In this document: positions 1-64,000 of the stretch, one piece after another | Layout: the number at the start of each line of letters is the position of its first letter | Numbering within the stretch: position 1 is the first letter of the stretch | Assembly (NCBI GenBank): GCA_041567895.1 | Contig: JBFGAX010000006.1 | Coordinates: 2,330-66,329, forward strand | Reading direction: 5' to 3' | From: Acidimicrobiia bacterium | GTDB lineage: Bacteria > Actinomycetota > Acidimicrobiia > Spongiisociales > SHLN01 | DNA: 64,000 nucleotides | The notes under the pieces: generated by a model | Told to the model about the DNA's origin: nothing | What the model saw: only the letters and a program-made list of their open reading frames with translations | The model's database searches: none | Program-made: the position numbers and the translations under genes

Positions 1-936
1 GTGCTGGTTGGCGTCGATGATGCTGTGGTCGTGGATGCCCAGGCTCATGCCTCGGTGCACATGGCTGTACAGTTGCTGCAAAGCGATGGCATTCCCGTTC
101 ATATCGTGCGCCACAACGATGTCAATGCCCTCACAGAGGCTGTCGGAGAGCACGCACCGAACTTCGAAAAGATCTGGTATCTGGCTGACGGCGTCTATTC
201 GATGTGGGGCGATGTCGCTCCCGTATTCGAAGTGGCAGCTCTGATGCACGAATATCCCAACCTCCACGTCTACTACGACGATGCTCACGGGGTTGGTTGG
301 GCGGGAAAACACGGGCGTGGATTCGTCCTCGATCGGGTTCCGCTCCATGATCGGATGGTTGTCGCCGTATCGCTCGCCAAGTCATTCGGAAGCGGGGGAG
401 CGGCGCTGATTTTTCCGAATGCTTCCACCGCTCACCGGGTGAAGGTATGTGGCGGGACCATGACGTTTTCGGGACCGATCCATCCGGCCGAACTGGGAGC
501 GGCCGTCGCCGCGGCCGACATTCACCTGAGTGGTGAACACGAGGAGCGGCAAAGCCAGTTGATGAGCCAGATCGACTTCACCCGGGCACTTCTCGTCGAA
601 TACGATCTGCCCACCCCCGCTCTGGATAGGACGCCGATCTGGTTCGTCAAAGTCGGCGGATTTCGGTCCGCAGTAGCGCTGACTCAAATGCTCATGGACG
701 AAGGCTTCTTTGTCAACATCGCTGCATTTCCGGCCGTGCAACTGGGTGAGGCCGGCATCCGTTTCACAAATACCAACTACCACGACGAAGACCAGGTCCG
801 GAGTTTGATCGAAGCCATCGCCCGGCATCTGCCGGCCGTCCGTTCAGCCGGAGATGGGATAACGATCGACCTGCGGCCTCAACAAGCCAGAGTGACCGGG
901 AAAGCCCAATCCGATGTCGACTCTGACGGCGAGTAG
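1..936 (+). CDS. PLP-dependent alpha-oxoamine synthase family acyltransferase (8-amino-7-oxononanoate synthase / serine palmitoyltransferase-like), 5' truncated at the window edge
   Basis: The ORF runs from the window start. The translation contains DDAHGVGWAGKHGRGF and the PLP-lysine motif SLAKSFGSGG, typical of the AONS/SPT/KBL fold. The C-terminal half aligns to class II aminotransferase-fold acyltransferases. Confidence 0.7.
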   Translation: MLVGVDDAVVVDAQAHASVHMAVQLLQSDGIPVHIVRHNDVNALTEAVGEHAPNFEKIWYLADGVYSMWGDVAPVFEVAALMHEYPNLHVYYDDAHGVGWAGKHGRGFVLDRVPLHDRMVVAVSLAKSFGSGGAALIFPNASTAHRVKVCGGTMTFSGPIHPAELGAAVAAADIHLSGEHEERQSQLMSQIDFTRALLVEYDLPTPALDRTPIWFVKVGGFRSAVALTQMLMDEGFFVNIAAFPAVQLGEAGIRFTNTNYHDEDQVRSLIEAIARHLPAVRSAGDGITIDLRPQQARVTGKAQSDVDSDGE

Positions 937-983
937 CTGCCGTATCGCTTTACCGGCAATGTCTTCCAGCCGATACAGCATGG

Positions 984-2714
984 ATGGAGACTGACTCAGA
1001 CTCTCCAGGGGGTCCGCAACGCATCGACGGGCTAGGCGCGCATCCGTGGGCGCCGGTTCTGGTGCTGGTCGCGACCGCTCTGCTTTCCTCGGTGGTCCAG
1101 GAGGAAGTCGCAGACATCATCGGGCCCTTCGGGGTCATGGTCGGCCAGGCAATGGCCGGGTGGCTCATTGTTCGCAATGCCTCTGCGTTCAGCGGACGTG
1201 AGAGAGTGTCCTGGACGCTGGTGGGTGGTGGCTTCCTCGTGGCCTCGGCAGGAGTCCTGGTTGTAGCAACACTGGGAATCATGAAAGGTTCTGCTCCGGC
1301 ATTCGGTCCTACGGACCTGATCTTTGTGCTGGCGTACATCTTGATTCTCTCTGGCTTTGCGTCTCTTCCCCATCTGGCAAGCAATACCGCCCAGAGATCT
1401 CGGGTGTTTCTCGATGGGCTGATCGGGGCGGTTTCGCTCGCCGCCGTTCTGTGGACCTTGTTTCTGGCCGAGCTCCTCCAACAGCTGGAAGACGCCCCGT
1501 TCTGGGAAAGGCTCATAGCATCGATCTACCCGGTTCTCGACATCGTGATGCTTGTGATGTTGCTGTGGGTAGCCGTGCGCCGTAGCTCCTATCGGTTTGA
1601 TCCTCGGCTGCTCACATTCGGTTTCGCGCTCGCTATTCAAGCAACAGCTGACATCACGTTCTTCGTGAATGGAGTTGGGCAGACGTTCGATCAGGCGAGT
1701 CCCGCCTACGGCTTGTACATCATGGCCGCGGCCGGATTCACGGCTGCGGGTCTTCTCCTTCGGAACTCGCCCAAGCCACGTGAGTACGCCGATCGCGGTC
1801 AACCTCTCTGGGCCATTCTCGCTCCTTATTCAGCGATGATCGCCCTCATCGTGCTCGTGGGGTACACGCAGATCACGAATCCGGGACAGGTCGAAAACCA
1901 GGGTCTCCTCGCGATCGCCACGGTGCTTGTGGCTCTGGTGATCCTCCGGCAGGGCGTCGAGATCCGCGAGAACCGGAAACATGTCGAGCGAGAGCGTGAG
2001 GCGCTCATTGCGTCGATCTCTCACGAATTGCGAACCCCACTGACGTCAGTGCTAGGAGTGCTGGACATACTCCTGGAGGACGATCAGATGTCGGTCGCTG
2101 AAGGCGACGAGCTGATCACCATGGCCCGTGAACAATCGGTGTACATGAGCCGGATAGTTCAGGACTTGATTCTTCTTGCCAGGGACAATTCGGAGAAACT
2201 CCACATCAGTCGAGCCGAATCCGATATCGCCGCACTCGTGCAACATGCCATCCAGTCCGTTTCGATCTCGACGCGTGATCTCACCGTCGAGGTCGCCCCC
2301 GATCTCGTAGTCAGTGTCGATCCCGACCGATTCCGGCAGGTTGTGGTAAATCTGCTGACCAATGCTCTCAAGTATGGAAGCCCGCAAACCCGGCTCGTGG
2401 TCTCCGCAGTCGACACCGAGTTGGTTGTCGCCATGCACGATGCCGGAGCGGGCGTGCCGGAGCGGTACCAGCTGATGATCTGGGAGGGTTTCGAACGCGG
2501 CCACCATCGCCTCGACTCGGTCGTGCCTGGGTCCGGCGTCGGTCTCACCGTAATCAAGACCATCGCAGAGGCGCACGGAGGGAGGGTGGCCTATCGGCAG
2601 TCGGAGCTTTTGGGCGGGGCTTGCTTCGAGGTCGTGTTTCCTGTCAGACAAACCTCAGATGTCTCGATTCCACGACGGAAGAAATCGCCACCGTCGATCG
2701 CCGGAGCGGCCTAA
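984..2714 (+). CDS. Sensor histidine kinase (N-terminal multi-TM sensor, HisKA and HATPase_c domains)
   Basis: Several hydrophobic helices are followed by the H-box SISHELRTPLTSVLG and then N/G-box motifs (LLTNALKYG, GSGVGL). A two-component kinase lies next to the MMPL transporter. Confidence 0.8.
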   Translation: METDSDSPGGPQRIDGLGAHPWAPVLVLVATALLSSVVQEEVADIIGPFGVMVGQAMAGWLIVRNASAFSGRERVSWTLVGGGFLVASAGVLVVATLGIMKGSAPAFGPTDLIFVLAYILILSGFASLPHLASNTAQRSRVFLDGLIGAVSLAAVLWTLFLAELLQQLEDAPFWERLIASIYPVLDIVMLVMLLWVAVRRSSYRFDPRLLTFGFALAIQATADITFFVNGVGQTFDQASPAYGLYIMAAAGFTAAGLLLRNSPKPREYADRGQPLWAILAPYSAMIALIVLVGYTQITNPGQVENQGLLAIATVLVALVILRQGVEIRENRKHVEREREALIASISHELRTPLTSVLGVLDILLEDDQMSVAEGDELITMAREQSVYMSRIVQDLILLARDNSEKLHISRAESDIAALVQHAIQSVSISTRDLTVEVAPDLVVSVDPDRFRQVVVNLLTNALKYGSPQTRLVVSAVDTELVVAMHDAGAGVPERYQLMIWEGFERGHHRLDSVVPGSGVGLTVIKTIAEAHGGRVAYRQSELLGGACFEVVFPVRQTSDVSIPRRKKSPPSIAGAA

Positions 2715-4993
2715 TTGTCCTCAGCAGTTGATTGTGATGTGGCGTCGATTGCCTCCTCTGGCAACAAGGCCGGAATGACGAGGAGCGCGGTTGCTGCCGC
2801 AACCGTCATGGAAACCCACATGATCATTGACACCTGGCTGTGAATCGCCAGGGGTGATAGCCAGAGCGCAGTCATGGCAACGGCGATACCCAGTGCGTTG
2901 GCAACGATGGGACGTCCCGCGCTTCGGATCGCACGAAACGCATAGCCGACGCCCGAGGCTCGAGCCAGGTCGATGGCGGCGATGAAGTGGATTGCATAGT
3001 CGATGCCCACCCCGATCACGATGCTGGAAAGGACGGCAGTCATGAGATTCAGCTGGATACCCGATGCGGCGAGGAACGCGAGCAATGTCAGAACCGTGAG
3101 CGCGATCGGAATGATGCTTATGACGGTTTCCCGAAGTCGTCTATACGAGATCCCCAACAAGGCGGTGACAAGAAGAAAAGCGGCTACCAGCGACACAACT
3201 TGAGAACGAAGCACGAGTCGCGCGATCTCGTCCCACACCACCGGCATTCCCGTCAACAGCTTGATCTGCGGTTCGTCCTCAGCAAACTCCAGCCAGCCCC
3301 GGAGATCGTCGGTCCCGAAGTCTGAGGGAAAGATGATGTATCTCAGGCCATCACCGCTAACCATCTGACCGAACGGCAACGCGGCGGTTCCACCCAAAAA
3401 TCGTTCGACCTGGTCAGGTGGGAGTGCGTCGGCGAGATCCGCCAGGGAGAAAACCTTCCGTATTCCAGGGAGGGCTTCGAGCTCACGCTGCACGGCTGCA
3501 ATACCTGCCAGGCCGTTGAAGCCGGTGGCCGGATCGTAAACGAACTCACCGAAGAGGGGAGTGGCGCCACCGAAGAGTTCTTCTGTGGTCTCGAACGCGA
3601 TCCGGACCGGGTCGTCGGCTTTGAAGAAGAACAGTTGGTCCGGATCGACGGACAGGCGTGGAATGAACACGATCGCAAACAACAGAATCAGGAATGTGAG
3701 GCCGATGGCTGGACGGCGGGTCGCGATCACCCGCTCCAATGCCCGGGTGACGCGTGGACCGAGAATCGCCGTCGTGTGAGCGGGTGTGATCGTCAGCCGG
3801 GACATCAGCGCCGGCAATGCAAAGAGAGAAATGACGCCGGCGAAGCCGATGCCAACAGCCGCGAACACCCCGAGCTCTGCGATTGGTTTGACGCCGGTGA
3901 ACGTGAGCGAGAGGAATCCGACGGCGGTGCTAACTGTGGTGAGGATCATGGGCACGCCGACGTGGCGAAGCGCCGAGGCGACCATTACCACCTTGTCTTC
4001 GGTTTCGGTTGCCTTGTCCTGAAAGTGGGTGATGAAGTGCAGCCCGTCGGCCGAACCCATGACGATCACGAAAATCGGGACGATGACGGTGATGATGTCG
4101 ACCTGCCGTCCGAGTGCAAACACAGTCCCAAAAGTCCAGAGGGATCCAACGATGGCCGGCATGATCGCAAGAGCGCTCAACCGGCGGTCTCCGATGTTTA
4201 GATAGAACACCGACAACATCAGGATGATTACCAGCGGCGGAACGGCCAGCAGGATGAGCGATAGTACGTCGAAGACCTGGGCGAATATCACGGGATTGCC
4301 TGCGAGGGTGACCTCAGTGCCCTCCGGCACCGGCAACTCCGACAACGTCCTGGCCGTAGCGACCGGATCGTCTAGCGATGTGACGAACAGCATCGTGGCG
4401 GTACCGTCCGGCGAAATCAGGACCTCGGCGACAGGATTTCGATCGATCAAACCGGCGATCGCCTGAGGAGGAGTCGCTGCCACGGCCTCGGACGTCAACG
4501 CCGCGCCTGTCAGCGGATTTACTTCCGGCACCATCGAGGCCACCCCATCGACGCCTTCAACCGCCTCGAGTACCTCGATGAAATCGACGAGGCGGGCAAG
4601 ACTGGCCGGCTGGCGAAAGGTGGCATCATCCGTGAGTTCGACAACGACGGTGATCGGGTCACCTGATTCGTATTTGCTCTGGAGCTCTGAAAAGGCTTCG
4701 CCGGTTTCGTTGCCCTCCAGAATGAACGACGCCACATCGGCGTTGAAGTCCATCCGAAAAAGCATCGCGACGGCTAGCAGAGTGATAACTGCCGTCAGGC
4801 CAAGGATTTGCCTTGCGTGGTCGACTATGAAGCCGGCTAGCCGATCCAAACCAGGTCCTCCGAATAGGTCGAGTCTCGTGACCTTACCCACGGAGAGGTA
4901 GTCGAGCCCCGGACATTGAATCTTGCTGTCGGGCCGCCGCGAGTTGCAGGCGGATTGACGGCTAGCCTGCCGCCACGTGAGCGCGCAATACAT
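2711..4993 (-). CDS. MMPL family (RND superfamily) membrane transporter; the true start is probably internal to the ORF
   Basis: The 760-aa ORF has two blocks of TM helices separated by soluble loops, with MMPL-like signatures ([12 protein letters not shown], multiple GxxxG TM helices). The 5' end overlaps divergent ettA by 17 nt, so the start is likely a downstream GTG or ATG. Confidence 0.75.
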
Positions 4994-6671
4994 CTACACC
5001 ATGCACAAACTGGGACGGTTCTACCCGCCCGATCGAGATGTGCTGAAGGACATCAACCTCTCGTTTTTCCCCGGTGCCAAGATCGGTGTGCTCGGTCCGA
5101 ACGGCGCCGGAAAATCCTCGCTTCTCAAGATCATGGCTGGCCGCGACGACGGATTCACTGGCGAGGCGCGTCTGACCCCTGGTTTCTCGGTCGGGTTGCT
5201 CGAACAAGAGCCGCAGCTCGATACGAACAAGGATGTGCACGGCAACGTCATGGACGGGGTTGGCGAGGTCGCATCCCTCCTGGTCGAATACGAAGAGGTG
5301 CTGGCCGGATGGGCTGATCCAGAAGCCGACTACGAGAAGCTGGGGGAACGCCAGGCTGCGGTCGAGGCCAAAATCGAATCTGCCAAGGCCTGGGATCTCC
5401 AGCGGAACATCGAAATCGCGATGGATGCCCTCCGGCTTCCCCCGGGAGACGCCGACGTAGCCACCCTCTCGGGAGGCGAGCGACGCCGCGTGGCCTTGTG
5501 TCGCCTGCTTCTCAGTCGACCCGACTTGCTATTACTCGACGAACCGACCAACCATCTCGATGCGGAATCCGTTGCATGGCTGGAGCGCTTCTTGAAGGAT
5601 TATGAAGGCACGGTTGTTGCCATCACGCACGACCGATATTTCCTCGACAATGTCGCAGGCTGGATTCTCGAACTGGACCGCGGCAGAGGAATTCCGTTTG
5701 AAGGCAACTACAGCAGTTGGCTCGAGCAAAAGCAGGCCCGGCTCGACTCCGAGGACCAGAAGGATCGAGCGAGGGCCGCAACCCTGAAGCGCGAACTCGA
5801 ATGGGTTCGGATGTCTCCCAAAGCCCGGCAGTCGAAAGGAAAAGCTCGTCTCAATTCCTACGAGGAGCTGCTGGCCGAATCGAAAGCGGCCGATGGGCGG
5901 ATCAACAAGCTCGAGATATCGATCCCCGCCAACCAGCGATTGGGTGATGTGGTCATCACTGCCGAGCACGTACGTAAGGGATTTGGCGACAAACTGCTCA
6001 TCGAAGATCTGTCCTTCATTCTTCCTCCCGCCGGGATCGTCGGAGTCATCGGCGCAAACGGAGCCGGCAAGACGACACTATTTCGCATGATCGTCGATGC
6101 CTATCAGGGCGGTGGTAATGAACAGCCAGATAGCGGAAAGCTGGTTGTCGGGCCGACCGTCGACCTCGCCTATGTGGATCAAAGCCGGGATACGCTCGAT
6201 GGTTCAAATACGGTGTTCGAAGAGATCACCGGTGGGGCCGAACATGTGAATATCGGCGGTCGCGAAATGCATGGTCGCGCCTATGTAGCCGGATTCAACT
6301 TCAAGGGTTCAGACCAGCAAAAGAAGGTCGGCGAGCTCTCTGGCGGCGAACGAAACCGTGTCCATCTCGCCAAGGTACTCAAGTCAGGTGGCAACGTGCT
6401 GCTGTTGGATGAACCGACGAATGATCTCGACGTCGACACGCTCCGCGCATTGGAAGACGGCCTCGAGAATTACGCAGGGTGCGCAGTCATCATCAGCCAT
6501 GATCGATGGTTTCTCGACAGGGTCGCCACCCACGTACTGGCGTTCGAGGGAGACTCACAAGTGCGTTGGTTCGAGGGCAACTTCAGTGAATACGCCGATT
6601 TCATGAAGCGGGAACTGGGGGCAGAAGCGATGCGACCCCACCGTATCTCGTATAAGCCGTTGGCCCGGTAG
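4977..6671 (+). CDS. ettA: Energy-dependent translational throttle protein EttA (ABC-F family ATPase)
   Basis: The protein is 564 aa with two ABC cassettes (two [16 protein letters not shown] Walker A motifs, two LSGGE signatures). The N-terminus [30 protein letters not shown] is the canonical EttA start. Confidence 0.9.
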
Positions 6672-6702
6672 AGCCGCCAGAATCGGGCGGTACTCTCGCG
6701 AC

Positions 6703-8148
6703 ATGAGTGATGGAACAGCCCGCTTTCTGGTGTTTACGAGTGCAGCCGCCATCCTCGTTCTCGAAATCATGGCCGGAAGACTCATGGCACCATTCACGGG
6801 CGTCACGCTCGAGAGCTTCACGGCAATCATTGGAACGGTGCTGGCCGGGATCAGCCTCGGTAGTTGGGCAGGTGGTCGCCTTGCCGACACCTACGACCCC
6901 GCACGTCTCATCGGTCCTGCGCTCTTGGTCGGTGGGATTCTGGCAATGCTGAGCGCTCCGCTCATCCAGTGGCTCGGACCGCCCCTGCGAGGCAGCACTC
7001 CGCTCAACGCAGTCGTATTGGCCGGCTTGGCATTCTTTGTCCCCGCGATGGTGCTGAGCGGGATCACGCCGATGGTGATCAAGTTGCGACTGGCCGATCT
7101 CGAAAATACGGGCACAGTCGTGGGAAGGCTGTCAGCGTTCGGAACCGCAGGTGCCATCGCAGGGACGTTCATCACCGGCTTCTTGCTGGTTGCTGCGCTT
7201 CCTTCTCGGTTTGTGCTGCTGGGCCTCGGCGGTGCACTGATTCTTCTCGGCCTCTGGAGTGTGATTACCCATGGCGGCAACAGAGCGTTGTTGCCCGGAA
7301 TTCTCTTCGCGGTGGCAGCCGGTACGTTGACCGCTACTGCGTCCGGCCCGTGTGACATCGAAAGCGCATACTCTTGCATCGAGATTGTGGAAGCCTCGCA
7401 AACTGGCCGACTCCTGTTGATGGACGACGTGCGCCATTCGTTTGTCGATATTGCCGATCCGACCCATCTGGAGTTTCGCTACGCGAAGGTTTTCGGAGAC
7501 GTCATACGCACACAGACAGACGGCAGCCAGGACGCGCTCTATATCGGTGGCGGAGGCTTCACCTTTCCCCAGTGGCTGAAGGCCGTTCGGCCCGGCAGCA
7601 CAAATACGGTGCTGGAACTCGATGAGGCGCTCTCTGACATCGCGCGTGAGCGGCTCGGCCTGGATCCGGGAGAAGTCGATCGGCTCGAGCCGGGCGACGC
7701 ACGTATTTCTGTAGCGACGATACCGGCAGGATCGATAGACCTCGTCGTCGCGGACGCATTCGGTGGTCTGGTGACGCCCTGGCATCTGACGACGCTCGAG
7801 TTCAACCGCGACGTCAAACGAACCATGAGGCCCGATGCCATCCTCGTGATGAACCTCATCGATCATCCACCGGTCGACTTCGGTCGCGCCGAGGTCGCAA
7901 CGCTTCAGTCGATATTCGACCACATTGCGGTGATCGCACCACCGGACTACTTCACAAACCGCCGCGGTGGTAACTTTGTGGTTGTGGCCTCGGACGCCGA
8001 GATCGACACGCTTGCCATGGCAAAAGAGCTGGATCGTCGAGCCGGCGAAGAGATCGTGGTCGAGGGGCCTGCACTGGCCGAATGGGTGGCATCGGCGAAG
8101 CCGCTGACAGACGACTTTGCTCCGGTGGATCAGCTCATTTCCCGATGA
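6703..8148 (+). CDS. Fused MFS-like membrane domain / spermidine synthase-like (polyamine aminopropyltransferase fold) protein
   Basis: The N-terminal half has about 6-7 TM helices. The C-terminal half has a spermidine-synthase/SAM-MTase-like fold (LYIGGGGFTFPQW..., VVADAFGG). This architecture matches the 'fused MFS/spermidine synthase' family. Confidence 0.7.
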   Translation: MSDGTARFLVFTSAAAILVLEIMAGRLMAPFTGVTLESFTAIIGTVLAGISLGSWAGGRLADTYDPARLIGPALLVGGILAMLSAPLIQWLGPPLRGSTPLNAVVLAGLAFFVPAMVLSGITPMVIKLRLADLENTGTVVGRLSAFGTAGAIAGTFITGFLLVAALPSRFVLLGLGGALILLGLWSVITHGGNRALLPGILFAVAAGTLTATASGPCDIESAYSCIEIVEASQTGRLLLMDDVRHSFVDIADPTHLEFRYAKVFGDVIRTQTDGSQDALYIGGGGFTFPQWLKAVRPGSTNTVLELDEALSDIARERLGLDPGEVDRLEPGDARISVATIPAGSIDLVVADAFGGLVTPWHLTTLEFNRDVKRTMRPDAILVMNLIDHPPVDFGRAEVATLQSIFDHIAVIAPPDYFTNRRGGNFVVVASDAEIDTLAMAKELDRRAGEEIVVEGPALAEWVASAKPLTDDFAPVDQLISR

Positions 8149-8164
8149 GGAGGGTGATCTCGAC

Positions 8165-8521
8165 ATGACCGATCCACGCAATGATCGTATTGACTACGTT
8201 GAGATCGCGACTCGTGACGTAGCGGCGTCGAAGCGATTCTTCGCCGATCTCGCCGGCTGGGAGTTTGTTGACCACGGAGAGGAGTATGCCTCGTTCCATG
8301 ACGGTCGGCTCGATGGGGGCTTCGGAATTGGAGATCCAGCTGGCGGCACGTTACCGATTCTCTTCATGGAGAATCTCAACACCTCCCGAGCCAGGGTGCT
8401 CGAGCTAGGAGCCACCATCACGAAGGACATTTTTTCGTTTCCGGGCGGTCATCGGTTCGAATGCACCGACCCGGGCGGCGCCCATTTCGCGATTTGGTCG
8501 GACATGCATCAACCTGGCTAA
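8165..8521 (+). CDS. VOC (glyoxalase/bleomycin-resistance/dioxygenase) family protein
   Basis: DYVEIATRDVAASKRFFADLAGWEF is a classic VOC betaalphabetabetabeta N-terminus. The ATG at 8165 is in frame. The ORF-track start at 8117 would overlap the upstream gene. Confidence 0.6.
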   Translation: MTDPRNDRIDYVEIATRDVAASKRFFADLAGWEFVDHGEEYASFHDGRLDGGFGIGDPAGGTLPILFMENLNTSRARVLELGATITKDIFSFPGGHRFECTDPGGAHFAIWSDMHQPG

Positions 8522-8593
8522 GGCGGTGCATTGCCCGGTTTGTCCCATCGCTGGAGGAACCGGGAGCCGCGAGATGGTGAAGTGCCGGGCGTC

Positions 8594-9070
8594 TCACAGG
8601 CCCGAATTTCTCACGCTTCTGGTGAGTTGCGATCCGTCCATCGTGAACAACAGGCAATTGGCCTCGCGATCGTCCCAGTCCTCCCAACCTTCCTCGATGG
8701 GATAGAGGGGGGCAACGTCGATGGTCGACTCCAGGAACGGAGTGCCGACATAGGCTTCGAAGACGTCGACGCAGCGGTCATAGGCCTGCTGAGCGACCTC
8801 GCTCTCGCCCGGATAGGCTTCGCCACCCGAAAGCGTGACGGTCGCGAGAACCTCGAGATCGTGTGGCTCAGAGCACGGCACGGCCTCCATTGACTCAACG
8901 TACTCTTCATCGACGTCGATGAGGCAATCACCGACCTGCATGGCCTGCACACCGAGGCCGCCACCTTCGATGATCTCCCCTGCCTCATTGCGGGTGGTGT
9001 TGTCATCAACTGCTGTGGCTCCGGCTGCCACGGCCACGGCGACTGCGACGCCGCCAATCAAGCGCTTCAT
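8594..9070 (-). CDS. Secreted hypothetical protein, possibly of the septum-formation family
   Basis: The N-terminus MKRLIGGVAVAVAVAAGATA is a signal peptide. The conserved Cys pattern GDCLIDVDEE...VPCSEPHDLEV...ANCLLF resembles the actinobacterial Septum_form domain, but this assignment is weak. Confidence 0.45.
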   Translation of the reverse strand: MKRLIGGVAVAVAVAAGATAVDDNTTRNEAGEIIEGGGLGVQAMQVGDCLIDVDEEYVESMEAVPCSEPHDLEVLATVTLSGGEAYPGESEVAQQAYDRCVDVFEAYVGTPFLESTIDVAPLYPIEEGWEDWDDREANCLLFTMDGSQLTRSVRNSGL

Positions 9071-9162
9071 CGAGCGTCCCTTTCTCGTATATTTCTCTAC
9101 AAACCAGTCGGTCCGGCCTTCGATCGCTGGATAGGTCGATCGACCTACGTGAGCTCTTCTGT

Positions 9163-10332
9163 GTGATGGGCGCTAGCCTCCTGACCATGGCAACCAACGA
9201 CAAGAAATCTCCGCGTCGTTCGTCCGGCGGGGGCGAGTCAGGCCGAACGAGTGCCGGCCGAACGAGTGCCGGAAAGACCGGGTCCGGAAGCCGATCGTCA
9301 CGGGCGGCAAGCGGAAAAGCTCAAGGAGAGAACCGCCGGTCGTCAGCGGCCGGGTCCGGCAGAGGCGGCGCCGGCAAGACCCGGGCAGGTGGCGGCCGCA
9401 GTGGCGGTGCCGGCAAGAGCGTAGGGCGCACGGCAGGGGCCGGCGGTGCTGGTGCTGGTCGTCAGGACAAGGGTAGGTCGGACGGCCGTTCCCAAAAGGG
9501 CGGTAGTCAGCGCTCGAGTGAACAATCGGCGGGTCGGCCGCGGAGCGGTGCACGAAGGGGTGAATCGCGAGATGGCGACGGCCGCAAGCCACGACCAGGA
9601 GCCAACCGCGACGACCGACGAGATGTCCGACAGGGTTCAACCCGGGACCAGATGACACCGCGAGGCGATTTTGTCTTCAAAGGTCACGAGCTGCCGAAAT
9701 GGGTCAAAGAAGAACTACGACGAACCGCAAAGCGAGGAGCCGGGGACGCTGCGATCGTGGCGCTGACGAAGGCCGCCGCCCATTTTGCCGCGGGCCGTCA
9801 CTCCCAGGCCTTGTCCGAAGCGCGCAACGCAAAGCGACATGCTCCTCAGTCGCCCACGATCATGGAAACGATCGGGATTGCGGCATACCGGAGCGAACTG
9901 TGGGATGAGGCGCTTCGGGAGCTGAAGGCGTTCAGGAGGCGTACCGGAGAAGGAACGCATCTAGCCCTCGAGATGGACATCTTGCGGGCTCTTGGACGAG
10001 ATGCGGATGTCGAAAAGACCTTTGCTTTGGTGCGAACTGGCGAGATGGATGCCGCGGCCCGTTCCGAGGCCAGGGTCGTATACGCCTCATATCTGCTCGA
10101 TCACGGCCGGCCACGTGAAGCCTGGGCTGTGGCAAAACCCGGCAAGATGGGAGAGTCCCCGAGTGAGGCAGCCCTGCGCCAATGGTATGTCGCCGCGAGA
10201 GCCGCGGTCGGGGCCGGAGACATCGAGACCGCTATAAAAATCGGGCAGCGGATACGTAAACACGATGCGGCATTCCCGGGCCTCGAACTTCTCGACGAAG
10301 AGATCGCTGGTTCCGGCAACACAACCACATAA
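9163..10332 (+). CDS. Hypothetical protein: about 170-aa Arg/Gly/Ser/Ala/Lys-rich disordered N-terminal region plus C-terminal alpha-helical TPR-like domain
   Basis: The N-terminus is extremely basic and low-complexity (SGRTSAGRTSAGKTGSGSRSS...GRSGGAGKSVGRTAGAGGAGAGR). The C-terminal 200 aa is helical with repeat-like pairs (ALTKAAAHFAAGRHSQALSEA...). Confidence 0.55.
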   Translation: MMGASLLTMATNDKKSPRRSSGGGESGRTSAGRTSAGKTGSGSRSSRAASGKAQGENRRSSAAGSGRGGAGKTRAGGGRSGGAGKSVGRTAGAGGAGAGRQDKGRSDGRSQKGGSQRSSEQSAGRPRSGARRGESRDGDGRKPRPGANRDDRRDVRQGSTRDQMTPRGDFVFKGHELPKWVKEELRRTAKRGAGDAAIVALTKAAAHFAAGRHSQALSEARNAKRHAPQSPTIMETIGIAAYRSELWDEALRELKAFRRRTGEGTHLALEMDILRALGRDADVEKTFALVRTGEMDAAARSEARVVYASYLLDHGRPREAWAVAKPGKMGESPSEAALRQWYVAARAAVGAGDIETAIKIGQRIRKHDAAFPGLELLDEEIAGSGNTTT

Positions 10333-10367
10333 TGCCGTTAATCTGGTACTGAGCTCACGGTGGACTT

Positions 10368-10388
10368 CGGTATGCGCGCTGCATACCG
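10368..10388 (+). terminator. Candidate hairpin downstream of the 9163..10332 gene
   Basis: cggtatgc-gcgct-gcataccg forms an 8-bp stem with a 5-nt loop, 36 nt after the stop. No U-tract follows. Confidence 0.25.
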
Positions 10389-10434
10389 TCATATGGGCAA
10401 ACAAAAGGACATACAGGTGGTTTGGTAAGTACTC

Positions 10435-13400
10435 GTGGGGGTACTTCGGGAAGGGTTTGCACGGGTGGAATCGATCGGTCGACGCGTTGTTCGGACACGC
10501 GTCGTGTTAGGGATACTGGCGATTGTTGCTGCGATTTCCTGGACAGGTTTGGGTGCTCCAGCAGGTGCGCATGATTCAGGAGACGATCTCGCGGTTTCGA
10601 TCGTTCCTGTGGTTTCAGGGCTCTCGCAACCAACGGCGGTCGAGATCTCCCCGGATGGCCGCTTCTTCATTCTCGAAAAGGACGGGAAGCTCAAGGTGGC
10701 GAATGGTGAGGGCCAGAGCGCCACGACCGTCCTCGATATTCAGACAGAAGTTCACAGTCAGCTCGACCGGGGCCTCCTGGGTTTGGCGCTCCATCCCGAT
10801 TTCCCGGCGAATGACAGCGTGTACATCAGCTACACGTACGACGCTCCGATTGGAGGCACGGCGCCCACGTACGGCAACGGTAACTGCCCAAACCCCGATG
10901 TCGACGGCTGCCCTGCAACGGGCAAGATTCTGAAGCTCCGCATCAATCCGACGAACCAGATCACCAGTCAGCAGACCCTCGTGCACGGTGCCTGGTGCTA
11001 CCAGTTTCCAACCCACTCGCTCGGCGATCTGGTGTTCGGTCCGGACGGCGCTCTCTACGTTTCTTCCGGGGAGGGCGCCAATCCAGTCACTGCGGACTAC
11101 GGACAGATAGGGTCGAACCCTTGTGGCGATCCCTCATTCGAGGGTGGCGCCGTGCGATCTCAAGATCTGGAGACCAACTTCAACCCGACAGGCGATCCGA
11201 TTACATGGTCGGGTGCCATCGTCCGGTTGGACCCGAACACAGGACAAGCGCGCTCAGACAACCCGCTCGTCCAGGGGCAACCGCAAGGTACGCCTTCCGC
11301 GGCCGATGATCCTCTCATTGCGTACGGGCTTCGCAATCCCTATCGCATGACGTTCCGACCCGGGACCAACGATCTCTGGATCGGTGACGTCGGGTGGGGA
11401 TACGCCGAGGAGATCAATGTTCACACGAATCCTGATGGTTTCGTCGAGAACTTTGGATGGCCTTGCTACGAAGGGCCATCCCCTCAGGGTGTGTACCAGA
11501 GTAAGAACATCCCGATATGTAACGCGCTCTATGGGCAACCCTCGCGAGTCGAAGCGCCCTATTACGCATACGTGCACGAATCCCAGCCGGGCGGTTCCGA
11601 GTGTCAGGCCGAGGGCTCGGCTATCTCTTCGCTCGAGTTCATCGATGGTGCTCCCTACCCGTCGAGTCTCGACGGGTCGCTGGTAGTTGCTGACTATGGA
11701 GTTGGCTGCATCTGGTTGATGGAGCCCGGCGGCAACGGCTTGCCCGATCCTGGTCACGTGGAGACGCTGGCCACGGGGCGCTACACGACTGATATCACCA
11801 GGGCTCCAAATGGCAGCCTCTATGTGGTCGACATCGTCTTCGGAACCGTGAGCCGATTGGACCTTGCTGGTTCCGGCGCCGCTCCCATTGCACGGGTTAC
11901 GGCGTCGCCCCCCGGCGGGTCAACAGCCCCACTGAGCGTCACGTTCGACGCGAGGACCAGCAGTGGAACCAATTTGAGCTTCTCGTGGGACGTTGACAAC
12001 GACGGCGAATTCGACGACGGCATCGGCGCCGTGATCACCAGAACGCTGCAGAGAGGTACGCATCTCGTCTCTGTCCGTGCCAGCAACGGTGCTTTCAGCG
12101 ATGTCGCAACTGTCTCGGTTCCAGTCGGCAACAGCCCCCCGACCGTCACCATCACCTCGCCGGCGTCGTCCGCAACGTTCTCGGCCGGAGACGTCATCGT
12201 CCTCGACGCGTCCGCCTCTGATCCGGATGGAACTCAGCTCACCGACGCCAATTATGAGTGGCAACTGCTGTTGCATCATTGCACCGGCCAGGACTGCCAT
12301 CAGCACTTCGAGGGGACTTACACCGGGCGTCGACAGAGCGTGCAAGGATCCTCGCACCCGTATCCGTCGTACATGGAAGCCGTTCTGACCGTTCACGACG
12401 GCATGGGCGGCACAACGACCGTGTCGCGCGAGATTCAACCGGTTCCGGCGACGCTGACCGTCAGAACAGATCCTCCGGGCGGAAAGATACAGCTGACCCC
12501 GGATTTGGTTGCCACCCCGGCCTCGCAAGTCGTCATCGCCAGGAGTGAGCTGAGCATCTCGGCGCCGGCCCGGCAGGTCATCGGTGGCCAGACCTATGGG
12601 TTCGTTGGATGGTCACAGGGCGGTCCCCGCAGCCAGGAACTCACGGTTGCCGCCGATATGACAGCCACGGCCCGCTACGCCCTCGACAACACGTCGGTGG
12701 CCGTGAGTCCTGCCTCGATCATCATGCCAAATGCTTTTGTCGGCCAGACGACGACGGCCACTATCACGGTCACTACCAGCGGACCTGCGACATCGGTGCC
12801 GGGGTACATCGAGGCGGCAACCGTGAGTGGAGCAGGTCTGGCCCTTGGTGCCATACCGGATGCGGTTCCAGTCAATGCTTCGGCAACCATCCCTGTGACG
12901 TTCTCGCCAACGGTTTCGGGATCGATCAACGGTCAGGCGACTCTCGTGATCAACGGTAAGAACTACACCGTGCCGATCACCGCCAGTGCCACCCTCGCAC
13001 CCATTGCGACACTCCAGGTACCGTCGGATGCAGGCGAGATTGGTCGGATCATCCAGGGGGTCCCTCGTCGTTTCGGTGTGCGGCTCGCAGCCGTCGGGGA
13101 GCCGTATGAACGACCGATTCGGATAACGGGCGCCTCTTCAACCGATCCACGGATTTCAATAGTCGATGTTCCCACCTTGATCAACGTAGGAGAAACGGGA
13201 GTTGTCACGATCTCCGTGAGCGAGGACGAGTTGGGCGTATTCAACTCGGAGCTGGTGGTCCTCGTCGGATTGGAGCGTGTGACGATTGCTCTGCGCGCGG
13301 GCGTTTCGGAGGAAGCTGATTCTCCCGCTCTCTTCGACCCCACAACCGGTCGTTGGCAGGTGACCGATGTATATGGCGACACCAGATACTTCTATTACGG

Positions 13401-14004
13401 CAATCCGGGCGACGTGCCATTGTTGGGCGACTGGGATTGCGACGGATTCGATACCCCCGGCATGTTCCGGCCCTCGAACGGCTTTGTGTATATCACGAAT
13501 CGTGCGCAAACTGGCGTCGCCGAGCGGGAATTCTTCTACGGCCAGGGCGGCGACATCCCGATCGTTGGCGACTGGAACAACAACGGGTGCGACACTCTGG
13601 CGATATATCGGTCAGGAGAAGTGTTTGTTCGAAACTCCCTCGGGACCGGGGTTGCCGACTTTTCATATTTCTTCGGCGACAACGGAGATCGACCCTTTGC
13701 CGGGGATTTCGACGGCGATGGAGTGACGAGTGTCGGCCTGTATCGCGAGACCACCGGATTTGTCTATTTTCGCGACTCGCTCACGAGCGGTAAGGCCGAG
13801 CAGTCCTTCTTCTACGGAATTCCCAGTGACAAGATCATTGCAGGCGACTACGACGGGGACAGCAAGGAAACCGTCGGCATCTTCCGGCCTTTCGAAAGCC
13901 GCTTCTACCTGTCGAATGTGAATGCGCAACGTGCCGCTGACCTCATGATCGACATCGAAGGAGCTTCGGGCTGGATTCCGACCGTGGGGCTCCTGCCAAT
14001 CTGA
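10435..14004 (+). CDS. Large secreted multidomain protein: PQQ-dependent sugar (glucose/sorbosone) dehydrogenase-like beta-propeller + PKD domains + Ig-like region + C-terminal four-fold FG-GAP-like Ca-binding repeats
   Basis: A signal peptide (VLGILAIVAAISWTGLGAPAGA) leads into an sGDH-family block (SGLSQPTAVEISPDGRFFILEKDGKLKV...LDRGLLGLALHPDF...SVYISYTY). PKD-like segments follow (SVTFDARTSSGTNLSFSWDVDNDGEFDDG). The protein ends in four repeats of about 46 aa with consensus FFYG-PGD-P--GDWDGDG-DT-G-YR---GF-Y. Confidence 0.8.
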   Translation: MGVLREGFARVESIGRRVVRTRVVLGILAIVAAISWTGLGAPAGAHDSGDDLAVSIVPVVSGLSQPTAVEISPDGRFFILEKDGKLKVANGEGQSATTVLDIQTEVHSQLDRGLLGLALHPDFPANDSVYISYTYDAPIGGTAPTYGNGNCPNPDVDGCPATGKILKLRINPTNQITSQQTLVHGAWCYQFPTHSLGDLVFGPDGALYVSSGEGANPVTADYGQIGSNPCGDPSFEGGAVRSQDLETNFNPTGDPITWSGAIVRLDPNTGQARSDNPLVQGQPQGTPSAADDPLIAYGLRNPYRMTFRPGTNDLWIGDVGWGYAEEINVHTNPDGFVENFGWPCYEGPSPQGVYQSKNIPICNALYGQPSRVEAPYYAYVHESQPGGSECQAEGSAISSLEFIDGAPYPSSLDGSLVVADYGVGCIWLMEPGGNGLPDPGHVETLATGRYTTDITRAPNGSLYVVDIVFGTVSRLDLAGSGAAPIARVTASPPGGSTAPLSVTFDARTSSGTNLSFSWDVDNDGEFDDGIGAVITRTLQRGTHLVSVRASNGAFSDVATVSVPVGNSPPTVTITSPASSATFSAGDVIVLDASASDPDGTQLTDANYEWQLLLHHCTGQDCHQHFEGTYTGRRQSVQGSSHPYPSYMEAVLTVHDGMGGTTTVSREIQPVPATLTVRTDPPGGKIQLTPDLVATPASQVVIARSELSISAPARQVIGGQTYGFVGWSQGGPRSQELTVAADMTATARYALDNTSVAVSPASIIMPNAFVGQTTTATITVTTSGPATSVPGYIEAATVSGAGLALGAIPDAVPVNASATIPVTFSPTVSGSINGQATLVINGKNYTVPITASATLAPIATLQVPSDAGEIGRIIQGVPRRFGVRLAAVGEPYERPIRITGASSTDPRISIVDVPTLINVGETGVVTISVSEDELGVFNSELVVLVGLERVTIALRAGVSEEADSPALFDPTTGRWQVTDVYGDTRYFYYGNPGDVPLLGDWDCDGFDTPGMFRPSNGFVYITNRAQTGVAEREFFYGQGGDIPIVGDWNNNGCDTLAIYRSGEVFVRNSLGTGVADFSYFFGDNGDRPFAGDFDGDGVTSVGLYRETTGFVYFRDSLTSGKAEQSFFYGIPSDKIIAGDYDGDSKETVGIFRPFESRFYLSNVNAQRAADLMIDIEGASGWIPTVGLLPI

Positions 14005-14059
14005 TAACGGTTTTGTCGCGCGCCACGTATACCTTCACAGCAACCGGAAAGGAGGGTGC

Positions 14060-14428
14060 ATGGATCGCACCAGCATTCCGGAGGACGATCTGTTAGCTGA
14101 CGATGAAGATGTGAACATCGTCTTGCTGCGCGGCAACGTCGTCGCCGAACCCGAAATCAGACATTTTGATTCGGGCTCGGTCTCGATTCGATATCTGACA
14201 ACAGTTCGGGTAACGGAGCCGAGACGCAGACTCGATGTGATACCAGTCACACTATGGGACCCGCCCGAAGATCTCATGAGGCACCCGGGGAGGTCGCACG
14301 ATCGTATTTGGGTTCTCGGTTCGGTGCAGCGACGCTTCTGGCCGATGGCGTCCGCCGATCGCAGCCGCAGCCGGATCGAAGTAGTCGCGAACCGCATCGA
14401 TATCGGAGCCGGGGGAGATTTCGGCTAG
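14060..14428 (+). CDS. Single-stranded DNA-binding protein paralog (SSB OB-fold, no acidic C-terminal tail; SsbB-like)
   Basis: A strong RBS (aaaggaggg) lies 4-5 nt before the ATG. VNIVLLRGNVVAEPEIRHFDSGSVSIRYLTTVRV matches the SSB N-terminus (VNKVILIGNLGQDPEVRY...). The conserved W (TLWDPPED) and the motif IWVLGSVQRRFW...RIEVVANRI match the SSB L45/beta-strands. There is no DDDIPF tail. Confidence 0.55.
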   Translation: MDRTSIPEDDLLADDEDVNIVLLRGNVVAEPEIRHFDSGSVSIRYLTTVRVTEPRRRLDVIPVTLWDPPEDLMRHPGRSHDRIWVLGSVQRRFWPMASADRSRSRIEVVANRIDIGAGGDFG

Positions 14429-14441
14429 CCTTTCCCGCTCA

Positions 14442-15929
14442 ATGACGTCCCTGGCCATCGCGGCCCCTACACAACTATCGGTGGATGCCGCGCTTTCGAT
14501 CGCCGCGGACGGTGGCAACGCCGTCGACGCAACGCTGGCGGCATTGCTCGTTGACCTCGTCGTGAACCCGGGCGTTGTGTCTCCGGGTTCCGGTGCGTTC
14601 ATAACGGTGGAACCGGTTGAGGGAGATGCCGTTACGATTGACGGGTACTGCGCGATGCCGGGGCTGGGTCGAGATCGAAATCGACCCATTTCGACCCGGG
14701 TGGCCTCCATGGAGTACGGAGGCGGGATTACCACGGTCGTCGGTCACGGTTCGGTGGCAGTGCCCGGCGTGTATGCGGCCATTGCATCGACGTGGGAGCG
14801 CTTCGGCTCGTTGTCCTGGCGGCGACTGTTCGACGGAGCGATCGAGGTGGCCGCCGACGGATATCCGGTTCCAGATGCCTCGGCTTACTACTTCCAATAT
14901 TCACACCTCGACGCGTACGGGTGGCAAGACGAAAGCTACCGCGCGCTCCATGACGAACAGGGAACGGTTCGGTCGGTCATCAAACACACCCACCTCGCCG
15001 AGACTCTGCAACGCATCGCAGAGCTCGGCGCCGACGACTTCTACCGGGGCGAGACAGCCCGGCGGATTGTGGCGGAGATGGAAGCTGGAAACGGGTTGAT
15101 AACACAGCGTGATCTTGCCGAATATCGGGCCCTCGATCGGACGCCGATTCACGTACAGGTTGGCGATTGGGCGATCGCAACGAATCCCGCACCGGCCGTG
15201 GGAGGCGCTGCAATGGCTGCGATGGTTCGAATCGCAGAATCACTGAGCGCGTGGGAATCAGTCGATCAAATGGCTGAAATTCAAGCCGCTGTGCTCGGGT
15301 ATCGCCAGCTGATGCCCGCCATCGACCTCGAAGCGGAAGTAGCAGAGTTCCTGGACCGGTCCGCCACCGGCCTGCATGCCCTCACCGGTTCACCGAGCAC
15401 GATACAGCTGTCGGCGGTTGGCGGCGATGGACTGGCAGTCTCCGTGACGGCTTCGGGAGGCTACGGGTCCGGTGTCATCGTCCCCGGGACCGGGATGTGG
15501 ATGAACAACTGCCTCGGAGAAGTCGAGTTATCGCCTCGTGGTCTGTTTTCGGTTGAGCCGGGTAGGCGGCTGCTGTCGAACATGGCACCGACAGTGGCAA
15601 AAGGTCCGGGGGGCGAAGTTCTCGCCATAGGATCTCCGGGCGCGTCGCGTATCACCACAGCGATCATGCAGGTTCTCGGCAAACTCACCGCCCTGAACGA
15701 ATCGCTGGCGAGGGCGGTCGAGTCCCCGCGTTTTCACATCGATCTGGACAACAGCGACCCGACCTTTGTGCACGAGCCCGGAATCGAACCCCCGGCAGCC
15801 TGGCCGAGCCGTGCGTTCGACGGTCTCAATATGTACTTTGGAGGCGTCCAGGCCGCGCACCGATTGGCCGACGGCACTCTCGAGGCCGTTGCGGATAGCC
15901 GCAGGGCGAGCGTGGCCGCGACTATATAG
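14442..15929 (+). CDS. ggt: Gamma-glutamyltransferase family protein
   Basis: The protein is 495 aa. The N-terminus reads AIAAPTQLSVDAALSIAADGGNAVDATLAA. It carries the glycine-rich GGT core with a nucleophile Thr region (SPGASRITTAIMQV) and GGVQAAH. Confidence 0.75.
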   Translation: MTSLAIAAPTQLSVDAALSIAADGGNAVDATLAALLVDLVVNPGVVSPGSGAFITVEPVEGDAVTIDGYCAMPGLGRDRNRPISTRVASMEYGGGITTVVGHGSVAVPGVYAAIASTWERFGSLSWRRLFDGAIEVAADGYPVPDASAYYFQYSHLDAYGWQDESYRALHDEQGTVRSVIKHTHLAETLQRIAELGADDFYRGETARRIVAEMEAGNGLITQRDLAEYRALDRTPIHVQVGDWAIATNPAPAVGGAAMAAMVRIAESLSAWESVDQMAEIQAAVLGYRQLMPAIDLEAEVAEFLDRSATGLHALTGSPSTIQLSAVGGDGLAVSVTASGGYGSGVIVPGTGMWMNNCLGEVELSPRGLFSVEPGRRLLSNMAPTVAKGPGGEVLAIGSPGASRITTAIMQVLGKLTALNESLARAVESPRFHIDLDNSDPTFVHEPGIEPPAAWPSRAFDGLNMYFGGVQAAHRLADGTLEAVADSRRASVAATI

Positions 15930-15940
15930 CGACGACCCGC

Positions 15941-16663
15941 TCAGAAATGGGGCCATGGCAGCGCCGGTCGATCGAGTGGCGGTTGTGGATGCACGCGTGA
16001 GGTCAAGAGAGAAAGGGATCGTGACCGAAGCGCTCTGGCTTCTGGCTCTCCCAGGAGTTGGGCGACCTCTGTGAATACAGCCTCGTGCGCCACGAGCATT
16101 TCGACGGACTCGAGGAGCGATTCGGGAACCTCCATTCCTGCGAAGCTCCACAGCACCGTACGGAGTTTTTCTTCGGAGTGAAAAGCAAGTCCGTGATCGA
16201 TCCCTATCGCGCGCTCGCCGACCAGGAAGATGTGCCCGACTTTGCGATCGGCGTTGTTGATGACGATGTCAAGGAGCGCGATCGGCCACAAATCCGCATC
16301 GGCGTTGTTGACCATGTCCACCAGCCGGGTCACATCGGTTTCGTGTTCAACGACTTCCTGCACAGAGCCCGGACCTGCTGGACCGTCGACGATGGCTGTA
16401 CGCGGCACGCAGTCGAGGTGCATGACCTCACTGACCCGGTACGCGAGGTACTCCCGGCTCGGAAGCGTCGATACGTCGAAATCGTGTAGAGGGCGTTGAC
16501 CAACTTCCGGTTTGTATATCAGCGCCCGACCGTCAACGGTTCTGGCTAGGAGTGTCGCATTTGATGCTTCAATGAATCGTCCTTCGAGTTCGGCGATTGG
16601 TGGTGGCCACGCATCAGCGTCGATGGCCGTTTTCCTTCGGACAGGCGACGCAGACCTCACCAT
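15941..16663 (-). CDS. SCO1664 family protein (conserved actinobacterial, PI3/4-kinase-like fold); start set at the internal ATG at 16661..16663
   Basis: This is the C-terminal part of the 367-aa track ORF (ARTVDGRALIYKPEVGQRPLHDFD...HIFLVGERAIGIDHGLAF). The upstream part of that ORF overlaps DUF3090 in another frame and is not coding. This gene is the third member of the conserved phosphatase/DUF3090/SCO1664 triad. Confidence 0.6.
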   Translation of the reverse strand: MVRSASPVRRKTAIDADAWPPPIAELEGRFIEASNATLLARTVDGRALIYKPEVGQRPLHDFDVSTLPSREYLAYRVSEVMHLDCVPRTAIVDGPAGPGSVQEVVEHETDVTRLVDMVNNADADLWPIALLDIVINNADRKVGHIFLVGERAIGIDHGLAFHSEEKLRTVLWSFAGMEVPESLLESVEMLVAHEAVFTEVAQLLGEPEARALRSRSLSLLTSRVHPQPPLDRPALPWPHF

Positions 16664-17087
16664 CCATCGGCAGGCCGCATTTCGGGCACGGCTTTCTACC
16701 TTTGCCCACCGAGTCGAGCGCCTGGTAGCACATCGCAAGCACCTGAGACGGCGTGGCGGAGAACTCGATCGACGCCACCTCTGGATCTGTGGGTGCGAAC
16801 TGGAAAGAGTATTCGTCGTCTCCAAAACCCACTGCAATCTGGCCGACTCTGAATATGACCTCCTCGGGCACGCCGATGTCGTCGGCGGGTTGTTCGGGAG
16901 GAAGTGGGTAGTTGGTTCGGAGCAGGTCGAGGCATCGTTCGGCGAGGCTTTGTACCTGTTGTTTTTCGAGAAGCATCCAATAGGAGGCGTCGTTGACACC
17001 AACTCTGACGAGAAAGGTCCGCTGTCCTGGTTCCCCAATAGCACCGGCCGCGAAGGCGTCTACGTTGCCGAGATTCAATGCAACCAC
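16614..17087 (-). CDS. DUF3090 domain-containing protein
   Basis: The 157-aa protein has a C-terminal Zn-ribbon-like CPKCGLPMDGEVCVACP. The body (FLVRVGVNDASYWMLLEKQQVQSLAE) is typical of DUF3090. The start overlaps the stop of the upstream phosphatase by 13 nt. Confidence 0.7.
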   Translation of the reverse strand: MVALNLGNVDAFAAGAIGEPGQRTFLVRVGVNDASYWMLLEKQQVQSLAERCLDLLRTNYPLPPEQPADDIGVPEEVIFRVGQIAVGFGDDEYSFQFAPTDPEVASIEFSATPSQVLAMCYQALDSVGKGRKPCPKCGLPMDGEVCVACPKENGHRR

Positions 17088-17704
17088 CCCTCGATATCGG
17101 ATCGGACGTTCACGGCCTGGATGGTGGGATGTCCGCTCCGTGGCAAGTCGAGAACGGTGATGCTCGATGGGGAAACAGATATCCGCTGAAACAGGTCCTG
17201 CGGGGCCCCCAGGTAGTGAGAAACGACAGATTTGATCACGTCTGCGTGTGTGACCACGATCACGAGATCTCCGGGTTTATGGAGATCGGAAATTCTTTCG
17301 CATCCGGCGATCGCCCGACTTTGTGCTTCTGCCAGACTTTCGCCCTTCGGGAATCGAACGCGGGACGGGGCACTGTAGAGGTGGCGCCACGCTTTGAGGC
17401 GATTGAGGTCTTTGAGCTTGCGACCGGACCATTCCCCATAGTCGATTTCTTCGAACGACTTCATCACCCGAGGTTTCATGGCAATGACCGATGCGAGCTC
17501 CGCGGCGGTCTCGCGGCATCGCTGGACCGGTGAGGTGTACAGTGCCGCAAACTTGCCCGACACGAATTGCGCCGCCGCATGTCGGGCGCTGGTCTTGCCC
17601 GCTTCGCCGAGACCTACACCGGGTGTCCTACCGGTGAGAACGGAACCGGTCTCTGGCGTAGGGGCGTGTCGAACGAAGAAGAGCCTCGGCATCGCCGGAA
17701 GCAT
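17075..17704 (-). CDS. Histidine phosphatase family protein (MSMEG_4193-family putative phosphomutase)
   Basis: LFFVRHAPT carries the RHG-type catalytic motif of the PGAM/histidine phosphatase superfamily. The downstream VVTHADVIKS holds the second His. This gene is the first in the coupled triad. Confidence 0.7.
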   Translation of the reverse strand: MLPAMPRLFFVRHAPTPETGSVLTGRTPGVGLGEAGKTSARHAAAQFVSGKFAALYTSPVQRCRETAAELASVIAMKPRVMKSFEEIDYGEWSGRKLKDLNRLKAWRHLYSAPSRVRFPKGESLAEAQSRAIAGCERISDLHKPGDLVIVVTHADVIKSVVSHYLGAPQDLFQRISVSPSSITVLDLPRSGHPTIQAVNVRSDIEGWLH

Positions 17705-17772
17705 AACGTGACGCTCCGTTGTGATCCTTTCGAACGTCGGGTAGCAGAAGGAGCGAAGGTAGGCTCACGTCG

Positions 17773-18435
17773 ATGTTTCGGGTCCTGGCCCAGCCGCGAT
17801 GGTCCTTGGGCCTCCTCGTTGTCATTGTTGCCGCCGTTGGCTTCGTACTGCTCGGCTTCTGGCAACTGTCCAGACACGACGAGCAACAGGTTCGAAATGT
17901 GGCTTTGGCGAATCAAGAGCTCGTCGTCGGGTTGTCGCCGGAAGCCGGTGCATACCAGCTGGTAGAGGTCGAAGGTTCGTGGGAACCGGATTCGACCTTT
18001 GAGCTGGTACCTCGCAATCGAAATGGTGTGCTTGGTGCCTCGGTTGTATCGATATTTCTGACGCGCTCGGGCGAGTATCTGGCGGTTGACCGCGGGTGGA
18101 CTGACGCGATTGGAGAACTGCCAGAACCAGCACCCCTCGAGTCGGTCACGATCATCGGGCGGCTCATCGAGAGTCAGGATTTCGGGAGCGGTCCTTTGGC
18201 AGCCCGTAGATACGGCCGCCTCGATCTCGGCGCATTTGGTGCGGAGGTTGGAAAACCTCTGTTCCCACTTGCGCTCGTTGCCGATTCGATTTCCCCCGAT
18301 TCCACCGAACTTGCTCGCGACCTCCAACTCACGCCGTCGTCGACTCCACATCTGAGTTATGCCTACCAATGGTTCGCGTTCTCGGCCATTGTGGTGATCG
18401 GGTTCATATTGCTCCTTCGGAAAGTATCGAAGTGA
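17773..18435 (+). CDS. SURF1 family cytochrome oxidase assembly protein
   Basis: It has a TM helix at each end (LGLLVVIVAAVGFVLLGFWQLSRH ... HLSYAYQWFAFSAIVVIGFILLL) and the SURF1-characteristic motifs. Confidence 0.75.
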   Translation: MFRVLAQPRWSLGLLVVIVAAVGFVLLGFWQLSRHDEQQVRNVALANQELVVGLSPEAGAYQLVEVEGSWEPDSTFELVPRNRNGVLGASVVSIFLTRSGEYLAVDRGWTDAIGELPEPAPLESVTIIGRLIESQDFGSGPLAARRYGRLDLGAFGAEVGKPLFPLALVADSISPDSTELARDLQLTPSSTPHLSYAYQWFAFSAIVVIGFILLLRKVSK

Positions 18436-19358
18436 CCACCTTGAGGCGCTCGGCCGCCGTAGCAATTGTGGGAGGTCTGGGATTGACGGCGCTCGGACTG
18501 GCGGCCGCCAGGGACTGGCGCCTTGGCCTGATTGTCAATTTTCGGCTGCAGCTGCTCTTCGGGTTCATGATTCTCGTCGCGATCATGATCGCGGTCGGGA
18601 ACCGTCGGTGGCTCCTACCTGCCGTGGTGGGGCTCACGATCAATGCCTTCCTGGTAGCTCCCTGGCTCGGTTTCGGCTCCGGCTCCGGCTCCGGCTCCGG
18701 GGAATCTGTCACCGTGCTCCATTTGAACTTGTTCGCGGCGAACCGCGATTCGGCTGCGGTGGTGGAGTTACTTGAAGAGACGGACGCCGATATCGCCTTT
18801 CTCGCCGAGGCGACGGCCAGCTGGCGTCGTCGTCTCCGCGGCGTGGAGATTCCGTTCGAGGTGGTGGCGACTCCCGGGGACGTTCGATTTGGAATCATCG
18901 CTCTTTCGAAGATTCCGGTTGAGACCCGGGTGCTGGGCGTGAGTACGTTCCAGCTGCCGACACCCTTGCTGTCGTTTGAGCTCGACGGCGAGCCCATCAC
19001 GGTCATGAGCTTTCATACGACCAGTCCGGTCAATGTTCGACGCGATGCTGCTCGCGACGAACAACTCATGGCGCTCAGTGATCTCGTAGCATCCGTCGAG
19101 GGACATGGAGTTCTCATCGGCGATCTCAACGCGACGCCGTGGACGCCGGGCATGTCCCTGATCGAAGATGCCGGATACGAAAACTCCCTTCGCAGCTCCG
19201 GATTGCAGCCGAGCTGGCCTGCGGGGCTCGGTCCGTTCATGATTCCCATCGATCACGCGTTCCACTCCGAGGGTCTCGAGGTGGTCACACGAAGGACGGT
19301 AGCGAGTTCTGGATCGGACCATCTCGGAATCGAAATCGAGTTGGCTCTCAAACGCTAG
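18432..19358 (+). CDS. Endonuclease/exonuclease/phosphatase (EEP) family protein with N-terminal TM segments and a GSGSGS linker
   Basis: A GTG start overlaps the SURF1 stop (GTGA). TM helices are followed by LHLNLFAANRD...IAFLAEA...IGDLNATPW...GSDHLGIEIELALK, which are EEP catalytic motifs. Confidence 0.65.
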   Translation: MTTLRRSAAVAIVGGLGLTALGLAAARDWRLGLIVNFRLQLLFGFMILVAIMIAVGNRRWLLPAVVGLTINAFLVAPWLGFGSGSGSGSGESVTVLHLNLFAANRDSAAVVELLEETDADIAFLAEATASWRRRLRGVEIPFEVVATPGDVRFGIIALSKIPVETRVLGVSTFQLPTPLLSFELDGEPITVMSFHTTSPVNVRRDAARDEQLMALSDLVASVEGHGVLIGDLNATPWTPGMSLIEDAGYENSLRSSGLQPSWPAGLGPFMIPIDHAFHSEGLEVVTRRTVASSGSDHLGIEIELALKR

Positions 19359-19375
19359 AAGATCAGCTTTGAGCG

Positions 19376-20029
19376 CTACAGCTCCTCTACCGCCAACAGC
19401 ACTTCTTCGAGGTCGAATGATCCAAACCACTGGAAGCGTCCCGTCCCGGTTTCATCAAACAGTATTGCACCAGGTTGACCCCGCACTCCGAGTTGCTGCC
19501 AGGAGTCGAATCCCGGGTCCCAGAGCATCGGGAACGATTTCGTGTCATAGGTTTCGACAAAGTCGAGTGCTTCCTGATAGGAGTCCTGAGTTCCGAGGCC
19601 GATGACCTGTACTGTTTCGGAGTGTTGTCGAGCAAACTGCTCGACCGCCGGCGCCTCACGCCGACAGAACGGTCAGTGGGGAGCCCAGAACCACAACAGC
19701 ACCGGTTTGTCGAGCGTAGCGAAGAACCTGGTATTGACCTGACCACCGGCGAGATCCTCGACGACAACATCGGGGAACTGCGATTCGGGAAATGGCCCGT
19801 TGATGGGGTCAACCTCGGCAGGCTCCGTCTCGGGAGCCTGGCCATCGGCAGGTTCTGGTGGGACGGGTTGGTCGTCGGTGCCGCTCTCGTCGGCTGTGGT
19901 AGCAGGAGCAGTGGTCGGGACTGTGGACGGAGTCGTGGTTGGAACCGGGGTCGGAGCGGATGTGGTGCCGCCACAGGAGGCGAGCACGAGAGCAGCCGCG
20001 ACCAGCGCGAGCGAAAGGCGGGTTTTCAT
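19376..20029 (-). CDS. Candidate selenoprotein: thioredoxin-fold TlpA/ResA-like lipoprotein with a UxxC active site (in-frame TGA at 19673..19675 read as Sec)
   Basis: MKTRLSLALVAAALVLASC is a lipobox signal, followed by a Pro/Thr-rich linker. The motif reads ...KPVLLWFWAPH-TGA-PFCRREAPAVEQF.... The TGA sits exactly where the first Cys of the CXXC motif should be. The downstream frame continues for 98 codons with a complete Trx fold (VQVIGLGTQDS...GVRGQPGAILFDETG). The ORF track splits this gene into 19673..20110 plus an uncalled 3' part. Confidence 0.55.
19646..19666 (-). other. Candidate bacterial SECIS-like hairpin immediately 3' of the in-frame UGA
   Basis: The mRNA sequence is UGUCGGCG-UGAGG-CGCCGGCG, an 8-bp stem (two G-U wobbles) with a 5-nt G/U-containing loop. 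It starts 7 nt after the UGA codon at 19673..19675. Confidence 0.3.
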
Positions 20030-20064
20030 CACGTGTACAACGTGCTGCGTGGCCCGAATGTTCC

Positions 20065-21087
20065 CTATCGTGGCTGGAGTCGGACCTCGGAGGCCTTGAC
20101 GCTCACCCACACCTGCTCTCCGACTGCGGCCCCGACGGCGGCCAGGCCGGCATGGGTCACGGTAGCCGTGATATCGATCGGTCCGGCGATACGTAACCGG
20201 GCGAGATCGAAGCTGGTGTCTGACGAGGCGATGGTGCCGATCCAGGCGTTGCGGGGACTTCCCTCGGGTTTCCGGCTGTGCAGTGACACCGCTCGCGGGT
20301 GCACGGTCACATATACCGATCCCCGCACGAAATCTGCTGACGACAGTACAGCCTCTCCCACGAGTACGCCTTCGTTGGTGGCGGTTCCGGAGTAGAGATT
20401 GAGCCCGACCAGCTCGGCTACGTAAGCAGATTGCGGCCGGGTCGTGAGCGTCTCAACAGTTCCGTCCTGAGTGACAGCTCCATGCTCGAGTACCACAATT
20501 CTCTCTCCGATGGTCGCCGATTCCCCGGGATCGTGAGTGACGACGAGTGCCGGAACCCCCATGACTGCCAGAGCGTCCTGGATCTGCTTCCGTAAAACGG
20601 GTCGCCGCTCCGCGTCTACCGCGGAGAGCGGTTCGTCGAGAAGCACCACGTCAGGGTTGCGAGCAAAGGCGCGCGCTAGTGCCGTTCGTTGTCGTTCGCC
20701 GCCGGAAAGTTGGGTGGGGTATTGATGTCGAAGACCGGTGAGATCAAATTGTTCGAGCCAGATCTCTGGATCTGCGGATGTCCCGAGTGCAACGTTCGAG
20801 GCAATGTCGAGATGGGGGAGAAGCAGATCGTCTTGAAACACCATGCCAATCGATCGCAGTTCCGTTGGTAGGGAGACACCGTTTCGCAACCAGGGTTCAC
20901 CGTTGCAAACGATGTGCCCACGAGCCGTGGGTTCCAGTCCTGCTATGCACCGCAGCAAGGTCGACTTGCCTGCGCCATTGGGACCGACGACGGCCACGGT
21001 CTCGGCACCGATCGCAGTCTGCACCCGAAGCGAAAACTCGGCGCGATCGAATTCGATGTCGATTTCGAGGGTCACTTCCGAATCCAT
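20065..21087 (-). CDS. modC: Molybdate ABC transporter ATP-binding protein ModC (with C-terminal TOBE/Mop domain)
   Basis: The ATG at 21085..21087 starts MDSEVTLEIDIEF... and leads into [25 protein letters not shown] and the C-terminal TOBE domain (IGTIASSDTSFDLARLRIAG). The upstream 273 codons of the track ORF overlap modB in another frame and are not coding. Confidence 0.85.
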   Translation of the reverse strand: MDSEVTLEIDIEFDRAEFSLRVQTAIGAETVAVVGPNGAGKSTLLRCIAGLEPTARGHIVCNGEPWLRNGVSLPTELRSIGMVFQDDLLLPHLDIASNVALGTSADPEIWLEQFDLTGLRHQYPTQLSGGERQRTALARAFARNPDVVLLDEPLSAVDAERRPVLRKQIQDALAVMGVPALVVTHDPGESATIGERIVVLEHGAVTQDGTVETLTTRPQSAYVAELVGLNLYSGTATNEGVLVGEAVLSSADFVRGSVYVTVHPRAVSLHSRKPEGSPRNAWIGTIASSDTSFDLARLRIAGPIDITATVTHAGLAAVGAAVGEQVWVSVKASEVRLQPR

Positions 21088-21842
21088 CCAACGCGAGTAA
21101 CTGCTGCCGCTGCGACGGCAACGGCGACGGCCAGCAGGCTCAGGGCGACAGCTTCGTCGATTCCTCGTTCCAGGCCGAGGAAGACGGCTAGCGGCAAGGT
21201 TTGCGTGACCTGCGGTCGGTTGCCTGCAAAGGTTATGGTGGCACCGAATTCGCCTATGGCTCGACTCCAGGTGAGGGCGGCTCCTGCGAGGATGGCATTG
21301 CGAGACATCGGCAAAACGATGTTCGACATTCGCTCCCACGGTCGAAGTCCGAGGGTTTTTCCCATGTCCAGGTAGCCAGGATCGAGCTGACGAAAGCCGG
21401 CCTCGGCAGCCAGAACCAGCAGGGGCATGGAAACAAACAGGACGGCTACGACAGCACCCGCCGTGGTGAACGAAAGAGCGATTCCTACCCGTTCGGCCAC
21501 AGCACCGAATAGTCCGCGCCGGCCGTAGGCGGCGGTGAGAGCCACGCCGCTCACCACCGGTGGCAACACGATCGGGATGAGGAGCAACCCCCTCGTTACC
21601 TGAACCCAAACGCTGGTCGACCGGGACAACAACCAGGCCAGGGGCAAGCCGAGTACGACCGCAATCAGGGTGGCAATCGAGCTCACAGCTATCGAGAGAA
21701 TCAATGGATTCCAGCCAGCTGACAGACTCTCGCCAATTGTCGACCAGGGCGCTCGCAGCAGCAGCGCCAGCACCGGGACGGCCAGGAACAGGACCCCGGC
21801 CATCGCCGCGAGGACACTTCCGATTCTGAATGCCTTGCTCAC
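21072..21842 (-). CDS. modB: Molybdate ABC transporter permease ModB
   Basis: The protein is 256 aa with 5-6 TM helices and the EAA-like loop of ABC permeases (LGLRPWERMSNIVLP). It overlaps the modC start by 16 nt. Confidence 0.85.
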   Translation of the reverse strand: MSKAFRIGSVLAAMAGVLFLAVPVLALLLRAPWSTIGESLSAGWNPLILSIAVSSIATLIAVVLGLPLAWLLSRSTSVWVQVTRGLLLIPIVLPPVVSGVALTAAYGRRGLFGAVAERVGIALSFTTAGAVVAVLFVSMPLLVLAAEAGFRQLDPGYLDMGKTLGLRPWERMSNIVLPMSRNAILAGAALTWSRAIGEFGATITFAGNRPQVTQTLPLAVFLGLERGIDEAVALSLLAVAVAVAAAAVTRVGWIRK

Positions 21843-22549
21843 GAAGATCTCTCGAGCCCGGCGGCTTCGAAGACGGACTGAGCTTCGTCACCGTACAAAT
21901 ACGCAATCAGCGGCCCCAGGTCGTCACGAGTAACGGAGACGCCGATCCAATAGCTGGTAGGACTGTTGGGAATCGGGATGGCCTCAACGCCCTCAACTGC
22001 TCCGTCTGAGAGATATCCGATGCCGGCGTCAGCCTCGCCGTTTGCGATGCGACCGATCAGCTGACGCGCTGAGGTCTCCCAGCTCACTGGTCGCAGGTCC
22101 GCCGCCCCTGCGAGGTCGGCCGTGTAGCGCCCTAGTGGAACCTCGGGGGCCGCAAGGACAAGTCGATCTACGGTTGCCAGCGACGCAACAGAATCCAAAC
22201 CAAGCGGGTTTCCGGTTTCGACGATGATGGCCAGCTGATTGAACGCCACCGGCGCTGACTCGATCGTGATCAACCCGGTCGACGCAATCGGTTCCAGCGT
22301 TTGGCGATCCGCAGCAATGATGACGTCGATGGGTGACCCTGCAGCAATGGCGGCGACGTGTGCTTGAGAGCCGGCGAGGTCAATTTCCAGGTTCATTCCC
22401 AGGGCTGCCTCGGCTGTGGTTTCGATCGACGAGAGTGCCTCGGCCAGGGATGAGGCGGCTGCCAGAACGACGGTGTCGCGTGCGGTACAACTCGAGAGAA
22501 CGAAAGCCATCATCACGAATCTGGTAGCGAGCTTCATCAACCGCAGCAC
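21839..22549 (-). CDS. modA: Molybdate ABC transporter substrate-binding lipoprotein ModA
   Basis: MKLATRFVMMAFVLSSC is a lipoprotein signal. VLAAASSLAEAL...GSPIDVIIAADRQT... matches the ModA family. It overlaps modB by 4 nt. Confidence 0.8.
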   Translation of the reverse strand: MLRLMKLATRFVMMAFVLSSCTARDTVVLAAASSLAEALSSIETTAEAALGMNLEIDLAGSQAHVAAIAAGSPIDVIIAADRQTLEPIASTGLITIESAPVAFNQLAIIVETGNPLGLDSVASLATVDRLVLAAPEVPLGRYTADLAGAADLRPVSWETSARQLIGRIANGEADAGIGYLSDGAVEGVEAIPIPNSPTSYWIGVSVTRDDLGPLIAYLYGDEAQSVFEAAGLERSS

Positions 22550-22574
22550 CCACCGTGGGTGCTAGAAACCGCGA

Positions 22575-22967
22575 TCACGGCCCGGCCTCGACGATGACAT
22601 TGGTGGCCTTGACGACAGCCGTTGCTCGCATCCCTGGTTTGAGCGCCAGGTCACGTACCGCTTCTGCTGTGTGAAGGCTCACAAGACGATGGGGACCGGC
22701 CTGTATCTCGACGGTCGCTGAGATTTCGTTCGAAGTCACCGCAACGACGATCCCGGAAAATCGGTTTCTCGCGGATTGGCGTGCCAACCACGGGCTGTCC
22801 TCGGTACCCCGCATTTGCACGATGAAGTCGGCAAGCGCCGTCCCGTCGATGAGCCGGTGTCCGGCGTCGTTTCGGGTGGCCGGCAAGCGCTTGGCGTCGA
22901 TCCATCTCCGTACTGTGTCGGCGCTGACGCCGAGTAACTGAGCTGCCTCTCCCATGCGATAATGCAT
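22575..22967 (-). CDS. Molybdate-responsive transcriptional regulator, excisionase/MerR-type HTH fused to a TOBE (Mop) domain (ModE-like short form)
   Basis: The N-terminal HTH is MGEAAQLLGVSADTVRRWIDAKRL. The C-terminal TOBE is NRFSGIVVAVTSNEISATVEIQAGPHRLVSLHTAEAVRDLALKPGMRATAVVKATNVIV. It lies directly upstream of modABC on the same strand. Confidence 0.7.
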   Translation of the reverse strand: MHYRMGEAAQLLGVSADTVRRWIDAKRLPATRNDAGHRLIDGTALADFIVQMRGTEDSPWLARQSARNRFSGIVVAVTSNEISATVEIQAGPHRLVSLHTAEAVRDLALKPGMRATAVVKATNVIVEAGP

Positions 22968-23006
22968 GGAAATACCTTAGCGTTTGCTAGGCAAATACCC
23001 AGAAGA

Positions 23007-23025
23007 CATTTGCAAATGCATATGC
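23007..23025. promoter_or_regulatory. Candidate operator: perfect 12-bp palindrome CATTTGCAAATG overlapping 8-bp palindrome GCATATGC
   Basis: The palindromes sit in the 139-bp divergent intergenic region between the HTH-TOBE regulator / mod operon (-) and yitT-like gene (+). CATTTGCAAATG at 23007..23018 is its own reverse complement. Confidence 0.3.
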
Positions 23026-23106
23026 GGCGGTTCCGCATGGCTGACGTATACTGCCGCCGCACCCCCCGGAGATTCTTTGTTCGCCAACCTCACAGCAGAA
23101 GTTTTC

Positions 23107-24018
23107 ATGCGTCGTCCGACGCGGCCCCAAATTCTCAAATTGTTGGCCGATTACGCGTTATTGACCATCGGCGCAATCGCCCTCATCTATGCGTATCGAA
23201 CCTTCATGCTCCCGTTCGGGATAGCCGGCGGTGGCGTCAGTGGTTTCGGCCTTCTGGTCAACGAGTGGATCGGGTTCCCACCCGGAATGGCCATGCTGAT
23301 CGCCAACCTGCCAGTTCTGGTCCTGGGATACCTCCGCCTGGGTGGTATGCGATTCCTCACACGTACAGCGTTCGTGATTGCGATCTACAACATCGGCGTC
23401 GATGCAATACCCGATATCTTCCCCGATCGGATTTCGGACGACCTGTTGCTCATCGCTCTCTTCGGGGGAGTCGTATCCGGACTCGGGGGAGGCCTCATTT
23501 ATCGAGCAGGTGGCACGGGTGCAGGAACAGGAGTTGTCAGCCGAGTCGTCCAGCTCAAAACCGGGTTGCCCGTGAGCCAGATCTACCTTTTGATCGACGG
23601 ATCAATACTCATCCTGCAAGGCCTCACGTTCGGATGGGAGAAAGCCCTTTACGGCGTCATCCTCCTTTTCGTGAATGGTCTTGCGGTGGATTACGTGCTC
23701 GAAGGGCCGAGTGTTGTGAGGACGGTCACCGTCGTGACGGAGCAGCCCGATATGCTGGCCGATACGGTCTTTGCCACGATGAACGTTGGTGTGACGGGTT
23801 GGAAGGCAACCGGCATGTACACCGACCGGGAGCGTGGGATTCTGTTTTGCACCGTGAGCCGGTCTGAGGCCAATCGCCTGGTGGAGGCCATCCGTGCCGC
23901 CGATCCATCGTCGTTCGCCGTGATCGGCAACGCTCACCAACGTCGGGGTGGGCTGATCAGATCGGGAGTACCTGCTACGGAGCCTGCGCTGAATATCTCG
24001 GAAGTACCCGTCGCCTAG
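23107..24018 (+). CDS. YitT family membrane protein (DUF161 membrane domain + DUF2179 C-terminal domain)
   Basis: The ATG at 23107 starts MRRPTRPQILKLLADYALLTIGAIALIYAYRTFMLPFGIAGGGVSGFGLL, which is the YitT N-terminus. The C-terminus is VTVVTEQPDMLADTVFATMNVGVTGWKATGMYTDRER, a DUF2179. Confidence 0.7.
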   Translation: MRRPTRPQILKLLADYALLTIGAIALIYAYRTFMLPFGIAGGGVSGFGLLVNEWIGFPPGMAMLIANLPVLVLGYLRLGGMRFLTRTAFVIAIYNIGVDAIPDIFPDRISDDLLLIALFGGVVSGLGGGLIYRAGGTGAGTGVVSRVVQLKTGLPVSQIYLLIDGSILILQGLTFGWEKALYGVILLFVNGLAVDYVLEGPSVVRTVTVVTEQPDMLADTVFATMNVGVTGWKATGMYTDRERGILFCTVSRSEANRLVEAIRAADPSSFAVIGNAHQRRGGLIRSGVPATEPALNISEVPVA

Positions 24019-24030
24019 GAGACAGGTACC

Positions 24031-25086
24031 TCACACCTCCTGGAACAGGTACGGTCGCAACACGTCCACCCGCTCCTCAAATCCATCCGGATGCAGGTAC
24101 CACAGAACCGCCGTGATCGAAGACAACAGTGCGTTGCCGTCCTGCGGCGTGAAGCAGAACCCGACGAGTTCGTTTCCGTTGCGAACAGCCAGGGTCTCGG
24201 TCGGGATCACGGTCTGGCTCAAAATCCGCCCGTACCATCCGTGATCGCGTCCGAACGAGAATATCTGGTTGGCCGATTGCTTGTAGGTGGTCGCCATTCT
24301 CGTGTTGGCCATGATTTTTTCCATGGCCGAGTCGACCGAAATTTCGTGGTCGAGCTCGAGGCTGAACCACAGCGAGTGCATGTACTGGGTGGGGACTTTG
24401 ATAGCCGACGACCACACGTTCAGATCGTGTCCGAGGGTTGCGAACAGATCATGAGCATCCCGAGCGTGATGGGTCCCGAACCGTTCGTCTCCATGGCCGC
24501 CGACGGTCGGAGACGGGTTGAACGATCCATCCTGGCTGATGTCGTTCGCACGTCTCATGCAGAGAAAACGGCCTGATTGCAGCCTGCTGGTTCCGTCTTC
24601 GTCGAGGGCGAGGGTCTTGATGAGCGACGAGATGTTGTGGGTATTGCATGAAACGATCTGGATGAACCTGTCTTCCTCGCGCACCAGAGCTTCGTCGTTG
24701 ATCCCTCTCGCATACATCTTTCCAAAGCCGTATTCGGAACCCTGGGCCAGAAATCCGATGGGTCCATCTAGATGGCTGTATTGAGCATCCTTGTTCTTGT
24801 TTCCGACGGGTGTGCAGTCGATCACGATCGATGCCCGCGACAGTGCTTCATGGGCTTCCCATTTCGGAGAGATACCAAGTGACTCGAATCCGCTCCACCG
24901 ATCGTCATCAACGGCCAGTACGGCTCCCCGGCGAACGAGGTCGTCGATTTTGGAGCGTTCCTCGATGAGTGGTGTTCGTTTGTGAAACGTGACCTCATCG
25001 ATACCGAAAGCTTCCCGGTTGTCAACGAGGAGACCGATGAGTGGTTCGCCGATGGTTCCGGTGCCAACCACGTGGACGATGTTCAT
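24031..25086 (-). CDS. Type II (archaeal-type) glyceraldehyde-3-phosphate dehydrogenase-like NAD(P)-dependent dehydrogenase
   Basis: The N-terminus MNIVHVVGTGTIGEPL is a Rossmann motif. VIDCTPVG...AQY is followed by the catalytic motif IQIVSCNTHNISSLIKTL (archaeal GAPDH has SCNTT), then THHARD and YMHSLWF. The protein is 351 aa and sits 3 nt downstream of glpX. Confidence 0.55.
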   Translation of the reverse strand: MNIVHVVGTGTIGEPLIGLLVDNREAFGIDEVTFHKRTPLIEERSKIDDLVRRGAVLAVDDDRWSGFESLGISPKWEAHEALSRASIVIDCTPVGNKNKDAQYSHLDGPIGFLAQGSEYGFGKMYARGINDEALVREEDRFIQIVSCNTHNISSLIKTLALDEDGTSRLQSGRFLCMRRANDISQDGSFNPSPTVGGHGDERFGTHHARDAHDLFATLGHDLNVWSSAIKVPTQYMHSLWFSLELDHEISVDSAMEKIMANTRMATTYKQSANQIFSFGRDHGWYGRILSQTVIPTETLAVRNGNELVGFCFTPQDGNALLSSITAVLWYLHPDGFEERVDVLRPYLFQEV

Positions 25087-25089
25087 TCC

Positions 25090-26100
25090 TTACTCCTGAA
25101 TGTCGGTTGTCGGCTGTTCGCTGATCAACGCACTTATCTTCCGTAGTTTGCTGAGGTCATGCCTGGCGCTCATTCGTCGGACTGCTCCGGTTTTGGATCG
25201 CATGACCATCGATTCTGTGATGACCTGGCTGCCGCGAAACTGAACTCCGGATAACCATTCTCCATCTGTTACCCCCGTTGCGGCAAAATATACATTGTCA
25301 GAGTCGACAAGGTCCGTATGGGTCAGCACAGACGTGATGTCCCGGCCGGTCTCGAGCGCATATGCTTCTTCGGCCTCCGAGCGTGGCCACAGACGACACT
25401 GAATGTCACCCCCGAGGCATTTGAGGGCTGCAGCCGACAACACGGCTTCCGGGGATCCTCCGATTCCGAACAGAATGTCGATTCCGGAGTTTTCGATCGC
25501 GGTGGCAATCGATGCGGCGACATCCCCGTCCTGGATGAGCCGGATCCGTGCTCCCGCTGCCCGCACCGCATCGATGAACTTGTCGTTCCTCGGTCGCTGG
25601 AGGATGATGGCGGTCACGTCCTCGATCGATTTTTCCATGGCTTTTGCTACCTGGGCGAGGTTGTGTGCCACGGGTGCATCGAGTTCGATCGTTCCGGCTG
25701 CTTCCGGACCAACGGCGATCTTGTCCATGTACACGAGGCTTCCCGGCGAGTACATCGTTCCCGTTTCAGAGAGAGCAATCACCGACACCGCACCTGGCTG
25801 GCCGTTTGCTGTCAGGGTCGTGCCGTCCAGGGGGTCGACAGCTACATCGAGCTTCGGACCACGACCGGTTCCCACCCGCTCGCCGTTTGCGAGCATCGGG
25901 GCTTCATCCTTTTCGCCTTCACCGATGACTACGACGCCGTCAATGTCGACGTGTTCGAGGATGAGCCTCATGCCGTCCACCGCAGCCTGATCGGCCGCCT
26001 CTTTATCACCTCTGCCCTGAAATCGTGCCGCCATGAGCGCGGCAGTTTCCGTGACCCTTGCCAGGTCGAGCCCCAGGTTTCGCTCAGGTGCTTCCGCCAT
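25090..26100 (-). CDS. glpX: Class II fructose-1,6-bisphosphatase GlpX
   Basis: GLDLARVTETAALMAARFQGRGDKEAADQAAVDGMR...DPLDGTT...ILFGIGGSPEAVLSAAALKCLGG is the canonical GlpX. The ATG start is at 26098..26100. Confidence 0.85.
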   Translation of the reverse strand: MAEAPERNLGLDLARVTETAALMAARFQGRGDKEAADQAAVDGMRLILEHVDIDGVVVIGEGEKDEAPMLANGERVGTGRGPKLDVAVDPLDGTTLTANGQPGAVSVIALSETGTMYSPGSLVYMDKIAVGPEAAGTIELDAPVAHNLAQVAKAMEKSIEDVTAIILQRPRNDKFIDAVRAAGARIRLIQDGDVAASIATAIENSGIDILFGIGGSPEAVLSAAALKCLGGDIQCRLWPRSEAEEAYALETGRDITSVLTHTDLVDSDNVYFAATGVTDGEWLSGVQFRGSQVITESMVMRSKTGAVRRMSARHDLSKLRKISALISEQPTTDIQE

Positions 26101-26169
26101 CACAATTCAGAATATAGGCGATGGTGAGGCTTGCCCGCATTCAGCGTCGATTTTACGCGTTTGGCGGCG

Positions 26170-27474
26170 TCAATCCGGCTTGGTGGGCGGTGCCTCGAAC
26201 TGTTCTTCTTCGGTCGAGCCGACCAGAGCCAGGGTGGAGGCATCCGAGCCTGACGCGATGACCTGCGCGACCTGATCGAAGTAGCCGGCGCCGACCTCAC
26301 GTTGATGTCGTGTTGCGGTATATCCGTCATCCTCCATCACGAACTCCTGTTCCTGGAGATCGACGTAGGCCGGCATGCCGTCCGTGGCATAGCTCTTCGC
26401 CAGTTCGAACATGCCGGCGTTCAAGGCGTGGAACCCTGCCAACGTGATGAACTGGTACTTGTATCCCATGGCACCCAGTTCCTTTTGGAAAATGGCAATG
26501 GTGGCGTCGTCGAGGTGTCGCTTCCAATTGAACGATGGCGAACAGTTGTACGCCATCATCTTGCCCGGATGGGCAGCTTGCAGCTGCTCGGCGAAATCCC
26601 GGGCAACCTCTAAATCCGGGGTGCTGGTTTCACACCACACGAGGTCCGCGTACGGGGCGTATGCGATCGCTCGTGACACGGCCTGGTCCATTCCGTTGTT
26701 GACTCGATGGAATCCTTCGGCGGTCCGCTCGCCGGTCAGAAACGGCTGATCCCGCTCATCGATGTCGGAGGTGATCATGTCGGCTCCGAGTGAATCGGTT
26801 CGTGCGACGATGACGAGATCGACACCCAACACGTCGGCGGCGAGACGGGCTGCGACGAGGCCCCGAATGTGTTGCTGGGTAGGGATCAGGACCTTGCCGC
26901 CCATGTGGCCACACTTCTTTTCCGAAGCCAGCTGATCCTCGAGGTGAATGCCTGCCGCGCCTGCCTCGATATAGGACTTCACGAGCTCAAAGACGTTGAG
27001 AGCGCCTCCGAAGCCGGCTTCGGCATCGGCCATGATGGGCAGCATCCAGTCCCGGGAGACCTTTCCCTCCGCCCATTCAATCTGGTCAGCGCGCATGAGC
27101 GCATTGTTGATGCGTTCGACCAGTTTCGGTCCGCTATTGACGGGGTAGAGGCTCTGATCGGGGTAGACGTTGCCGCTGAGGTTTGCATCGCCGGCGACCT
27201 GCCAACCGGAGAGGTAAATGGACTTGAGCCCGGCTCTGGCCATCTGAACCGCCTGGCCGCCTGTCATTGCGCCGAGCGACCGAACGAAATCGCCACTGGT
27301 CAGCATCGCCCACAACTTCTCGGCGCCTGTTCTGCTGATCGTGTGGTCTTTGCGGATCGAACCTCGCAATCGCACGACGTCCGCGGCGCTGTAGGGCCTG
27401 TCGATGCCATGCCAGCGTGGATTGTGTGCCCAATCCTGTTCCAGTGCCTCAATCTCTTGTTGCATGGTCGTCAT
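26170..27474 (-). CDS. aceA: Isocitrate lyase
   Basis: The protein is 434 aa and carries the catalytic signature [12 protein letters not shown]. Confidence 0.9.
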
Positions 27475-27505
27475 GTGCGATTGTCTCCTTCGTCGAAACG
27501 TTTCT

Positions 27506-29107
<1,602 letters not shown>

Positions 29108-29213
29108 GGGAACATAATTGTGCCGAATATTTCACCAATCCAATCAGGTTGCGTTATAAGATTGTCAAAAGTTGCGTTTTCGAGAAGAACGTTGATAACA
29201 ATCAACGCGATCG

Positions 29214-30776
29214 ATGGCCGAAGCGGACTCAGGAAGCATCTACATGACCTATGAACGAGAATCCGAGGGTGACCCGGAGATGAGTGTTCCGGCCGCGCGG
29301 ACAGCCTCGCGGACAGCCGCGGCTACCACGCTGAAGTCAACCGTGTTCGGGCGCCGTATGCGGTACTTCAGAAAACGAGCAGGACTGACGCTTGACGAGC
29401 TCGGTGAACGTGTTGGGAAACCGGCGCCCTATCTCTCCACGATCGAAACCGGAAAACGTGATCCCAGGATAGGACTGGTGCGAGAGATTGCATCTGCACT
29501 GGACATAGATCAAGCACAGCTGCTGGTTGATGCAGCTCCCACCGAACGGGACAGGCTCGAGTTGGCGCTCGAGGATGCCCAGCGGCATCCGGCCTACGCC
29601 GAATTGCGACTCCCTCACCTCAGGCCTGGAGCCAGCGTTCCCGATATGGCGCTCGTGCACCTTCTGGAGTTGTTCAATCGACTCGTGGCGTCTCGTGAAC
29701 GCGTTCCCGATGCGATGCAGAGAGTCACGACGCTCCTCCGCACGGAAATGGCCGGCAAAGACAACTATCTGGCCGACATCGAGACGCTTGCCCGTTCCGC
29801 TCTGGCCCGGACCTCTTATGTCGGAACGGGCCCGGTTGCCCAAGCCCAGCTGCTCGAAATGGTCGGGAGTTTCGGGTTCACGATCGCCCGCGTGGGTGAC
29901 CTTCCGAAAACGACCCGATCGATAGCCGACCTGGCAAATCGGGTCATCTACCTTCCGCAACGCGATGCTCTTCGCACCCGTGACGCCAGATCCGTACTAC
30001 TGCAGACGCTCGCCCATTTCGCCCTCGACCATGATGATCCCCAGGATCTCGAGACGTTCCTGAGGCAACGTATCGAGGCCAACTATTTCGCAGGTGCGGT
30101 GCTTGCCCCGGAGGAGGCTGCTGTTGCATTCCTGCGGACGGAACAGGAAAGCCGCAACCTCTCGGTAGAAGATCTGAAGGAAGTCTTTTACATCTCATAT
30201 CAGATGGCAGCCCATCGGTTCACGAATCTGGCGACCCGGCACCTGGAGATTCCGGTACATCTCGTACGGAGTGATGAATCAGGTGTCATATGGCAGGTAT
30301 ACGAGAACAATGGTGTTCCCCTCCCCAGGGCAGCAGATGGAAGCGTTGAGGGCCAGCGCCTTTGTAAACGGTGGGGCACGCGTGCTGTGTTCACGTCCCC
30401 CGACAAGTACTCGCTGCACTACCAGTACACCGACACGTCGAACGGCACGTTCTGGTGTGCGTCGCACATCATCGTTGACAGTGAACCGCTCCACGCGATC
30501 ACCGTTGGTACGGACTTCCAACACGTTCGGTTCTTCAGGGGGCGAGAGACAGAACGACACACGGAAAGTGGTTGTCCTGACCAGGCATGTTGTCGTACGC
30601 CGTCGCCCGGACTCGTAGAGCGCTGGGGGGGCCATGTGTGGCCGTCGGTGATAGGTCGCAGCTATCCCGGCGCTCCGGTGCCCGGAGCATTTGCCGGAGT
30701 TGACATGGTCGAAATCTTCGAGTTCCTCGACCTGCACTCGCAGCCGACATCCCCACCACCTCATCTCAAATCCTGA
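29214..30776 (+). CDS. RamB-like XRE-family regulator of acetate metabolism (ScfR/short-chain fatty acyl-CoA regulator family; HTH_XRE + ImmA/IrrE-like DUF955 + DUF2083)
   Basis: The HTH is STVFGRRMRYFRKRAGLTLDELGERVGKPAPYLSTIETGKRDP. The protein is about 500 aa and divergently transcribed from aceB, the arrangement known for RamB in Corynebacterium and Mycobacterium. Confidence 0.75.
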   Translation: MAEADSGSIYMTYERESEGDPEMSVPAARTASRTAAATTLKSTVFGRRMRYFRKRAGLTLDELGERVGKPAPYLSTIETGKRDPRIGLVREIASALDIDQAQLLVDAAPTERDRLELALEDAQRHPAYAELRLPHLRPGASVPDMALVHLLELFNRLVASRERVPDAMQRVTTLLRTEMAGKDNYLADIETLARSALARTSYVGTGPVAQAQLLEMVGSFGFTIARVGDLPKTTRSIADLANRVIYLPQRDALRTRDARSVLLQTLAHFALDHDDPQDLETFLRQRIEANYFAGAVLAPEEAAVAFLRTEQESRNLSVEDLKEVFYISYQMAAHRFTNLATRHLEIPVHLVRSDESGVIWQVYENNGVPLPRAADGSVEGQRLCKRWGTRAVFTSPDKYSLHYQYTDTSNGTFWCASHIIVDSEPLHAITVGTDFQHVRFFRGRETERHTESGCPDQACCRTPSPGLVERWGGHVWPSVIGRSYPGAPVPGAFAGVDMVEIFEFLDLHSQPTSPPPHLKS

Positions 30777-30996
30777 ACAGCACGGTAGAGTGATTTGATA
30801 CAGAATTGTTGCGCGCGCTGCGTGGTGATTCTGTAGATTGATGCACGGAAAGACTTCCTGGCCTTGGCCTGCAAATTCGCTGTCATACGAAACCGGGTGG
30901 AGAAACGACCCTGTGAACGGATGCCCCGACACGCAGAGCTTTGACCGGGCGAACCTCTTTGGCGGAGGCGTTGGCCGTCGAAGCGACCATAAACGC

Positions 30997-31086
30997 ACCA
31001 TGGGTGAGAAGCCACATGGTGAGAAGACACATGGTGACAAGCCACATGGTGACAAGCCACATGGTGAGAAGCCACAGGTTGACAAG
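30997..31086 (+). repeat. Tandem repeat, 15 bp x 6 (accatgggtgagaag / ccacatggtgagaag / acacatggtgacaag ...)
   Basis: The repeat lies in the + frame of a small ORF (the ATG inside unit 1 gives MGEKPHGEKTHGDKPHGDKPHGEKPQVDKIQNGKGLRGL). The ORF stop at 31117..31119 is 5 nt before the start of the 31125 gene. The region is AT-richer than its surroundings. Confidence 0.7.
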
Positions 31087-31124
31087 ATCCAAAATGGAAA
31101 AGGGTTGAGAGGGCTATAAAGCCG

Positions 31125-31808
31125 ATGCGGGGAAACATCCAGACGTTTTTGACCGGGGTGACGACTCTGCTGTTTGCGACCATGTTCTTCGTGGCGCGCG
31201 ATCAGCTCGATGATTTGACCGTTGAAGACGGTCCTCTCGAGAATCTCACGGCCCTCTTGTATCTTCTGGCTGCTGTCCTGTTCGTGTTCGGCCTCAGACG
31301 GCGGTCGGCGGGTCCGGTTTGGCTCGCCCTCCTGGCAGTGGCCTCCTTCTTCGTTGCAGGCGAGGAAATCAGTTGGGGTCAACGCATCTTCGGTTGGTCA
31401 ACCCCGGACGGAATCGCCGTCATCAACGTTCAAGATGAAACGACGATCCACAACATCGCCGGGATCCACGGCAACATTCGGGCATTGGCCGTGATTTTCG
31501 TTGCGGCGTTTTGTGTCATGCTTCCGATCAGCAATCGGTTTGTTCCCGCTTTGCAGAACTTTTACGCTCGTTGGCGCATCCCCATCTTTCCCATGGCTGC
31601 TCTTCCCTGGGTGGTCATGGCGATCGGTTTCATGCTGGTTCCCCGCCTGCTTGGCGACCACGTCGGGTCTCTAGACGAAATCGGAGAAACGGCACTGGGC
31701 CTTGCCTTCGCAATGTTTGGCTGGGTCTATGGGCGAACCACGACCCGTCAGGTTTCGATACCGGTAACAGAAGCGACCGGCACATCCGAATTCCAACAGG
31801 CCAGTTGA
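31125..31808 (+). CDS. Hypothetical integral membrane protein
   Basis: The protein is 227 aa with about 6 TM helices (TLLFATMFFVARDQL..., LTALLYLLAAVLFVFGL..., ALAVIFVAAFCVMLPI...). No family was recognised. Confidence 0.55.
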   Translation: MRGNIQTFLTGVTTLLFATMFFVARDQLDDLTVEDGPLENLTALLYLLAAVLFVFGLRRRSAGPVWLALLAVASFFVAGEEISWGQRIFGWSTPDGIAVINVQDETTIHNIAGIHGNIRALAVIFVAAFCVMLPISNRFVPALQNFYARWRIPIFPMAALPWVVMAIGFMLVPRLLGDHVGSLDEIGETALGLAFAMFGWVYGRTTTRQVSIPVTEATGTSEFQQAS

Positions 31809-31809
31809 T

Positions 31810-32295
31810 CTAGTCGCGCAAGTTGGTGAATTGCAGCGGCAGCGGTAGGTCCAATTCCTTCACCGCGGCCATCGCAGTCTGTAGATCGTCCCGCTTCTTG
31901 CCCGTCACTCGAAGCTGGTCGCCCTGAATCTGAACTTGAACTTTGAGCTTCAGGTCCCGAATGTGTTTTGAGATGGACTTGGCGTGGTCCTGGTCGATTC
32001 CGGCATTGAGTTGGAAAACGGCGTGGGCGCGCTGACCGCCGATCTCCCGGGGTTCTCCGTCCGACAACGTCTTCAAGGAAACCCCTCTCTTGACGAGTTT
32101 GCTCTGCAGGACGTCGATTGCGGCGTCTACCCGATCGACTGTGGAAGATTCGACGGTGATCGACGAGTCACCGAGTGTTACCCGGGTATTCGTGTCCTTG
32201 AAGTCGTACCGATTGATGACCTCGCGATTGGCCTGATCAACTGCGTTGCGCACTTCCTGAGTATCGACCTCGCTCACGATGTCAAAACTGGGCAT
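31810..32295 (-). CDS. yajQ: YajQ family cyclic di-GMP-binding protein (UPF0234)
   Basis: MPSFDIVSEVDTQEVRNAVDQANREVINRYDFKDT...GKKRDDLQTAMAAVKELDLPLPLQFTNLRD is the canonical YajQ of 161 aa. Confidence 0.8.
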   Translation of the reverse strand: MPSFDIVSEVDTQEVRNAVDQANREVINRYDFKDTNTRVTLGDSSITVESSTVDRVDAAIDVLQSKLVKRGVSLKTLSDGEPREIGGQRAHAVFQLNAGIDQDHAKSISKHIRDLKLKVQVQIQGDQLRVTGKKRDDLQTAMAAVKELDLPLPLQFTNLRD

Positions 32296-32402
32296 GGCCG
32301 GGAGATTACCCGGAACATGTTCGGGCCGGATATCGTTAGGAAGGGGTACCGTGTTTCACCGAGTTCCAACGGGTCCGGTGGGGCGTCTCAGTAAGGAGAA
32401 CC

Positions 32403-32798
32403 ATGGAGAACATGACCGACACAGATTGGCGGGAGAAGCTCACGCCGCAACAGTTCGACGTGCTGCGAAACGCCGGCACCGAGGCACCATTCACGGGTAT
32501 CTATTGGGACGAGAAGCGACCGGGTGTATATCGGTGTGCCGGTTGTCAGTCGGATCTCTTCGTTTCTGACACCAAATTCGAATCCGGGAGCGGCTGGCCA
32601 AGCTTCTGGGAGCCGATTTCCGAAGATGCTGTGAAGCTCAAGGAAGACAAGAGCCATTTCATGACGAGAACCGAGGTGGTCTGTGCTACCTGCGATGGAC
32701 ATCTGGGGCATGTGTTCAACGATGGACCACAACCCACCGGCCTTCGTTACTGCATGAATTCGGCCGCGCTGGATCTCGAGCCAATATCCGACGACTGA
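32403..32798 (+). CDS. msrB: Peptide-methionine (R)-S-oxide reductase MsrB
   Basis: It has the two CxxC zinc motifs ([21 protein letters not shown]) and the catalytic motif [11 protein letters not shown] (Cys form, not Sec). Confidence 0.9.
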
Positions 32799-32816
32799 GC
32801 CCTTTATAATGTCACG

Positions 32817-33179
32817 GTGACGAAACCACCGGCCAAACTATGCGCATGGTGCGGCGCTCTCATGCCCGACCGTTCCTCAAGTGGGCGCCCTCGCAAGTAT
32901 TGCAGGCGGTCGCATCGCCAACGCCATTATGAGGCGCGGCGGTTGGCAGCTACCAAGGGTTTGGCACCCGATCACGTCCTCATATCGCGCGCAACATTGC
33001 ATGAATGGCGAGATCTCGTATACACGCTGGCAAGCGTGATCGAGGACGTGGAACAGGATCTGGAAGTGTCCTCGACGCTCAAGGACTACACCGAGGCATT
33101 CGTGCATTTGCATGAGACGGCTTCGGCCGTGTCACGATTCGGGGTTGAGCCTCTAGCGGTTGCGGATGAGCCCCGCTAG
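32817..33179 (+). CDS. Hypothetical protein with N-terminal zinc-ribbon-like motif (CAWCG...RKYCRRSHRQRHYEARR)
   Basis: The 120-aa protein has CxxC ... KYC followed by a basic stretch and then an acidic helical tail. Confidence 0.4.
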   Translation: MTKPPAKLCAWCGALMPDRSSSGRPRKYCRRSHRQRHYEARRLAATKGLAPDHVLISRATLHEWRDLVYTLASVIEDVEQDLEVSSTLKDYTEAFVHLHETASAVSRFGVEPLAVADEPR

Positions 33180-34303
33180 AAACCGGAAGCTGCCTTGTAA
33201 TCGTTCAACATGTCCAGGTTTTCCTGGATGAAGGCGCTCTCGTACTCCGCCCTTACATCGGCCTGAATCACTTTGAGATCCTCTGAACACTCATAGGCAG
33301 CGACGGCGGTCTTCACCTCTTCCTCATTGATCGCTCTGATCTCGGCCGTGGTTGCCTCGTCGAATTGGGGTTCCTGATGGAACTGAGCGAAGAAATCCTC
33401 TTGTTCTTCCATCGGCGTGTTTTCGAACCACAGATTGATCTCGTCTTCCGTCCATCCTTCAAAGGGGTCCGTGTAGTGCTGTTCCATCGCCATCCAGAAT
33501 CGCTCGGCCTCCATGTAGAAGTGTTCCTGCGGCTCTGAAGGCGTCTGGTAGGTGAATCCCTTGTCCGACATGCACGAGGCCCACTGCTCGTTGGCTTCGA
33601 TCATCCGGGGATCGGCGGAAATCTGCTGTTCGAGCCGTTCGAATTCCTCCCAGATATCGCTGAAATCCCGTTCTGAACCCTCATCCGGTATGCCGTAAAT
33701 CTCGGCCGAAGCCTGGTTGTAACAGCCGTTGCCGGCATCAAACCGGAATTCTTCTTCGGTGTATTCGCCGGTCTCGGGATCGATCGCCGGTTCGTCGTAT
33801 GTGCCGTACAGGTCTTCGTAGTATTGCTCACGCTCGATGTCGGACAGCGAGTCGACATAAGCCTGATTGGGATCCTCGAATTCCTGTTCGGGATATTCGA
33901 TATCTCGCCACGGATCGTCGAGGATGAACGTAGTTGCACCGAAACCCCACTGAGCCGCCCATTCGGCCTCACTGACGTCCGCAAACGGATCGAAGTACTC
34001 GTATTCGAAACTTCCGTAGTCGACGGGCCGATATTCCCAGCCGAGCCCTGCCATGCACGCCGCCACTGCTTCCTCAACCTGACGCTGGCGTTCTTGATCG
34101 GCGGCCGGATCGTATTCCTGACTCCACCCGAAAAATTCTTCCAGGGTCGAGGCCTGTACGTTTTCGCCCGGGTTGGTGCTCGCGGTCGAGGACGCGGAGC
34201 CGGTGTCGGAAGGATTCTCAGCAGTTCCACCACCGCAAGCGGCCGCGACGAGCGCCAAAACGACGAGCAGCGCCGCCAACGGCCTGGTAAGAGACTTCAC
34301 CAA
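33176..34303 (-). CDS. Highly acidic secreted lipoprotein, hypothetical
   Basis: The signal peptide with lipobox is LVAAAC. The 375-aa protein is very rich in E/D/Y/F/W (EYEYFDPFADVSEAEWAAQWGF...) and contains a few Cys pairs. No family was recognised. Confidence 0.6.
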   Translation of the reverse strand: MVKSLTRPLAALLVVLALVAAACGGGTAENPSDTGSASSTASTNPGENVQASTLEEFFGWSQEYDPAADQERQRQVEEAVAACMAGLGWEYRPVDYGSFEYEYFDPFADVSEAEWAAQWGFGATTFILDDPWRDIEYPEQEFEDPNQAYVDSLSDIEREQYYEDLYGTYDEPAIDPETGEYTEEEFRFDAGNGCYNQASAEIYGIPDEGSERDFSDIWEEFERLEQQISADPRMIEANEQWASCMSDKGFTYQTPSEPQEHFYMEAERFWMAMEQHYTDPFEGWTEDEINLWFENTPMEEQEDFFAQFHQEPQFDEATTAEIRAINEEEVKTAVAAYECSEDLKVIQADVRAEYESAFIQENLDMLNDYKAASGF

Positions 34304-34384
34304 CTCCTCCTATCGTCATCGAATTCTACGTCGATATGACGCAACGAACGGGCTCCTGGTTCCCCGGTTGGCGGGTACCGGGCG

Positions 34385-34771
34385 CTATCTGGCGTAGTCG
34401 TCGTCGGACACTTTCTCAGGCAGCCACTCGGTGGCTCCTCCTGTCGTCAGCGAAAGATGCATCATGTGCGTGTGATCGGTTGAGCCGTGCCAGTGGATCT
34501 CACCCGCAGGCGAATACACGACATCGCCGGCCGAGACGACGGCGGTTTCCCCGTCCCGGTTCTGGACCTTGCCGGACCCGGATGCGATGTAGAGAACCTG
34601 TCCTTCAGGATGGGTGTGCCAATCGGTTCGAGCCCCGGGAGCGAAATGAACGCCCAGCGCATTGAGTCCGGGGTCGGCCACCTTCGACAACGCACCGAAC
34701 CACACATCACCTGTGAAGTGCTCCTCGGGTGCAGGTTCCCAGCTGATGTTCTCTGCGGGCGTATGGTCCAT
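34385..34771 (-). CDS. Cupin domain protein
   Basis: GVHFAPGARTDWHTHPEGQVLYIASGSGKV...GDVVYSPAGEIHWHG are the two cupin motifs. Confidence 0.7.
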   Translation of the reverse strand: MDHTPAENISWEPAPEEHFTGDVWFGALSKVADPGLNALGVHFAPGARTDWHTHPEGQVLYIASGSGKVQNRDGETAVVSAGDVVYSPAGEIHWHGSTDHTHMMHLSLTTGGATEWLPEKVSDDDYAR

Positions 34772-34991
34772 GATTGCTCCTCTGGTCGGGACCAGGCGAC
34801 ACTAGCGAGAGCGTGAGCGCGATTTATTCTTCAGCATGGTGGCTGCGTCCATGGGTACCATCCCTGCCGCAAGATTTGGGGATTGGGAAGGGCTAATCAC
34901 TATTTCGAACTACGGAAGACGATTGCGCGATCGTCCGGGGCGAGTGCCGTTGCGAATACCGCGAACGACCATCTGGTCGTTCAAACCATTC

Positions 34992-36932
34992 ATGCTTCTG
35001 GTCGTTTTGATGGCTGGTTTCTCCGCAACATTTGCCGCCGGCGCCGCTTTTGCAGATGCGACGGAACGACCCTCGTTCGTGAATGCGAACACAGGCGAGT
35101 GGCTGGTGTCGATGGACGGCGGCGCTCATGGTTCGCTCTACTACGGCTCGCCCGGAGATCAGCCACTGGTAGGTGACTGGGATTGTGATGGCCTCGCCAC
35201 CCCCGGCGCCTATCGATCGAGCGATGGCTACGTATATCTACGTAACACCGTAGACACCGGGCCGGGCACGGTGCGCTTCTTTCTCGGGATGCCAGGTGAT
35301 ATCGCACTAGCGGGGGACTTTGACGGTGACGGATGTGACACGATATCGATCTACCGTCAAGCGGAGGGTCGGGTATATGTCGCCAATTCTCTCGGGGCAG
35401 ATGATGGATTCTTTGTTGCGGATTACGACTTTTTCTTCGGTGCGCCAGGCGACACACCGTTCGTGGGAGACTTCGATGGCGATGGGTTCGACACCGTTGG
35501 TCTGCATCGCGAATCCACCGGGTTCGTCTATTTCACCAATGACGTGAACCCGGCTGGATTGGCGCGAACACACAACAGCTTCTTTTATGGGGAACCGGGC
35601 GACGTCATCACGGCCGGCGACTGGAACGGCGATGGCATCGACACCGTAGCGATCCTGCGCCCGGCGGATGGAAACTTCTACGTGCGGTTCTCGAATTCGC
35701 ATGGTCCCGCTCAGGAGGTCCTGCCTGTCCCCGAAGGTCAGTGGACACCGGTTGCTGGTATCACCGCGGTACCTGACGCCATCCCGGTTCCGGAGGAGCC
35801 CGATCCTGAGGAGTCGGGTCCGGTTGTCGTGCATCCTGGCGACCCGCTCGCCGATATGGTCAACACGCGCGGGCCAGGAACTGAATTCTTGATCAAAGCC
35901 GGTGTTCACGTCGGACACGCGCTCTTCCCGGCTTCGGGTATGAAGTTCATTGGAGAGCCCGGGGCTGTTCTAGACGGTGGAGGCACCCCGTTCAACGCGT
36001 TCTTCGGCGCAGACGGCATCGACGGTGTTGAGATTCGTGGACTTGAAATACGCAACTACCGGGTGGGTCTCTTCGATGGCGCCATCAGCGCTCGTGTCGT
36101 CGACGATTGGACGAGCGAAGGGCGCGACTGGCTCGTGGTGGGGAACAACATTCACTCCAACGGCGGTGCCGGCATCAGCCTGGGTTCCGGCATGAGGGTC
36201 ATCGACAACGTCATCCACGACAATCGACAGATCGGCATCAGCGGTATCGCTGACAACGACACCCGCTTGGATCGGATCACCATCGAGGGCAACGAGATCT
36301 ACAGGAACTCCATGAACCCCGACTACGAATTCGGCTTCCATGAAGGCGGTATCAAGACGCTGTTCACGTCGGACCTCCTCGTGCGCAACAACGACATCTA
36401 TGGCAACGGCGGGGTGGCTCTGTATTGCGATGAATTATGCGAATCAGGACTCATCGAAAACAACAGCATGTACGACAATTGGGGCAGGTCAAACGGTGGC
36501 GGCGTATTCCTCGAACTATCCGAGGACATGGTTGTCAGAAACAACTTCATCGGGTCGGGTGGGCACCTGACCTACCCGTATGCGATCCGATTCTTCGGCG
36601 GAATCACAATCGGAGAATCGCACAACATCGTGATAGAAGGCAACCTCGTGGAGGTCAACGATGCCGCTGGCATCGTTGTGCGCAATTGTTGCAGTGAGCG
36701 ACGTGATCCGTCATCGGGAATCGTGGTCGACTCCAACACCGTGCGGTCAACCGATGGTGGTCCGGTAACCGTGGGACTCACCGACGGCAACTCATCCGTT
36801 GATCTCATCACGTACCGCAACAACAGCTATGTCGGCAACGTCGACTTCTATTGGAATGGATCGTGGCTCGGTTTTCAGTCGTGGCAAGATATCGGCCAGG
36901 ATGTGGCGGGAAGCTCGAGTTTCAGCAGTTAA
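34992..36932 (+). CDS. Secreted protein: N-terminal four-fold FG-GAP-like Ca-binding repeats (paralogous to the C-terminus of the 10435..14004 protein) + C-terminal right-handed parallel beta-helix (PbH1, pectate-lyase-fold) domain
   Basis: The signal peptide is MLLVVLMAGFSATFAAGAAFADA. Four repeats follow (YYGSPGDQPLVGDWDCDGLAT..., FFLGMPGDIALAGDFDGDGCDT..., FFFGAPGDTPFVGDFDGDGFDT..., FFYGEPGDVITAGDWNGDGIDT...). The C-terminus has beta-helix rungs (NNIHSNGGAGISLGSGMRVIDNVIHDNRQIGISG...NNDIYGNGGVALYCDE...). Confidence 0.75.
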   Translation: MLLVVLMAGFSATFAAGAAFADATERPSFVNANTGEWLVSMDGGAHGSLYYGSPGDQPLVGDWDCDGLATPGAYRSSDGYVYLRNTVDTGPGTVRFFLGMPGDIALAGDFDGDGCDTISIYRQAEGRVYVANSLGADDGFFVADYDFFFGAPGDTPFVGDFDGDGFDTVGLHRESTGFVYFTNDVNPAGLARTHNSFFYGEPGDVITAGDWNGDGIDTVAILRPADGNFYVRFSNSHGPAQEVLPVPEGQWTPVAGITAVPDAIPVPEEPDPEESGPVVVHPGDPLADMVNTRGPGTEFLIKAGVHVGHALFPASGMKFIGEPGAVLDGGGTPFNAFFGADGIDGVEIRGLEIRNYRVGLFDGAISARVVDDWTSEGRDWLVVGNNIHSNGGAGISLGSGMRVIDNVIHDNRQIGISGIADNDTRLDRITIEGNEIYRNSMNPDYEFGFHEGGIKTLFTSDLLVRNNDIYGNGGVALYCDELCESGLIENNSMYDNWGRSNGGGVFLELSEDMVVRNNFIGSGGHLTYPYAIRFFGGITIGESHNIVIEGNLVEVNDAAGIVVRNCCSERRDPSSGIVVDSNTVRSTDGGPVTVGLTDGNSSVDLITYRNNSYVGNVDFYWNGSWLGFQSWQDIGQDVAGSSSFSS

Positions 36933-36976
36933 CGTCAGGCCTGTGCATCTTTCGATAGAACGTTCCGCATCCGGCC

Positions 36977-39900
36977 GTGAATAGCTACGCGAATCCCAAA
37001 GGGTCCTTTTCGAGGGTCGCGATCATCAACCGCGGCGAGGCCGCAATGCGTCTCATCCATGCCGTAGACGAAATAGCTCGAGAAGAACCACATCAGCTCC
37101 GCTCCATCGCCTTTCACACCGAAGCCGAACGCAAGGCCATGTTCGTGCGAGAAGCCCATGAGGCAGTGCGTATTTCGTCGGACAAGGGCAATCCTTATCT
37201 CGATTACGAGGCTTTGAGAAAAGGCTTGATCGACTCGAAAGCCGACGCAGCGTGGGTTGGATGGGGTTTTGTGGCGGAGCACCCGGAGTTTGCCGACCTG
37301 TGCGCCGAATTGGGGATCACGTTCATTGGCCCTCCTGGCGATGTGATGCGCCGCCTTGGGGACAAGATCGGCGCCAAAACGCTGGCCGAGAGTGTTGGCG
37401 TGCCCGTCTCCGCATGGAGCAATGGGCCTGTGTTGGATGAGGCCGACGCCCTCGCTCATGCTGAGCGAATCGGCTATCCGCTCATGGTCAAGGCGGCAGC
37501 CGGGGGAGGGGGTCGCGGTATTCGTCGCGTCAACGACGCATCTGAAGCGGCAGTTGCCTTCGCGCGGGCCAGCGCAGAGGCGTTGGCGAGCTTCGGAGAT
37601 CCCACGGTATTCATGGAGAGAGTTGTGACGGGCGCTCGTCATGTCGAAGTGCAGATTGCCTCCGACCACCATGGGAATTCCTGGGCTCTTGGCGTCCGGG
37701 ATTGCAGCGTTCAGCGCAAGCACCAAAAGGTCATCGAGGAGTCTGCATCGGTGGCTTTGGATCCTGATCAGGTCGCCGAGCTGGGCGAGGCGGCCGTAGC
37801 TCTTGCCAAGGCCGCCGAATACCGAAACCTGGGCACCGTTGAGTTCTTGTATCAGCCTCAAGAACGCCAGTTCGCGTTTCTGGAGGTGAACACCCGTCTT
37901 CAGGTCGAACATCCGGTTACAGAACTCACAACTGGACTGGACCTCGTGAAGCTTCAGCTCGAGCTCGCTGCAGGAAAGCACTTGGAAGGTGCTCCTCCGC
38001 ACGAGTTCGGCCACGCGATCGAAGCCCGTCTCAATGCCGAGGATCCCGAACACGGATTCGCGCCCGCACCCGGTGTCATCGAAGTCCTCAGTTTTCCTGC
38101 GGGTCCGGGTGTGCGTGTCGATACCGGAGTGGCCGAGGGTGACGAGATACCGTCGGATTACGACGCCATGATCGCAAAGATCATTGCCTGGGGAAGAGAT
38201 CGTGATGAGTCTCGCAGGCGGCTGGCGAGGGCGCTGTCCCATACAACGGTGGTGATCCAGGGCGGCACCACCAACAAACCATTTCTTCTCGACCTCATCT
38301 CCAGACCGGAGTTGATTTCGGGGGATTTGGATACGGGGTGGGTTGATCGTTTGACGGCGGCGGGCGAACACATCAATCTCGCATACGGCGAGGTCGCGCT
38401 CATCATTGCGATGATTGATGCCTGGGAATCCGAAACCGCCGCCGAACGAGCCGCGTTCCTGGCTTCCGCCGATCGGGGGAGGCCTTCGGCGGTGACAACG
38501 GTTGGTAAGAGTATTGAATGCTCGTACCGAGGTGAGAACTACGAAGTTTCCGTCCATCGGCTCAGTCCCACGAGATTTCAGGTTGGCCTCGATGGCCGGC
38601 TTGTTGAAGTTGACGTGGAGAGAGTTGGCCGGGTCGAGTCGAGGCTCACCATCAACGGCCGCATCTACGCGACCACCTCGGTCATTCACGGCGTCGACCA
38701 CCTCGTGGAGGTCGAAGGTGTCGCTCACCGGATATCGCGGGATGAAGGGGGCGTCATACGTGCCCCCGCTCCCTCCCTCGTCGTTTCAGTGACGGCCCGG
38801 GAAGGCGCGGACGTGAAAAAGGGCGATGCGTTGCTGGTCGTGGAGTCCATGAAGATGGAGACAACGCTCAACGCGCCATTTGCCGGTCGTGTGAGAGAAG
38901 TGCTTGTTGGTTCGAATACCCAGGTGGATGCCGGCGCACCGCTGATACGGCTGGAACAGGTTGCTGAGGATGATGAAGAAACCGTCGATCTCCCCAGGGT
39001 TTCCTTCTCAGAGCTAACCGGCGATCGGCCGGGCGATCCAACAGGAAAGCACCGTCTCCTTGATCTCCTCGAGCGCCTCAGGTGGGCAGCCGTCGGGTAT
39101 GACGTCGACCCCGAGCGGATCGCAACCTGGGCTTCTGAGTACGAGGAATTGAGAACAACGGTGGAGGCGGACCACGAAGAGATCCTCGCCGCCGAATTGG
39201 CACTTCTTGGTGCCTTCACCGATGTGCTTGCACTCAGCCGCAATCGCGCCTCGTCGACGTCCGAGCGCTCGGTCGAGCACAGCGAACAGGAGTACTTCCA
39301 TAGATACTTGCGTTCGTTGGACGTCGATGCCGAGGGATTGCCAGAGTCCTTCCGTCTCAAACTGTTGCGGGCGCTCGGCCATTTCGGCAAGAACGATCTC
39401 GAGCAGGGTCCGGACCTCGAAGAAGCCGTCTTCGGCATTTTCCGTGCTCAGCAACGATCCCGGGACACCGTGCCGATGATCAGGGCGATCCTCAACAGTG
39501 AGCCGGTTGAGCTCCACGATGTGAGCACGGCCATGCAGGATCGACTGCGGTCAACACTGGGTGATCTCATAACAACGACGCAGGTGCGGTTCCCGATCGT
39601 TGGCGACCTGGCACGAAGTCTGCGTTTTCGGACATTCGACGAGCCTGCGATTCGTGCATCATCGGAGCGCGTTATCGAACAAATGCGGCGCTTGCTGACG
39701 GAGTTGCGCAATGACCCGGAAGGTCCGGACTATGCGCGCCGGGTGGATGAACTCGTGCAGTGTCCAAGGGCGATCGTCGAACTTCTGGCCGATGAACCGG
39801 GCCCGGCGGCCACAGACCCGTTTCTCGAAGTCATGACGCGCCGCTACTACAAGACCCGCGACCTCGGGGATATCACGCTCGACGCAATCGGAGCGTTTCC

Positions 39901-42481
39901 GATCGCGGTGGCGGATTACTCGCGCTCGGGCCAGCCTCGCCGGGTCATTGCACTTCGCGCTGACGGCCCCGACATCGCCGAAGCGCTCTCCTCTCTGTCG
40001 AAAGTCGTGGCGACCCGTTTGGATCGCCCGGTTCTGTGCGATATCTATCTCCGACTCGAAGAGCCGATTCACGACAGCGACGAGATGGCCGATGATCTGA
40101 CCCGCCTCGTGCTCCAAGCTGATTTTCCCGATCACACGCGGCGAATAGCTGTAACGACGTGTGATCCCCAAGGCGCGGTTGAAAACTTCACGATACGTAA
40201 TGGTCGAGACGGCTTCTTCGAAGAAGCCGTCTTTCGTGGGCTCCAGCCCATGATCGCCCGCAGGCTTCAGCTTTGGCGACTGGAGAAGTTCGAGATGCGC
40301 CGGTTGCCTTCTCCGGACGATACATATCTTTTTCATTGCACAGCCTTTGATAATCCGAGAGATCAACGACTGATCGCAGTTGCCGAGGTGAGAGATATCA
40401 CGCCGGTTACAGACGAACAGGGACGGACAACGGGACTGCCTGAGCTAGAACACGTTCTTGCGGCCTGTCTCGACGGAATTCGTCGTGCCCAGGCTGATCG
40501 CCCCCAGAACCGAAGGCTCGAACTCAACAGGGTGCTTCTCAATGTATCTCCGGTGTCGGACATTCCATTCGACGATATGGCGGAGGTGGCGAGACGGCTG
40601 GCCCCCATAACCGACGGTATCGGACTCGATCAAGTGGTCGTCACGTTCAAGACCGCGGACCCCGGAGGGGGTGAACCGGTCGAGCTCGAGCTCCGGCTGT
40701 ATGTTCAGGAAGGCGTAGGGCTTTCGCTCGACATGTACACGCCCTCGACCAAGCCGATTGAGCCGGTGGATCCGTATACCCAGCGTGTTCTCGCCTCGCG
40801 GCGCCGGGGGGCCATCTACCCGTACGAGATCATTCCGATGTTGACTGGAGAGAGTGGCTCGTTCGTCGAATACGATCTGGACGAGGAAGGTCGCTTTGTA
40901 CAGGTCGAGCGCGAGGACGGGGAAAATCGCTCAGGCGTGGTAGCGGGGCTGGTAACGACCGTGACGGACCGATACCCGGAGGGCATGACCCGGGTCGCCA
41001 TCCTGGGTGATCCCACCAAATCACTTGGCTCGATTGCCGAGGCCGAATGCAGGATGATCATCGGTGCGCTCGAACTTGCGGAAGATCGAGGAGTCCCCGT
41101 GGAGTGGTTCTCGGTCTCTTCGGGGGCCAGGATCTCGATGGATAGCGGAACCGAGAACATGGACTGGATCGCTCGTGTGCTTCGACGAATCATTCAATTC
41201 ACGCAGGCGGGTGGCGAGGTTCACATCCTCGTTGCAGGGATCAACGTGGGGGCTCAGCCGTACTGGAACGCTGAGGCGACCATGCTCGACCACACCAAAG
41301 GCATCCTGGTGATGACGCCAGATAGTGCGATGGTGCTCACCGGAAAGCAAGCTCTCGACGTCAGCGGGGGCGTGTCTGCGGAGGACAACTTCGGCATCGG
41401 TGGCTACGACCGCATCATGGGTCCCAATGGTCAGGCTCAATACTGGGCATCGGACCTCGCCGAGGCATGTTGGGTTCTCTTTCGGTACTACGAGCACAGC
41501 TACGTGGCACCAGGCGAACGCTTTCCTCGAAAGGCCACCTCGATCGATCCAATCGATCGCGATATTCGAACCTATCCGCACGAGATCGAAGGCATCGACT
41601 TCACAACGGTTGGTGACATCTTTTCGGCCGAAACCAATCCCGATCGAAAAAAGCCGTTCGACATCCGGACGCTCATGAGAGCCGTAGCCGACCAGGATCG
41701 AGATCCGCTCGAACGATGGGAATCGATGCGGGATGCGGATACAGCTGTCGTGTGGGACGCTTTTCTCGGGGGACGCCCCGTTTGTATGATCGGTGTCGAG
41801 TCGAGACCGTTGCCGCGTCATGGCATCTTGCCTGCCGATGGACCTGATACGTGGTCAGCCGGAACCCTTTTTCCGTTGTCGTCCAAGAAGGTTGCTCGCG
41901 GAATCAACGCTGCCAGCGGGAGCCGTCCGCTCGTTGTGCTCGCCAACCTGTCGGGCTTCGACGGATCACCCGAATCCCTCGCGAAGCTGCAGCTCGAATT
42001 TGGAGCGGAGATTGGAAGGGCAATCGTCAATTTTGACGGACCGATTGTGTTTTGCGTTGTGTCTCGATACCACGGGGGAGCGTTCGTGGTTTTCTCGGGT
42101 GCCCTCCACGACAACATGCAAGTGTTGGCGGTCGAGGGTTCACACGCCTCGGTACTGGGAGGAGCTCCGGCGGCTGCTGTGGTTTTCGCCCGTGAAGTCA
42201 AGAACCGCGTTGACAGTGATCCGCTCGTCCAACGGCTGGAAGCGAGGATCAGCGAGCTCTCCGGTAGCAGCGACGTGACGGCAATCCGGGCCGAACTGGC
42301 AGAAGTTCGCCAGGCGGTGTATGCCGAGAAACTCGGTGAGGTTGCGGACGAGTTCGATGCGATCCACACCATCGAAAGAGCCCGCGACGTGGGATCGGTC
42401 GATCGGATCGTCGCCGCCGCCGACCTGCGTCCCGAACTCATTTCGGCCGTCGAGCGCGGAATCGCCGCCGCCGGACCGTAG
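36977..42481 (+). CDS. Single-chain multidomain biotin-dependent acyl-CoA carboxylase (BC - BT - BCCP - CT-N - CT-C; LCC-like)
   Basis: The 1834-aa protein has an N-terminal ATP-grasp biotin carboxylase (RVAIINRGEAAMRLIHA..., GYPLMVKAAAGGGGRGIR), a biotinyl domain with ALLVVESMKMETTLNAPFAG, and two carboxyltransferase halves. The domain order is that of the mycobacterial single-chain long-chain acyl-CoA carboxylase. Confidence 0.85.
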   Translation: MNSYANPKGSFSRVAIINRGEAAMRLIHAVDEIAREEPHQLRSIAFHTEAERKAMFVREAHEAVRISSDKGNPYLDYEALRKGLIDSKADAAWVGWGFVAEHPEFADLCAELGITFIGPPGDVMRRLGDKIGAKTLAESVGVPVSAWSNGPVLDEADALAHAERIGYPLMVKAAAGGGGRGIRRVNDASEAAVAFARASAEALASFGDPTVFMERVVTGARHVEVQIASDHHGNSWALGVRDCSVQRKHQKVIEESASVALDPDQVAELGEAAVALAKAAEYRNLGTVEFLYQPQERQFAFLEVNTRLQVEHPVTELTTGLDLVKLQLELAAGKHLEGAPPHEFGHAIEARLNAEDPEHGFAPAPGVIEVLSFPAGPGVRVDTGVAEGDEIPSDYDAMIAKIIAWGRDRDESRRRLARALSHTTVVIQGGTTNKPFLLDLISRPELISGDLDTGWVDRLTAAGEHINLAYGEVALIIAMIDAWESETAAERAAFLASADRGRPSAVTTVGKSIECSYRGENYEVSVHRLSPTRFQVGLDGRLVEVDVERVGRVESRLTINGRIYATTSVIHGVDHLVEVEGVAHRISRDEGGVIRAPAPSLVVSVTAREGADVKKGDALLVVESMKMETTLNAPFAGRVREVLVGSNTQVDAGAPLIRLEQVAEDDEETVDLPRVSFSELTGDRPGDPTGKHRLLDLLERLRWAAVGYDVDPERIATWASEYEELRTTVEADHEEILAAELALLGAFTDVLALSRNRASSTSERSVEHSEQEYFHRYLRSLDVDAEGLPESFRLKLLRALGHFGKNDLEQGPDLEEAVFGIFRAQQRSRDTVPMIRAILNSEPVELHDVSTAMQDRLRSTLGDLITTTQVRFPIVGDLARSLRFRTFDEPAIRASSERVIEQMRRLLTELRNDPEGPDYARRVDELVQCPRAIVELLADEPGPAATDPFLEVMTRRYYKTRDLGDITLDAIGAFPIAVADYSRSGQPRRVIALRADGPDIAEALSSLSKVVATRLDRPVLCDIYLRLEEPIHDSDEMADDLTRLVLQADFPDHTRRIAVTTCDPQGAVENFTIRNGRDGFFEEAVFRGLQPMIARRLQLWRLEKFEMRRLPSPDDTYLFHCTAFDNPRDQRLIAVAEVRDITPVTDEQGRTTGLPELEHVLAACLDGIRRAQADRPQNRRLELNRVLLNVSPVSDIPFDDMAEVARRLAPITDGIGLDQVVVTFKTADPGGGEPVELELRLYVQEGVGLSLDMYTPSTKPIEPVDPYTQRVLASRRRGAIYPYEIIPMLTGESGSFVEYDLDEEGRFVQVEREDGENRSGVVAGLVTTVTDRYPEGMTRVAILGDPTKSLGSIAEAECRMIIGALELAEDRGVPVEWFSVSSGARISMDSGTENMDWIARVLRRIIQFTQAGGEVHILVAGINVGAQPYWNAEATMLDHTKGILVMTPDSAMVLTGKQALDVSGGVSAEDNFGIGGYDRIMGPNGQAQYWASDLAEACWVLFRYYEHSYVAPGERFPRKATSIDPIDRDIRTYPHEIEGIDFTTVGDIFSAETNPDRKKPFDIRTLMRAVADQDRDPLERWESMRDADTAVVWDAFLGGRPVCMIGVESRPLPRHGILPADGPDTWSAGTLFPLSSKKVARGINAASGSRPLVVLANLSGFDGSPESLAKLQLEFGAEIGRAIVNFDGPIVFCVVSRYHGGAFVVFSGALHDNMQVLAVEGSHASVLGGAPAAAVVFAREVKNRVDSDPLVQRLEARISELSGSSDVTAIRAELAEVRQAVYAEKLGEVADEFDAIHTIERARDVGSVDRIVAAADLRPELISAVERGIAAAGP

Positions 42482-42508
42482 CGATCCCGCTGAGATGTAC
42501 GTCTACTC

Positions 42509-43006
42509 ATGAATCCGAGCGTTCACCCGGATCTGCAGGCCATATCGTTCTTGCTCGGCACCTGGGTCGGAACCGGATCGGGCGTTTATCCGACCATTGA
42601 CGACTTTTCTTACCAAGAAACCGCCACATACACCCACGTTGGCAAACCATTCATCGCGTACGGTCAGAGGACCCGGAGGTCGAATTCCGACGAACCGCTG
42701 CACTCCGAGGTCGGCTACTTTCGTCCTTCCGGGATGTCATCGGTCGAGCTCTTGATCGCACAGCCGAGCGGGATATCGGAAGTACACGCCGGCGTAGTCA
42801 GCGGATCGACCATGGATCTCACCTCGACGTCGATACTGACGACCCCCACTGCGAAGGAGGTCGTGAGTGTCCGACGCTTCATTGTCGTGGACGGGGACAG
42901 GATGAGCTATGAGTTGTTCATGGCGGCAGTTGGGCAACCCCATCAACTACATCTCTCGGCGGTCTTACAGAAGGTCCCGTCTGCAGAGCCGGGTTCGGAC
43001 AGGTGA
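42509..43006 (+). CDS. FABP-family / nitrobindin-like beta-barrel protein (DUF1794)
   Basis: LQAISFLLGTWVGTGSGVYPTIDDFSYQETATYTH has the G-x-W-x-G start characteristic of THAP4/nitrobindin-like barrels. The protein is 165 aa. Confidence 0.6.
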   Translation: MNPSVHPDLQAISFLLGTWVGTGSGVYPTIDDFSYQETATYTHVGKPFIAYGQRTRRSNSDEPLHSEVGYFRPSGMSSVELLIAQPSGISEVHAGVVSGSTMDLTSTSILTTPTAKEVVSVRRFIVVDGDRMSYELFMAAVGQPHQLHLSAVLQKVPSAEPGSDR

Positions 43007-43050
43007 TTGAGCCACCGCCATCCTTCAGAAGAAGCGCTGCATGCGAGATG

Positions 43051-44124
43051 TCACCACGGCATGCGGTTCACAATTCCTGTCTCGTCTGAAGGGTCCGTCA
43101 GCCAAAAGCGGCTGACCGCGTTCGGCGAATATGATTTCAATGTCTTCATGTAGTTCGCCCGCTCATACCCCGTTGGGTCGGCAGCCGTCGTGTAGCTCAC
43201 GCTTCCACGGGCCTGTTCTACAGATAGATACTCGCGCTCGGTGAACCATTGGGTCATCTCAGCCACCACTTCGGCAATGTGATAAGGGCCATGCTTGAGG
43301 AGGGCCGAAGTCATCATTGTCACGTCAGCCCCGGCAAGAATCATTTTGACGGCATCTTCGCCCGTGTGGATCCCCGTGGTGGCGGCGAGCGAAGCTTTCA
43401 TCGTTGCTCGGAGAATTCCGATCCAACGAAGGGCCAACCGCGATTCGATCGAGGTGCTCAATTTGAGATTCGGTGAGACCGTGAGATGTTCGAGATCGAT
43501 GTCTGGTTGGTAGAAACGGTTGAAGAGCACCAACCCGTCGGCTCCCGCCTCAACGAGGCGATGCGCCATATGCCCGGGGGAACTGAAATAGGGACCGACC
43601 TTGACGGACAGAGGAATAGTCACAGTGTCTCTCACTTCGCGGACGAGGTGCAAGTACTGCTCCTCGATTGCAGTGCCGGGCATCGTGATGTCGCTGGCAA
43701 CCAGATAGATGTTGAGTTCGAGGGCTGCGGCACCCGCATCCTGTATCTGCCGTGCGTACGACGTCCATCCGCCGCTACTGACGCCATTCAGGCTCCCGAT
43801 GACAGGGATCGTCAGTGCCTTGCTCGCCCGCTCGAGCAGGTTCAAGTACTCATCCGGTCCCGTGTTGTAGTCATCGAGCTCGGGGAAGTAGCCGGTAGCA
43901 GCCTCCGGCTGATTTCCGGCGCCGTACTCGAGTCCGAGATCCACGTTCAGCGCTTCGTGCTCGATCTGTTCCTCGAAGAGGGAAGGCAGCACAACCGCCG
44001 CAGCTCCTGCCGCTTCAAGCTCGAGCAGCGTATCCAGTCGCCCGGTCAGTGGGCCGGCCGATGCCACCACAGGGTGGCTCAAAGTCAGCCCGAGGTAGGT
44101 GGTGGTCAAGTCTGTTTTCATCAT
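43051..44124 (-). CDS. Dihydroorotate dehydrogenase-like (class 1 DHOD-family TIM-barrel flavoprotein) protein, co-located with PFOR
   Basis: YLGLTLSHPVVASAGPL...VIGSLNG...LELNIY...GLVLFNRF...ATTGIHTGEDAVKMILAGADVTMM matches the DHOD/DHPD family. It overlaps the PFOR stop by 4 nt. Confidence 0.6.
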   Translation of the reverse strand: MMKTDLTTTYLGLTLSHPVVASAGPLTGRLDTLLELEAAGAAAVVLPSLFEEQIEHEALNVDLGLEYGAGNQPEAATGYFPELDDYNTGPDEYLNLLERASKALTIPVIGSLNGVSSGGWTSYARQIQDAGAAALELNIYLVASDITMPGTAIEEQYLHLVREVRDTVTIPLSVKVGPYFSSPGHMAHRLVEAGADGLVLFNRFYQPDIDLEHLTVSPNLKLSTSIESRLALRWIGILRATMKASLAATTGIHTGEDAVKMILAGADVTMMTSALLKHGPYHIAEVVAEMTQWFTEREYLSVEQARGSVSYTTAADPTGYERANYMKTLKSYSPNAVSRFWLTDPSDETGIVNRMPW

Positions 44125-47100
44125 TCCTCCAGATCTCCGAATCGAGCTGTCCGTTCTACCGAGACCATTTGTTCATAAAGATGCCACCGGTCGTCGATGT
44201 CGCGCTGTGCCGCCTCATAGAGACGTGCCGCCACGTCTGGCTGCGATCGAGCAAGCATGGCGAATCGAGCCTCGGTGGCTGCAAACTCTTTGAACGGGAT
44301 GGTGGGTTTGCGGCTATCGAGGTGGAGCGCGTGATCACCCTTGTCCTCGCGTCCAGGATCGAAGCGGTACAGTGGCCAATAGCCGCTCTCGGCTGCCATC
44401 TTCTGGTGCGCCGCCATTTCTCCCAGGTCGTAGCCGTGGGCGATACAGGGGCTGTAGGCGATGATCAACGACGGACCGGGGTGGGCTTCAGCCTCCACAA
44501 ATGCCTTGATGGTTTGTGTCATGTTTGCCCCCATGGCGATCTGCGCTACGTAGACACCGCCATAGCCCATGGCAATCATCCCGAGATCCTTTTTAGCGGT
44601 CGTCTTTCCGCCGGCTGAAAACTTGGCTGTGGCGGCTCGCGGTGTTGCTTTCGACGTCTGCCCACCCGTATTGGAGTAGACCTCGGTGTCCAGGACGAGG
44701 ATGTTGACATTTCGACCAGACGCCAGAACGTGATCAAGACCGCCAAAACCAATGTCGTATGCCCAACCATCGCCGCCAACGATCCAGACTCCAGTTGTCA
44801 CGAGATATTCGGCAAGTTCGAGCAGCCTGTTGGCTTCGATGGATTCGATGTCTGACAGCTGGCGTTTCAGTTCATCCACGCGGTCACGCTGGCGGTTGAT
44901 TCCGGCCTCGTCACTCTGATCTGCAGCCAGAACTTCTTGCGCCAACTGGCCGATTTCGGCTTCCATTGCTGTCAGAAGCTGCCGGGCACTTCGGGCGTGA
45001 TGGTCGAACGCCAATCGCATCCCGAGACCGAACTCGGCGTTGTCTTCGAAGAGAGAGTTGGACCAGGCAGGGCCTCGTCCACCGTCACTCTTGCTCCAGG
45101 GCGTGGTGGGAAGATTTCCACCGTAGATAGAAGAACAGCCTGTCGCGTTTGCAACGACGATCCGATCCCCGAAGAGTTGGCTCATGAGCTTGAGGTACGG
45201 AGTTTCTCCGCAGCCCGCGCATGCACCGGAGAATTCAAACAACGGTTGTGCCAGCTGCGAACCTTTGACCGAATCGAGGCGAATCCGGGTTCGGTCGTAT
45301 TCCGGCAATGAGAGAAAGAATTCGAAGTTGTTGCGCTCGTCTTCGAGATGGAACCTGATGGGTTCCATGTCTATCGCTTTGTGCTTTGCGACTTCTTTGC
45401 TTTTGGCTGGACAGATGCTCACGCACACACCACAGCCGGTGCAGTCATCGGGAGCCACCTGCACGATGAGACGCTCTGTTTCGCTCTTCTCCCATACTTT
45501 GCTCTTGAAAGAATCCGGCGCGCCGGTCAGGAGCCCATCGTTCTCCACGACTTTGATCCGAATTGCCGCGTGGGGGCACACGAGCGCGCACCTGGCACAG
45601 TCGATGCAGATCTCCGGATCCCAAATAGGGATCTCCGTCGCAATCGTGCGCTTCTCCCACTGCGCCGACCCCGTGTCAAATGTTCCGTCCACTGGCAACG
45701 CGCTGACCGGGAGCAGATCCCCGGTTCCTGACATGATCGCGGCCGTGACGCGCTCGACCGCAGCTTCGGGTGGAACCACGGGGCGCATGAGCCGTCCTCC
45801 CGTGACCTCGGCAGGAATGGCGACACGCTCCAAACCGTCGAGGGATGCGTCGACCACTGCCCAGTTGCGGTCGACGATCGCTTTGCCACGCTTGCCGTAG
45901 GTCTTCTGAATCGATCTCTTGATGGCGGCGATGGCCTGATCGGTCTCGATGATGTTCGCCAGGCCGAAAAAGCACGTCTGGAGCACCGTGTTGATTCGTC
46001 CTCCCAAGCCGGCATCTCGGGCAATGCGGTTGGCGTCGATCACCCACATTTCGAGCTGCTTCTTGATCACCTGGCGTTGGGCGTCGCTCGGCATGTGCGA
46101 CCAGACCTCCTCAGCCGAATAGGGGCTATTGAGGAGAAACGTCGCGCCGGGAGCGGCGATATCGAGCATCGGGAACCGTTCGAGGAATCCGAAATTGTGA
46201 CAGGCTACGAAGTCCGCCTCCTCGATGAGATAGCTCGAATGGATGGGCGTGGGCCCAAATCGCAGATGCGATATGGTGCGGGAGCCGGATTTCTTCGAGT
46301 CGTAGACGAAATATCCCTGGGCGTAGAGATCTGTTTCTTCGCCGATGATCTTCACGGAGTTCTTGTTGGCGCCGACCGTGCCGTCGGCTCCCAGTCCGTA
46401 GAACACCGCTCGCGACACGGCAGGAGATTCGGACCAGGATTGGTCATCAATGCCCAGGCTCAGATGAGAAACGTCATCGACGATGCCCACCGTGAAGTGG
46501 GGGAGGGGGGCGGGTTTTTGGAGCTCATCGAACACGGACAAAACCATGGCAGGCGTGAACTCTTTTGATGACAGTCCATAGCGACCACCAATGACGTTTG
46601 GCAGAGGTCGTGTGCCTGACTCGACGAGCGCCGTCAGCACGTCCTGATAGAGCGGCTCGCCAACCGCTCCCGGCTCTTTGGTACGGTCCAAAACGGCGAT
46701 CGAGGTCGCGGACGCCGGCAAGGCATCGGTGAATGCTCTAGCGGAGAAGGGTCGATAGAGCCGGACAATTATGGCCCCGATGCGCTCTCCACGACCCGCT
46801 CCGACCTCAACCACCTCCCGCACCGGCCCTGATCCCGACCCCATGAGAACCACAATGCGTTCTGCCTCGGGATGGCCTACGTAGTCGAACAACCGGTACG
46901 GTCGACCGGTCAGAGACGCAAGAGTGTCCATTTCACGTTGAACGAGATCAGGGACCGCCGCGTGGAAAGGGTTGGACGCCTCTCGCGCCTGGAAGAACAC
47001 ATCGGGATTCTGTGCGGTCCCGCGCAAAACCGGTGCGTTGGGATTGAGCCCTCGCATGCGGTGCTCGCGTATGAGAGCGTCATCCGTCATTGCGGTCATG

Positions 47101-47663
47101 GTGTCGAAGTCGAGCAGTGAGACCTTGGCGACCTCATGGCTCGTTCGGAATCCATCAAAAAAGTGGATGAACGGAACTCTGGATCGCAGAGTCGCTGCGT
47201 GTGCAACCAGCGCCAGGTCGTGAGCCTCTTGCACAGACCCGGATGCGAGCATTGCCATGCCGGTCTGACGCACCGCCATGACGTCGCTGTGATCTCCAAA
47301 GATGCTGAGTGCATGGGTGGCAACCGTCCGGGCCGCGACGTGTACGACCGCCGCAGTGAGCTCTCCAGCGATCTTGTAGAGATTGGGAATCATCAACAGC
47401 AATCCCTGTGATGCCGTGAACGTGGTGGTGAGCGCACCCGCCTGAAGGGCACCGTGCAAGCTTCCGGCTGCACCTGCTTCACTCTGCATCTCGACGACAT
47501 CGGGAATGGCGCCCCATATGTTTCGCTGGCCGGCCATCGACCATGCATCCGCCAGTTCGCCCATCGGGGAGGCCGGCGTTATCGGGTAAATGGCGATGAC
47601 TTCAGAGAGCGCATGGGCAACACGAGCAGCTGCTTCATTTCCATCAATGGTTACGTGGGTCAT
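44121..47663 (-). CDS. nifJ: Pyruvate:ferredoxin (flavodoxin) oxidoreductase, single-polypeptide NifJ type
   Basis: The protein is 1180 aa. The N-terminus is MTHVTIDGNEAAARVAHALSEVIAIYPITPASPMGE. Two 4Fe-4S ferredoxin motifs are present (CIDCARCALVCPHAAI, CTGCGVCVSICP). The TPP-binding C-terminal domain has GGDGWAYDIG. Confidence 0.9.
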   Translation of the reverse strand: MTHVTIDGNEAAARVAHALSEVIAIYPITPASPMGELADAWSMAGQRNIWGAIPDVVEMQSEAGAAGSLHGALQAGALTTTFTASQGLLLMIPNLYKIAGELTAAVVHVAARTVATHALSIFGDHSDVMAVRQTGMAMLASGSVQEAHDLALVAHAATLRSRVPFIHFFDGFRTSHEVAKVSLLDFDTMTAMTDDALIREHRMRGLNPNAPVLRGTAQNPDVFFQAREASNPFHAAVPDLVQREMDTLASLTGRPYRLFDYVGHPEAERIVVLMGSGSGPVREVVEVGAGRGERIGAIIVRLYRPFSARAFTDALPASATSIAVLDRTKEPGAVGEPLYQDVLTALVESGTRPLPNVIGGRYGLSSKEFTPAMVLSVFDELQKPAPLPHFTVGIVDDVSHLSLGIDDQSWSESPAVSRAVFYGLGADGTVGANKNSVKIIGEETDLYAQGYFVYDSKKSGSRTISHLRFGPTPIHSSYLIEEADFVACHNFGFLERFPMLDIAAPGATFLLNSPYSAEEVWSHMPSDAQRQVIKKQLEMWVIDANRIARDAGLGGRINTVLQTCFFGLANIIETDQAIAAIKRSIQKTYGKRGKAIVDRNWAVVDASLDGLERVAIPAEVTGGRLMRPVVPPEAAVERVTAAIMSGTGDLLPVSALPVDGTFDTGSAQWEKRTIATEIPIWDPEICIDCARCALVCPHAAIRIKVVENDGLLTGAPDSFKSKVWEKSETERLIVQVAPDDCTGCGVCVSICPAKSKEVAKHKAIDMEPIRFHLEDERNNFEFFLSLPEYDRTRIRLDSVKGSQLAQPLFEFSGACAGCGETPYLKLMSQLFGDRIVVANATGCSSIYGGNLPTTPWSKSDGGRGPAWSNSLFEDNAEFGLGMRLAFDHHARSARQLLTAMEAEIGQLAQEVLAADQSDEAGINRQRDRVDELKRQLSDIESIEANRLLELAEYLVTTGVWIVGGDGWAYDIGFGGLDHVLASGRNVNILVLDTEVYSNTGGQTSKATPRAATAKFSAGGKTTAKKDLGMIAMGYGGVYVAQIAMGANMTQTIKAFVEAEAHPGPSLIIAYSPCIAHGYDLGEMAAHQKMAAESGYWPLYRFDPGREDKGDHALHLDSRKPTIPFKEFAATEARFAMLARSQPDVAARLYEAAQRDIDDRWHLYEQMVSVERTARFGDLEE

Positions 47664-47821
47664 GGCAGGAATCGGCGAACGGGTGGTCTCGTCATCCTCC
47701 GAATGTATGGAGCGTCTGCTGGCCGGGCCAGGGTCATTGGTCCCGCCTCAAACGGACCCGATGTCTGCTCGTAAAGAAGTCGTTGACCTGAAAGCCAGGC
47801 CCACCCGCATACGATTGGCCC

Positions 47822-48844
47822 ATGACTCGACGCCGAAGACTGTTTCTCGGAATGTGGCTGCTGGTCGTAACGGCCGCGGGCGGCACGGTCGCGTATGCCA
47901 TGATTGAGGAGCTGTCGCTGTTGGACGCTCTCTACCTGTCGATTATTACGATCTCAACAGTCGGTTTCGCAGAGCCGGCGGGCGGCTTTTCCACAGGAGG
48001 CCAGGTCGCCACGATTGTGCTGGTCGTCGTCGGCGTGGGAACCGTGTTTTACACAGCCACCGTCGGCCTCGAGTTTTTACTCGAAGAGATCATTGCGGGA
48101 CGCGCTCAATCACGATTCGAACGAAGGAGAATACGGAGGATGGAGAATCATGTGATCGTGTGCGGGTACGGACGGGTCGGGCACGCGGTTGCCGCCCGGC
48201 TTACGGACGGCGGCTCAACCGTTGTGGTGATCGAGCTGGATTCAGGTGTGAGTGAAACCACCAGCGGAACACCGTGGACGGTGTTGGAGGGAGATGCCAC
48301 GCACGACGAAATGCTCGACCGGGCCGGAATTGACAACGCTTCGGTGTTGATCGCAGCCGTCGAGGACAATGACAATCTCGCCATTGTGCTTTCGGCACGG
48401 GCCAGACGTCAGGACATCCGGATCATCGCTAGAGCAAGTGATCAGCAATCGGAAAGGAAGTTGTATCTGGCAGGGGCAGATCGGGTTGTGTCACCCGTCG
48501 CCGTCGGAGCCGAGCGACTCGCTGCGATGGCGGTCGACCCCGAACTCAGTGAGTTCATCGACATCGCCGTGCATGGCGATCTGGTTGACTTCAAAATCAG
48601 AGAGATCGCAATCAGGCCCGGCTCGAGTATTCGCAATCAAACGCTGGCCGAATCCACCATTCGTCACACTACGGGCGCGCTCATACTGGCGGTCCGGAGG
48701 AGGGATGGATCGGTGAATGTGAATCCAGAAGGCGATGCGATCCTCAAAGACGGGGACACCCTGGTGGCCATCGGCACCGCGGAGCAACTCCAGCGGCTCG
48801 AATCGCTGGTGAATGCGGGAACGACCAGTCCTCAGTCGTCCTGA
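47822..48844 (+). CDS. Potassium channel family protein (2TM pore domain + TrkA-N/RCK NAD-binding + TrkA-C)
   Basis: The pore signature is ITISTVGFAEP. The RCK domain is HVIVCGYGRVGHAVAARLTDGG, and a C-terminal TrkA-C follows. Confidence 0.75.
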   Translation: MTRRRRLFLGMWLLVVTAAGGTVAYAMIEELSLLDALYLSIITISTVGFAEPAGGFSTGGQVATIVLVVVGVGTVFYTATVGLEFLLEEIIAGRAQSRFERRRIRRMENHVIVCGYGRVGHAVAARLTDGGSTVVVIELDSGVSETTSGTPWTVLEGDATHDEMLDRAGIDNASVLIAAVEDNDNLAIVLSARARRQDIRIIARASDQQSERKLYLAGADRVVSPVAVGAERLAAMAVDPELSEFIDIAVHGDLVDFKIREIAIRPGSSIRNQTLAESTIRHTTGALILAVRRRDGSVNVNPEGDAILKDGDTLVAIGTAEQLQRLESLVNAGTTSPQSS

Positions 48845-49839
48845 TCGTCTCGAAAGGCGTGCCGTTTGGCGATCTTCGACAGCACCTCATCTGCCTTTTG
48901 TAAGTGGCCTGAAATCGCAAGCCCCCGGCTCATGGCGGCATCCACATCTGAGCTTTTGATGCGCTTGACAGCCTCGCGTGCGGTTGCGGCCGCACGCTCT
49001 AGTTCTTCTGCCACCTTTTTGAACGCAGCCTCCGATTTGGCCAACGATCTCGGTACTTTTGGCGTCTCGATGACTTCGGGCGTGAGCTGGTCTGCCGGGA
49101 TCTCGGTGAGAACTTTCTTGGCTTCTTCAACGGTGAAACGGCCGCTCGTCACCTCGCGTCCGACGATGATGCCGTCGAGTCCACGTCCTCTGGCCTGCAG
49201 ACGAACCATATCGCGCAGATCATCGAGGTTGCGAACACCTCCGCCCGCAATCACAGGAACGTCGACCGCTTCGAGGGCTTCGAGATGGAGTCGTAAATCC
49301 GGACCGTCCTCGAGCGCATCGCGCCCGGCTTCGGCAAGCACGATCGCAGCAGCTCCGGCAGACGACATCTCGATGAGCACTTCTTCGAGATATCGTCCCG
49401 AGTTCATCGTCCAACCCCGGGTAGCGATTTCTCCATCGGGCCTCACGTCGATCGATACCACAATCTTTCCAGGATGATCTCTACAAAGGTCCCAGACCAT
49501 GTTCTGATCTTCAATGGCGGCAGTTCCCATCACGATTCGCCATGCACCGGCATCGATGTTGCGTTGCGCCTCGAGAGGGGAGCGGATGCCGCCCGCTACC
49601 TGGACCGGCACGTCGAGGGCATTGATGATTTCGTCGATCAAGGGACGGTTGCCGTATTCCCGAAACGCCGCCGCATCCAGATCGACGAGGTGTATGCGAT
49701 CGGCGCCCGCCTCAACCCAGGATTCAGCCCTGGCCAGAGGGTCTGAGTCCAACACGATGGCATCGGCTACGTTGCCATGGGGGAGTCGGACGGAGCGCCC
49801 GTCCATGATGTTGACGCGTGCGTAGAGATCCATGGACAC
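48832..49839 (-). CDS. HisA/HisF-family TIM-barrel protein with about 90-aa helical C-terminal extension
   Basis: LYARVNIMDGRSVRLPHGN...VQVAGGIRS...VIAGGGVRNLDDL matches HisA/HisF. The extra C-terminal coiled/helical tail is not present in canonical HisA. Confidence 0.6.
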   Translation of the reverse strand: MSMDLYARVNIMDGRSVRLPHGNVADAIVLDSDPLARAESWVEAGADRIHLVDLDAAAFREYGNRPLIDEIINALDVPVQVAGGIRSPLEAQRNIDAGAWRIVMGTAAIEDQNMVWDLCRDHPGKIVVSIDVRPDGEIATRGWTMNSGRYLEEVLIEMSSAGAAAIVLAEAGRDALEDGPDLRLHLEALEAVDVPVIAGGGVRNLDDLRDMVRLQARGRGLDGIIVGREVTSGRFTVEEAKKVLTEIPADQLTPEVIETPKVPRSLAKSEAAFKKVAEELERAAATAREAVKRIKSSDVDAAMSRGLAISGHLQKADEVLSKIAKRHAFRDDQDD

Positions 49840-49908
49840 ACACTATTGCATCGCGTCGGCTGACGTCGGACAGGTTCTATATTCGCAAAAAACGCGTAGA
49901 GTTTTGTC

Positions 49909-50181
49909 ATGGAAGATGACCCGGTTCCGCAAGGTGGCTCGCCGGCGCCGCCCGATGGCGACATTTCGGTGCAGCCCGAATCGGACATCCTTCGCAAGGT
50001 GGTGGTTGGCACCGCCGGGGTGGCTGTCACCGCCGCCGGAGTCGTGATGCTCGTGACCCCGGGACCTGGTGTTCTGGTGACGCTGGGGGGTCTCAGCATT
50101 CTCAGTTCCGAGTTTCCTGCCGCAAAAAGGGCTCTCAGCGGTCTCCGCAAGCGGATGGTTCGGGGAGGGGAACAGCACTAG
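49909..50181 (+). CDS. PGPGW domain-containing small membrane protein
   Basis: GTAGVAVTAAGVVMLVTPGPGVLVTLGGLSILSSEF contains the PGPG(W/V) motif. The protein is 90 aa. Confidence 0.6.
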   Translation: MEDDPVPQGGSPAPPDGDISVQPESDILRKVVVGTAGVAVTAAGVVMLVTPGPGVLVTLGGLSILSSEFPAAKRALSGLRKRMVRGGEQH

Positions 50182-50217
50182 CGGCGTCAATCGGTCCGAA
50201 AGTCCGGTGTTTCGAGC

Positions 50218-50898
50218 GTGCTCGCTCGGTCGCTAATGTCTGCGCTTCAGGCACGTGACCGGATGGGATGGAGGACGACGGTGGACAGCGAGAACCGCAA
50301 TACATGGGTCATTGTGTCGCTCGTCATCATCTGGGTGGTGGTTCTCATAACCAGCTTGCAGGCCCCTGCACTCAGATTTGGCGACGATCCGGTCGTCATC
50401 AGAGCAGCTGCCCTCGTCAACTGGTTCTGGGGCCTGGCGGGATCGGTTTATGTGCTGAGGGCGACGATCTTCCGCAGACCCACCGAGCCGGGATGGGGGG
50501 ACGACACCGCATGGCGTTGGATCGCGCTCGCGGTCGGAATCATCTGGGTCAGCGTTCTCATTGTCAGCCTCACATTCCCCGATGTGGTCATTGACAGCGG
50601 ATTTGTTGAGATTCCCTTCGGGTCGATCGCAGCACCTGTCATCGGTGTCGCGCTCACGTCGTATGTGGTCGATTTCCTGGTGACCGGCTTTGCCGCCCGC
50701 AATGCTGGTTTGCTGGCCGATGCAGCTCTCGAGCCCCATATGAGGGGGCCGATTGCGGAAGAGGCGTATGAGGAGCAGATCTACAGCGATCAGGCTTATG
50801 AGAATCAATTCTCCGACGGTGCGACATTTGACGATGACCCGACCCGGGAAGTAGAGGTTTCGTACCTGGAATCCAATCCCGAGTCGGGTTCTGAATAG
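50218..50898 (+). CDS. Hypothetical membrane protein with internally duplicated TM module and acidic C-terminal tail
   Basis: WVIVSLVIIWVVVLITSLQAP and WIALAVGIIWVSVLIVSLTFP are duplicated TM segments. The acidic tail is EEAYEEQIYSDQAYENQFSDG. Confidence 0.5.
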   Translation: MLARSLMSALQARDRMGWRTTVDSENRNTWVIVSLVIIWVVVLITSLQAPALRFGDDPVVIRAAALVNWFWGLAGSVYVLRATIFRRPTEPGWGDDTAWRWIALAVGIIWVSVLIVSLTFPDVVIDSGFVEIPFGSIAAPVIGVALTSYVVDFLVTGFAARNAGLLADAALEPHMRGPIAEEAYEEQIYSDQAYENQFSDGATFDDDPTREVEVSYLESNPESGSE

Positions 50899-51038
50899 TC
50901 GTAGTCGCTCACGCGTTCATAACGCAACATTCGCCAGGTCGGTCGGCGACCTCGCTGAAACGTCACAGTGACGTATCTAGCGCCAGGCTGCAGGTCAGCC
51001 GATGAGAGCCCAGTTGGCAGGTTTGGAGGACCGGCCGC

Positions 51039-51368
51039 CTAATCCTTCATGCGCCAGAGTTCGAGACGCTCCTGGATGCCGGGCGGAGGATCGCTGAGTT
51101 CGATGACCTTCGTTCGATGTCGGTGACCCGAGATGATCGACAGCTGGTGCTTCTTGACGTTGAGCACGGTCGCCAGGACTTCGAGCGCAGCCCGATTCGC
51201 CTCGCCATCGACCGGTTGTTGGACAACCGCCACATTGAGAGCACGCTGATCTCCCCAGGTGCCACCGACGCTGGTGCCGCTCGACCCCGGTTTCAACCTT
51301 ATTTCGAAGCGGATCGGTTCAAACACGACTCTGAGGATACGAGCCCGTGCCGCCTCAATAATGCTCAA
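51039..51368 (-). CDS. DUF167 (YggU/UPF0235) family protein
   Basis: LRVVFEPIRFEIRLKPGSS...GGTWGDQRALNVAVVQQPVDGEANRAALEVLATVLNVKKHQLSIISG is the DUF167 pattern. The protein is 109 aa. Confidence 0.65.
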   Translation of the reverse strand: MSIIEAARARILRVVFEPIRFEIRLKPGSSGTSVGGTWGDQRALNVAVVQQPVDGEANRAALEVLATVLNVKKHQLSIISGHRHRTKVIELSDPPPGIQERLELWRMKD

Positions 51369-51386
51369 ACGCCCATAATCACCGTT

Positions 51387-52088
51387 ATGTCAAGTTCCCC
51401 TGATCGGCCAGATCCCCAACGTGACGTCGGCGCCGCTTCCCGCCTGCCCGTTAACGTGGTCATGATGCGTGATCACGCGGAAGTGGCAGCGATCGGTTCC
51501 ATTTGGGGAGTGTTTTGTGCACTGGCCAATGGCTGGCCGATCGTCACGACGCTTGCTCAGATGGCGGTGCCGTGGATGTGGGTGGCAGCTTTTGTCGGCT
51601 TCCGATTCGCGAAAGATGGCCGTCGTGCCGCCGTCCTGGGCGGCCTCGTGCTCTTGTGGGCAAATGTCGCGTATTACGGGTTCAGTTCCATCGGCCAGCT
51701 TGTCAACAGTGGAGCGCCCTTCGGCGGAGTTCGATTCTTGATCCTCTGGTCGACCGTTGGGCTGATCGCGGGCCCGGTCGCCGCACTTCTCGGCTGGATT
51801 GCCAATCTCGAACCCCCGCGTATGCTCGGCATGGCGGCCCTGGCCACAGCGTCGATAGCAGAGCCGCTGGCACTGTGGGAGCACATCGACCACGCCGATG
51901 CTCACATCGCTTTCGTGATCGTTGCACTGATCGGCCTGACGCTCCCCTTCCTTCCGGTCCGCGCAGGGCTCAGGACATCGCTGACCGGGGTGTCGTTGGC
52001 CATTGTTCTCGCCTACCCGCTCGCTGTTGTACTTGAAGTCGTGCTCATTGCACTCGGCCAGATTTCGGCTCCTCTCAGGCTCGTCTAG
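51387..52088 (+). CDS. Hypothetical integral membrane protein
   Basis: An internal ATG (MSSSPDRP...) avoids overlap with the DUF167 gene. There are about 6 TM helices. Confidence 0.5.
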   Translation: MSSSPDRPDPQRDVGAASRLPVNVVMMRDHAEVAAIGSIWGVFCALANGWPIVTTLAQMAVPWMWVAAFVGFRFAKDGRRAAVLGGLVLLWANVAYYGFSSIGQLVNSGAPFGGVRFLILWSTVGLIAGPVAALLGWIANLEPPRMLGMAALATASIAEPLALWEHIDHADAHIAFVIVALIGLTLPFLPVRAGLRTSLTGVSLAIVLAYPLAVVLEVVLIALGQISAPLRLV

Positions 52089-52161
52089 TGTCCCCGCCCG
52101 TCAGATCGTCCTGAATGGGGGGTTGACTTGCCGAATCGTGTCGTCACTCCCTTCGCCATAT

Positions 52162-52598
52162 TCAGGTCGCACTCCAGCGGGTTAACGACGCGATCGGTCT
52201 CCGAGACGCTTGAGCTGCTCTCGCGAGATGCTGGATTGTCCTGCGAGACCCGACGCGCTCACGGCGAGGTGATCCGGGTAGGTTCGCCAGCTGCTCCATA
52301 TTGACGCGGATCATGCCATCGCCCGCAGGTGGAAGAGGCATTCCGGCGACACGGGAGTCGATGACGAAATGTTCGGGTTCGACACCCAGCCAACCGATCA
52401 GCGCCAGTACCCCATCGGCCTCAGCGTCAGAAGCGTGGGCCAACCGTCGAATTGTTGAAGTCGCCACGCCGACTTGTGACGAGATCGTTTCCACGTGAGG
52501 CCCTTGACTGCGCGTGCTGCCTCTATTTGGCGACTGAGCTCTTGTAGGTCGAACTGTCCCTGCACGCTCGTAGCGTAGAACGAGCTGATCGCAGGCAA
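52162..52598 (-). pseudogene. XRE-family HTH regulator disrupted by an apparent 1-nt frameshift near 52494
   Basis: Frame B encodes ...DLQELSRQIEAARAVKGLT (HTH helices 1-2). Frame A continues ETISSQVGVATSTIRRLAHAS...VLALIGWLGVEPEHF (helix 3 and beyond). The two halves join exactly after GLT. Confidence 0.4.
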
Positions 52599-52610
52599 CG
52601 ACTCGACGAT

Positions 52611-53027
52611 CTACGAACGGGATGTGGCCTCGTTGAGGGCAATGGCCTGTTGGATGAGGGATTTGAAAGCTTCTCCGTCGAGATCCTCATCCTCGTGAAC
52701 GTCGATTGCACGTCGGACCTTGCCTTCCAGGCTGGAATTGAACAGTCCTTTGGGATCGGTCAGAGAAGCGCCCTTGGCGAAGGTGAGTTTCACTTTGTCT
52801 TTGTAGGTCTCACCCGTGCAGATGATCCCGTCGTGGGACCAGACCGGTACCCCGAGCGGATTTGCTGCTTTTCTCCATTTCACCTCTTCGACCACGTCGG
52901 GGTCCGCCTCGTGAATGAGCGCTCGGAGCCGCGACAGCATCTCGCCTCGCCAGTCCCCCAGCTCGTTGATTCTGGTGTCGATGAGGTCTGAGGCGGACCG
53001 GGATTCGAAATCGTCGCTCGTGTTCAT
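52611..53027 (-). CDS. DUF1801 domain-containing protein (YdhG-like)
   Basis: IDTRINELGDWRGEMLSRLRALIHEADPDVVEEVKW...LTFAKGASL matches DUF1801. The protein is 138 aa. Confidence 0.65.
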   Translation of the reverse strand: MNTSDDFESRSASDLIDTRINELGDWRGEMLSRLRALIHEADPDVVEEVKWRKAANPLGVPVWSHDGIICTGETYKDKVKLTFAKGASLTDPKGLFNSSLEGKVRRAIDVHEDEDLDGEAFKSLIQQAIALNEATSRS

Positions 53028-53283
53028 ACCCCTCTCTATCGGGTCGCCCCGTCGTACTCGCTCGTGTTCGTAATCGTAACGGTCTGACCGTTCGGTCCTT
53101 CCGTTGGGCAGTGCAGCTCCTCACCGAACCTTCAAGGCAGAACCGCACAATCCGTGTCGACATCTCTCGATGTTCGATCACTGTCCGCTCTTGCATCCAT
53201 GGCACGAGGCAGATTGTCGTCGGTTCTCGTAGCTCTAGGCTTGCCACCTGCCACCCCGGGGATCCCATGAATGACGTGACCTT

Positions 53284-54945
53284 TTGAACGCGGCCCAGGC
53301 TTTCGTTCGTCGTCTCAGCGATCACGGGGTTGACACTGTCTTCGGTCTTCCGGGAGAGGAAAATCTTGCCTTTGTTGAGGCCCTGGCCGACAGTCCCATC
53401 GAGTTGGTCGTCACCAGGCACGAGCAGCACGCAGCGTTCATGGCAGCCGCCCACGGACGTCTGACCCATCGGCCAGGCGTGTGCCTTGCGACCCTCGGTC
53501 CCGGTGCCCTCAATCTGTTCACCGGTCTGGCACACGCCGAATTGGGAGGGATGCCGGTCGTCGCAATAACCGGCCAGAAGCCGATTCGGGACAACGACGA
53601 GGGATCGTTTCAGGTCGTCGATATTCCAGCGGCCGCTCGACCACTCACCCGGTGGTCAGTTTCGGTCACCGATCCTCGCACCATTGTGGCGACGGTCGAC
53701 GAGGCATTTAGTCGAGCCATGAGCGATCGTCCTGGCGCCGTGTTGATTGAACTTCCCGAAGATGTCGCCGGCCAAACTCTGGAATCGGCCTACTGGCCCC
53801 GGACCGGTGGGATTCCGACATCTGAACCTGCGCCGGCGGCTCTCTCTGCTGCAGCTGATCTGATCAATCGAGCAACTCGCCCCGTGATCCTCGCGAGCGC
53901 GGGCGCCACGAGCGCTGACGTCTCCACGGCAATCACTACGTTTGCCGAATCGACGGGTATCGGAGTTCTTGCGACGCAACTCGGCAAGGGAGTCATCCCC
54001 GAATCGCACCCCTTGTCAAATCGATCGTTGGGTATCCACCGACCGGACTATTCGCACCTGGCGATCGAACCGGCTGATCTTGTGTTAGCCGTCGGCTATC
54101 AGCCGGTGGAACATCCACCGCTGGCATGGAACACCGAAGCCGACAAGACGATCATCCACCTCGCGCCGTGGCGGGCTGCCAAAGAGCGCGGGTACCAACC
54201 CTCCCTCGAGCTCCTGGGTGATGTGGCGGGAATACTCGGCAATCTTGGTCACCGAGTTTCGCCGCGGGATCCAGCGACCGCATCGGGCATTGGGGCCGTG
54301 ATTTCGCAGCTTCTCAGCAGCGAGGAGAGCCGTGAAGATTTCCCTCCCTCGCCTCTCGCAATCGTGAGGGCGGTTCAAAGCGCCGTGAGCGAACGAGACG
54401 TCGTGGCACTCGATAACGGCGCATACAAGATCTGGTTCGCCCGTCATTTTCGGGCTGAGTTTCCCAACAGCCTGCTCCTCGACAATGCACTCGCAACAAT
54501 GGGAGCCGGGCTCGCGACGGGCATGGCTGCAGCACGGCTTGCCCATGATGAGCGGGTACTCGTGGTTGCCGGCGATGGAGGATTTCTGATGAACGTTCAG
54601 GATCTCGAAACCGCCTGTCGTCTCGACCTCAATCTGACGGTCCTGGTTGTGCGGGACGACGCGTACGGGTTCATAGGCTGGCACCAGGAGGAGCAAGGTA
54701 GGGATCGAGACGGAGTTGCCCTCGACAATCCTGGTTTGGCGCGGCTCGCCGAGGCCTTCGGGGCGTCTGCACGTACCGTCACGAAGATGGATAGTCTGGC
54801 CGATGTGCTCGAACACGCCATGGATACGAAGGGTGTTTCGTTGATCGACTGTCCGATCGACTACACCATGAATGGTGTGCTCGGTACCGATCTCTACGCT
54901 CACGCCCGGGAGGCCTGGCACGACCATGAACATCACGACCGTTAA
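53284..54945 (+). CDS. Thiamine pyrophosphate-dependent enzyme, acetolactate synthase-like (TPP_N / central / TPP_C domains)
   Basis: VDTVFGLPGEENLAFVEAL...CLATLGPGALNLFTGLAHAELGGMPVVAITGQ, and the C-terminal TPP-binding motif GDGGFLMNVQDLETA. Confidence 0.8.
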   Translation: MNAAQAFVRRLSDHGVDTVFGLPGEENLAFVEALADSPIELVVTRHEQHAAFMAAAHGRLTHRPGVCLATLGPGALNLFTGLAHAELGGMPVVAITGQKPIRDNDEGSFQVVDIPAAARPLTRWSVSVTDPRTIVATVDEAFSRAMSDRPGAVLIELPEDVAGQTLESAYWPRTGGIPTSEPAPAALSAAADLINRATRPVILASAGATSADVSTAITTFAESTGIGVLATQLGKGVIPESHPLSNRSLGIHRPDYSHLAIEPADLVLAVGYQPVEHPPLAWNTEADKTIIHLAPWRAAKERGYQPSLELLGDVAGILGNLGHRVSPRDPATASGIGAVISQLLSSEESREDFPPSPLAIVRAVQSAVSERDVVALDNGAYKIWFARHFRAEFPNSLLLDNALATMGAGLATGMAAARLAHDERVLVVAGDGGFLMNVQDLETACRLDLNLTVLVVRDDAYGFIGWHQEEQGRDRDGVALDNPGLARLAEAFGASARTVTKMDSLADVLEHAMDTKGVSLIDCPIDYTMNGVLGTDLYAHAREAWHDHEHHDR

Positions 54946-56293
54946 CCCGGCCACCGACGAAGACCTCGAGACCTATGAGGTTCATGACGCCGGTCGCGTG
55001 GCCGCCGCCATCGAAATGTCCGACGCTCAGCATCGTATGTGGAAGAAGGAACCGTTCCCGGTCAGGTCCGCGGCGCTGCACGCATCGGCCGACATGCTCG
55101 AGGACCGGGCAGATGCCCTCGCCGAGCTCATGGCGAACGAGATGGGGAAACCGGTTCGGGCAGGCCGGGCTGAAGTTCAGAAATGCGCATGGGCGTGCCG
55201 GCACTACGCCGATCACGCGGAGGAGTATCTCGCGGACGTTTCCATCGAAACGGAGAACACGAAGAGCTACGCACACCACTCCCCTCTTGGGGTCATCCTG
55301 GCAGTCATGCCCTGGAACTTTCCCCTCTGGCAGGTGGTTCGGTTTGCCGCTCCGGCGATCATGGCCGGCAACGGTGCCCTTCTCAAGCACGCTACGAGCG
55401 TCACCGGCAGCGCCCTGGCTTTGGATGAAATCTTCAACCACGATCTGCTGCCCGAGGGTCTCTTCAGGACCCTGGTTGTCCCGTCGAGCCGGGTTGCCGG
55501 CATCCTCGAACATCCGCTGGTTCGAGCCGTCACCTTGACCGGCAGCGGACCTGCCGGCTCGGCGGTTGCTTCGAAAGCCGGAGAGTTACTGAAAAAGAGC
55601 GTCCTCGAGCTTGGAGGGAGTGACCCCTACATCATTCTCGAGGATGCCGATCTCGAACTGGCGGCGGCCACATGCGCCAACAGCCGCATGATCAACGGCG
55701 GGCAGAGCTGCATTTCCGCCAAACGGTTCATCGTGCACGATGCCGTCCACGACGCGTTCCTGGACCTCTTGACCGAGAATATGACGAACAAGGTCATGGG
55801 CGACCCCCACGACGAGACCACAGACTTCGGCCCCCAGGCTCGCAGCGACTTGCGAGACGAGCTGCACGACCAGGTTGTGCGCAGTGTGGCAGCGGGGGCT
55901 CGCCTGGTCGCCGGCGGCGAGATACCAGATCAAAAAGGCGCCTGGTATCCGGCCACGATCCTGGCCGATGTCGCTCCCGGCACACCTGCATATGTCGAGG
56001 AGACGTTTGGTCCGGTCGCAGCGGTCATTCGGGCGGCAGGCGAAGAAGAAGCAATCAGAATCGCCAACGACACCGACTTCGGTCTCGGAGCCGCCGTCTT
56101 CACCGAAGACGTCGAACGAGGTGAGCGCATCGCCGCCGAGGAACTGGAGGCCGGAAACTGCTTCGTCAACGCCCTCGTGGCCTCCGATCCTCGACTTCCG
56201 TTCGGCGGCATCAAGCAAAGTGGATTCGGTCGTGAGCTCTCCGACTTGGGAATAAAGGAATTCGTGAACATCAAGACAGTGGTCGTGGCCTGA
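54926..56293 (+). CDS. NAD(P)-dependent aldehyde dehydrogenase (succinate-semialdehyde dehydrogenase-like)
   Basis: The ATG at 54926 starts MNITTVNPATDEDLETY. The catalytic Cys is in GQSCISAKR and the Glu is in LELGGSDP. The gene overlaps the TPP enzyme by 20 nt, suggesting coupling. Confidence 0.85.
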   Translation: MNITTVNPATDEDLETYEVHDAGRVAAAIEMSDAQHRMWKKEPFPVRSAALHASADMLEDRADALAELMANEMGKPVRAGRAEVQKCAWACRHYADHAEEYLADVSIETENTKSYAHHSPLGVILAVMPWNFPLWQVVRFAAPAIMAGNGALLKHATSVTGSALALDEIFNHDLLPEGLFRTLVVPSSRVAGILEHPLVRAVTLTGSGPAGSAVASKAGELLKKSVLELGGSDPYIILEDADLELAAATCANSRMINGGQSCISAKRFIVHDAVHDAFLDLLTENMTNKVMGDPHDETTDFGPQARSDLRDELHDQVVRSVAAGARLVAGGEIPDQKGAWYPATILADVAPGTPAYVEETFGPVAAVIRAAGEEEAIRIANDTDFGLGAAVFTEDVERGERIAAEELEAGNCFVNALVASDPRLPFGGIKQSGFGRELSDLGIKEFVNIKTVVVA

Positions 56294-56724
56294 TGGCGCG
56301 GTATACAGCAACGATCAGAACTCCCTGGTCAGCCGAAAAAGCGTTCGACTACATGGCCGACCTTCGCAATTTCGAACAATGGGATCCGGGAGTCAGCTCG
56401 TCGAAGCTCGTTGAGGGCTCCGCGCCGGGCTCCGATGCGGCCTACGACGTCAAGGTGACCGGCACCGAATTGCGCTACGAAACCAGAGAATTTGACCCTC
56501 CGCGGAGGACCGTCGTCGAGGCGAAGACGGCTCTACTGCGCAGCTACGACGTCATCGAGGTAACCACCGCGGCGAGCGGCACGGAGGTGCTGTACGACGC
56601 GACGCTCGAGCTCAATGGACCCCTGAAAATCGTCGACCCCATTCTGGGATTGTTCTTCAGGCGGATCGGCGACAAAGCAGCCGCCGGTATGCAGAAGGCC
56701 CTCGACGGCGAACGAATCGAATGA
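56293..56724 (+). CDS. SRPBCC (START/Bet v1/polyketide-cyclase-like) family protein
   Basis: TATIRTPWSAEKAFDYMADLRNFEQWDPGV... follows the SRPBCC pattern. The protein is 143 aa. Confidence 0.65.
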   Translation: MARYTATIRTPWSAEKAFDYMADLRNFEQWDPGVSSSKLVEGSAPGSDAAYDVKVTGTELRYETREFDPPRRTVVEAKTALLRSYDVIEVTTAASGTEVLYDATLELNGPLKIVDPILGLFFRRIGDKAAAGMQKALDGERIE

Positions 56725-57683
56725 CACCCTTGTTCTCGGATTTCCTGGACAGCGCGCTCGAAGGGACTGTCGTCGCCAGCTTCAGCAAACTCGGTTACGA
56801 GGCACGCCAGAACCTGTACGACTGGGAACCGGTCGACACCGATCTGAGCGGCCAGTCTGCTCTTGTCACCGGATCAACAAGCGGTCTCGGCAAAGCCATC
56901 GCCGAAGGTTTGCTCACTCTCGGCGCCCAGGTCCATGTCACATCCAGAAGTGAGGAGCGTGCCGGCGAAATAGTCGACGCTTTGAACCAACGAGGTTATG
57001 CAGGTCGCGCCGTGGCGCATTCACTCGACACCGGAGATTTCAAGTCGATCGTCGAGCTGGTTTCCGAGATGGCTGCACTTCCCGACGGTCTGGACATGCT
57101 CGTCAACAACGCCGGCGCGCTATCGCCGGAGTATCACACAGATGCTCGCGGGATCGAGCTGACCCTTTCAACCCACTTGATCGGACCATATCTTCTCACG
57201 ACCCGCCTCCAACCCCATCTCGCAGAGGGAGCTCGCGTGATTTTCATGTCCTCGGGAGGGATGTATACGCAGGGACTCGATGTCGATCACATCGAGATGA
57301 CAGAAGAGAATTACCGGGGTGCGGTTGCCTATGCACGTGCCAAGCGCGGTCAGGTAGAGATGGTCACGCATCTGGCTCCGAAGTGGGCGCCGTCGGTGAT
57401 GATGCATTCTGTGCATCCAGGTTGGGTTGATACCGCCGGCGTGGATGCTGGCATCCCTGGATTTGGAAAGCTCATGGGGCCCATCCTCAGGACCCCTGAG
57501 CAGGGTGCCGACACGACCATTTGGCTCGCATCGACCGGTGGTGGACAGGCTGAACCCGGTCAATTCTGGTTGGACCGGGAGCCACGTCGAACGGTGTACT
57601 GGCCTGGAACAGGTACCAACGAGTCGGAACGGCGTCGCTTGATCGAATGGCTAGATCGAATGATCGAACCGGCGCCCTCCTGA
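56721..57683 (+). CDS. SDR family oxidoreductase
   Basis: ALVTGSTSGLGKAIAEGL (TGxxxGxG). NNAG and catalytic YxxxK are present (AYARAKRG). Confidence 0.8.
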   Translation: MTPLFSDFLDSALEGTVVASFSKLGYEARQNLYDWEPVDTDLSGQSALVTGSTSGLGKAIAEGLLTLGAQVHVTSRSEERAGEIVDALNQRGYAGRAVAHSLDTGDFKSIVELVSEMAALPDGLDMLVNNAGALSPEYHTDARGIELTLSTHLIGPYLLTTRLQPHLAEGARVIFMSSGGMYTQGLDVDHIEMTEENYRGAVAYARAKRGQVEMVTHLAPKWAPSVMMHSVHPGWVDTAGVDAGIPGFGKLMGPILRTPEQGADTTIWLASTGGGQAEPGQFWLDREPRRTVYWPGTGTNESERRRLIEWLDRMIEPAPS

Positions 57684-57701
57684 GCGACCGTTAGATAGCG
57701 G

Positions 57702-58190
57702 TCAGTCCGGTGGGAAGTGGAGGCGCAGTTCGGCCTCACCCGTAGCGTCGTTCAGGTGCTCATCGACGAGTTCGAACCCGTACTTCTCATAGAATCTTCG
57801 TCCTGCCGTATTCGCTTCAAAGACGTTGAGCTCGAGGAATGGCCGGGTGTCGCGGGCGGCATCCATGAGAGCGCGACCGATGCCGCGACCCTGGTAGTCG
57901 GGGTCCACAAAAAGGGCTCCTACTTCGTTGCCGACGAGCGACAGAAATCCGACGACCCGACCGTCGCTCTCGAAGACGGTCGTTTCGGCTAACGGGATCC
58001 AATCGTCGGCGATGGCTCGCTGTTCGGCCTCGAAGAAGTCGTCGGAAAGAAACGAGTGTGCTTCACGCGAAGCCCGATACCAGACGTCGAGCAGCCCCTT
58101 CAGGTCGTCGTCGCTATACGGGCGCAGCATCACGCACCTGACGATACGCCGGTCGGCAGCTCCATGCCGGCTCTCCTCGAAACCACGCAT
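57702..58190 (-). CDS. GNAT family N-acetyltransferase
   Basis: VGFLSLVGNEVGALFVDPDYQGRGIGRALM is the acetyl-CoA binding motif A (Q/RxxGxG/A). Confidence 0.75.
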   Translation of the reverse strand: MRGFEESRHGAADRRIVRCVMLRPYSDDDLKGLLDVWYRASREAHSFLSDDFFEAEQRAIADDWIPLAETTVFESDGRVVGFLSLVGNEVGALFVDPDYQGRGIGRALMDAARDTRPFLELNVFEANTAGRRFYEKYGFELVDEHLNDATGEAELRLHFPPD

Positions 58191-58196
58191 GTCGCC

Positions 58197-58502
58197 TCAT
58201 TGTTTCGGAGGCAACGTTTCGGCGAACCCGGCACCCATTTCCACCCATTTCCGCAGATTGCCTTCCGTCGAGAGTTCAGCATCGGCGATGCGGATACATC
58301 CTCGCATCTTGCGACCACGCATTTCAGCGAATCGTGCCGACCGACTGGCAACAGAAGCTTCGGCGACATAAGGATGCGTTCGAATCATGAGCCCTCCTTT
58401 TCCGCTGACGACCACAGCCATGTGGCCTTCGAGGACAAACGCCAGACCACCGTACATCGAGCGCTCGTCCACCGACTCATCTCTATGCATCAGCTGTCGC
58501 AC
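58197..58502 (-). CDS. TfoX/Sxy N-terminal domain family protein
   Basis: MYGGLAFVLEGHMAVVVSGKGGLMIR...MRGRKMRGCIRIADAEL resembles the TfoX_N fold. Confidence 0.5.
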   Translation of the reverse strand: MRQLMHRDESVDERSMYGGLAFVLEGHMAVVVSGKGGLMIRTHPYVAEASVASRSARFAEMRGRKMRGCIRIADAELSTEGNLRKWVEMGAGFAETLPPKQ

Positions 58503-58771
58503 TCGATTGCCAGATCTTCATCGTATCCCATCGCGATGGCCTCCCTCGGATCCAGGATCCGTTGTCTGGTACGTACCATAATTCGGCTGTTGACCCTGCC
58601 CCCATGCAAATCCCACTCGTCACGCAGATCGTGTCGGCATACGACCCGGCGATTGAGTTCTTCTGTGACGTCCTTGGATTTGTGTTGGGTCGAAGACTCG
58701 CCTTCCACTCTCCACCGGTCTCGAGCGTGAGTTGGGTCGAATTCAATGAACGGGGATGCGCTCGCGTGGAT

Positions 58772-59410
58772 TCAGCCACCCCGGTCGGATGGGCTGCGGT
58801 ATCCGATCAGTTTGCCTACAAACGCAAGCACCGGCATGAGGGCCCCGGCTATCCCGGGCTGTCTCATCACGGGCCGCCAATCGTTGGCGAGGACTGCCAT
58901 TTGAAGCAACGGGGGCTCTCCAGTTCTACCGGTCGCAGATCGCTCTCTCCTGAGGCGGTCATAGATCGCGGCGAAATGCATGAGATCATGGCTCGGGTCG
59001 TAGCCGTCGGGGAAAATCACCTCTGAGTCGACAATCAACTGCTCTGTGCCGGAGTTGACAAAGCCGTGAACCCGCCCCGGCATCACTTCGATCATCTCTC
59101 CAACGGCGACCACGCTTGTCGTTCGGCCAACCCGAGCGATCATGCTCCCTGATACGCAGGTGAATGTCTCTATGAGAAAAGGATGAATGTGCGGGAAGTC
59201 GCCCCTGATACCCGGCCCGCCGGGGTCTGCTTCGATGCGAAGAAGGTACCGATCTCCGAGGGAGTCAGGGTTGGCGAGGATCTCGACCGAATGATCGCCG
59301 ATGTCAAGTCGGGTTCCCGAGACCAACATAGCTACCTCTCCAGATCTGAGCTTACGCGAGAACAGCTCGAAGAACCGGCGGCACGCGCAGCCATGAGCAG
59401 AGACTCCCAC
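58772..59410 (-). CDS. Cupin domain protein (start uncertain)
   Basis: The cupin motifs are GDFPHIHPFLIETFTCVSG...GEMIEVMPGRVHGFVNSG. Confidence 0.55.
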   Translation of the reverse strand: MGVSAHGCACRRFFELFSRKLRSGEVAMLVSGTRLDIGDHSVEILANPDSLGDRYLLRIEADPGGPGIRGDFPHIHPFLIETFTCVSGSMIARVGRTTSVVAVGEMIEVMPGRVHGFVNSGTEQLIVDSEVIFPDGYDPSHDLMHFAAIYDRLRRERSATGRTGEPPLLQMAVLANDWRPVMRQPGIAGALMPVLAFVGKLIGYRSPSDRGG

Positions 59411-59524
59411 GAGCGTGACTTACGGGGCTTTTCATAGAGCCGAGTCCCCCGAAAGGCTTGTGTTCTCCGGGTTAGGCTCATTGGGCATGCAGGGTTTCGC
59501 GTTAACCCGCCAGCAAGGCCAGCA

Positions 59525-60022
59525 GTGACGGCCCCGCCTGTATCCGAAGGTATCGTCTTCCTCGCTGCAAGTCTGGTCCCGCATGCGGTCGTGGTCTTCT
59601 TCGTTGTCAGACGTCGCCTGGCAAGGCTCGAGGGAGCGGTCTACCTCGTGCTATGGGGATTGGTCATCGTTGTCGCTGAACATGCCGGATTCGGGCAGGC
59701 AAGATTCGGTGGGTCCGGTTTGGCCACGCATGAAGGATTTCACTTCCACATGCTTGCCACCTATGGCCTTGCCGCATTTGCGCTGACGGGAACCGTGATT
59801 GTGCCGCTCATCCGGCGGGGGGACAGATTGGGGTGGTACGGCCTGCTGGTCCTCACCGTGATCGGGGCAAGCGCAGAAGCTCTCACCGCCACGGTCACTA
59901 CCCCACACGGTGTAGGGCCCCGATGGTGGAGCTGGGGTCTGGCACTTTGGGCCTACCCTCTCGCCTGGCTCATAGCACTCATCCTGTCCAGGCGCCCGAC
60001 CTTCGCATCCGGGTCGAGCTGA
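59525..60022 (+). CDS. Hypothetical membrane protein
   Basis: It has four predicted TM helices. No family was recognised. Confidence 0.45.
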   Translation: MTAPPVSEGIVFLAASLVPHAVVVFFVVRRRLARLEGAVYLVLWGLVIVVAEHAGFGQARFGGSGLATHEGFHFHMLATYGLAAFALTGTVIVPLIRRGDRLGWYGLLVLTVIGASAEALTATVTTPHGVGPRWWSWGLALWAYPLAWLIALILSRRPTFASGSS

Positions 60023-60113
60023 CGATCGGGAGTCTCACCGGGGTCTGTTCTAAGCTTTGGGCGAGTCGCAAATGCGGCTGCTCGCATCGGCGAGCGTAGC
60101 TAAAGGAGAATGT

Positions 60114-60464
60114 GTGGGCGACGTGATTGATGTGGGACCTGCTGCGGAATTGCCCCCTGGCACGGTCACGGGCGCAGGGAAGTATGCCGTGGGGAACGCC
60201 GATGGCAAGTTCTTTGCCGTGACCCGACGTTGCCGGCATCTGTACGCCGATCTGGCAAGCGGTTCGATCGACGAGGATGGATGCCTGGTGTGTCCCTGGC
60301 ATGGTTCGAAATACAACGTCGAGACCGGCAGGATGGTGGTAGGACCTCAAGGGATTTTCGCCAAGGTCCCCGGGTTGGACGCTGCGTTCAAGACCCTCAC
60401 CCTCGTTGTCCCCCTCGGTCGGGGCGATGTCACCGAGCGCGACGGCGAGATCTACGTCGAATAG
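60114..60464 (+). CDS. Rieske [2Fe-2S] domain protein
   Basis: The RBS aaggag at 60103..60108 lies 5 nt before the GTG at 60114. The Rieske boxes are RRCRHLYADL and CPWHGSKY. Confidence 0.7.
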   Translation: MGDVIDVGPAAELPPGTVTGAGKYAVGNADGKFFAVTRRCRHLYADLASGSIDEDGCLVCPWHGSKYNVETGRMVVGPQGIFAKVPGLDAAFKTLTLVVPLGRGDVTERDGEIYVE

Positions 60465-60546
60465 TCAAGAGATCGTCTCCGGTATGAATCATGGTTGACG
60501 CCGCCGGTCTCTAACGTTCCGGATACCTGAGCAGAGAGGCTTCGAG

Positions 60547-60888
60547 ATGTTGGTCGAGCTGGGCGAGATGCTTCATGTGATCGAGCGTCGGCGATTCGAA
60601 AGCGATGTCCGGCGACACTTTTTTGGCGTCGTCGAGGGGGTGAGTGACCGGGCCGTTCGACTCAGCGGGTACCTATTCGTGTTCGTCCCCGGCTCCAGTT
60701 CCTTCTCCAGAAGCAAAGAACGAAGGACTCGTATCATCCCTCTCGCATCCAGCGGGATGATCCTCAACGTTGCTCCCGCCGAAACCGTGCTGGAGAACGT
60801 CAAATACGTCGAGACGAACGGGCGCCTCTCGGTCACCGATGGTGGAGCGTTCAGCCTCGATATCAACGAGTTCAGCAGTTTCCGCTGA
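60547..60888 (+). CDS. Hypothetical protein (weak PilZ-like features)
   Basis: The 113-aa protein has RRRFESDVRR ... GVSDRAVRLSG, loosely reminiscent of the PilZ RxxxR/DxSxxG pattern. The assignment is weak. Confidence 0.35.
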   Translation: MLVELGEMLHVIERRRFESDVRRHFFGVVEGVSDRAVRLSGYLFVFVPGSSSFSRSKERRTRIIPLASSGMILNVAPAETVLENVKYVETNGRLSVTDGGAFSLDINEFSSFR

Positions 60889-60912
60889 CCGCGACGATAT
60901 TCCAATCGCGCT

Positions 60913-61512
60913 CTAAGGCCTTGCGACGAACTCGACCGAGGTGTATCCGGCAAGCATCAGCAGATTCTTGACAACCTCCCTGGCGTTGCTATCTGCTCGC
61001 TGCAAGATGTTCTGTTCCAGCGCCCTGTCGACCAGAATCTCCTCAGCCACCTGCCGTGCGTCGGACTCCAGCTGCGGATCACCCTTTGTGAACAGTCCCG
61101 TATCGCGATCGAACACCTGAGTTGCTTCATTGTCCGTAGCGACATATTGAATCTCGGCATTCGGCAGTCGCACGGTGACCGCGCCGGTTTCGGGATCGAC
61201 CTCGAAATCGGATGTCGTCAACCCGGAGAGATCTACTCCGGCACCGATTTCAGCAACAACCATCATCACGATCTTGTCTCCGGTAGCCCAGTTGAGCCAG
61301 CCGGCGTCGTTACCTTTCTCTATGAGCGTTGACTCGACCATCTCCACGGTTGTCAATTCGGCTACATCGCGCACCGATTGCACCACGGTGGTTCCGACCT
61401 CCGTATACGGTTCCGGGCCGGAGAACGGATTCAATTCGGCCAGAACCAGGCCGATCAGAAACGCTGCGATCATGCCGAGGATGGCGACCGTCGAAACGGA
61501 GAGCTTGTTCAT
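60913..61512 (-). CDS. DUF4230 domain-containing protein
   Basis: An N-terminal TM anchor (VAILGMIAAFLIGLVLA) is followed by a DUF4230-like body (VEMVESTLIEKGNDAGWLNWATGDKIVMMVVAEIGAGVDLSGL). Confidence 0.65.
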   Translation of the reverse strand: MNKLSVSTVAILGMIAAFLIGLVLAELNPFSGPEPYTEVGTTVVQSVRDVAELTTVEMVESTLIEKGNDAGWLNWATGDKIVMMVVAEIGAGVDLSGLTTSDFEVDPETGAVTVRLPNAEIQYVATDNEATQVFDRDTGLFTKGDPQLESDARQVAEEILVDRALEQNILQRADSNAREVVKNLLMLAGYTSVEFVARP

Positions 61513-61635
61513 AGCCAGCCAAGATAGCGTTGTGGCGTAATCAGACAGGTGGCGGAGCCCACAGAGCTTGGCGCTCTGGCAGATCGTCGGTGATCGTGAC
61601 CGTCTAGCCTCAGCCGTAAAGGGAGTTGAAGCTCA

Positions 61636-63351
61636 ATGGCGGTTTCGCAGTCGACGTTCCGAAGCGCGCTGGCTCATCGGGACTATCGGTGGCTCGCTTC
61701 TGCATTCGTGATCTCCAACATCGGGAGCTGGGCGTACAACGTCGCTTTGATCGTCTGGGTCTTCGAAACCACCGAATCGGCAGCGTGGGTTGGAGCCACC
61801 AGCCTCGCACGCTTTCTTCCATCATTGTTTTTCAGCGCGTACGGCGGCGTGTTGGCAGAGCGATTTGAACGCCGAAATCTGGTCGTGCTGTTGAACGGAA
61901 CCTCGGCCCTCACCCACGTCTTGCTGGCGGTGACGGTGGCGATCGACGGTCCAATAGTTGTCGCATTGGTACTTGCCGCTGTGAGCACTATGCAGGGCAC
62001 GGTCTATGAGCCTGCAATTGTCGCATTGACTCCCCAGATTGTGGGGGAATCCGACCTTGCCGCAGCCAATTCGCTCAACGGCATGATTGACAACGGGGCG
62101 GTCGTGGTCGGTCCTGCGGTGGGTGCGGGACTTCTCGTACTGTTCGCTCCCCCGGTGGCGCTGCTGGTCAACGCTGCAACGTTTGTCTACGCGGCTTTCG
62201 CAACATCGCGTGTTCGTACACGTAGCCATCCGACCGATGTGACCGAGGGCGGAAAAGGACCTCTTGCCCAGATGATGGTCGGGGTCCGGGCGCTTGCGGA
62301 GTCACAATTGGCGAGGGCGCTGGCAGGTTTCAGCATTGTTGCAAGCTTCTTCTATGGCACCGACACGGTGCTCCTGGTGGTTCTCAGCGACGAAAGACTC
62401 GGAACCGGACCGACAGGTTTTGGCTACTTGCTTGCCGGGCTCGGCGTGGGCGGAGTGCTGGCGGGACCATTTGTCAACCGACTCGCATCGTCGCCACGCC
62501 TCGGCACAGTTATCGGCATCGGACTGGCGGCTTACACAATTCCAACGACGCTCATGATCTTCGTCGATGAACCGGTGATCGGGTTTCTGCTACAGGTCGT
62601 GCGTGGGGCAGGGACACTGGTTGTCGATGTCCTGGCGATCACTGCCATGCAGCGAACACTTCCCCAGGAACTCGTTTCACGCGTGTTCGGTGTCTTCATC
62701 AGCCTCGTGCTTGCGGCAATTTCTCTTGGCGCATTGGTGACTCCGATCTTGCTCGATGTCTTTGGTCTCACGACCACGCTGGTCGTCTTCGGCGTCGGGC
62801 CTGTTGCGGTCATGTTGCTCGGGATCTCGAGGCTGCTGGCCATCAACCGGATCGGAGCCGAACGCCTTGCCGATCTTGCGGACAGGATCTCGGTGCTCGA
62901 AGCGGCTCGGCTGTTCGCCTCGCTCGCTCGCGGGAGTATCGAGTTGCTGGCATCGGCAGCTACCGAGGTCGTCGCATCGAAGGGAACGAATATTGTCTCC
63001 GAAGGCGAAGAAGCGGATGCCATGTACGTGATTGTCGCAGGCGACGTTGCGGTAACTGCGCAACGACCGGACACCGGCGAGAGGATCCACGTCGCCGATC
63101 TCGGCCCGGGCGACTACTTCGGCGAAATCGGACTGCTCGAGAAGGCTCCGCGTAACGCCACGTGCACCGCAGCAAGCGACTGTCAGCTCTATCGGATTGA
63201 TGGCGAAGCCTTCATCCAGGCGGTTCAGGCGGCGCCACAAACCGGATTCCTGGATCGCGCCCGGCACCGCGAGGCGCAAACGCATCAACTCGTTGACAGG
63301 CCTCGCAGCAAATCCACGACTCCAGAATCGAAAGGCGAGCTCGGCGGCTAG
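61636..63351 (+). CDS. MFS transporter fused to a C-terminal cyclic nucleotide-binding (cNMP) domain
   Basis: There are 12 TM helices of MFS type. The C-terminal cNMP domain is GTNIVSEGEEADAMYVIVAGDVAV...GPGDYFGEIGLLEKAPRNATCTAASDCQLYRI. Confidence 0.8.
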   Translation: MAVSQSTFRSALAHRDYRWLASAFVISNIGSWAYNVALIVWVFETTESAAWVGATSLARFLPSLFFSAYGGVLAERFERRNLVVLLNGTSALTHVLLAVTVAIDGPIVVALVLAAVSTMQGTVYEPAIVALTPQIVGESDLAAANSLNGMIDNGAVVVGPAVGAGLLVLFAPPVALLVNAATFVYAAFATSRVRTRSHPTDVTEGGKGPLAQMMVGVRALAESQLARALAGFSIVASFFYGTDTVLLVVLSDERLGTGPTGFGYLLAGLGVGGVLAGPFVNRLASSPRLGTVIGIGLAAYTIPTTLMIFVDEPVIGFLLQVVRGAGTLVVDVLAITAMQRTLPQELVSRVFGVFISLVLAAISLGALVTPILLDVFGLTTTLVVFGVGPVAVMLLGISRLLAINRIGAERLADLADRISVLEAARLFASLARGSIELLASAATEVVASKGTNIVSEGEEADAMYVIVAGDVAVTAQRPDTGERIHVADLGPGDYFGEIGLLEKAPRNATCTAASDCQLYRIDGEAFIQAVQAAPQTGFLDRARHREAQTHQLVDRPRSKSTTPESKGELGG

Positions 63352-63845
63352 ACGCCGTCCGCGGCAGCCTGCAAAGCCGCGAGATCGAGCTTCTTCATCT
63401 TGAGCATCGCAGCCATCGCCCGTTGTGACCGTTCGTGGTCCGGTCCGGCGAGAAGTTCTTCCATGCCGGGCGGCACGACCTGCCACGAAACGCCGAACTT
63501 GTCCTTCAGCCACCCGCATTGAACCTCATGGCCCCCGACGGTCAGCTTGTCCCAGTAGTAATCCACCTCCTCCTGGTCGGAGCAGTTGATCAAGAACGAA
63601 ATGGCTTCGTCGAAGGTGAACTGCGGCCCACCGTTGATGGCTGTGAAAACCTGCCCGTCGAGTTCGAAGTCGACGGTCATGACCATGCCGGCGACACGCG
63701 GGCCAGCAGGTCCGTAGTACGTGATATTCGTGATGCGCGAGTTCGGAAATACCGACACATAGAAATCAGCCGCTTCCCGAGCTTGCGTGTCGAACCAGAG
63801 ATTGGGCGTGATTCTCGGCAAGGCGTATCCAATCGTGGGCAGCAA
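63348..63845 (-). CDS. VOC family protein (PhnB-like / 3-demethylubiquinone-9 3-methyltransferase-domain)
   Basis: ITPNLWFDTQAREAADFYVSVFPNSRI...FTAINGGPQFTFDEAISF...QEEVDYYWDKL matches the PhnB-like VOC family. It overlaps the MFS gene stop by 4 nt. Confidence 0.65.
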   Translation of the reverse strand: MLPTIGYALPRITPNLWFDTQAREAADFYVSVFPNSRITNITYYGPAGPRVAGMVMTVDFELDGQVFTAINGGPQFTFDEAISFLINCSDQEEVDYYWDKLTVGGHEVQCGWLKDKFGVSWQVVPPGMEELLAGPDHERSQRAMAAMLKMKKLDLAALQAAADGV

Positions 63846-64000
63846 CGTGAGGTGTCAGCCACTGTAGTAACTGCTAACGGAGCCGTGCCATCCGCCGCCG
63901 GTGTGCACTAGAAGCGGCCAGGCGTCAGCGCGTGAACTTCCCTTTGCGGATCCGTTCAGCCTTCATATTGCTGAGTTCTTCTGCGCCATCTACCACGACC

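Follow-up and report, generated by a model that had tools for sequence, protein, structure and literature searches.

Two large secreted proteins encoded in the analysed stretch of DNA (64,000 nucleotides, hereafter the window) share a segment of about 230 amino acids that is one autonomous extracytoplasmic domain. Predicted structures, repeat alignments and coevolution indicate that this module is most likely a five-bladed propeller. We favour, on balance, an explanation in which a five-bladed propeller with calcium loops is fused to diverse exoproteins of the Acidimicrobiia and acts as a lectin-like tether. The module represents a new family in an established superfamily and overturns nothing known.

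Two secreted proteins carry the same module

Both open reading frames named in a preliminary description of the window are present as described, and all features below lie on the forward strand. ORF A (10435..14004, 1189 aa) encodes a secreted multidomain protein, in which a Sec-type signal peptide is followed by a GSDH/PQQ-type propeller, PKD and Ig-like domains and, at the extreme C-terminus, the module. The propeller is of the glucose-sorbosone-dehydrogenase (GSDH) type and covers aa ~59-473 (10609..11853; PF07995, E=1e-28; TIGR03606, E=2.7e-16). The protein had been described as a PQQ-type sugar dehydrogenase plus a PKD array, which holds for the propeller; however, the array consists of one PKD domain (aa 487-563, 11893..12123; PF00801, E=8.9e-7) and other Ig-like domains. 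ORF A also contains a Big_7 fragment. Just ahead of the module is an Ig-like domain with a weak likeness to HYDIN/VesB and choice-of-anchor D domains (aa ~748-850, 12676..12984; PF22544, 24.3 bits; NF012200, 23.9 bits, both below the curated cut-offs). ORF B (34836..36932) encodes 698 aa in its longest form and probably starts at 34992. Its product consists of a signal peptide, the module, a Pro/Glu-rich linker and a right-handed parallel beta-helix (aa ~431-630, 36126..36725; PF13229, E=1e-20; NosD-like, E=3e-7), in agreement with the earlier assignment of the beta-helix.

The two modules align from end to end with 47% identity (BLASTP, E=6e-67). Module A occupies about 13321..14001 (aa 963-1189) and ends at the stop codon, and module B occupies about 35070..35762 (aa ~79-309). 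The preliminary description had located the module correctly but slightly understated its size; an end of module B at 35700 would drop the C-terminal partial repeat. Each copy contains, as proposed there, four repeats of ~46 aa with a DxDxDG-type loop in every repeat, and the TGxW start is found in both proteins. In module A the repeats are located at 13390..13530 (aa 986-1032, loop GDWDCDGFDT), 13531..13665 (aa 1033-1077, GDWNNNGCDT), 13666..13806 (aa 1078-1124, GDFDGDGVTS) and 13807..13947 (aa 1125-1171, GDYDGDSKET). Comparison of repeats 1-2 with repeats 3-4 of module A showed 39% identity (E=4e-20). The pattern GD[WFY][DN]x[DN][GS] has exactly eight matches in a six-frame translation of the whole window, all of them in ORFs A and B.

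Fold and blade number

The AF2 models (n=2) show a compact fold with pLDDT values of 96.0 and 95.1 and a pTM of 0.90 each. The blade number, the distance between the two Cys residues and any pocket were derived indirectly, from strand counts, profile alignments and coevolution. Inclusion of the full N-terminal flank raised the strand count from 18 to 20, which equals 5 x 4. Comparison of the extended and the shorter model showed that the two added strands are an N-terminal and a C-terminal piece that are predicted to pair, and both termini of the extended model have pLDDT values of 94-96.

The four repeats of module A are flanked by an N-terminal segment (SPALFDPTTGRWQVT..., 13321..13389) with the TGxW motif and a C-terminal segment (IDIEGASGWIPTVGLLPI, 13948..14001) that lacks a calcium loop. 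In hhalign profile alignments, positions 20-41 of the repeat were matched by the N-terminal flank (P=7.5e-8), and positions 1-15 by the C-terminal flank (P=6.2e-5). The two 'TGxW' and 'GxxxWxPVAG' segments are thus most likely the two halves of a fifth repeat, in which only the calcium loop is missing. In this arrangement, the N-terminal half would supply strands B and C of the split blade (E14-19, E24-28), and the C-terminal half would add strand D to blade 4 and give the split blade its innermost strand (E221-224, E232-236). In register, the DCA pair (214,17) of the split repeat corresponds to the pair (75,106) within repeat 2; against this, the ring-closure pairs rank only 33rd and 42nd (Meff=212).

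Only four repeats are complete in the sequence itself, each with one cation loop, and four-bladed propellers with ~45-aa blades exist in the hemopexin fold. A four-bladed propeller, as first suggested for this module, would have one blade per complete repeat, with the terminal segments as extra edge strands or linkers. This arrangement is quite improbable, since the terminal segments are homologous to complementary parts of a repeat and coevolve in the register of a normal repeat, and since the 20 strands include both confidently predicted termini. A hemopexin-like propeller was also rejected on the strand count and on the lack of hemopexin in Pfam and among the top 50 Foldseek matches. An integrin alpha-type propeller of seven FG-GAP blades does not agree with the four complete repeats and one split repeat found here.

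In the preferred five-bladed structure, the C-terminal 'FxxGxxxWxPVAG' and the N-terminal 'VGxVDPxTGxWxLR' pieces would together build the fifth blade as a velcro closure without a cation loop. In each of the four complete repeats, the DxDxDG-type loop would connect the innermost strand to the strand that follows it. With both chain ends in the same blade, one linker would suffice to attach the domain at the N- or the C-terminus of a protein.

Disulfide and cation loops

Both proteins have a Cys in the GDWDCDG loop of repeat 1 and a Cys in the (N/D)GCDT segment of repeat 2, as noted previously. These are Cys1002 (13438-13440) and Cys1052 (13588-13590) in module A and Cys117 (35184-35186) and Cys167 (35334-35336) in module B. 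Comparison of 309 distinct modules showed that 263 have both Cys residues and 44 have neither, with only two mismatched (Fisher p=4e-51, phylogeny ignored). The Cys pair is also the top DCA coupling, with a score of 9.41 vs. 5.26 for the runner-up. Covariation and coupling strongly support the predicted disulfide between repeats 1 and 2, which had been suggested from the two window copies. Such a disulfide would staple together the cation loops of blades 1 and 2.

In blades 1-3, positions D1, D/N3, D/N5, G6, D/E8 and T9 of the cation loop are near-invariant across the 309 modules. The loop of blade 4 is partly degenerate and is the least conserved calcium loop of the family. This pattern suggests that the module may bind calcium for stability. 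Together with the Foldseek relatives, the loop conservation bears out the earlier description of the module as FG-GAP/VCBS-like with conserved DxDxDG-type loops.

Relationship to known propellers

Foldseek comparisons of the two models with the PDB gave the lectin propeller of UmbA4 (9oee_A) as the best match (E=3e-6 and 4e-8), followed by ITFG2, BBSome propellers, integrin alpha, Bap1, AAL2, PVL and the TcB propeller (E from 4e-8 to 4e-3 overall). Searched against PDB sequences, a family profile matched solely 9oee_A, through its GDFNGDG loops (E=0.11). A single-module search of PDB sequences gave nothing meaningful, its only match being a T-cell receptor chain (E=1.5). The predicted fold strongly supports placement of the module in the VCBS/FG-GAP (integrin-like) superfamily.

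At curated thresholds the repeat has no match in Pfam. None of 12 isolated modules reached the gathering cut-offs of FG-GAP (PF01839) and FG-GAP_3 (PF13517); the window modules gave E=0.11 (12.9 bits) and E=0.47 (11.5 bits), and the best of ten further modules gave 22.4 bits against a cut-off of 26.9. Sub-threshold matches to both models were nevertheless obtained for 8 of the 12. Hemolysin/RTX-type repeats were rejected, as they gave no Pfam signal. The module resembles FG-GAP/VCBS repeats in its four-stranded blades, the DxDxDG-type loop between strands A and B, its occurrence in secreted prokaryotic proteins with interaction domains and its structural similarity to PVL, integrin alpha and the TcB propeller. 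It differs from them in the last acidic ligand of the cation loop, which is at position 8 (DxDxDGxD-T), as well as in its five blades, the split loop-less blade and the conserved inter-blade disulfide.

By Foldseek, the module is closest to VCBS, integrin and PVL propellers, as expected of a member of the VCBS supercluster (Pereira & Lupas 2021). In PVL and tachylectin-2, a GW motif in the loop that joins strand D to strand A of the following blade lines the sugar pocket, although this motif is not universal in the supercluster (PMC8023676). Blades 1-4 of the module have G-N-P-G-D at this place, with G-D at the residues that line the pocket, and a Trp occurs only in the C-terminal half-repeat (GxxxWxPVAG); this speaks against the lectin-like function.

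UmbA4 of Streptomyces coelicolor (9oee; Cell 2025, PMC13274773) is also an actinobacterial, secreted protein, with a terminal module of GDF(N/D)GDG cation-loop repeats (Foldseek E=3.9e-8, TM-score on query 0.54), and its C-terminal propeller binds teichuronic acid, a cell-wall glycopolymer (PMC13274773). However, UmbA4 has six blades, identity is 16-17%, and no Cys pair has been noted in it. It is part of an umbrella-toxin spoke with a trypsin-like domain, which ORFs A and B lack, and target specificity has led to diversified blades in UmbA4, whereas the module family is strongly conserved. Tachylectin-2 (1TL2), a multivalent sugar binder of the VCBS supercluster (PMC8023676), shares with the predicted module five blades, there of ~47 aa, and a velcro closure. 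Tachylectin-like propellers lack the Asp-rich loop (PMC8023676), unlike the module, and tachylectin-2 was neither matched by the family profile at E<=10 nor present among the top 50 Foldseek matches.

The 'VCBS actinolectins', an uncharacterised propeller family with a signal sequence found only in actinobacteria (PMC8023676), are similar by description, being stand-alone or fused to a catalytic domain. They are described solely as stand-alone or TIM barrel-preceded propellers (PMC8023676) and may or may not be identical with the module. Literature searches on FG-GAP with Acidimicrobiia gave no match, and those on five-bladed with FG-GAP gave only work on tachylectin evolution.

Distribution and partner domains

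The family comprises 9,892 clusters at 50% identity (E<=1e-30) and is almost confined to the Acidimicrobiia. Genomes contain several paralogues, with at least seven loci from one MAG among the top 80. The closest relatives of module A share 59-63% identity with it and are located at the N-terminus of 353-aa proteins. The module is N-terminal in 88 cases, directly after an AxA-type signal peptide, and C-terminal in 88, ending within 8 aa of the stop; 30 of 220 proteins consist of the module only. A C-terminal sorting signal was rejected on these equal numbers. Partners include TolB/PD40 propellers, Big_9/cadherin-like domains, beta-helix, CEMIP with G8, GSDH, GH26, GH99, YkuD, PG_binding_1, subtilase, SGNH and fasciclin domains, and choice-of-anchor Q domains occur in three partner proteins. 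With dozens of partner domains and attachment at either terminus, the module behaves as the portable domain of secreted proteins that had been proposed.

The almost uncultured Acidimicrobiia abound in marine and sediment microbiomes. The closest database relatives of the module are mostly nameless or annotated as 'hypothetical protein'. A profile built for the family would allow annotation of much of the secreted proteome of this class (about 10,000 clusters at 50% identity) and would mark proteins that are likely surface-displayed or glycan-targeted. The module is also a clear natural case of a small VCBS-type propeller whose closing blade is split and loop-less and which has a covarying disulfide, and it can serve work on how propellers evolve and can be designed. 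Its value is in annotation and in the extension of a known superfamily rather than in a new kind of biology.

Possible functions

VCBS-type propellers are described as typically carbohydrate-recognising (PMC8023676, PMC9218822). The proposal of adhesion or carbohydrate binding is based on the fold relatives and the domain architecture. The most likely function of the module would be a calcium-stabilised, lectin-like binding activity by which the proteins fused to it are tethered or targeted to a conserved glycan. A cell-envelope polymer of the producer itself would be the most plausible target, with a common environmental polysaccharide as the alternative. Across paralogues with differing partners, positional entropy is 0.9-1.1 bits in blades 1-3 vs. 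2.1-2.2 bits in the split blade. No C-terminal hydrophobic tail was found in 79 N-terminal-module proteins, and a scan of such proteins for LPXTG motifs and transmembrane tails revealed no alternative anchor, which is compatible with the module as the anchor and does not prove it. The conserved blades 1-3, the paralogues per MAG, the choice-of-anchor domains and the missing hydrophobic tails were counted for a single ligand or for anchoring.

A surface conserved across differing passengers would suit a single protein partner equally well. The module might then be a dockerin-like assembly domain that docks exoenzymes onto a common surface protein receptor or scaffold, with no glycan involved; its terminal position and Pro-rich linker resemble the usage of dockerins, and its good fold matches include the protein-binding propellers ITFG2 (KICSTOR), integrin alpha and BBS proteins. 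We consider this unlikely, because the best match, which is also the sole sequence-detectable one, is a lectin propeller and because bacterial VCBS propellers are mostly tied to carbohydrate recognition (PMC9218822). Moreover, a Pfam scan of the flanking genes in the window showed housekeeping genes, with no UmbB, UmbC or toxin genes and no candidate scaffold or receptor gene.

A ligand-free, calcium-dependent cap that aids export or shields diverse passengers from extracellular proteolysis in an RTX-like manner would also be expected to have the three to four conserved cation loops and the disulfide, both of which form only outside the cytoplasm, and the module occurs exclusively in proteins with a signal peptide. 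However, a propeller of 230 aa is costly for such a role, module-only secreted proteins exist, and the strong conservation of surface loops over thousands of clusters suggests a selected interaction, which makes a mere stability role improbable. To our knowledge, no propeller serves only as a folding or stability cap. On the other hand, the strong conservation of GNPGD and RxSDG, loops on the top face, could have a purely structural cause, which counts against the lectin-like tether.

A targeting lectin for interbacterial antagonism that reads competitor surface glycans like the UmbA of umbrella toxins is highly improbable, although UmbA4 binds the teichuronic acid of the target cell (PMC13274773) and five-bladed propeller lectin domains are present in UmbA proteins, since ORFs A and B lack the trypsin-like UmbA domain, the scanned flanks lack an umb neighbourhood and toxin genes, UmbA lectins are highly diversified while the module family is strongly conserved, and the partners are enzymes and adhesin-like domains rather than toxins; an umbrella-toxin component was rejected on the same absence of a trypsin domain and umb genes.

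Returning to the lectin-like tether, a broader and more tentative possibility is that the module provides the Acidimicrobiia with a general non-covalent surface display, in which a calcium-dependent, disulfide-stapled five-bladed lectin holds proteins on a conserved cell-wall glycopolymer. A large part of the exoproteome, including proteases, glycoside hydrolases, dehydrogenases, L,D-transpeptidases and adhesins, would then be retained on the cell, and the module would be a functional equivalent of SLH, LysM or sortase systems on an unrelated fold. The non-covalent SLH, LysM, CWB2 and GW wall-anchoring modules are likewise terminal portable domains of many exoproteins within one lineage, with many paralogues per genome; the analogy to the module, a putative anchor, is functional only, as their folds are unrelated to its own. 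The stand-alone module proteins (30 of 220) suit a free lectin better than an anchor.

A shared propeller module in two secreted proteins

ORF A (10435..14004, forward strand) encodes 1189 residues, and ORF B (34836..36932, forward strand) encodes 698 residues counted from the first possible start, the probable start being at 34992. Both carry a Sec-type signal peptide at the N-terminus. Sequence comparison of the two showed that the C-terminal 223 residues of ORF A (module A) align over their full length with residues ~79-309 of ORF B (module B), with 47% identity (BLASTP E=6e-67). Each module contains four consecutive repeats of ~45-51 residues with the pattern F-[FY]-[YF]-G-x-x-G-D-x-P-x-x-G-D-[WFY]-[DN]-x-[DN]-G-x-[DE]-T-x-G-x-[YF]-R-...-[FV]-Y, and repeats 1-2 of module A align with its repeats 3-4 (39% identity, E=4e-20). 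Translation of the 64-kb window in six frames yields the core motif GD[WFY][DN]x[DN][GS] eight times, each time inside ORF A or ORF B. The shared four-repeat module noticed in the preliminary description is therefore real, and both ORFs have the TGxW start and the two cysteines reported with it (repeat 1, GDWDCDG; repeat 2, GCDT).

Outside the module, a GSDH/PQQ-type dehydrogenase propeller (PF07995, E=1e-28) was recognised in ORF A, along with a single PKD domain, further Ig-like domains and, just upstream of the module, a weak match to a choice-of-anchor-D-like Ig domain. The partner domain in ORF B is a right-handed beta-helix (PF13229, E=1e-20). The dehydrogenase and beta-helix partners named earlier were recovered, with the nuance that the proposed PKD array is not a pure one.

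Fold and blade number

The AF2 model of nt 13333-14001, computed from a 52-sequence alignment, is compact and all-beta, with 18 strands (pLDDT 96.0, pTM 0.90). Extending the model by 17 residues upstream (nt 13282-14001) gave 20 strands at similar confidence (pLDDT 95.1, pTM 0.90). The two added strands, N-terminal 'SPALFD' and C-terminal 'IPTVG' (each pLDDT ~94-96), are the very two expected to pair with each other if one C-terminal and three N-terminal strands form a fifth blade. The family consensus shows the same division: VGxVDPxTGxWxLR, which precedes repeat 1, is similar to the latter half of a repeat (TxGxYRxSDGFVYLR), and ADxxFxxGxxxWxPVAGxF, which follows repeat 4, is similar to the opening half (ADxxFFFGNPGDxPxAGDF). 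In profile-profile alignment, the N-terminal flank falls on repeat positions 20-41 (P=7.5e-8) and the C-terminal flank on positions 1-15 (P=6.2e-5), so that together they make up one repeat minus only the four loop residues. Mean-field direct coupling analysis (DCA) of 309 distinct modules (Meff 212) linked adjacent repeats around the whole ring and also gave the pair (214,17), which joins the C- and N-terminal pieces and is the register equivalent of (75,106) within repeat 2. Strand counts, profiles and coevolution thus make it very probable that the module has five blades, the fifth closed from a repeat split between the two termini. A four-bladed geometry, as first proposed from the four repeats, does not account for the 20 strands, the repeat-like flanks or the coupling between the termini.

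Structural comparisons with the PDB using Foldseek ranked the C-terminal propeller of Streptomyces coelicolor UmbA4 first (9oee_A, E=3e-6), followed by ITFG2 in KICSTOR and then many integrin alpha propellers. UmbA4 was again the top match of the extended model (E=3.9e-8), with Bap1, AAL2, PVL and the TcB propeller newly appearing; none of the small propellers in the PDB was a close match. The sole match of the family profile among all PDB sequences was likewise 9oee_A; the match runs over the GDFNGDG loops of that chain and is not significant (E=0.11). These relatives indicate that the module is, as modelled, a member of the FG-GAP/VCBS group of propellers, in whose VCBS supercluster the DxDxDG loop lies between strands A and B (PMC8023676). 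The suggested FG-GAP-like nature holds at the fold level; the Pfam cut-offs were not reached. Taken as a whole, the evidence strongly supports a secreted, autonomous, five-bladed VCBS-type propeller that carries three to four DxDxDG loops and a single conserved disulfide.

Disulfide, cation loops and conservation

Across the 309 modules, both cysteines are present in 263, neither in 44 (mostly replaced by a G...F/R/K pair), and only two are mismatched (Fisher p 4e-51, phylogeny ignored). The pair is also by far the strongest DCA coupling, at 9.41 vs 5.26 for the next. The inter-repeat disulfide anticipated in the preliminary description, predicted to join the fourth position of the blade-1 loop with the seventh of the blade-2 loop, is therefore well supported.

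The loop D-[WF]-[DN]-x-[DN]-G-x-[DE]-T is near-invariant in blades 1-3 of the same modules, and position 3 of the blade-4 loop is degenerate in about half of them. Conservation drops steadily round the ring (from ~0.9 to 2.2 bits), with mean column entropies of 0.88-1.11 bits in blades 1-3, 1.50 bits in blade 4 and 2.1-2.2 bits in the split blade. This gradient could reflect the location of a ligand face or packing against the passenger. In the C-terminal half-repeat (13948..14001, and in the family consensus) the 'NPGD' turn is replaced by 'xxxW', giving GxxxWxPVAG. At the corresponding loop, a GW lines the sugar pocket of tachylectin-2 and PVL (PMC8023676), and GxxxW may mark a single binding site beside the split blade.

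Domain architecture

The module is portable and can stand at either terminus, as its distribution strongly supports. Among 220 single-module proteins it is N-terminal, directly behind an AxA-type signal peptide, in 88 and C-terminal, with its end no more than 8 residues from the stop, in another 88; 30 consist of the module only and 14 are near-terminal or fragmentary. Of 97 stop-to-stop ORFs that bear the module in genomic loci, 54 have it at the C-terminus and 34 at the N-terminus, and nine are unclear. The nearest relatives of the C-terminal module A (59-63% identity) are N-terminal modules of 353-residue proteins. Close relatives thus carry the module at opposite ends, as is to be expected when the two chain termini share a blade.

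Its partners include TolB/PD40/DPP-like and GSDH propellers, Big_9, cadherin-like and tandem-95 repeats, beta-helix/NosD and CEMIP+G8 domains, GH26, GH99 and pectate-lyase-like domains, a YkuD L,D-transpeptidase with PG_binding_1, and subtilase, SGNH hydrolase, fasciclin and Excalibur domains. Such diversity, together with the use of either end, bears out the idea of a mobile module swapped between secreted proteins. The linkers are Pro-, Gly- and Thr-rich. Three partner proteins contain choice-of-anchor Q domains, and none of 79 proteins with an N-terminal module has a hydrophobic C-terminal tail.

Family size and distribution

No Pfam or NCBIfam model captures the module. The two window modules scored no better than E=0.11 (FG-GAP) and E=0.47 (FG-GAP_3) in Pfam, and the best of ten other isolated modules reached 22.4 bits against FG-GAP_3, below the 26.9-bit cut-off; the NCBIfam search gave no match on the module. 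Even so, the family is very large. A word-indexed protein search reached saturation at more than 1000 matches; the best 120 of these are mostly without a source name, and the named ones are nearly all 'hypothetical protein' from Acidimicrobiia MAGs. An exhaustive profile search covered 1.84 billion cluster representatives; 9,892 proteins match with E<=1e-30, and the number rises to 22,366 when the limit is set to E<=1e-10 and to 30,417 with E<=1e-3. Four giant proteins, P0121 (3432 residues), P0126 (3436 residues), P0123 and P0124, have as many as 9-10 module-like stretches that overlap; this type of repeat probably also forms longer arrays there, or more than one propeller in a chain.

A scan of one genome per species confirmed at least 349 module loci, and the best 80 come nearly all from Acidimicrobiia/Actinomycetota MAGs. 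Eight loci (L003, L020, L023, L024, L037, L044, L061 and L063) are labelled Acidiferrobacterales, Gammaproteobacteria, Kiloniellaceae or Acidobacteriota and carry members typical of the family; these are likely mis-binned or mislabelled Acidimicrobiia contigs, although they may reflect horizontal transfer. Several MAGs contribute multiple loci to the best 80 (JBFIPU01 seven, JBFKDW01 and DATHUP01 four each). Module genes are often adjacent, as in the three consecutive ORFs of L038 (421-5143) and also in L067, L026, L071, L022 and L058, which suggests local duplication and domain shuffling.

Proposed function and relation to known propellers

Calcium would sit in the DxDxDG loops and stabilise the fold, and the conserved face of blades 1-3 may bind one conserved ligand, most likely a glycan. 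Binding would tether the passengers to the cell envelope or target them to polysaccharide. A lectin role is suggested by the closest structural relative, since the UmbA4 propeller is a lectin for cell-wall teichuronic acid (PMC13274773), by the general behaviour of VCBS propellers, which accords with it (PMC8023676, PMC9218822), and by the architecture statistics. However, the GW pocket motif is absent from blades 1-4, which weakens this reading. Less probably, the module might dock its passengers to other proteins, act as a calcium-dependent folding cap, or target competitors in the manner of UmbA.

The putative lectin module would work like the VCBS/FG-GAP lectin propellers. It is very probably five-bladed, whereas the UmbA4 propeller has six blades, and the module-bearing ORFs are not UmbA proteins. 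Integrin-type propellers, with seven blades, are of another type, a tachylectin-2-like identity was rejected on sequence, and membership of Pfam FG-GAP or FG-GAP_3 is ruled out by the thresholds of those models. The uncharacterised 'VCBS actinolectins' named by Pereira and Lupas (PMC8023676) may be the same family as the module or a sister of it. The module is classed as a new, unmodelled family inside a known kind of propeller; the finding is sound, tidy in its structural details and useful for annotation, and holds no surprise for a specialist.

Genomic surroundings

The surrounding genes in the window (GGT, ABC-F, fused ACC, PFOR) are those of an ordinary chromosome, and the module does not lie in an island. 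Adjoining ORF A upstream, 9163..10332 (forward strand, 389 residues) has a Gly/Ser/Arg-rich low-complexity N-terminal part of ~170 residues followed by a TPR-like region. The 1834-residue carboxylase at 36977..42481 (forward strand) unites biotin carboxylase, BCCP, ACC_central and carboxyltransferase in one polypeptide, making it a bacterial ACC with the fused, eukaryote-like architecture. A full-length pyruvate:ferredoxin oxidoreductase of 1180 residues is encoded at 44121..47663 (reverse strand), in what appears to be an Acidimicrobiia genome of ~59-61% GC.

Follow-up and report, generated by a model that had tools for sequence, protein, structure and literature searches.

A mis-annotated, highly probable UxxC selenoprotein gene of the thioredoxin fold in Acidimicrobiia, with two conserved hairpins following its in-frame UGA

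TlpA-like selenoproteins of the UxxC type are known from metagenomes of the Sargasso Sea and GOS (PMC1088965, PMC2398784), and PMC13188914 lists them. The bacterial SECIS (bSECIS) consensus of Zhang and Gladyshev, which PMC13188914 summarises, has an apical loop N1-G-[G/U]-N-N2 and a spacing of 16-37 nt from the UGA. Thioredoxin-fold selenoproteins with a UxxC motif have been catalogued since 2004-2008, and the locus described here leaves the understanding of selenocysteine (Sec) decoding unchanged. The SECIS of E. coli fdhF is a mini-hairpin with a bulged U and a GU loop; it starts 11 nt past the UGA, and the loop lies at approximately +23/+24 (here and below, the U of UGA is +1). TlpA of Bradyrhizobium, ResA of Bacillus and CcmG/DsbE of E. 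coli are extracytoplasmic reductases that serve the maturation of cytochrome c and cytochrome oxidase; DsbF (Rv1677) and DsbE/Mpt53 (Rv2878c) of Mycobacterium tuberculosis are reported as oxidases.

We examined a stretch of 64 kb (the window) and find that it almost certainly contains a mis-annotated selenoprotein gene of the kind already catalogued from marine metagenomes. The minus-strand reading frame runs from ATG 20029 to TAG 19378..19376, 218 codons including an internal TGA and the final stop (Table 1). The TGA (19675..19673, codon 119) occurs in the context ...KPVLLWFWAPH-TGA-PFCRREAPAVEQF..., and is followed in the same frame by 98 sense codons that complete a thioredoxin fold. ATG 20029 precedes a putative signal peptide; the N-terminus, MKTRLSLALVAAALVLASCGG, contains the lipobox LASC and then a Pro/Thr-rich linker. 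This lipobox signal peptide (MKTRLSLALVAAALVLASC) is kept in the orthologs P0014 and P0026 and in homologs with Cys at the TGA position (Cys-type), and from it the selenoprotein is predicted to be extracytoplasmic.

Table 1. Positions of the selenoprotein gene, its parts and two neighbouring genes in the 64-kb window
Feature	Position	Strand	Details
Selenoprotein CDS, complete	19376..20029	-	217 aa (118 aa + Sec119 + 98 aa); ends at TAG
In-frame UGA, proposed Sec codon, residue 119	19673..19675	-	read from the sequence
U-P-F-C redox motif (Sec119...Cys122)	19664..19675	-	aligned to CPTC of DsbF, CPFC of DsbE/Mpt53 and CPYC/CPSC of Cys-type homologs
Predicted lipoprotein signal peptide, lipobox L-A-S-C (Cys19)	19973..20029	-	read directly from the sequence
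Pro/Thr/Glu-rich low-complexity linker, residues ~20-80	19790..19972	-	length and sequence differ among orthologs
Thioredoxin-fold domain (AhpC-TSA/Redoxin, TlpA-like)	19379..19783	-	Pfam
Hairpin 1 (nt +10..+30)	19646..19666	-	UGUCGGCGU-GAG-GCGCCGGCG; hairpin of the preliminary description
Hairpin 2 (nt +31..+49), best SECIS core candidate	19627..19645	-	GUCGAGCA-GUU-UGCUCGAC
modC-like ABC ATPase, upstream	20065..21168	-	Pfam ABC_tran and TOBE; 35-nt gap to the selenoprotein gene
SURF1 (cytochrome oxidase assembly), two genes away	17773..18435	+	Pfam SURF1, 4.3e-23

With the TGA read as Cys, the protein scores above the curated Pfam thresholds for AhpC-TSA (PF00578, 52.7 bits, cut-off 26) and Redoxin (PF08534, 43.9 bits, cut-off 26.6), as well as PF13905 (32.8 bits, cut-off 27), which places it in the TlpA-like/AhpC-TSA/Redoxin superfamily. 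The first two matches cover residues 83-196 and cross the TGA, in agreement with the preliminary description, which held that the 98 further codons complete the fold. The best PDB matches are DsbF (3IOS, 1.7e-16) and DsbE/Mpt53 (1LU4, 7.9e-13), which share the active-site context WFWAPxCPxC...EAP and, like the present protein, are thioredoxin-fold proteins of actinobacteria that are secreted or anchored; they differ in having Cys instead of Sec, and Trp where the selenoprotein has His before that residue. TlpA, ResA and CcmG/DsbE of E. coli have the superfamily and a membrane-tethered extracytoplasmic topology in common with it. The NCBIfam models DsbE, ResA and StoA, as well as CcmG and ResA in the PDB, are matched weakly, and scores fall far short of the NCBIfam equivalog cut-offs (TIGR00385 DsbE, 43.1 against 123.15 bits; NF002854 ResA, 40.1 against 170; NF011941 DsbE, 36.4 against 359). 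Among characterised proteins, mycobacterial DsbE/DsbF are closer to it than TlpA/ResA proper, which refines the 'TlpA/ResA-like' label given earlier. No NCBIfam selenoprotein model matched the protein. It resembles the catalogued UxxC selenoproteins in its thioredoxin fold (PF00578/PF08534), in Sec replacing the first Cys of CxxC, in having widespread Cys homologs, in its abundance in marine and estuarine metagenomes, and in a post-UGA stem-loop with G in a small apical loop. Marks of the present clade are the signature WAPH-U-PxC-RREAPxVEQFAR, the putative lipoprotein anchor and Acidimicrobiia hosts.

The TGA is kept at the same codon in at least ~100 divergent orthologous loci from MAGs and metagenomes (L001, L002, L004, L005, L007, L008, L010, L013-L015, L024, L033-L120), with protein identities down to ~45%. 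It aligns with the first Cys of CxxC/CPxC in the solved DsbF and DsbE, and at least 19 Cys-type homologs use TGC or TGT at the aligned codon, so that the family forms a Sec/Cys pair, as the preliminary description had proposed in placing the TGA at the first Cys of the motif. The same TGA is present in nine other independent contigs of 99.6-99.9% identity; three other MAGs and five Logan read-set assemblies of the same population carry it, as does every TGA-type ortholog, and none of the independent assemblies has TGC or TGT. Assemblies with this gene include GCA_041614195.1, GCA_041633215.1, GCA_041603165.1, GCA_041581975.1, GCA_013043185.1 and GCA_024638625.1, as well as the MAGs to which JBFIPU010000002.1 and CAKZXA010000032.1 belong. 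The independent assemblies refute the idea that the TGA is a TGC or TGT misread in sequencing or assembly; we found no support for it and regard its probability as negligible.

Gene callers place the start of this gene at GTG 20110 and its end at the TGA, giving the 145-aa product that had been foreseen; exactly this shortened product is on record in nine public contigs, and the protein database lists shortened orthologs with the ending ...WFWAPH as hypothetical proteins (NCBI). Public pipelines (NCBI MAG records, gene-call catalogues) cut the gene to a 'hypothetical protein' of 118-145 aa. Because they shorten it at the TGA, a family of at least ~100 loci abundant in marine and estuarine metagenomes is invisible as a redox enzyme. 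That gene callers and NCBI annotate only the shortened product is compatible with a pseudogene or natural truncation, in which only a 118-aa N-terminal lipoprotein fragment would be made and the downstream frame would be decaying, but that fragment is without the whole active site and the downstream frame is intact in at least ~100 orthologous loci. Among the closer orthologs, dN/dS over the 98 post-TGA codons is 0.04-0.12 at dS 0.9-2, with saturated synonymous change, and matches that of the 40 codons before the TGA. The post-TGA frame is thus under strong purifying selection and orthologs are not uniformly truncated at this point; the ortholog frame and dN/dS refute a pseudogene or truncation, which is exceedingly improbable and had already been disfavoured in the preliminary description.

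Downstream of the UGA we find two adjacent hairpins. Hairpin 1, reported earlier as an 8-bp stem with a 5-nt loop, is present as described and can also be drawn as 9 bp with a 3-nt loop; it starts at the 7th nt after the UGA. The TGA-type loci among the matches listed yield 85 distinct 62-nt sequences, and most of these 85 contain a hairpin at this place (4-10 bp, mostly 7-8) whose sequence and register vary. Hairpin 2, missed in the earlier account, lies directly 3' of hairpin 1 and is conserved more strongly. Its core, CGAGC-AGUUY-GCUCG (nt +33..+47), is nearly invariant, with frozen synonymous sites at GCT (85/85), GAG (84/85), CAG (84/85) and GTC (81/85). The Ala codon GCT, fixed here in all 85, has a genome usage of 14%, and Ala and Glu codons elsewhere in the same gene vary freely. 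In ~830 kb of sequence the core motif occurs 104 times, always exactly 33 nt after a TGA, with the single TGG variant as the sole exception. When stability was compared with that of synonymous-codon resamplings in 82 TGA-type and 20 Cys-type sequences, the mean z was -2.0 and -0.4, respectively, for hairpin 1, and -3.3 and -0.1 for hairpin 2; neither hairpin is enriched in the 20 Cys-type homologs. The RNA structure is selected for and is not a by-product of the protein sequence.

A formal shuffle test of pair covariation was not significant in 12 sequences, and little covariation is measurable because the distal hairpin barely varies. RNAalifold returned a different, weak long-range consensus fold (-8.1 kcal/mol), which we disfavour because single-sequence folds and the resampling support two local hairpins. 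The near-invariance of hairpin 2 also means that covariation cannot separate a role in RNA from one in DNA, and its palindrome (TCGAGCA-N3-TGCTCGA), near-perfect and with almost no sequence variation, could instead be a DNA-level operator, leaving hairpin 1 alone as the SECIS of what would still be a selenoprotein gene. The loop of hairpin 1 at nt +19..+24, near the loop position in fdhF, is in keeping with such an arrangement. Against an operator, hairpin 2 is confined to TGA-type genes, at a constant distance of 33 nt from the TGA; in over half of the sequences the variable position 42 (U/C) disrupts the DNA palindrome, a change that an RNA loop can tolerate; compensatory changes preserve pairing, as in the C-G to U-A replacement (GUU..AAC) in L024 and L101 and in one copy of L089 with a re-paired variant; and the loop A-G-U-U-Y fits the bSECIS pattern. 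We consider the operator unlikely, and prefer hairpin 2 as the SECIS core.

In the window hairpin 2 has 8 bp, a GUU loop closed by an A-U pair, a spacing of 35 nt and a minimum free energy of -11.1 kcal/mol. Compared with the published pattern in PMC13188914 it conforms to the bSECIS consensus, with a 5-8 bp stem, a 3-5 nt loop (A-G-U-U-Y) and 34-35 nt spacing among the sequences, whereas hairpin 1 is borderline in the window (loop GAG, 15 nt spacing). Hairpin 1, pointed to earlier as the SECIS, is conserved as a structure, but hairpin 2 better fits the bacterial consensus. Two back-to-back hairpins differ from the one long interrupted stem of the bSECIS consensus and of fdhF, and the element is not of the E. 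coli fdhF type: the loop of hairpin 2 contains GU, but this hairpin begins 27-29 nt past the UGA and has no evident bulged U, and hairpin 1 is roughly in the fdhF position but has a GAG, AGC or GGC loop, likewise without the bulged U. The start of the distal hairpin 27 nt past the UGA is far from the 11 nt of fdhF and inside the consensus range of 16-37 nt. In the window and in 10 TGA-type loci, Rfam at gathering thresholds reported neither a SECIS nor a tRNA-Sec family.

The genetic code is standard, because TGA is the commonest ordinary stop in the window and ends 28 of 56 genes in rough calls; since it terminates about half of the ordinary genes, we rejected reassignment of the codon. We did not find selA, selB, selC or selD in the 64-kb window, nor sel genes in the examined flanks of TGA-type loci, and no tRNA-Sec was returned by ARAGORN for the window or for 18 loci (in L014 a 'tRNA-???' call is spurious, being inside a coding region). 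A tblastn search of 762 kb with E. coli SelA, SelB and SelD queries gave one real match, a partial selB in L017; what matched in L062 and L073 turned out to be CysNC. SelA and SelB are common in other Acidimicrobiia MAGs, though no sel gene was tied to the assemblies with the TGA gene: one cluster and six contigs examined for SelB all belonged to other samples. Use of Sec in this class has been noted only recently, in a preprint reporting selA, selB, selC and selD in Actinomarinales (10.64898/2026.04.03.716425). A codon-usage scan of the window for TGA-joined ORF pairs returned only antisense-frame artefacts and no other selenoprotein gene, but the scan is insensitive and left the target gene unflagged as well.

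A near-cognate or suppressor tRNA might read through the UGA without Sec, inserting Trp, Cys, Gly or Arg, with the hairpins as generic stimulators. This alternative draws on the absence of sel genes from the 64-kb window and on a relative represented by a 596-bp contig (L006), in which the codon is TGG (Trp). The codon, however, is that of the catalytic Cys, a position at which no residue other than Cys or Sec makes the enzyme active and where Cys-type homologs have TGC or TGT; the distal hairpin fits the bSECIS loop pattern N1-G-U-N-N2 and the spacing range; SelA and SelB occur widely in the class; and TGA is otherwise the commonest stop. Apart from Sec insertion, conserved hairpins are not known to stimulate UGA read-through in bacteria, and we judge read-through of any other kind very unlikely. 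The Sec/Cys pair, the at least ~100 TGA loci, purifying selection, the conserved stem-loops and the ordinary use of TGA as a stop elsewhere bear out the selenoprotein reading of the preliminary description, and the internal TGA is almost certainly read as selenocysteine.

It is highly probable that the product is a 217-residue, lipid-anchored, extracytoplasmic thiol-disulfide oxidoreductase with Sec119 in the motif U119-P-F-C122, made in a SelB-dependent manner via the two hairpins. Translation would begin at ATG 20029, and at the UGA (19675..19673) a downstream stem-loop would recruit SelB-GTP-Sec-tRNA(Sec), Sec being inserted in place of termination. The distal mini-hairpin (nt +33..+47), nearly invariant and with the consensus G-U apical loop, would be the likelier SelB contact, and the proximal hairpin (nt +10..+30), in which conservation is confined to the structure, probably sets the spacing. 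The full-length protein would be exported via the Sec translocon and lipidated at Cys19, and may cycle between selenol/thiol and selenenylsulfide forms while oxidising or reducing Cys pairs of envelope proteins, by analogy with DsbE and DsbF of M. tuberculosis, which use a disulfide. Such a protein would add an envelope-located, lipid-anchored UxxC oxidoreductase to the Acidimicrobiia selenoproteome.

More tentatively, and with rather less confidence than doubt, we suggest that this Acidimicrobiia lineage may have a two-module SECIS, composed of a variable proximal spacer and an invariant distal 15-nt mini-hairpin recognised by SelB, with the loop 35 nt from the UGA. If so, the motif would serve as an easy probe, specific to the lineage, for all selenoproteins of Acidimicrobiia, and the protein would be a widespread Se-dependent envelope oxidoreductase of marine and estuarine Actinomycetota that current annotation overlooks altogether. 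A loop distance of 35 nt approaches the limit of the spacing known in bacteria and departs widely from the 11-nt rule of E. coli. Outside Proteobacteria and Firmicutes, the frozen distal hairpin offers a clean natural example for the study of SelB recognition and of SECIS spacing.

Neighbouring genes differ from those of DsbE/CcmG and ResA equivalogs: no cytochrome c maturation genes (ccm, res, ccdA) are seen among the neighbours, and the locus instead has a molybdate-type ABC transporter (modABC-type), an endonuclease/exonuclease/phosphatase-family (Exo_endo_phos) gene and SURF1. Clustering of neighbours across ~100 loci found no universal partner gene, and the modABC, Exo_endo_phos and SURF1 neighbours are confined to closer relatives. 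SURF1 is a neighbour in ~18 TGA-type loci; together with the known roles of the family, this weakly suggests, by analogy, a part in the maturation of cytochrome c or cytochrome oxidase. The modC-like gene and the selenoprotein gene are on the same strand with a gap of 35 nt, so co-transcription is possible, and the order modE-like, modA, modB, modC, selenoprotein gene is kept in five loci (L001, L002, L004, L005, L113).

The minus-strand target gene reads as a thioredoxin-fold lipoprotein of 217 residues with one internal TGA, after which the same frame continues for 98 further codons. Its N-terminal stretch MKTRLSLALVAAALVLASCGG reads as a predicted lipoprotein signal peptide, the lipobox being LASC, and leads into a Pro/Thr/Glu-rich linker of ~60 residues. 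When the TGA is read as Cys, Pfam matches to AhpC-TSA (52.7 bits), Redoxin (43.9 bits) and Thioredoxin_8 occupy residues 83-196 and run straight across it, bearing out the preliminary description's claim that the remainder of a complete thioredoxin fold follows the TGA. Mechanical ORF calling yields a 145 aa product (GTG 20110 to TGA), the truncation that description had foreseen, and the identical product is recorded in nine public contigs. Called from that start, the product shares 46 nt with the 3' end of modC (region 20030-20110, minus strand); the signal peptide and orthologs indicate that the true start is probably ATG 20029. The earlier account of the gene, its TGA and the hairpin at 19666..19646 proved right in every checkable detail.

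Features of the target gene in the window; hairpin positions are numbered with the U of UGA as +1.
Feature	Window position	Strand	Position from UGA	Sequence or content	Basis
Target ORF	ATG 20029 to TAG 19378..19376	minus		one internal stop	read from sequence
In-frame TGA, codon 119	19675..19673	minus		...KPVLLWFWAPH-TGA-PFCRREAPAVEQFARQ...	
Hairpin 1	19666..19646	minus	+10..+30	UGUCGGCGU-GAG-GCGCCGGCG	folding
Hairpin 2	19645..19627	minus	+31..+49	GUCGAGCA-GUU-UGCUCGAC	folding

The best solved-structure matches are M. tuberculosis DsbF (3IOS, 1.7e-16) and DsbE/Mpt53 (1LU4, 7.9e-13), whose motifs WFWAPWCPTC and WFWTPWCPFC align to WFWAPH-U-PFC, placing the TGA at the first Cys of CxxC as originally proposed; CcmG/DsbE, ResA and thioredoxins rank lower. 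By sequence the protein is a TlpA-like superfamily member; its scores, far below the cut-offs of the NCBIfam DsbE and ResA models, set it outside the CcmG and ResA equivalogs. The initial 'TlpA/ResA-like' label holds for the superfamily, and the closest characterised relatives are the mycobacterial DsbE and DsbF.

A base-call error at the TGA is excluded because the 145 aa ORF recurs in independent assemblies with 99.6-99.9% DNA identity to the window, namely MAGs GCA_041614195.1, GCA_041633215.1 and GCA_041603165.1 and five independent read-set assemblies. A protein database search with the joined (TGA-bridged) sequence returned four clusters of truncated fragments, all ending in ...WFWAPH and with N-terminal regions diverged to ~50% identity; the other matches, homologs of full length, read WFWAPHCPxC and are listed by NCBI as TlpA family protein disulfide reductases. 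For every truncated match the underlying DNA carries TGA at this same codon, with the frame unbroken beyond it. Orthologs carry TGA or Cys at this column and are not uniformly truncated. Scanning species-representative genomes added seven TGA loci, all in Acidimicrobiia/Acidimicrobiales MAGs bar one 2-kb contig binned as Gemmatimonadota, and 18 loci whose codon is TGC or TGT, from Paraconexibacter, Microthrixaceae, Sporichthyaceae and other taxa. At least 80 further loci came from metagenomes, all listed ones with TGA. This proportion is skewed, since the search used two patterns and one of them, EAPx[VI]EQFA, proved specific to the TGA type. It is the absolute count that matters: at least 85 distinct TGA-type sequences in at least about 100 loci.

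Three loci stand apart. The Gemmatimonadota-binned copy (L015, JBDHFS010000404.1, 2005 bp) is likely mis-binned, since every other TGA-type genome match is from Acidimicrobiia or Actinomycetota. A 596 bp ENA contig (L006:283-285, BPAM22-1...scaffold_508956) has TGG (Trp) at the Sec codon, WAPH-W-PFC, and keeps the hairpin 2 core; the contig is short and of low coverage, and the TGG may reflect either a sequencing error or a genuine allele, inactivating or variant. A third contig, from GCA_041581975.1 (L005:5873-5934, 99.67% identical to the window), has a mismatch cluster just past the TGA, 142 nt from the contig end, that turns the resolving Cys into Val (PFV) and disrupts hairpin 2 (GTCGTGGAG); it looks like contig-end assembly noise, not biology.

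In closer orthologs the post-TGA stretch of 98 codons has dN/dS of 0.04-0.12 at synonymous divergences of 0.9 to above 2, the same regime as the 40 codons before it, so a pseudogene or truncated product cannot account for the pattern. Nor does any conserved start codon follow closely on the TGA from which a separate C-terminal polypeptide could arise, a product that would also be without the active-site nucleophile. When genes were called roughly across the window, TGA terminated 28 of 56, which makes it an ordinary stop in the source organism; the internal TGA requires a local recoding signal.

Single-sequence folding predicts two back-to-back hairpins downstream of the UGA, the first being the one described initially. 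At the hairpin 1 site most of 85 TGA-type sequences form a hairpin of 4-10 bp (mostly 7-8 bp), variable in sequence and register, with GUCGGG-AAGCC-CCCGAC in many metagenomic copies and the loop at +19..+24. The hairpin 2 core, CGAGC-AGUUY-GCUCG, is almost invariant in the same set: its Ala codon is GCT in 85/85, compared with 14% of Ala codons in window genes, and its Glu and Gln codons are GAG and CAG in 84/85 each, while Ala and Glu codons elsewhere in the gene vary freely. Two loci (L024 and L101) replace GUC...GAC with GUU...AAC, a compensated C-G to U-A change, and one paralog at locus L089 has a diverged but re-paired hairpin 2, CUCGACC-AGUU-GGCUCGAG. In ~830 kb of compared sequence the core occurs 104 times, exactly 33 nt after a TGA, with the TGG contig the sole exception. 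Synonymous-codon resampling gave above-expected stability in 82 TGA-type sequences (mean z -2.0 for hairpin 1, -3.3 for hairpin 2) and no excess in 20 Cys-type homologs (-0.4 and -0.1), although these are not independent trials because the sequences are related. Pair shuffling on 12 sequences gave no significant covariation, there being too little variation to measure, and RNAalifold preferred a weak alternative fold over the two-hairpin arrangement. Hairpin 2 fits the published bacterial SECIS consensus (PMC13188914), with loop A-G-U-U-U, 35 nt spacing and -11.1 kcal/mol; in the window hairpin 1 is a borderline case (loop GAG, 15 nt spacing), and in many relatives it fits. We favour hairpin 2 as the putative SelB contact and regard hairpin 1 as a probable structural spacer.

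Taken together, the alignment of TGA to Cys, its retention, the dN/dS ratios and the hairpins make it very probable that this is a genuine Sec-decoding gene for a UxxC selenoprotein, as first suggested. The product would be a lipid-anchored extracytoplasmic oxidoreductase cycling through a Sec119-Cys122 selenenylsulfide. Catalogues of UxxC thioredoxin-fold selenoproteins of the same kind go back to the Sargasso Sea and GOS analyses and include the 'thiol-disulfide isomerase-like' (cd02966, TlpA-like) and 'Prx-like thiol:disulfide oxidoreductases' (PF00578) families (PMC1088965, PMC2398784; review PMC13188914). Modestly new are the clade (Acidimicrobiia, lipoprotein-anchored, with DsbE/DsbF as relatives), how abundant it is, the consistency with which it is mis-annotated as a truncated hypothetical protein, and the two-hairpin element, whose distal mini-hairpin is frozen.

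The 64-kb window contains neither a tRNA gene nor any match to Rfam, and Pfam annotation of ~55 of its ORFs includes no SelA, SelB or SelD. On an Acidimicrobiales MAG contig (L017) a partial selB (3-890, minus strand; TIGR00475, 253.6 bits against a cut-off of 242.25) divergently adjoins a Cys-type homolog (1139-1741). This SelB has 4177 homologs at E <= 1e-40, many of them named SelB and from Acidimicrobiia, Acidimicrobiales, Acidimicrobiaceae and Ilumatobacteraceae MAGs; no SelB that could be traced comes from an assembly with a TGA gene. Four contigs examined carry selA-selB pairs, and selA, selB, selC and selD are reported from all complete genomes of Actinomarinales, of the same class (2026 preprint 10.64898/2026.04.03.716425). 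Two independent assemblies show selB divided between a pair of called ORFs (L124:5001-6726, 457+124 aa; L125:437-2177, 450+131 aa), where the tail of the first looks out-of-frame and the frame of the second stays open well upstream with SelB-like sequence; the frame change falls at a similar place in both, and selA of L124 is split too. The split selB could stem from an indel error, mark a pseudogene or be a programmed frameshift. A 90 nt ARAGORN 'tRNA-???' with a two-base anticodon on another contig (L014:7476-7565) is a false positive, given its position within an ORF and the lack of any Rfam match to a tRNA.

The target gene lies 35 nt downstream of a same-strand modE-like, modA, modB, modC cluster and is convergent with an endonuclease/exonuclease/phosphatase-family gene, followed by SURF1. 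This arrangement is conserved in closer relatives; across the family there is no universal partner gene. A subclade of TGA-type proteins has a C-terminal FKBP domain (L007:159-911, L013:7604-8359 and ~6 other loci), identified in protein P0027 as PF00254 (FKBP-type peptidyl-prolyl isomerase) fused to the thioredoxin domain, and three loci (L089, L090, L103) carry two tandem TGA-type paralogs each. MsrB-type enzymes are selenoproteins in some organisms; the window's MsrB (SelR domain) gene, at 32403-32798 (+), is without an internal stop codon. Finally, a single 1834 aa ORF at 36977-42481 (+) joins biotin carboxylase, biotin-lipoyl, ACC_central and carboxyltransferase domains in the architecture of a eukaryote-like single-chain acetyl-CoA carboxylase.
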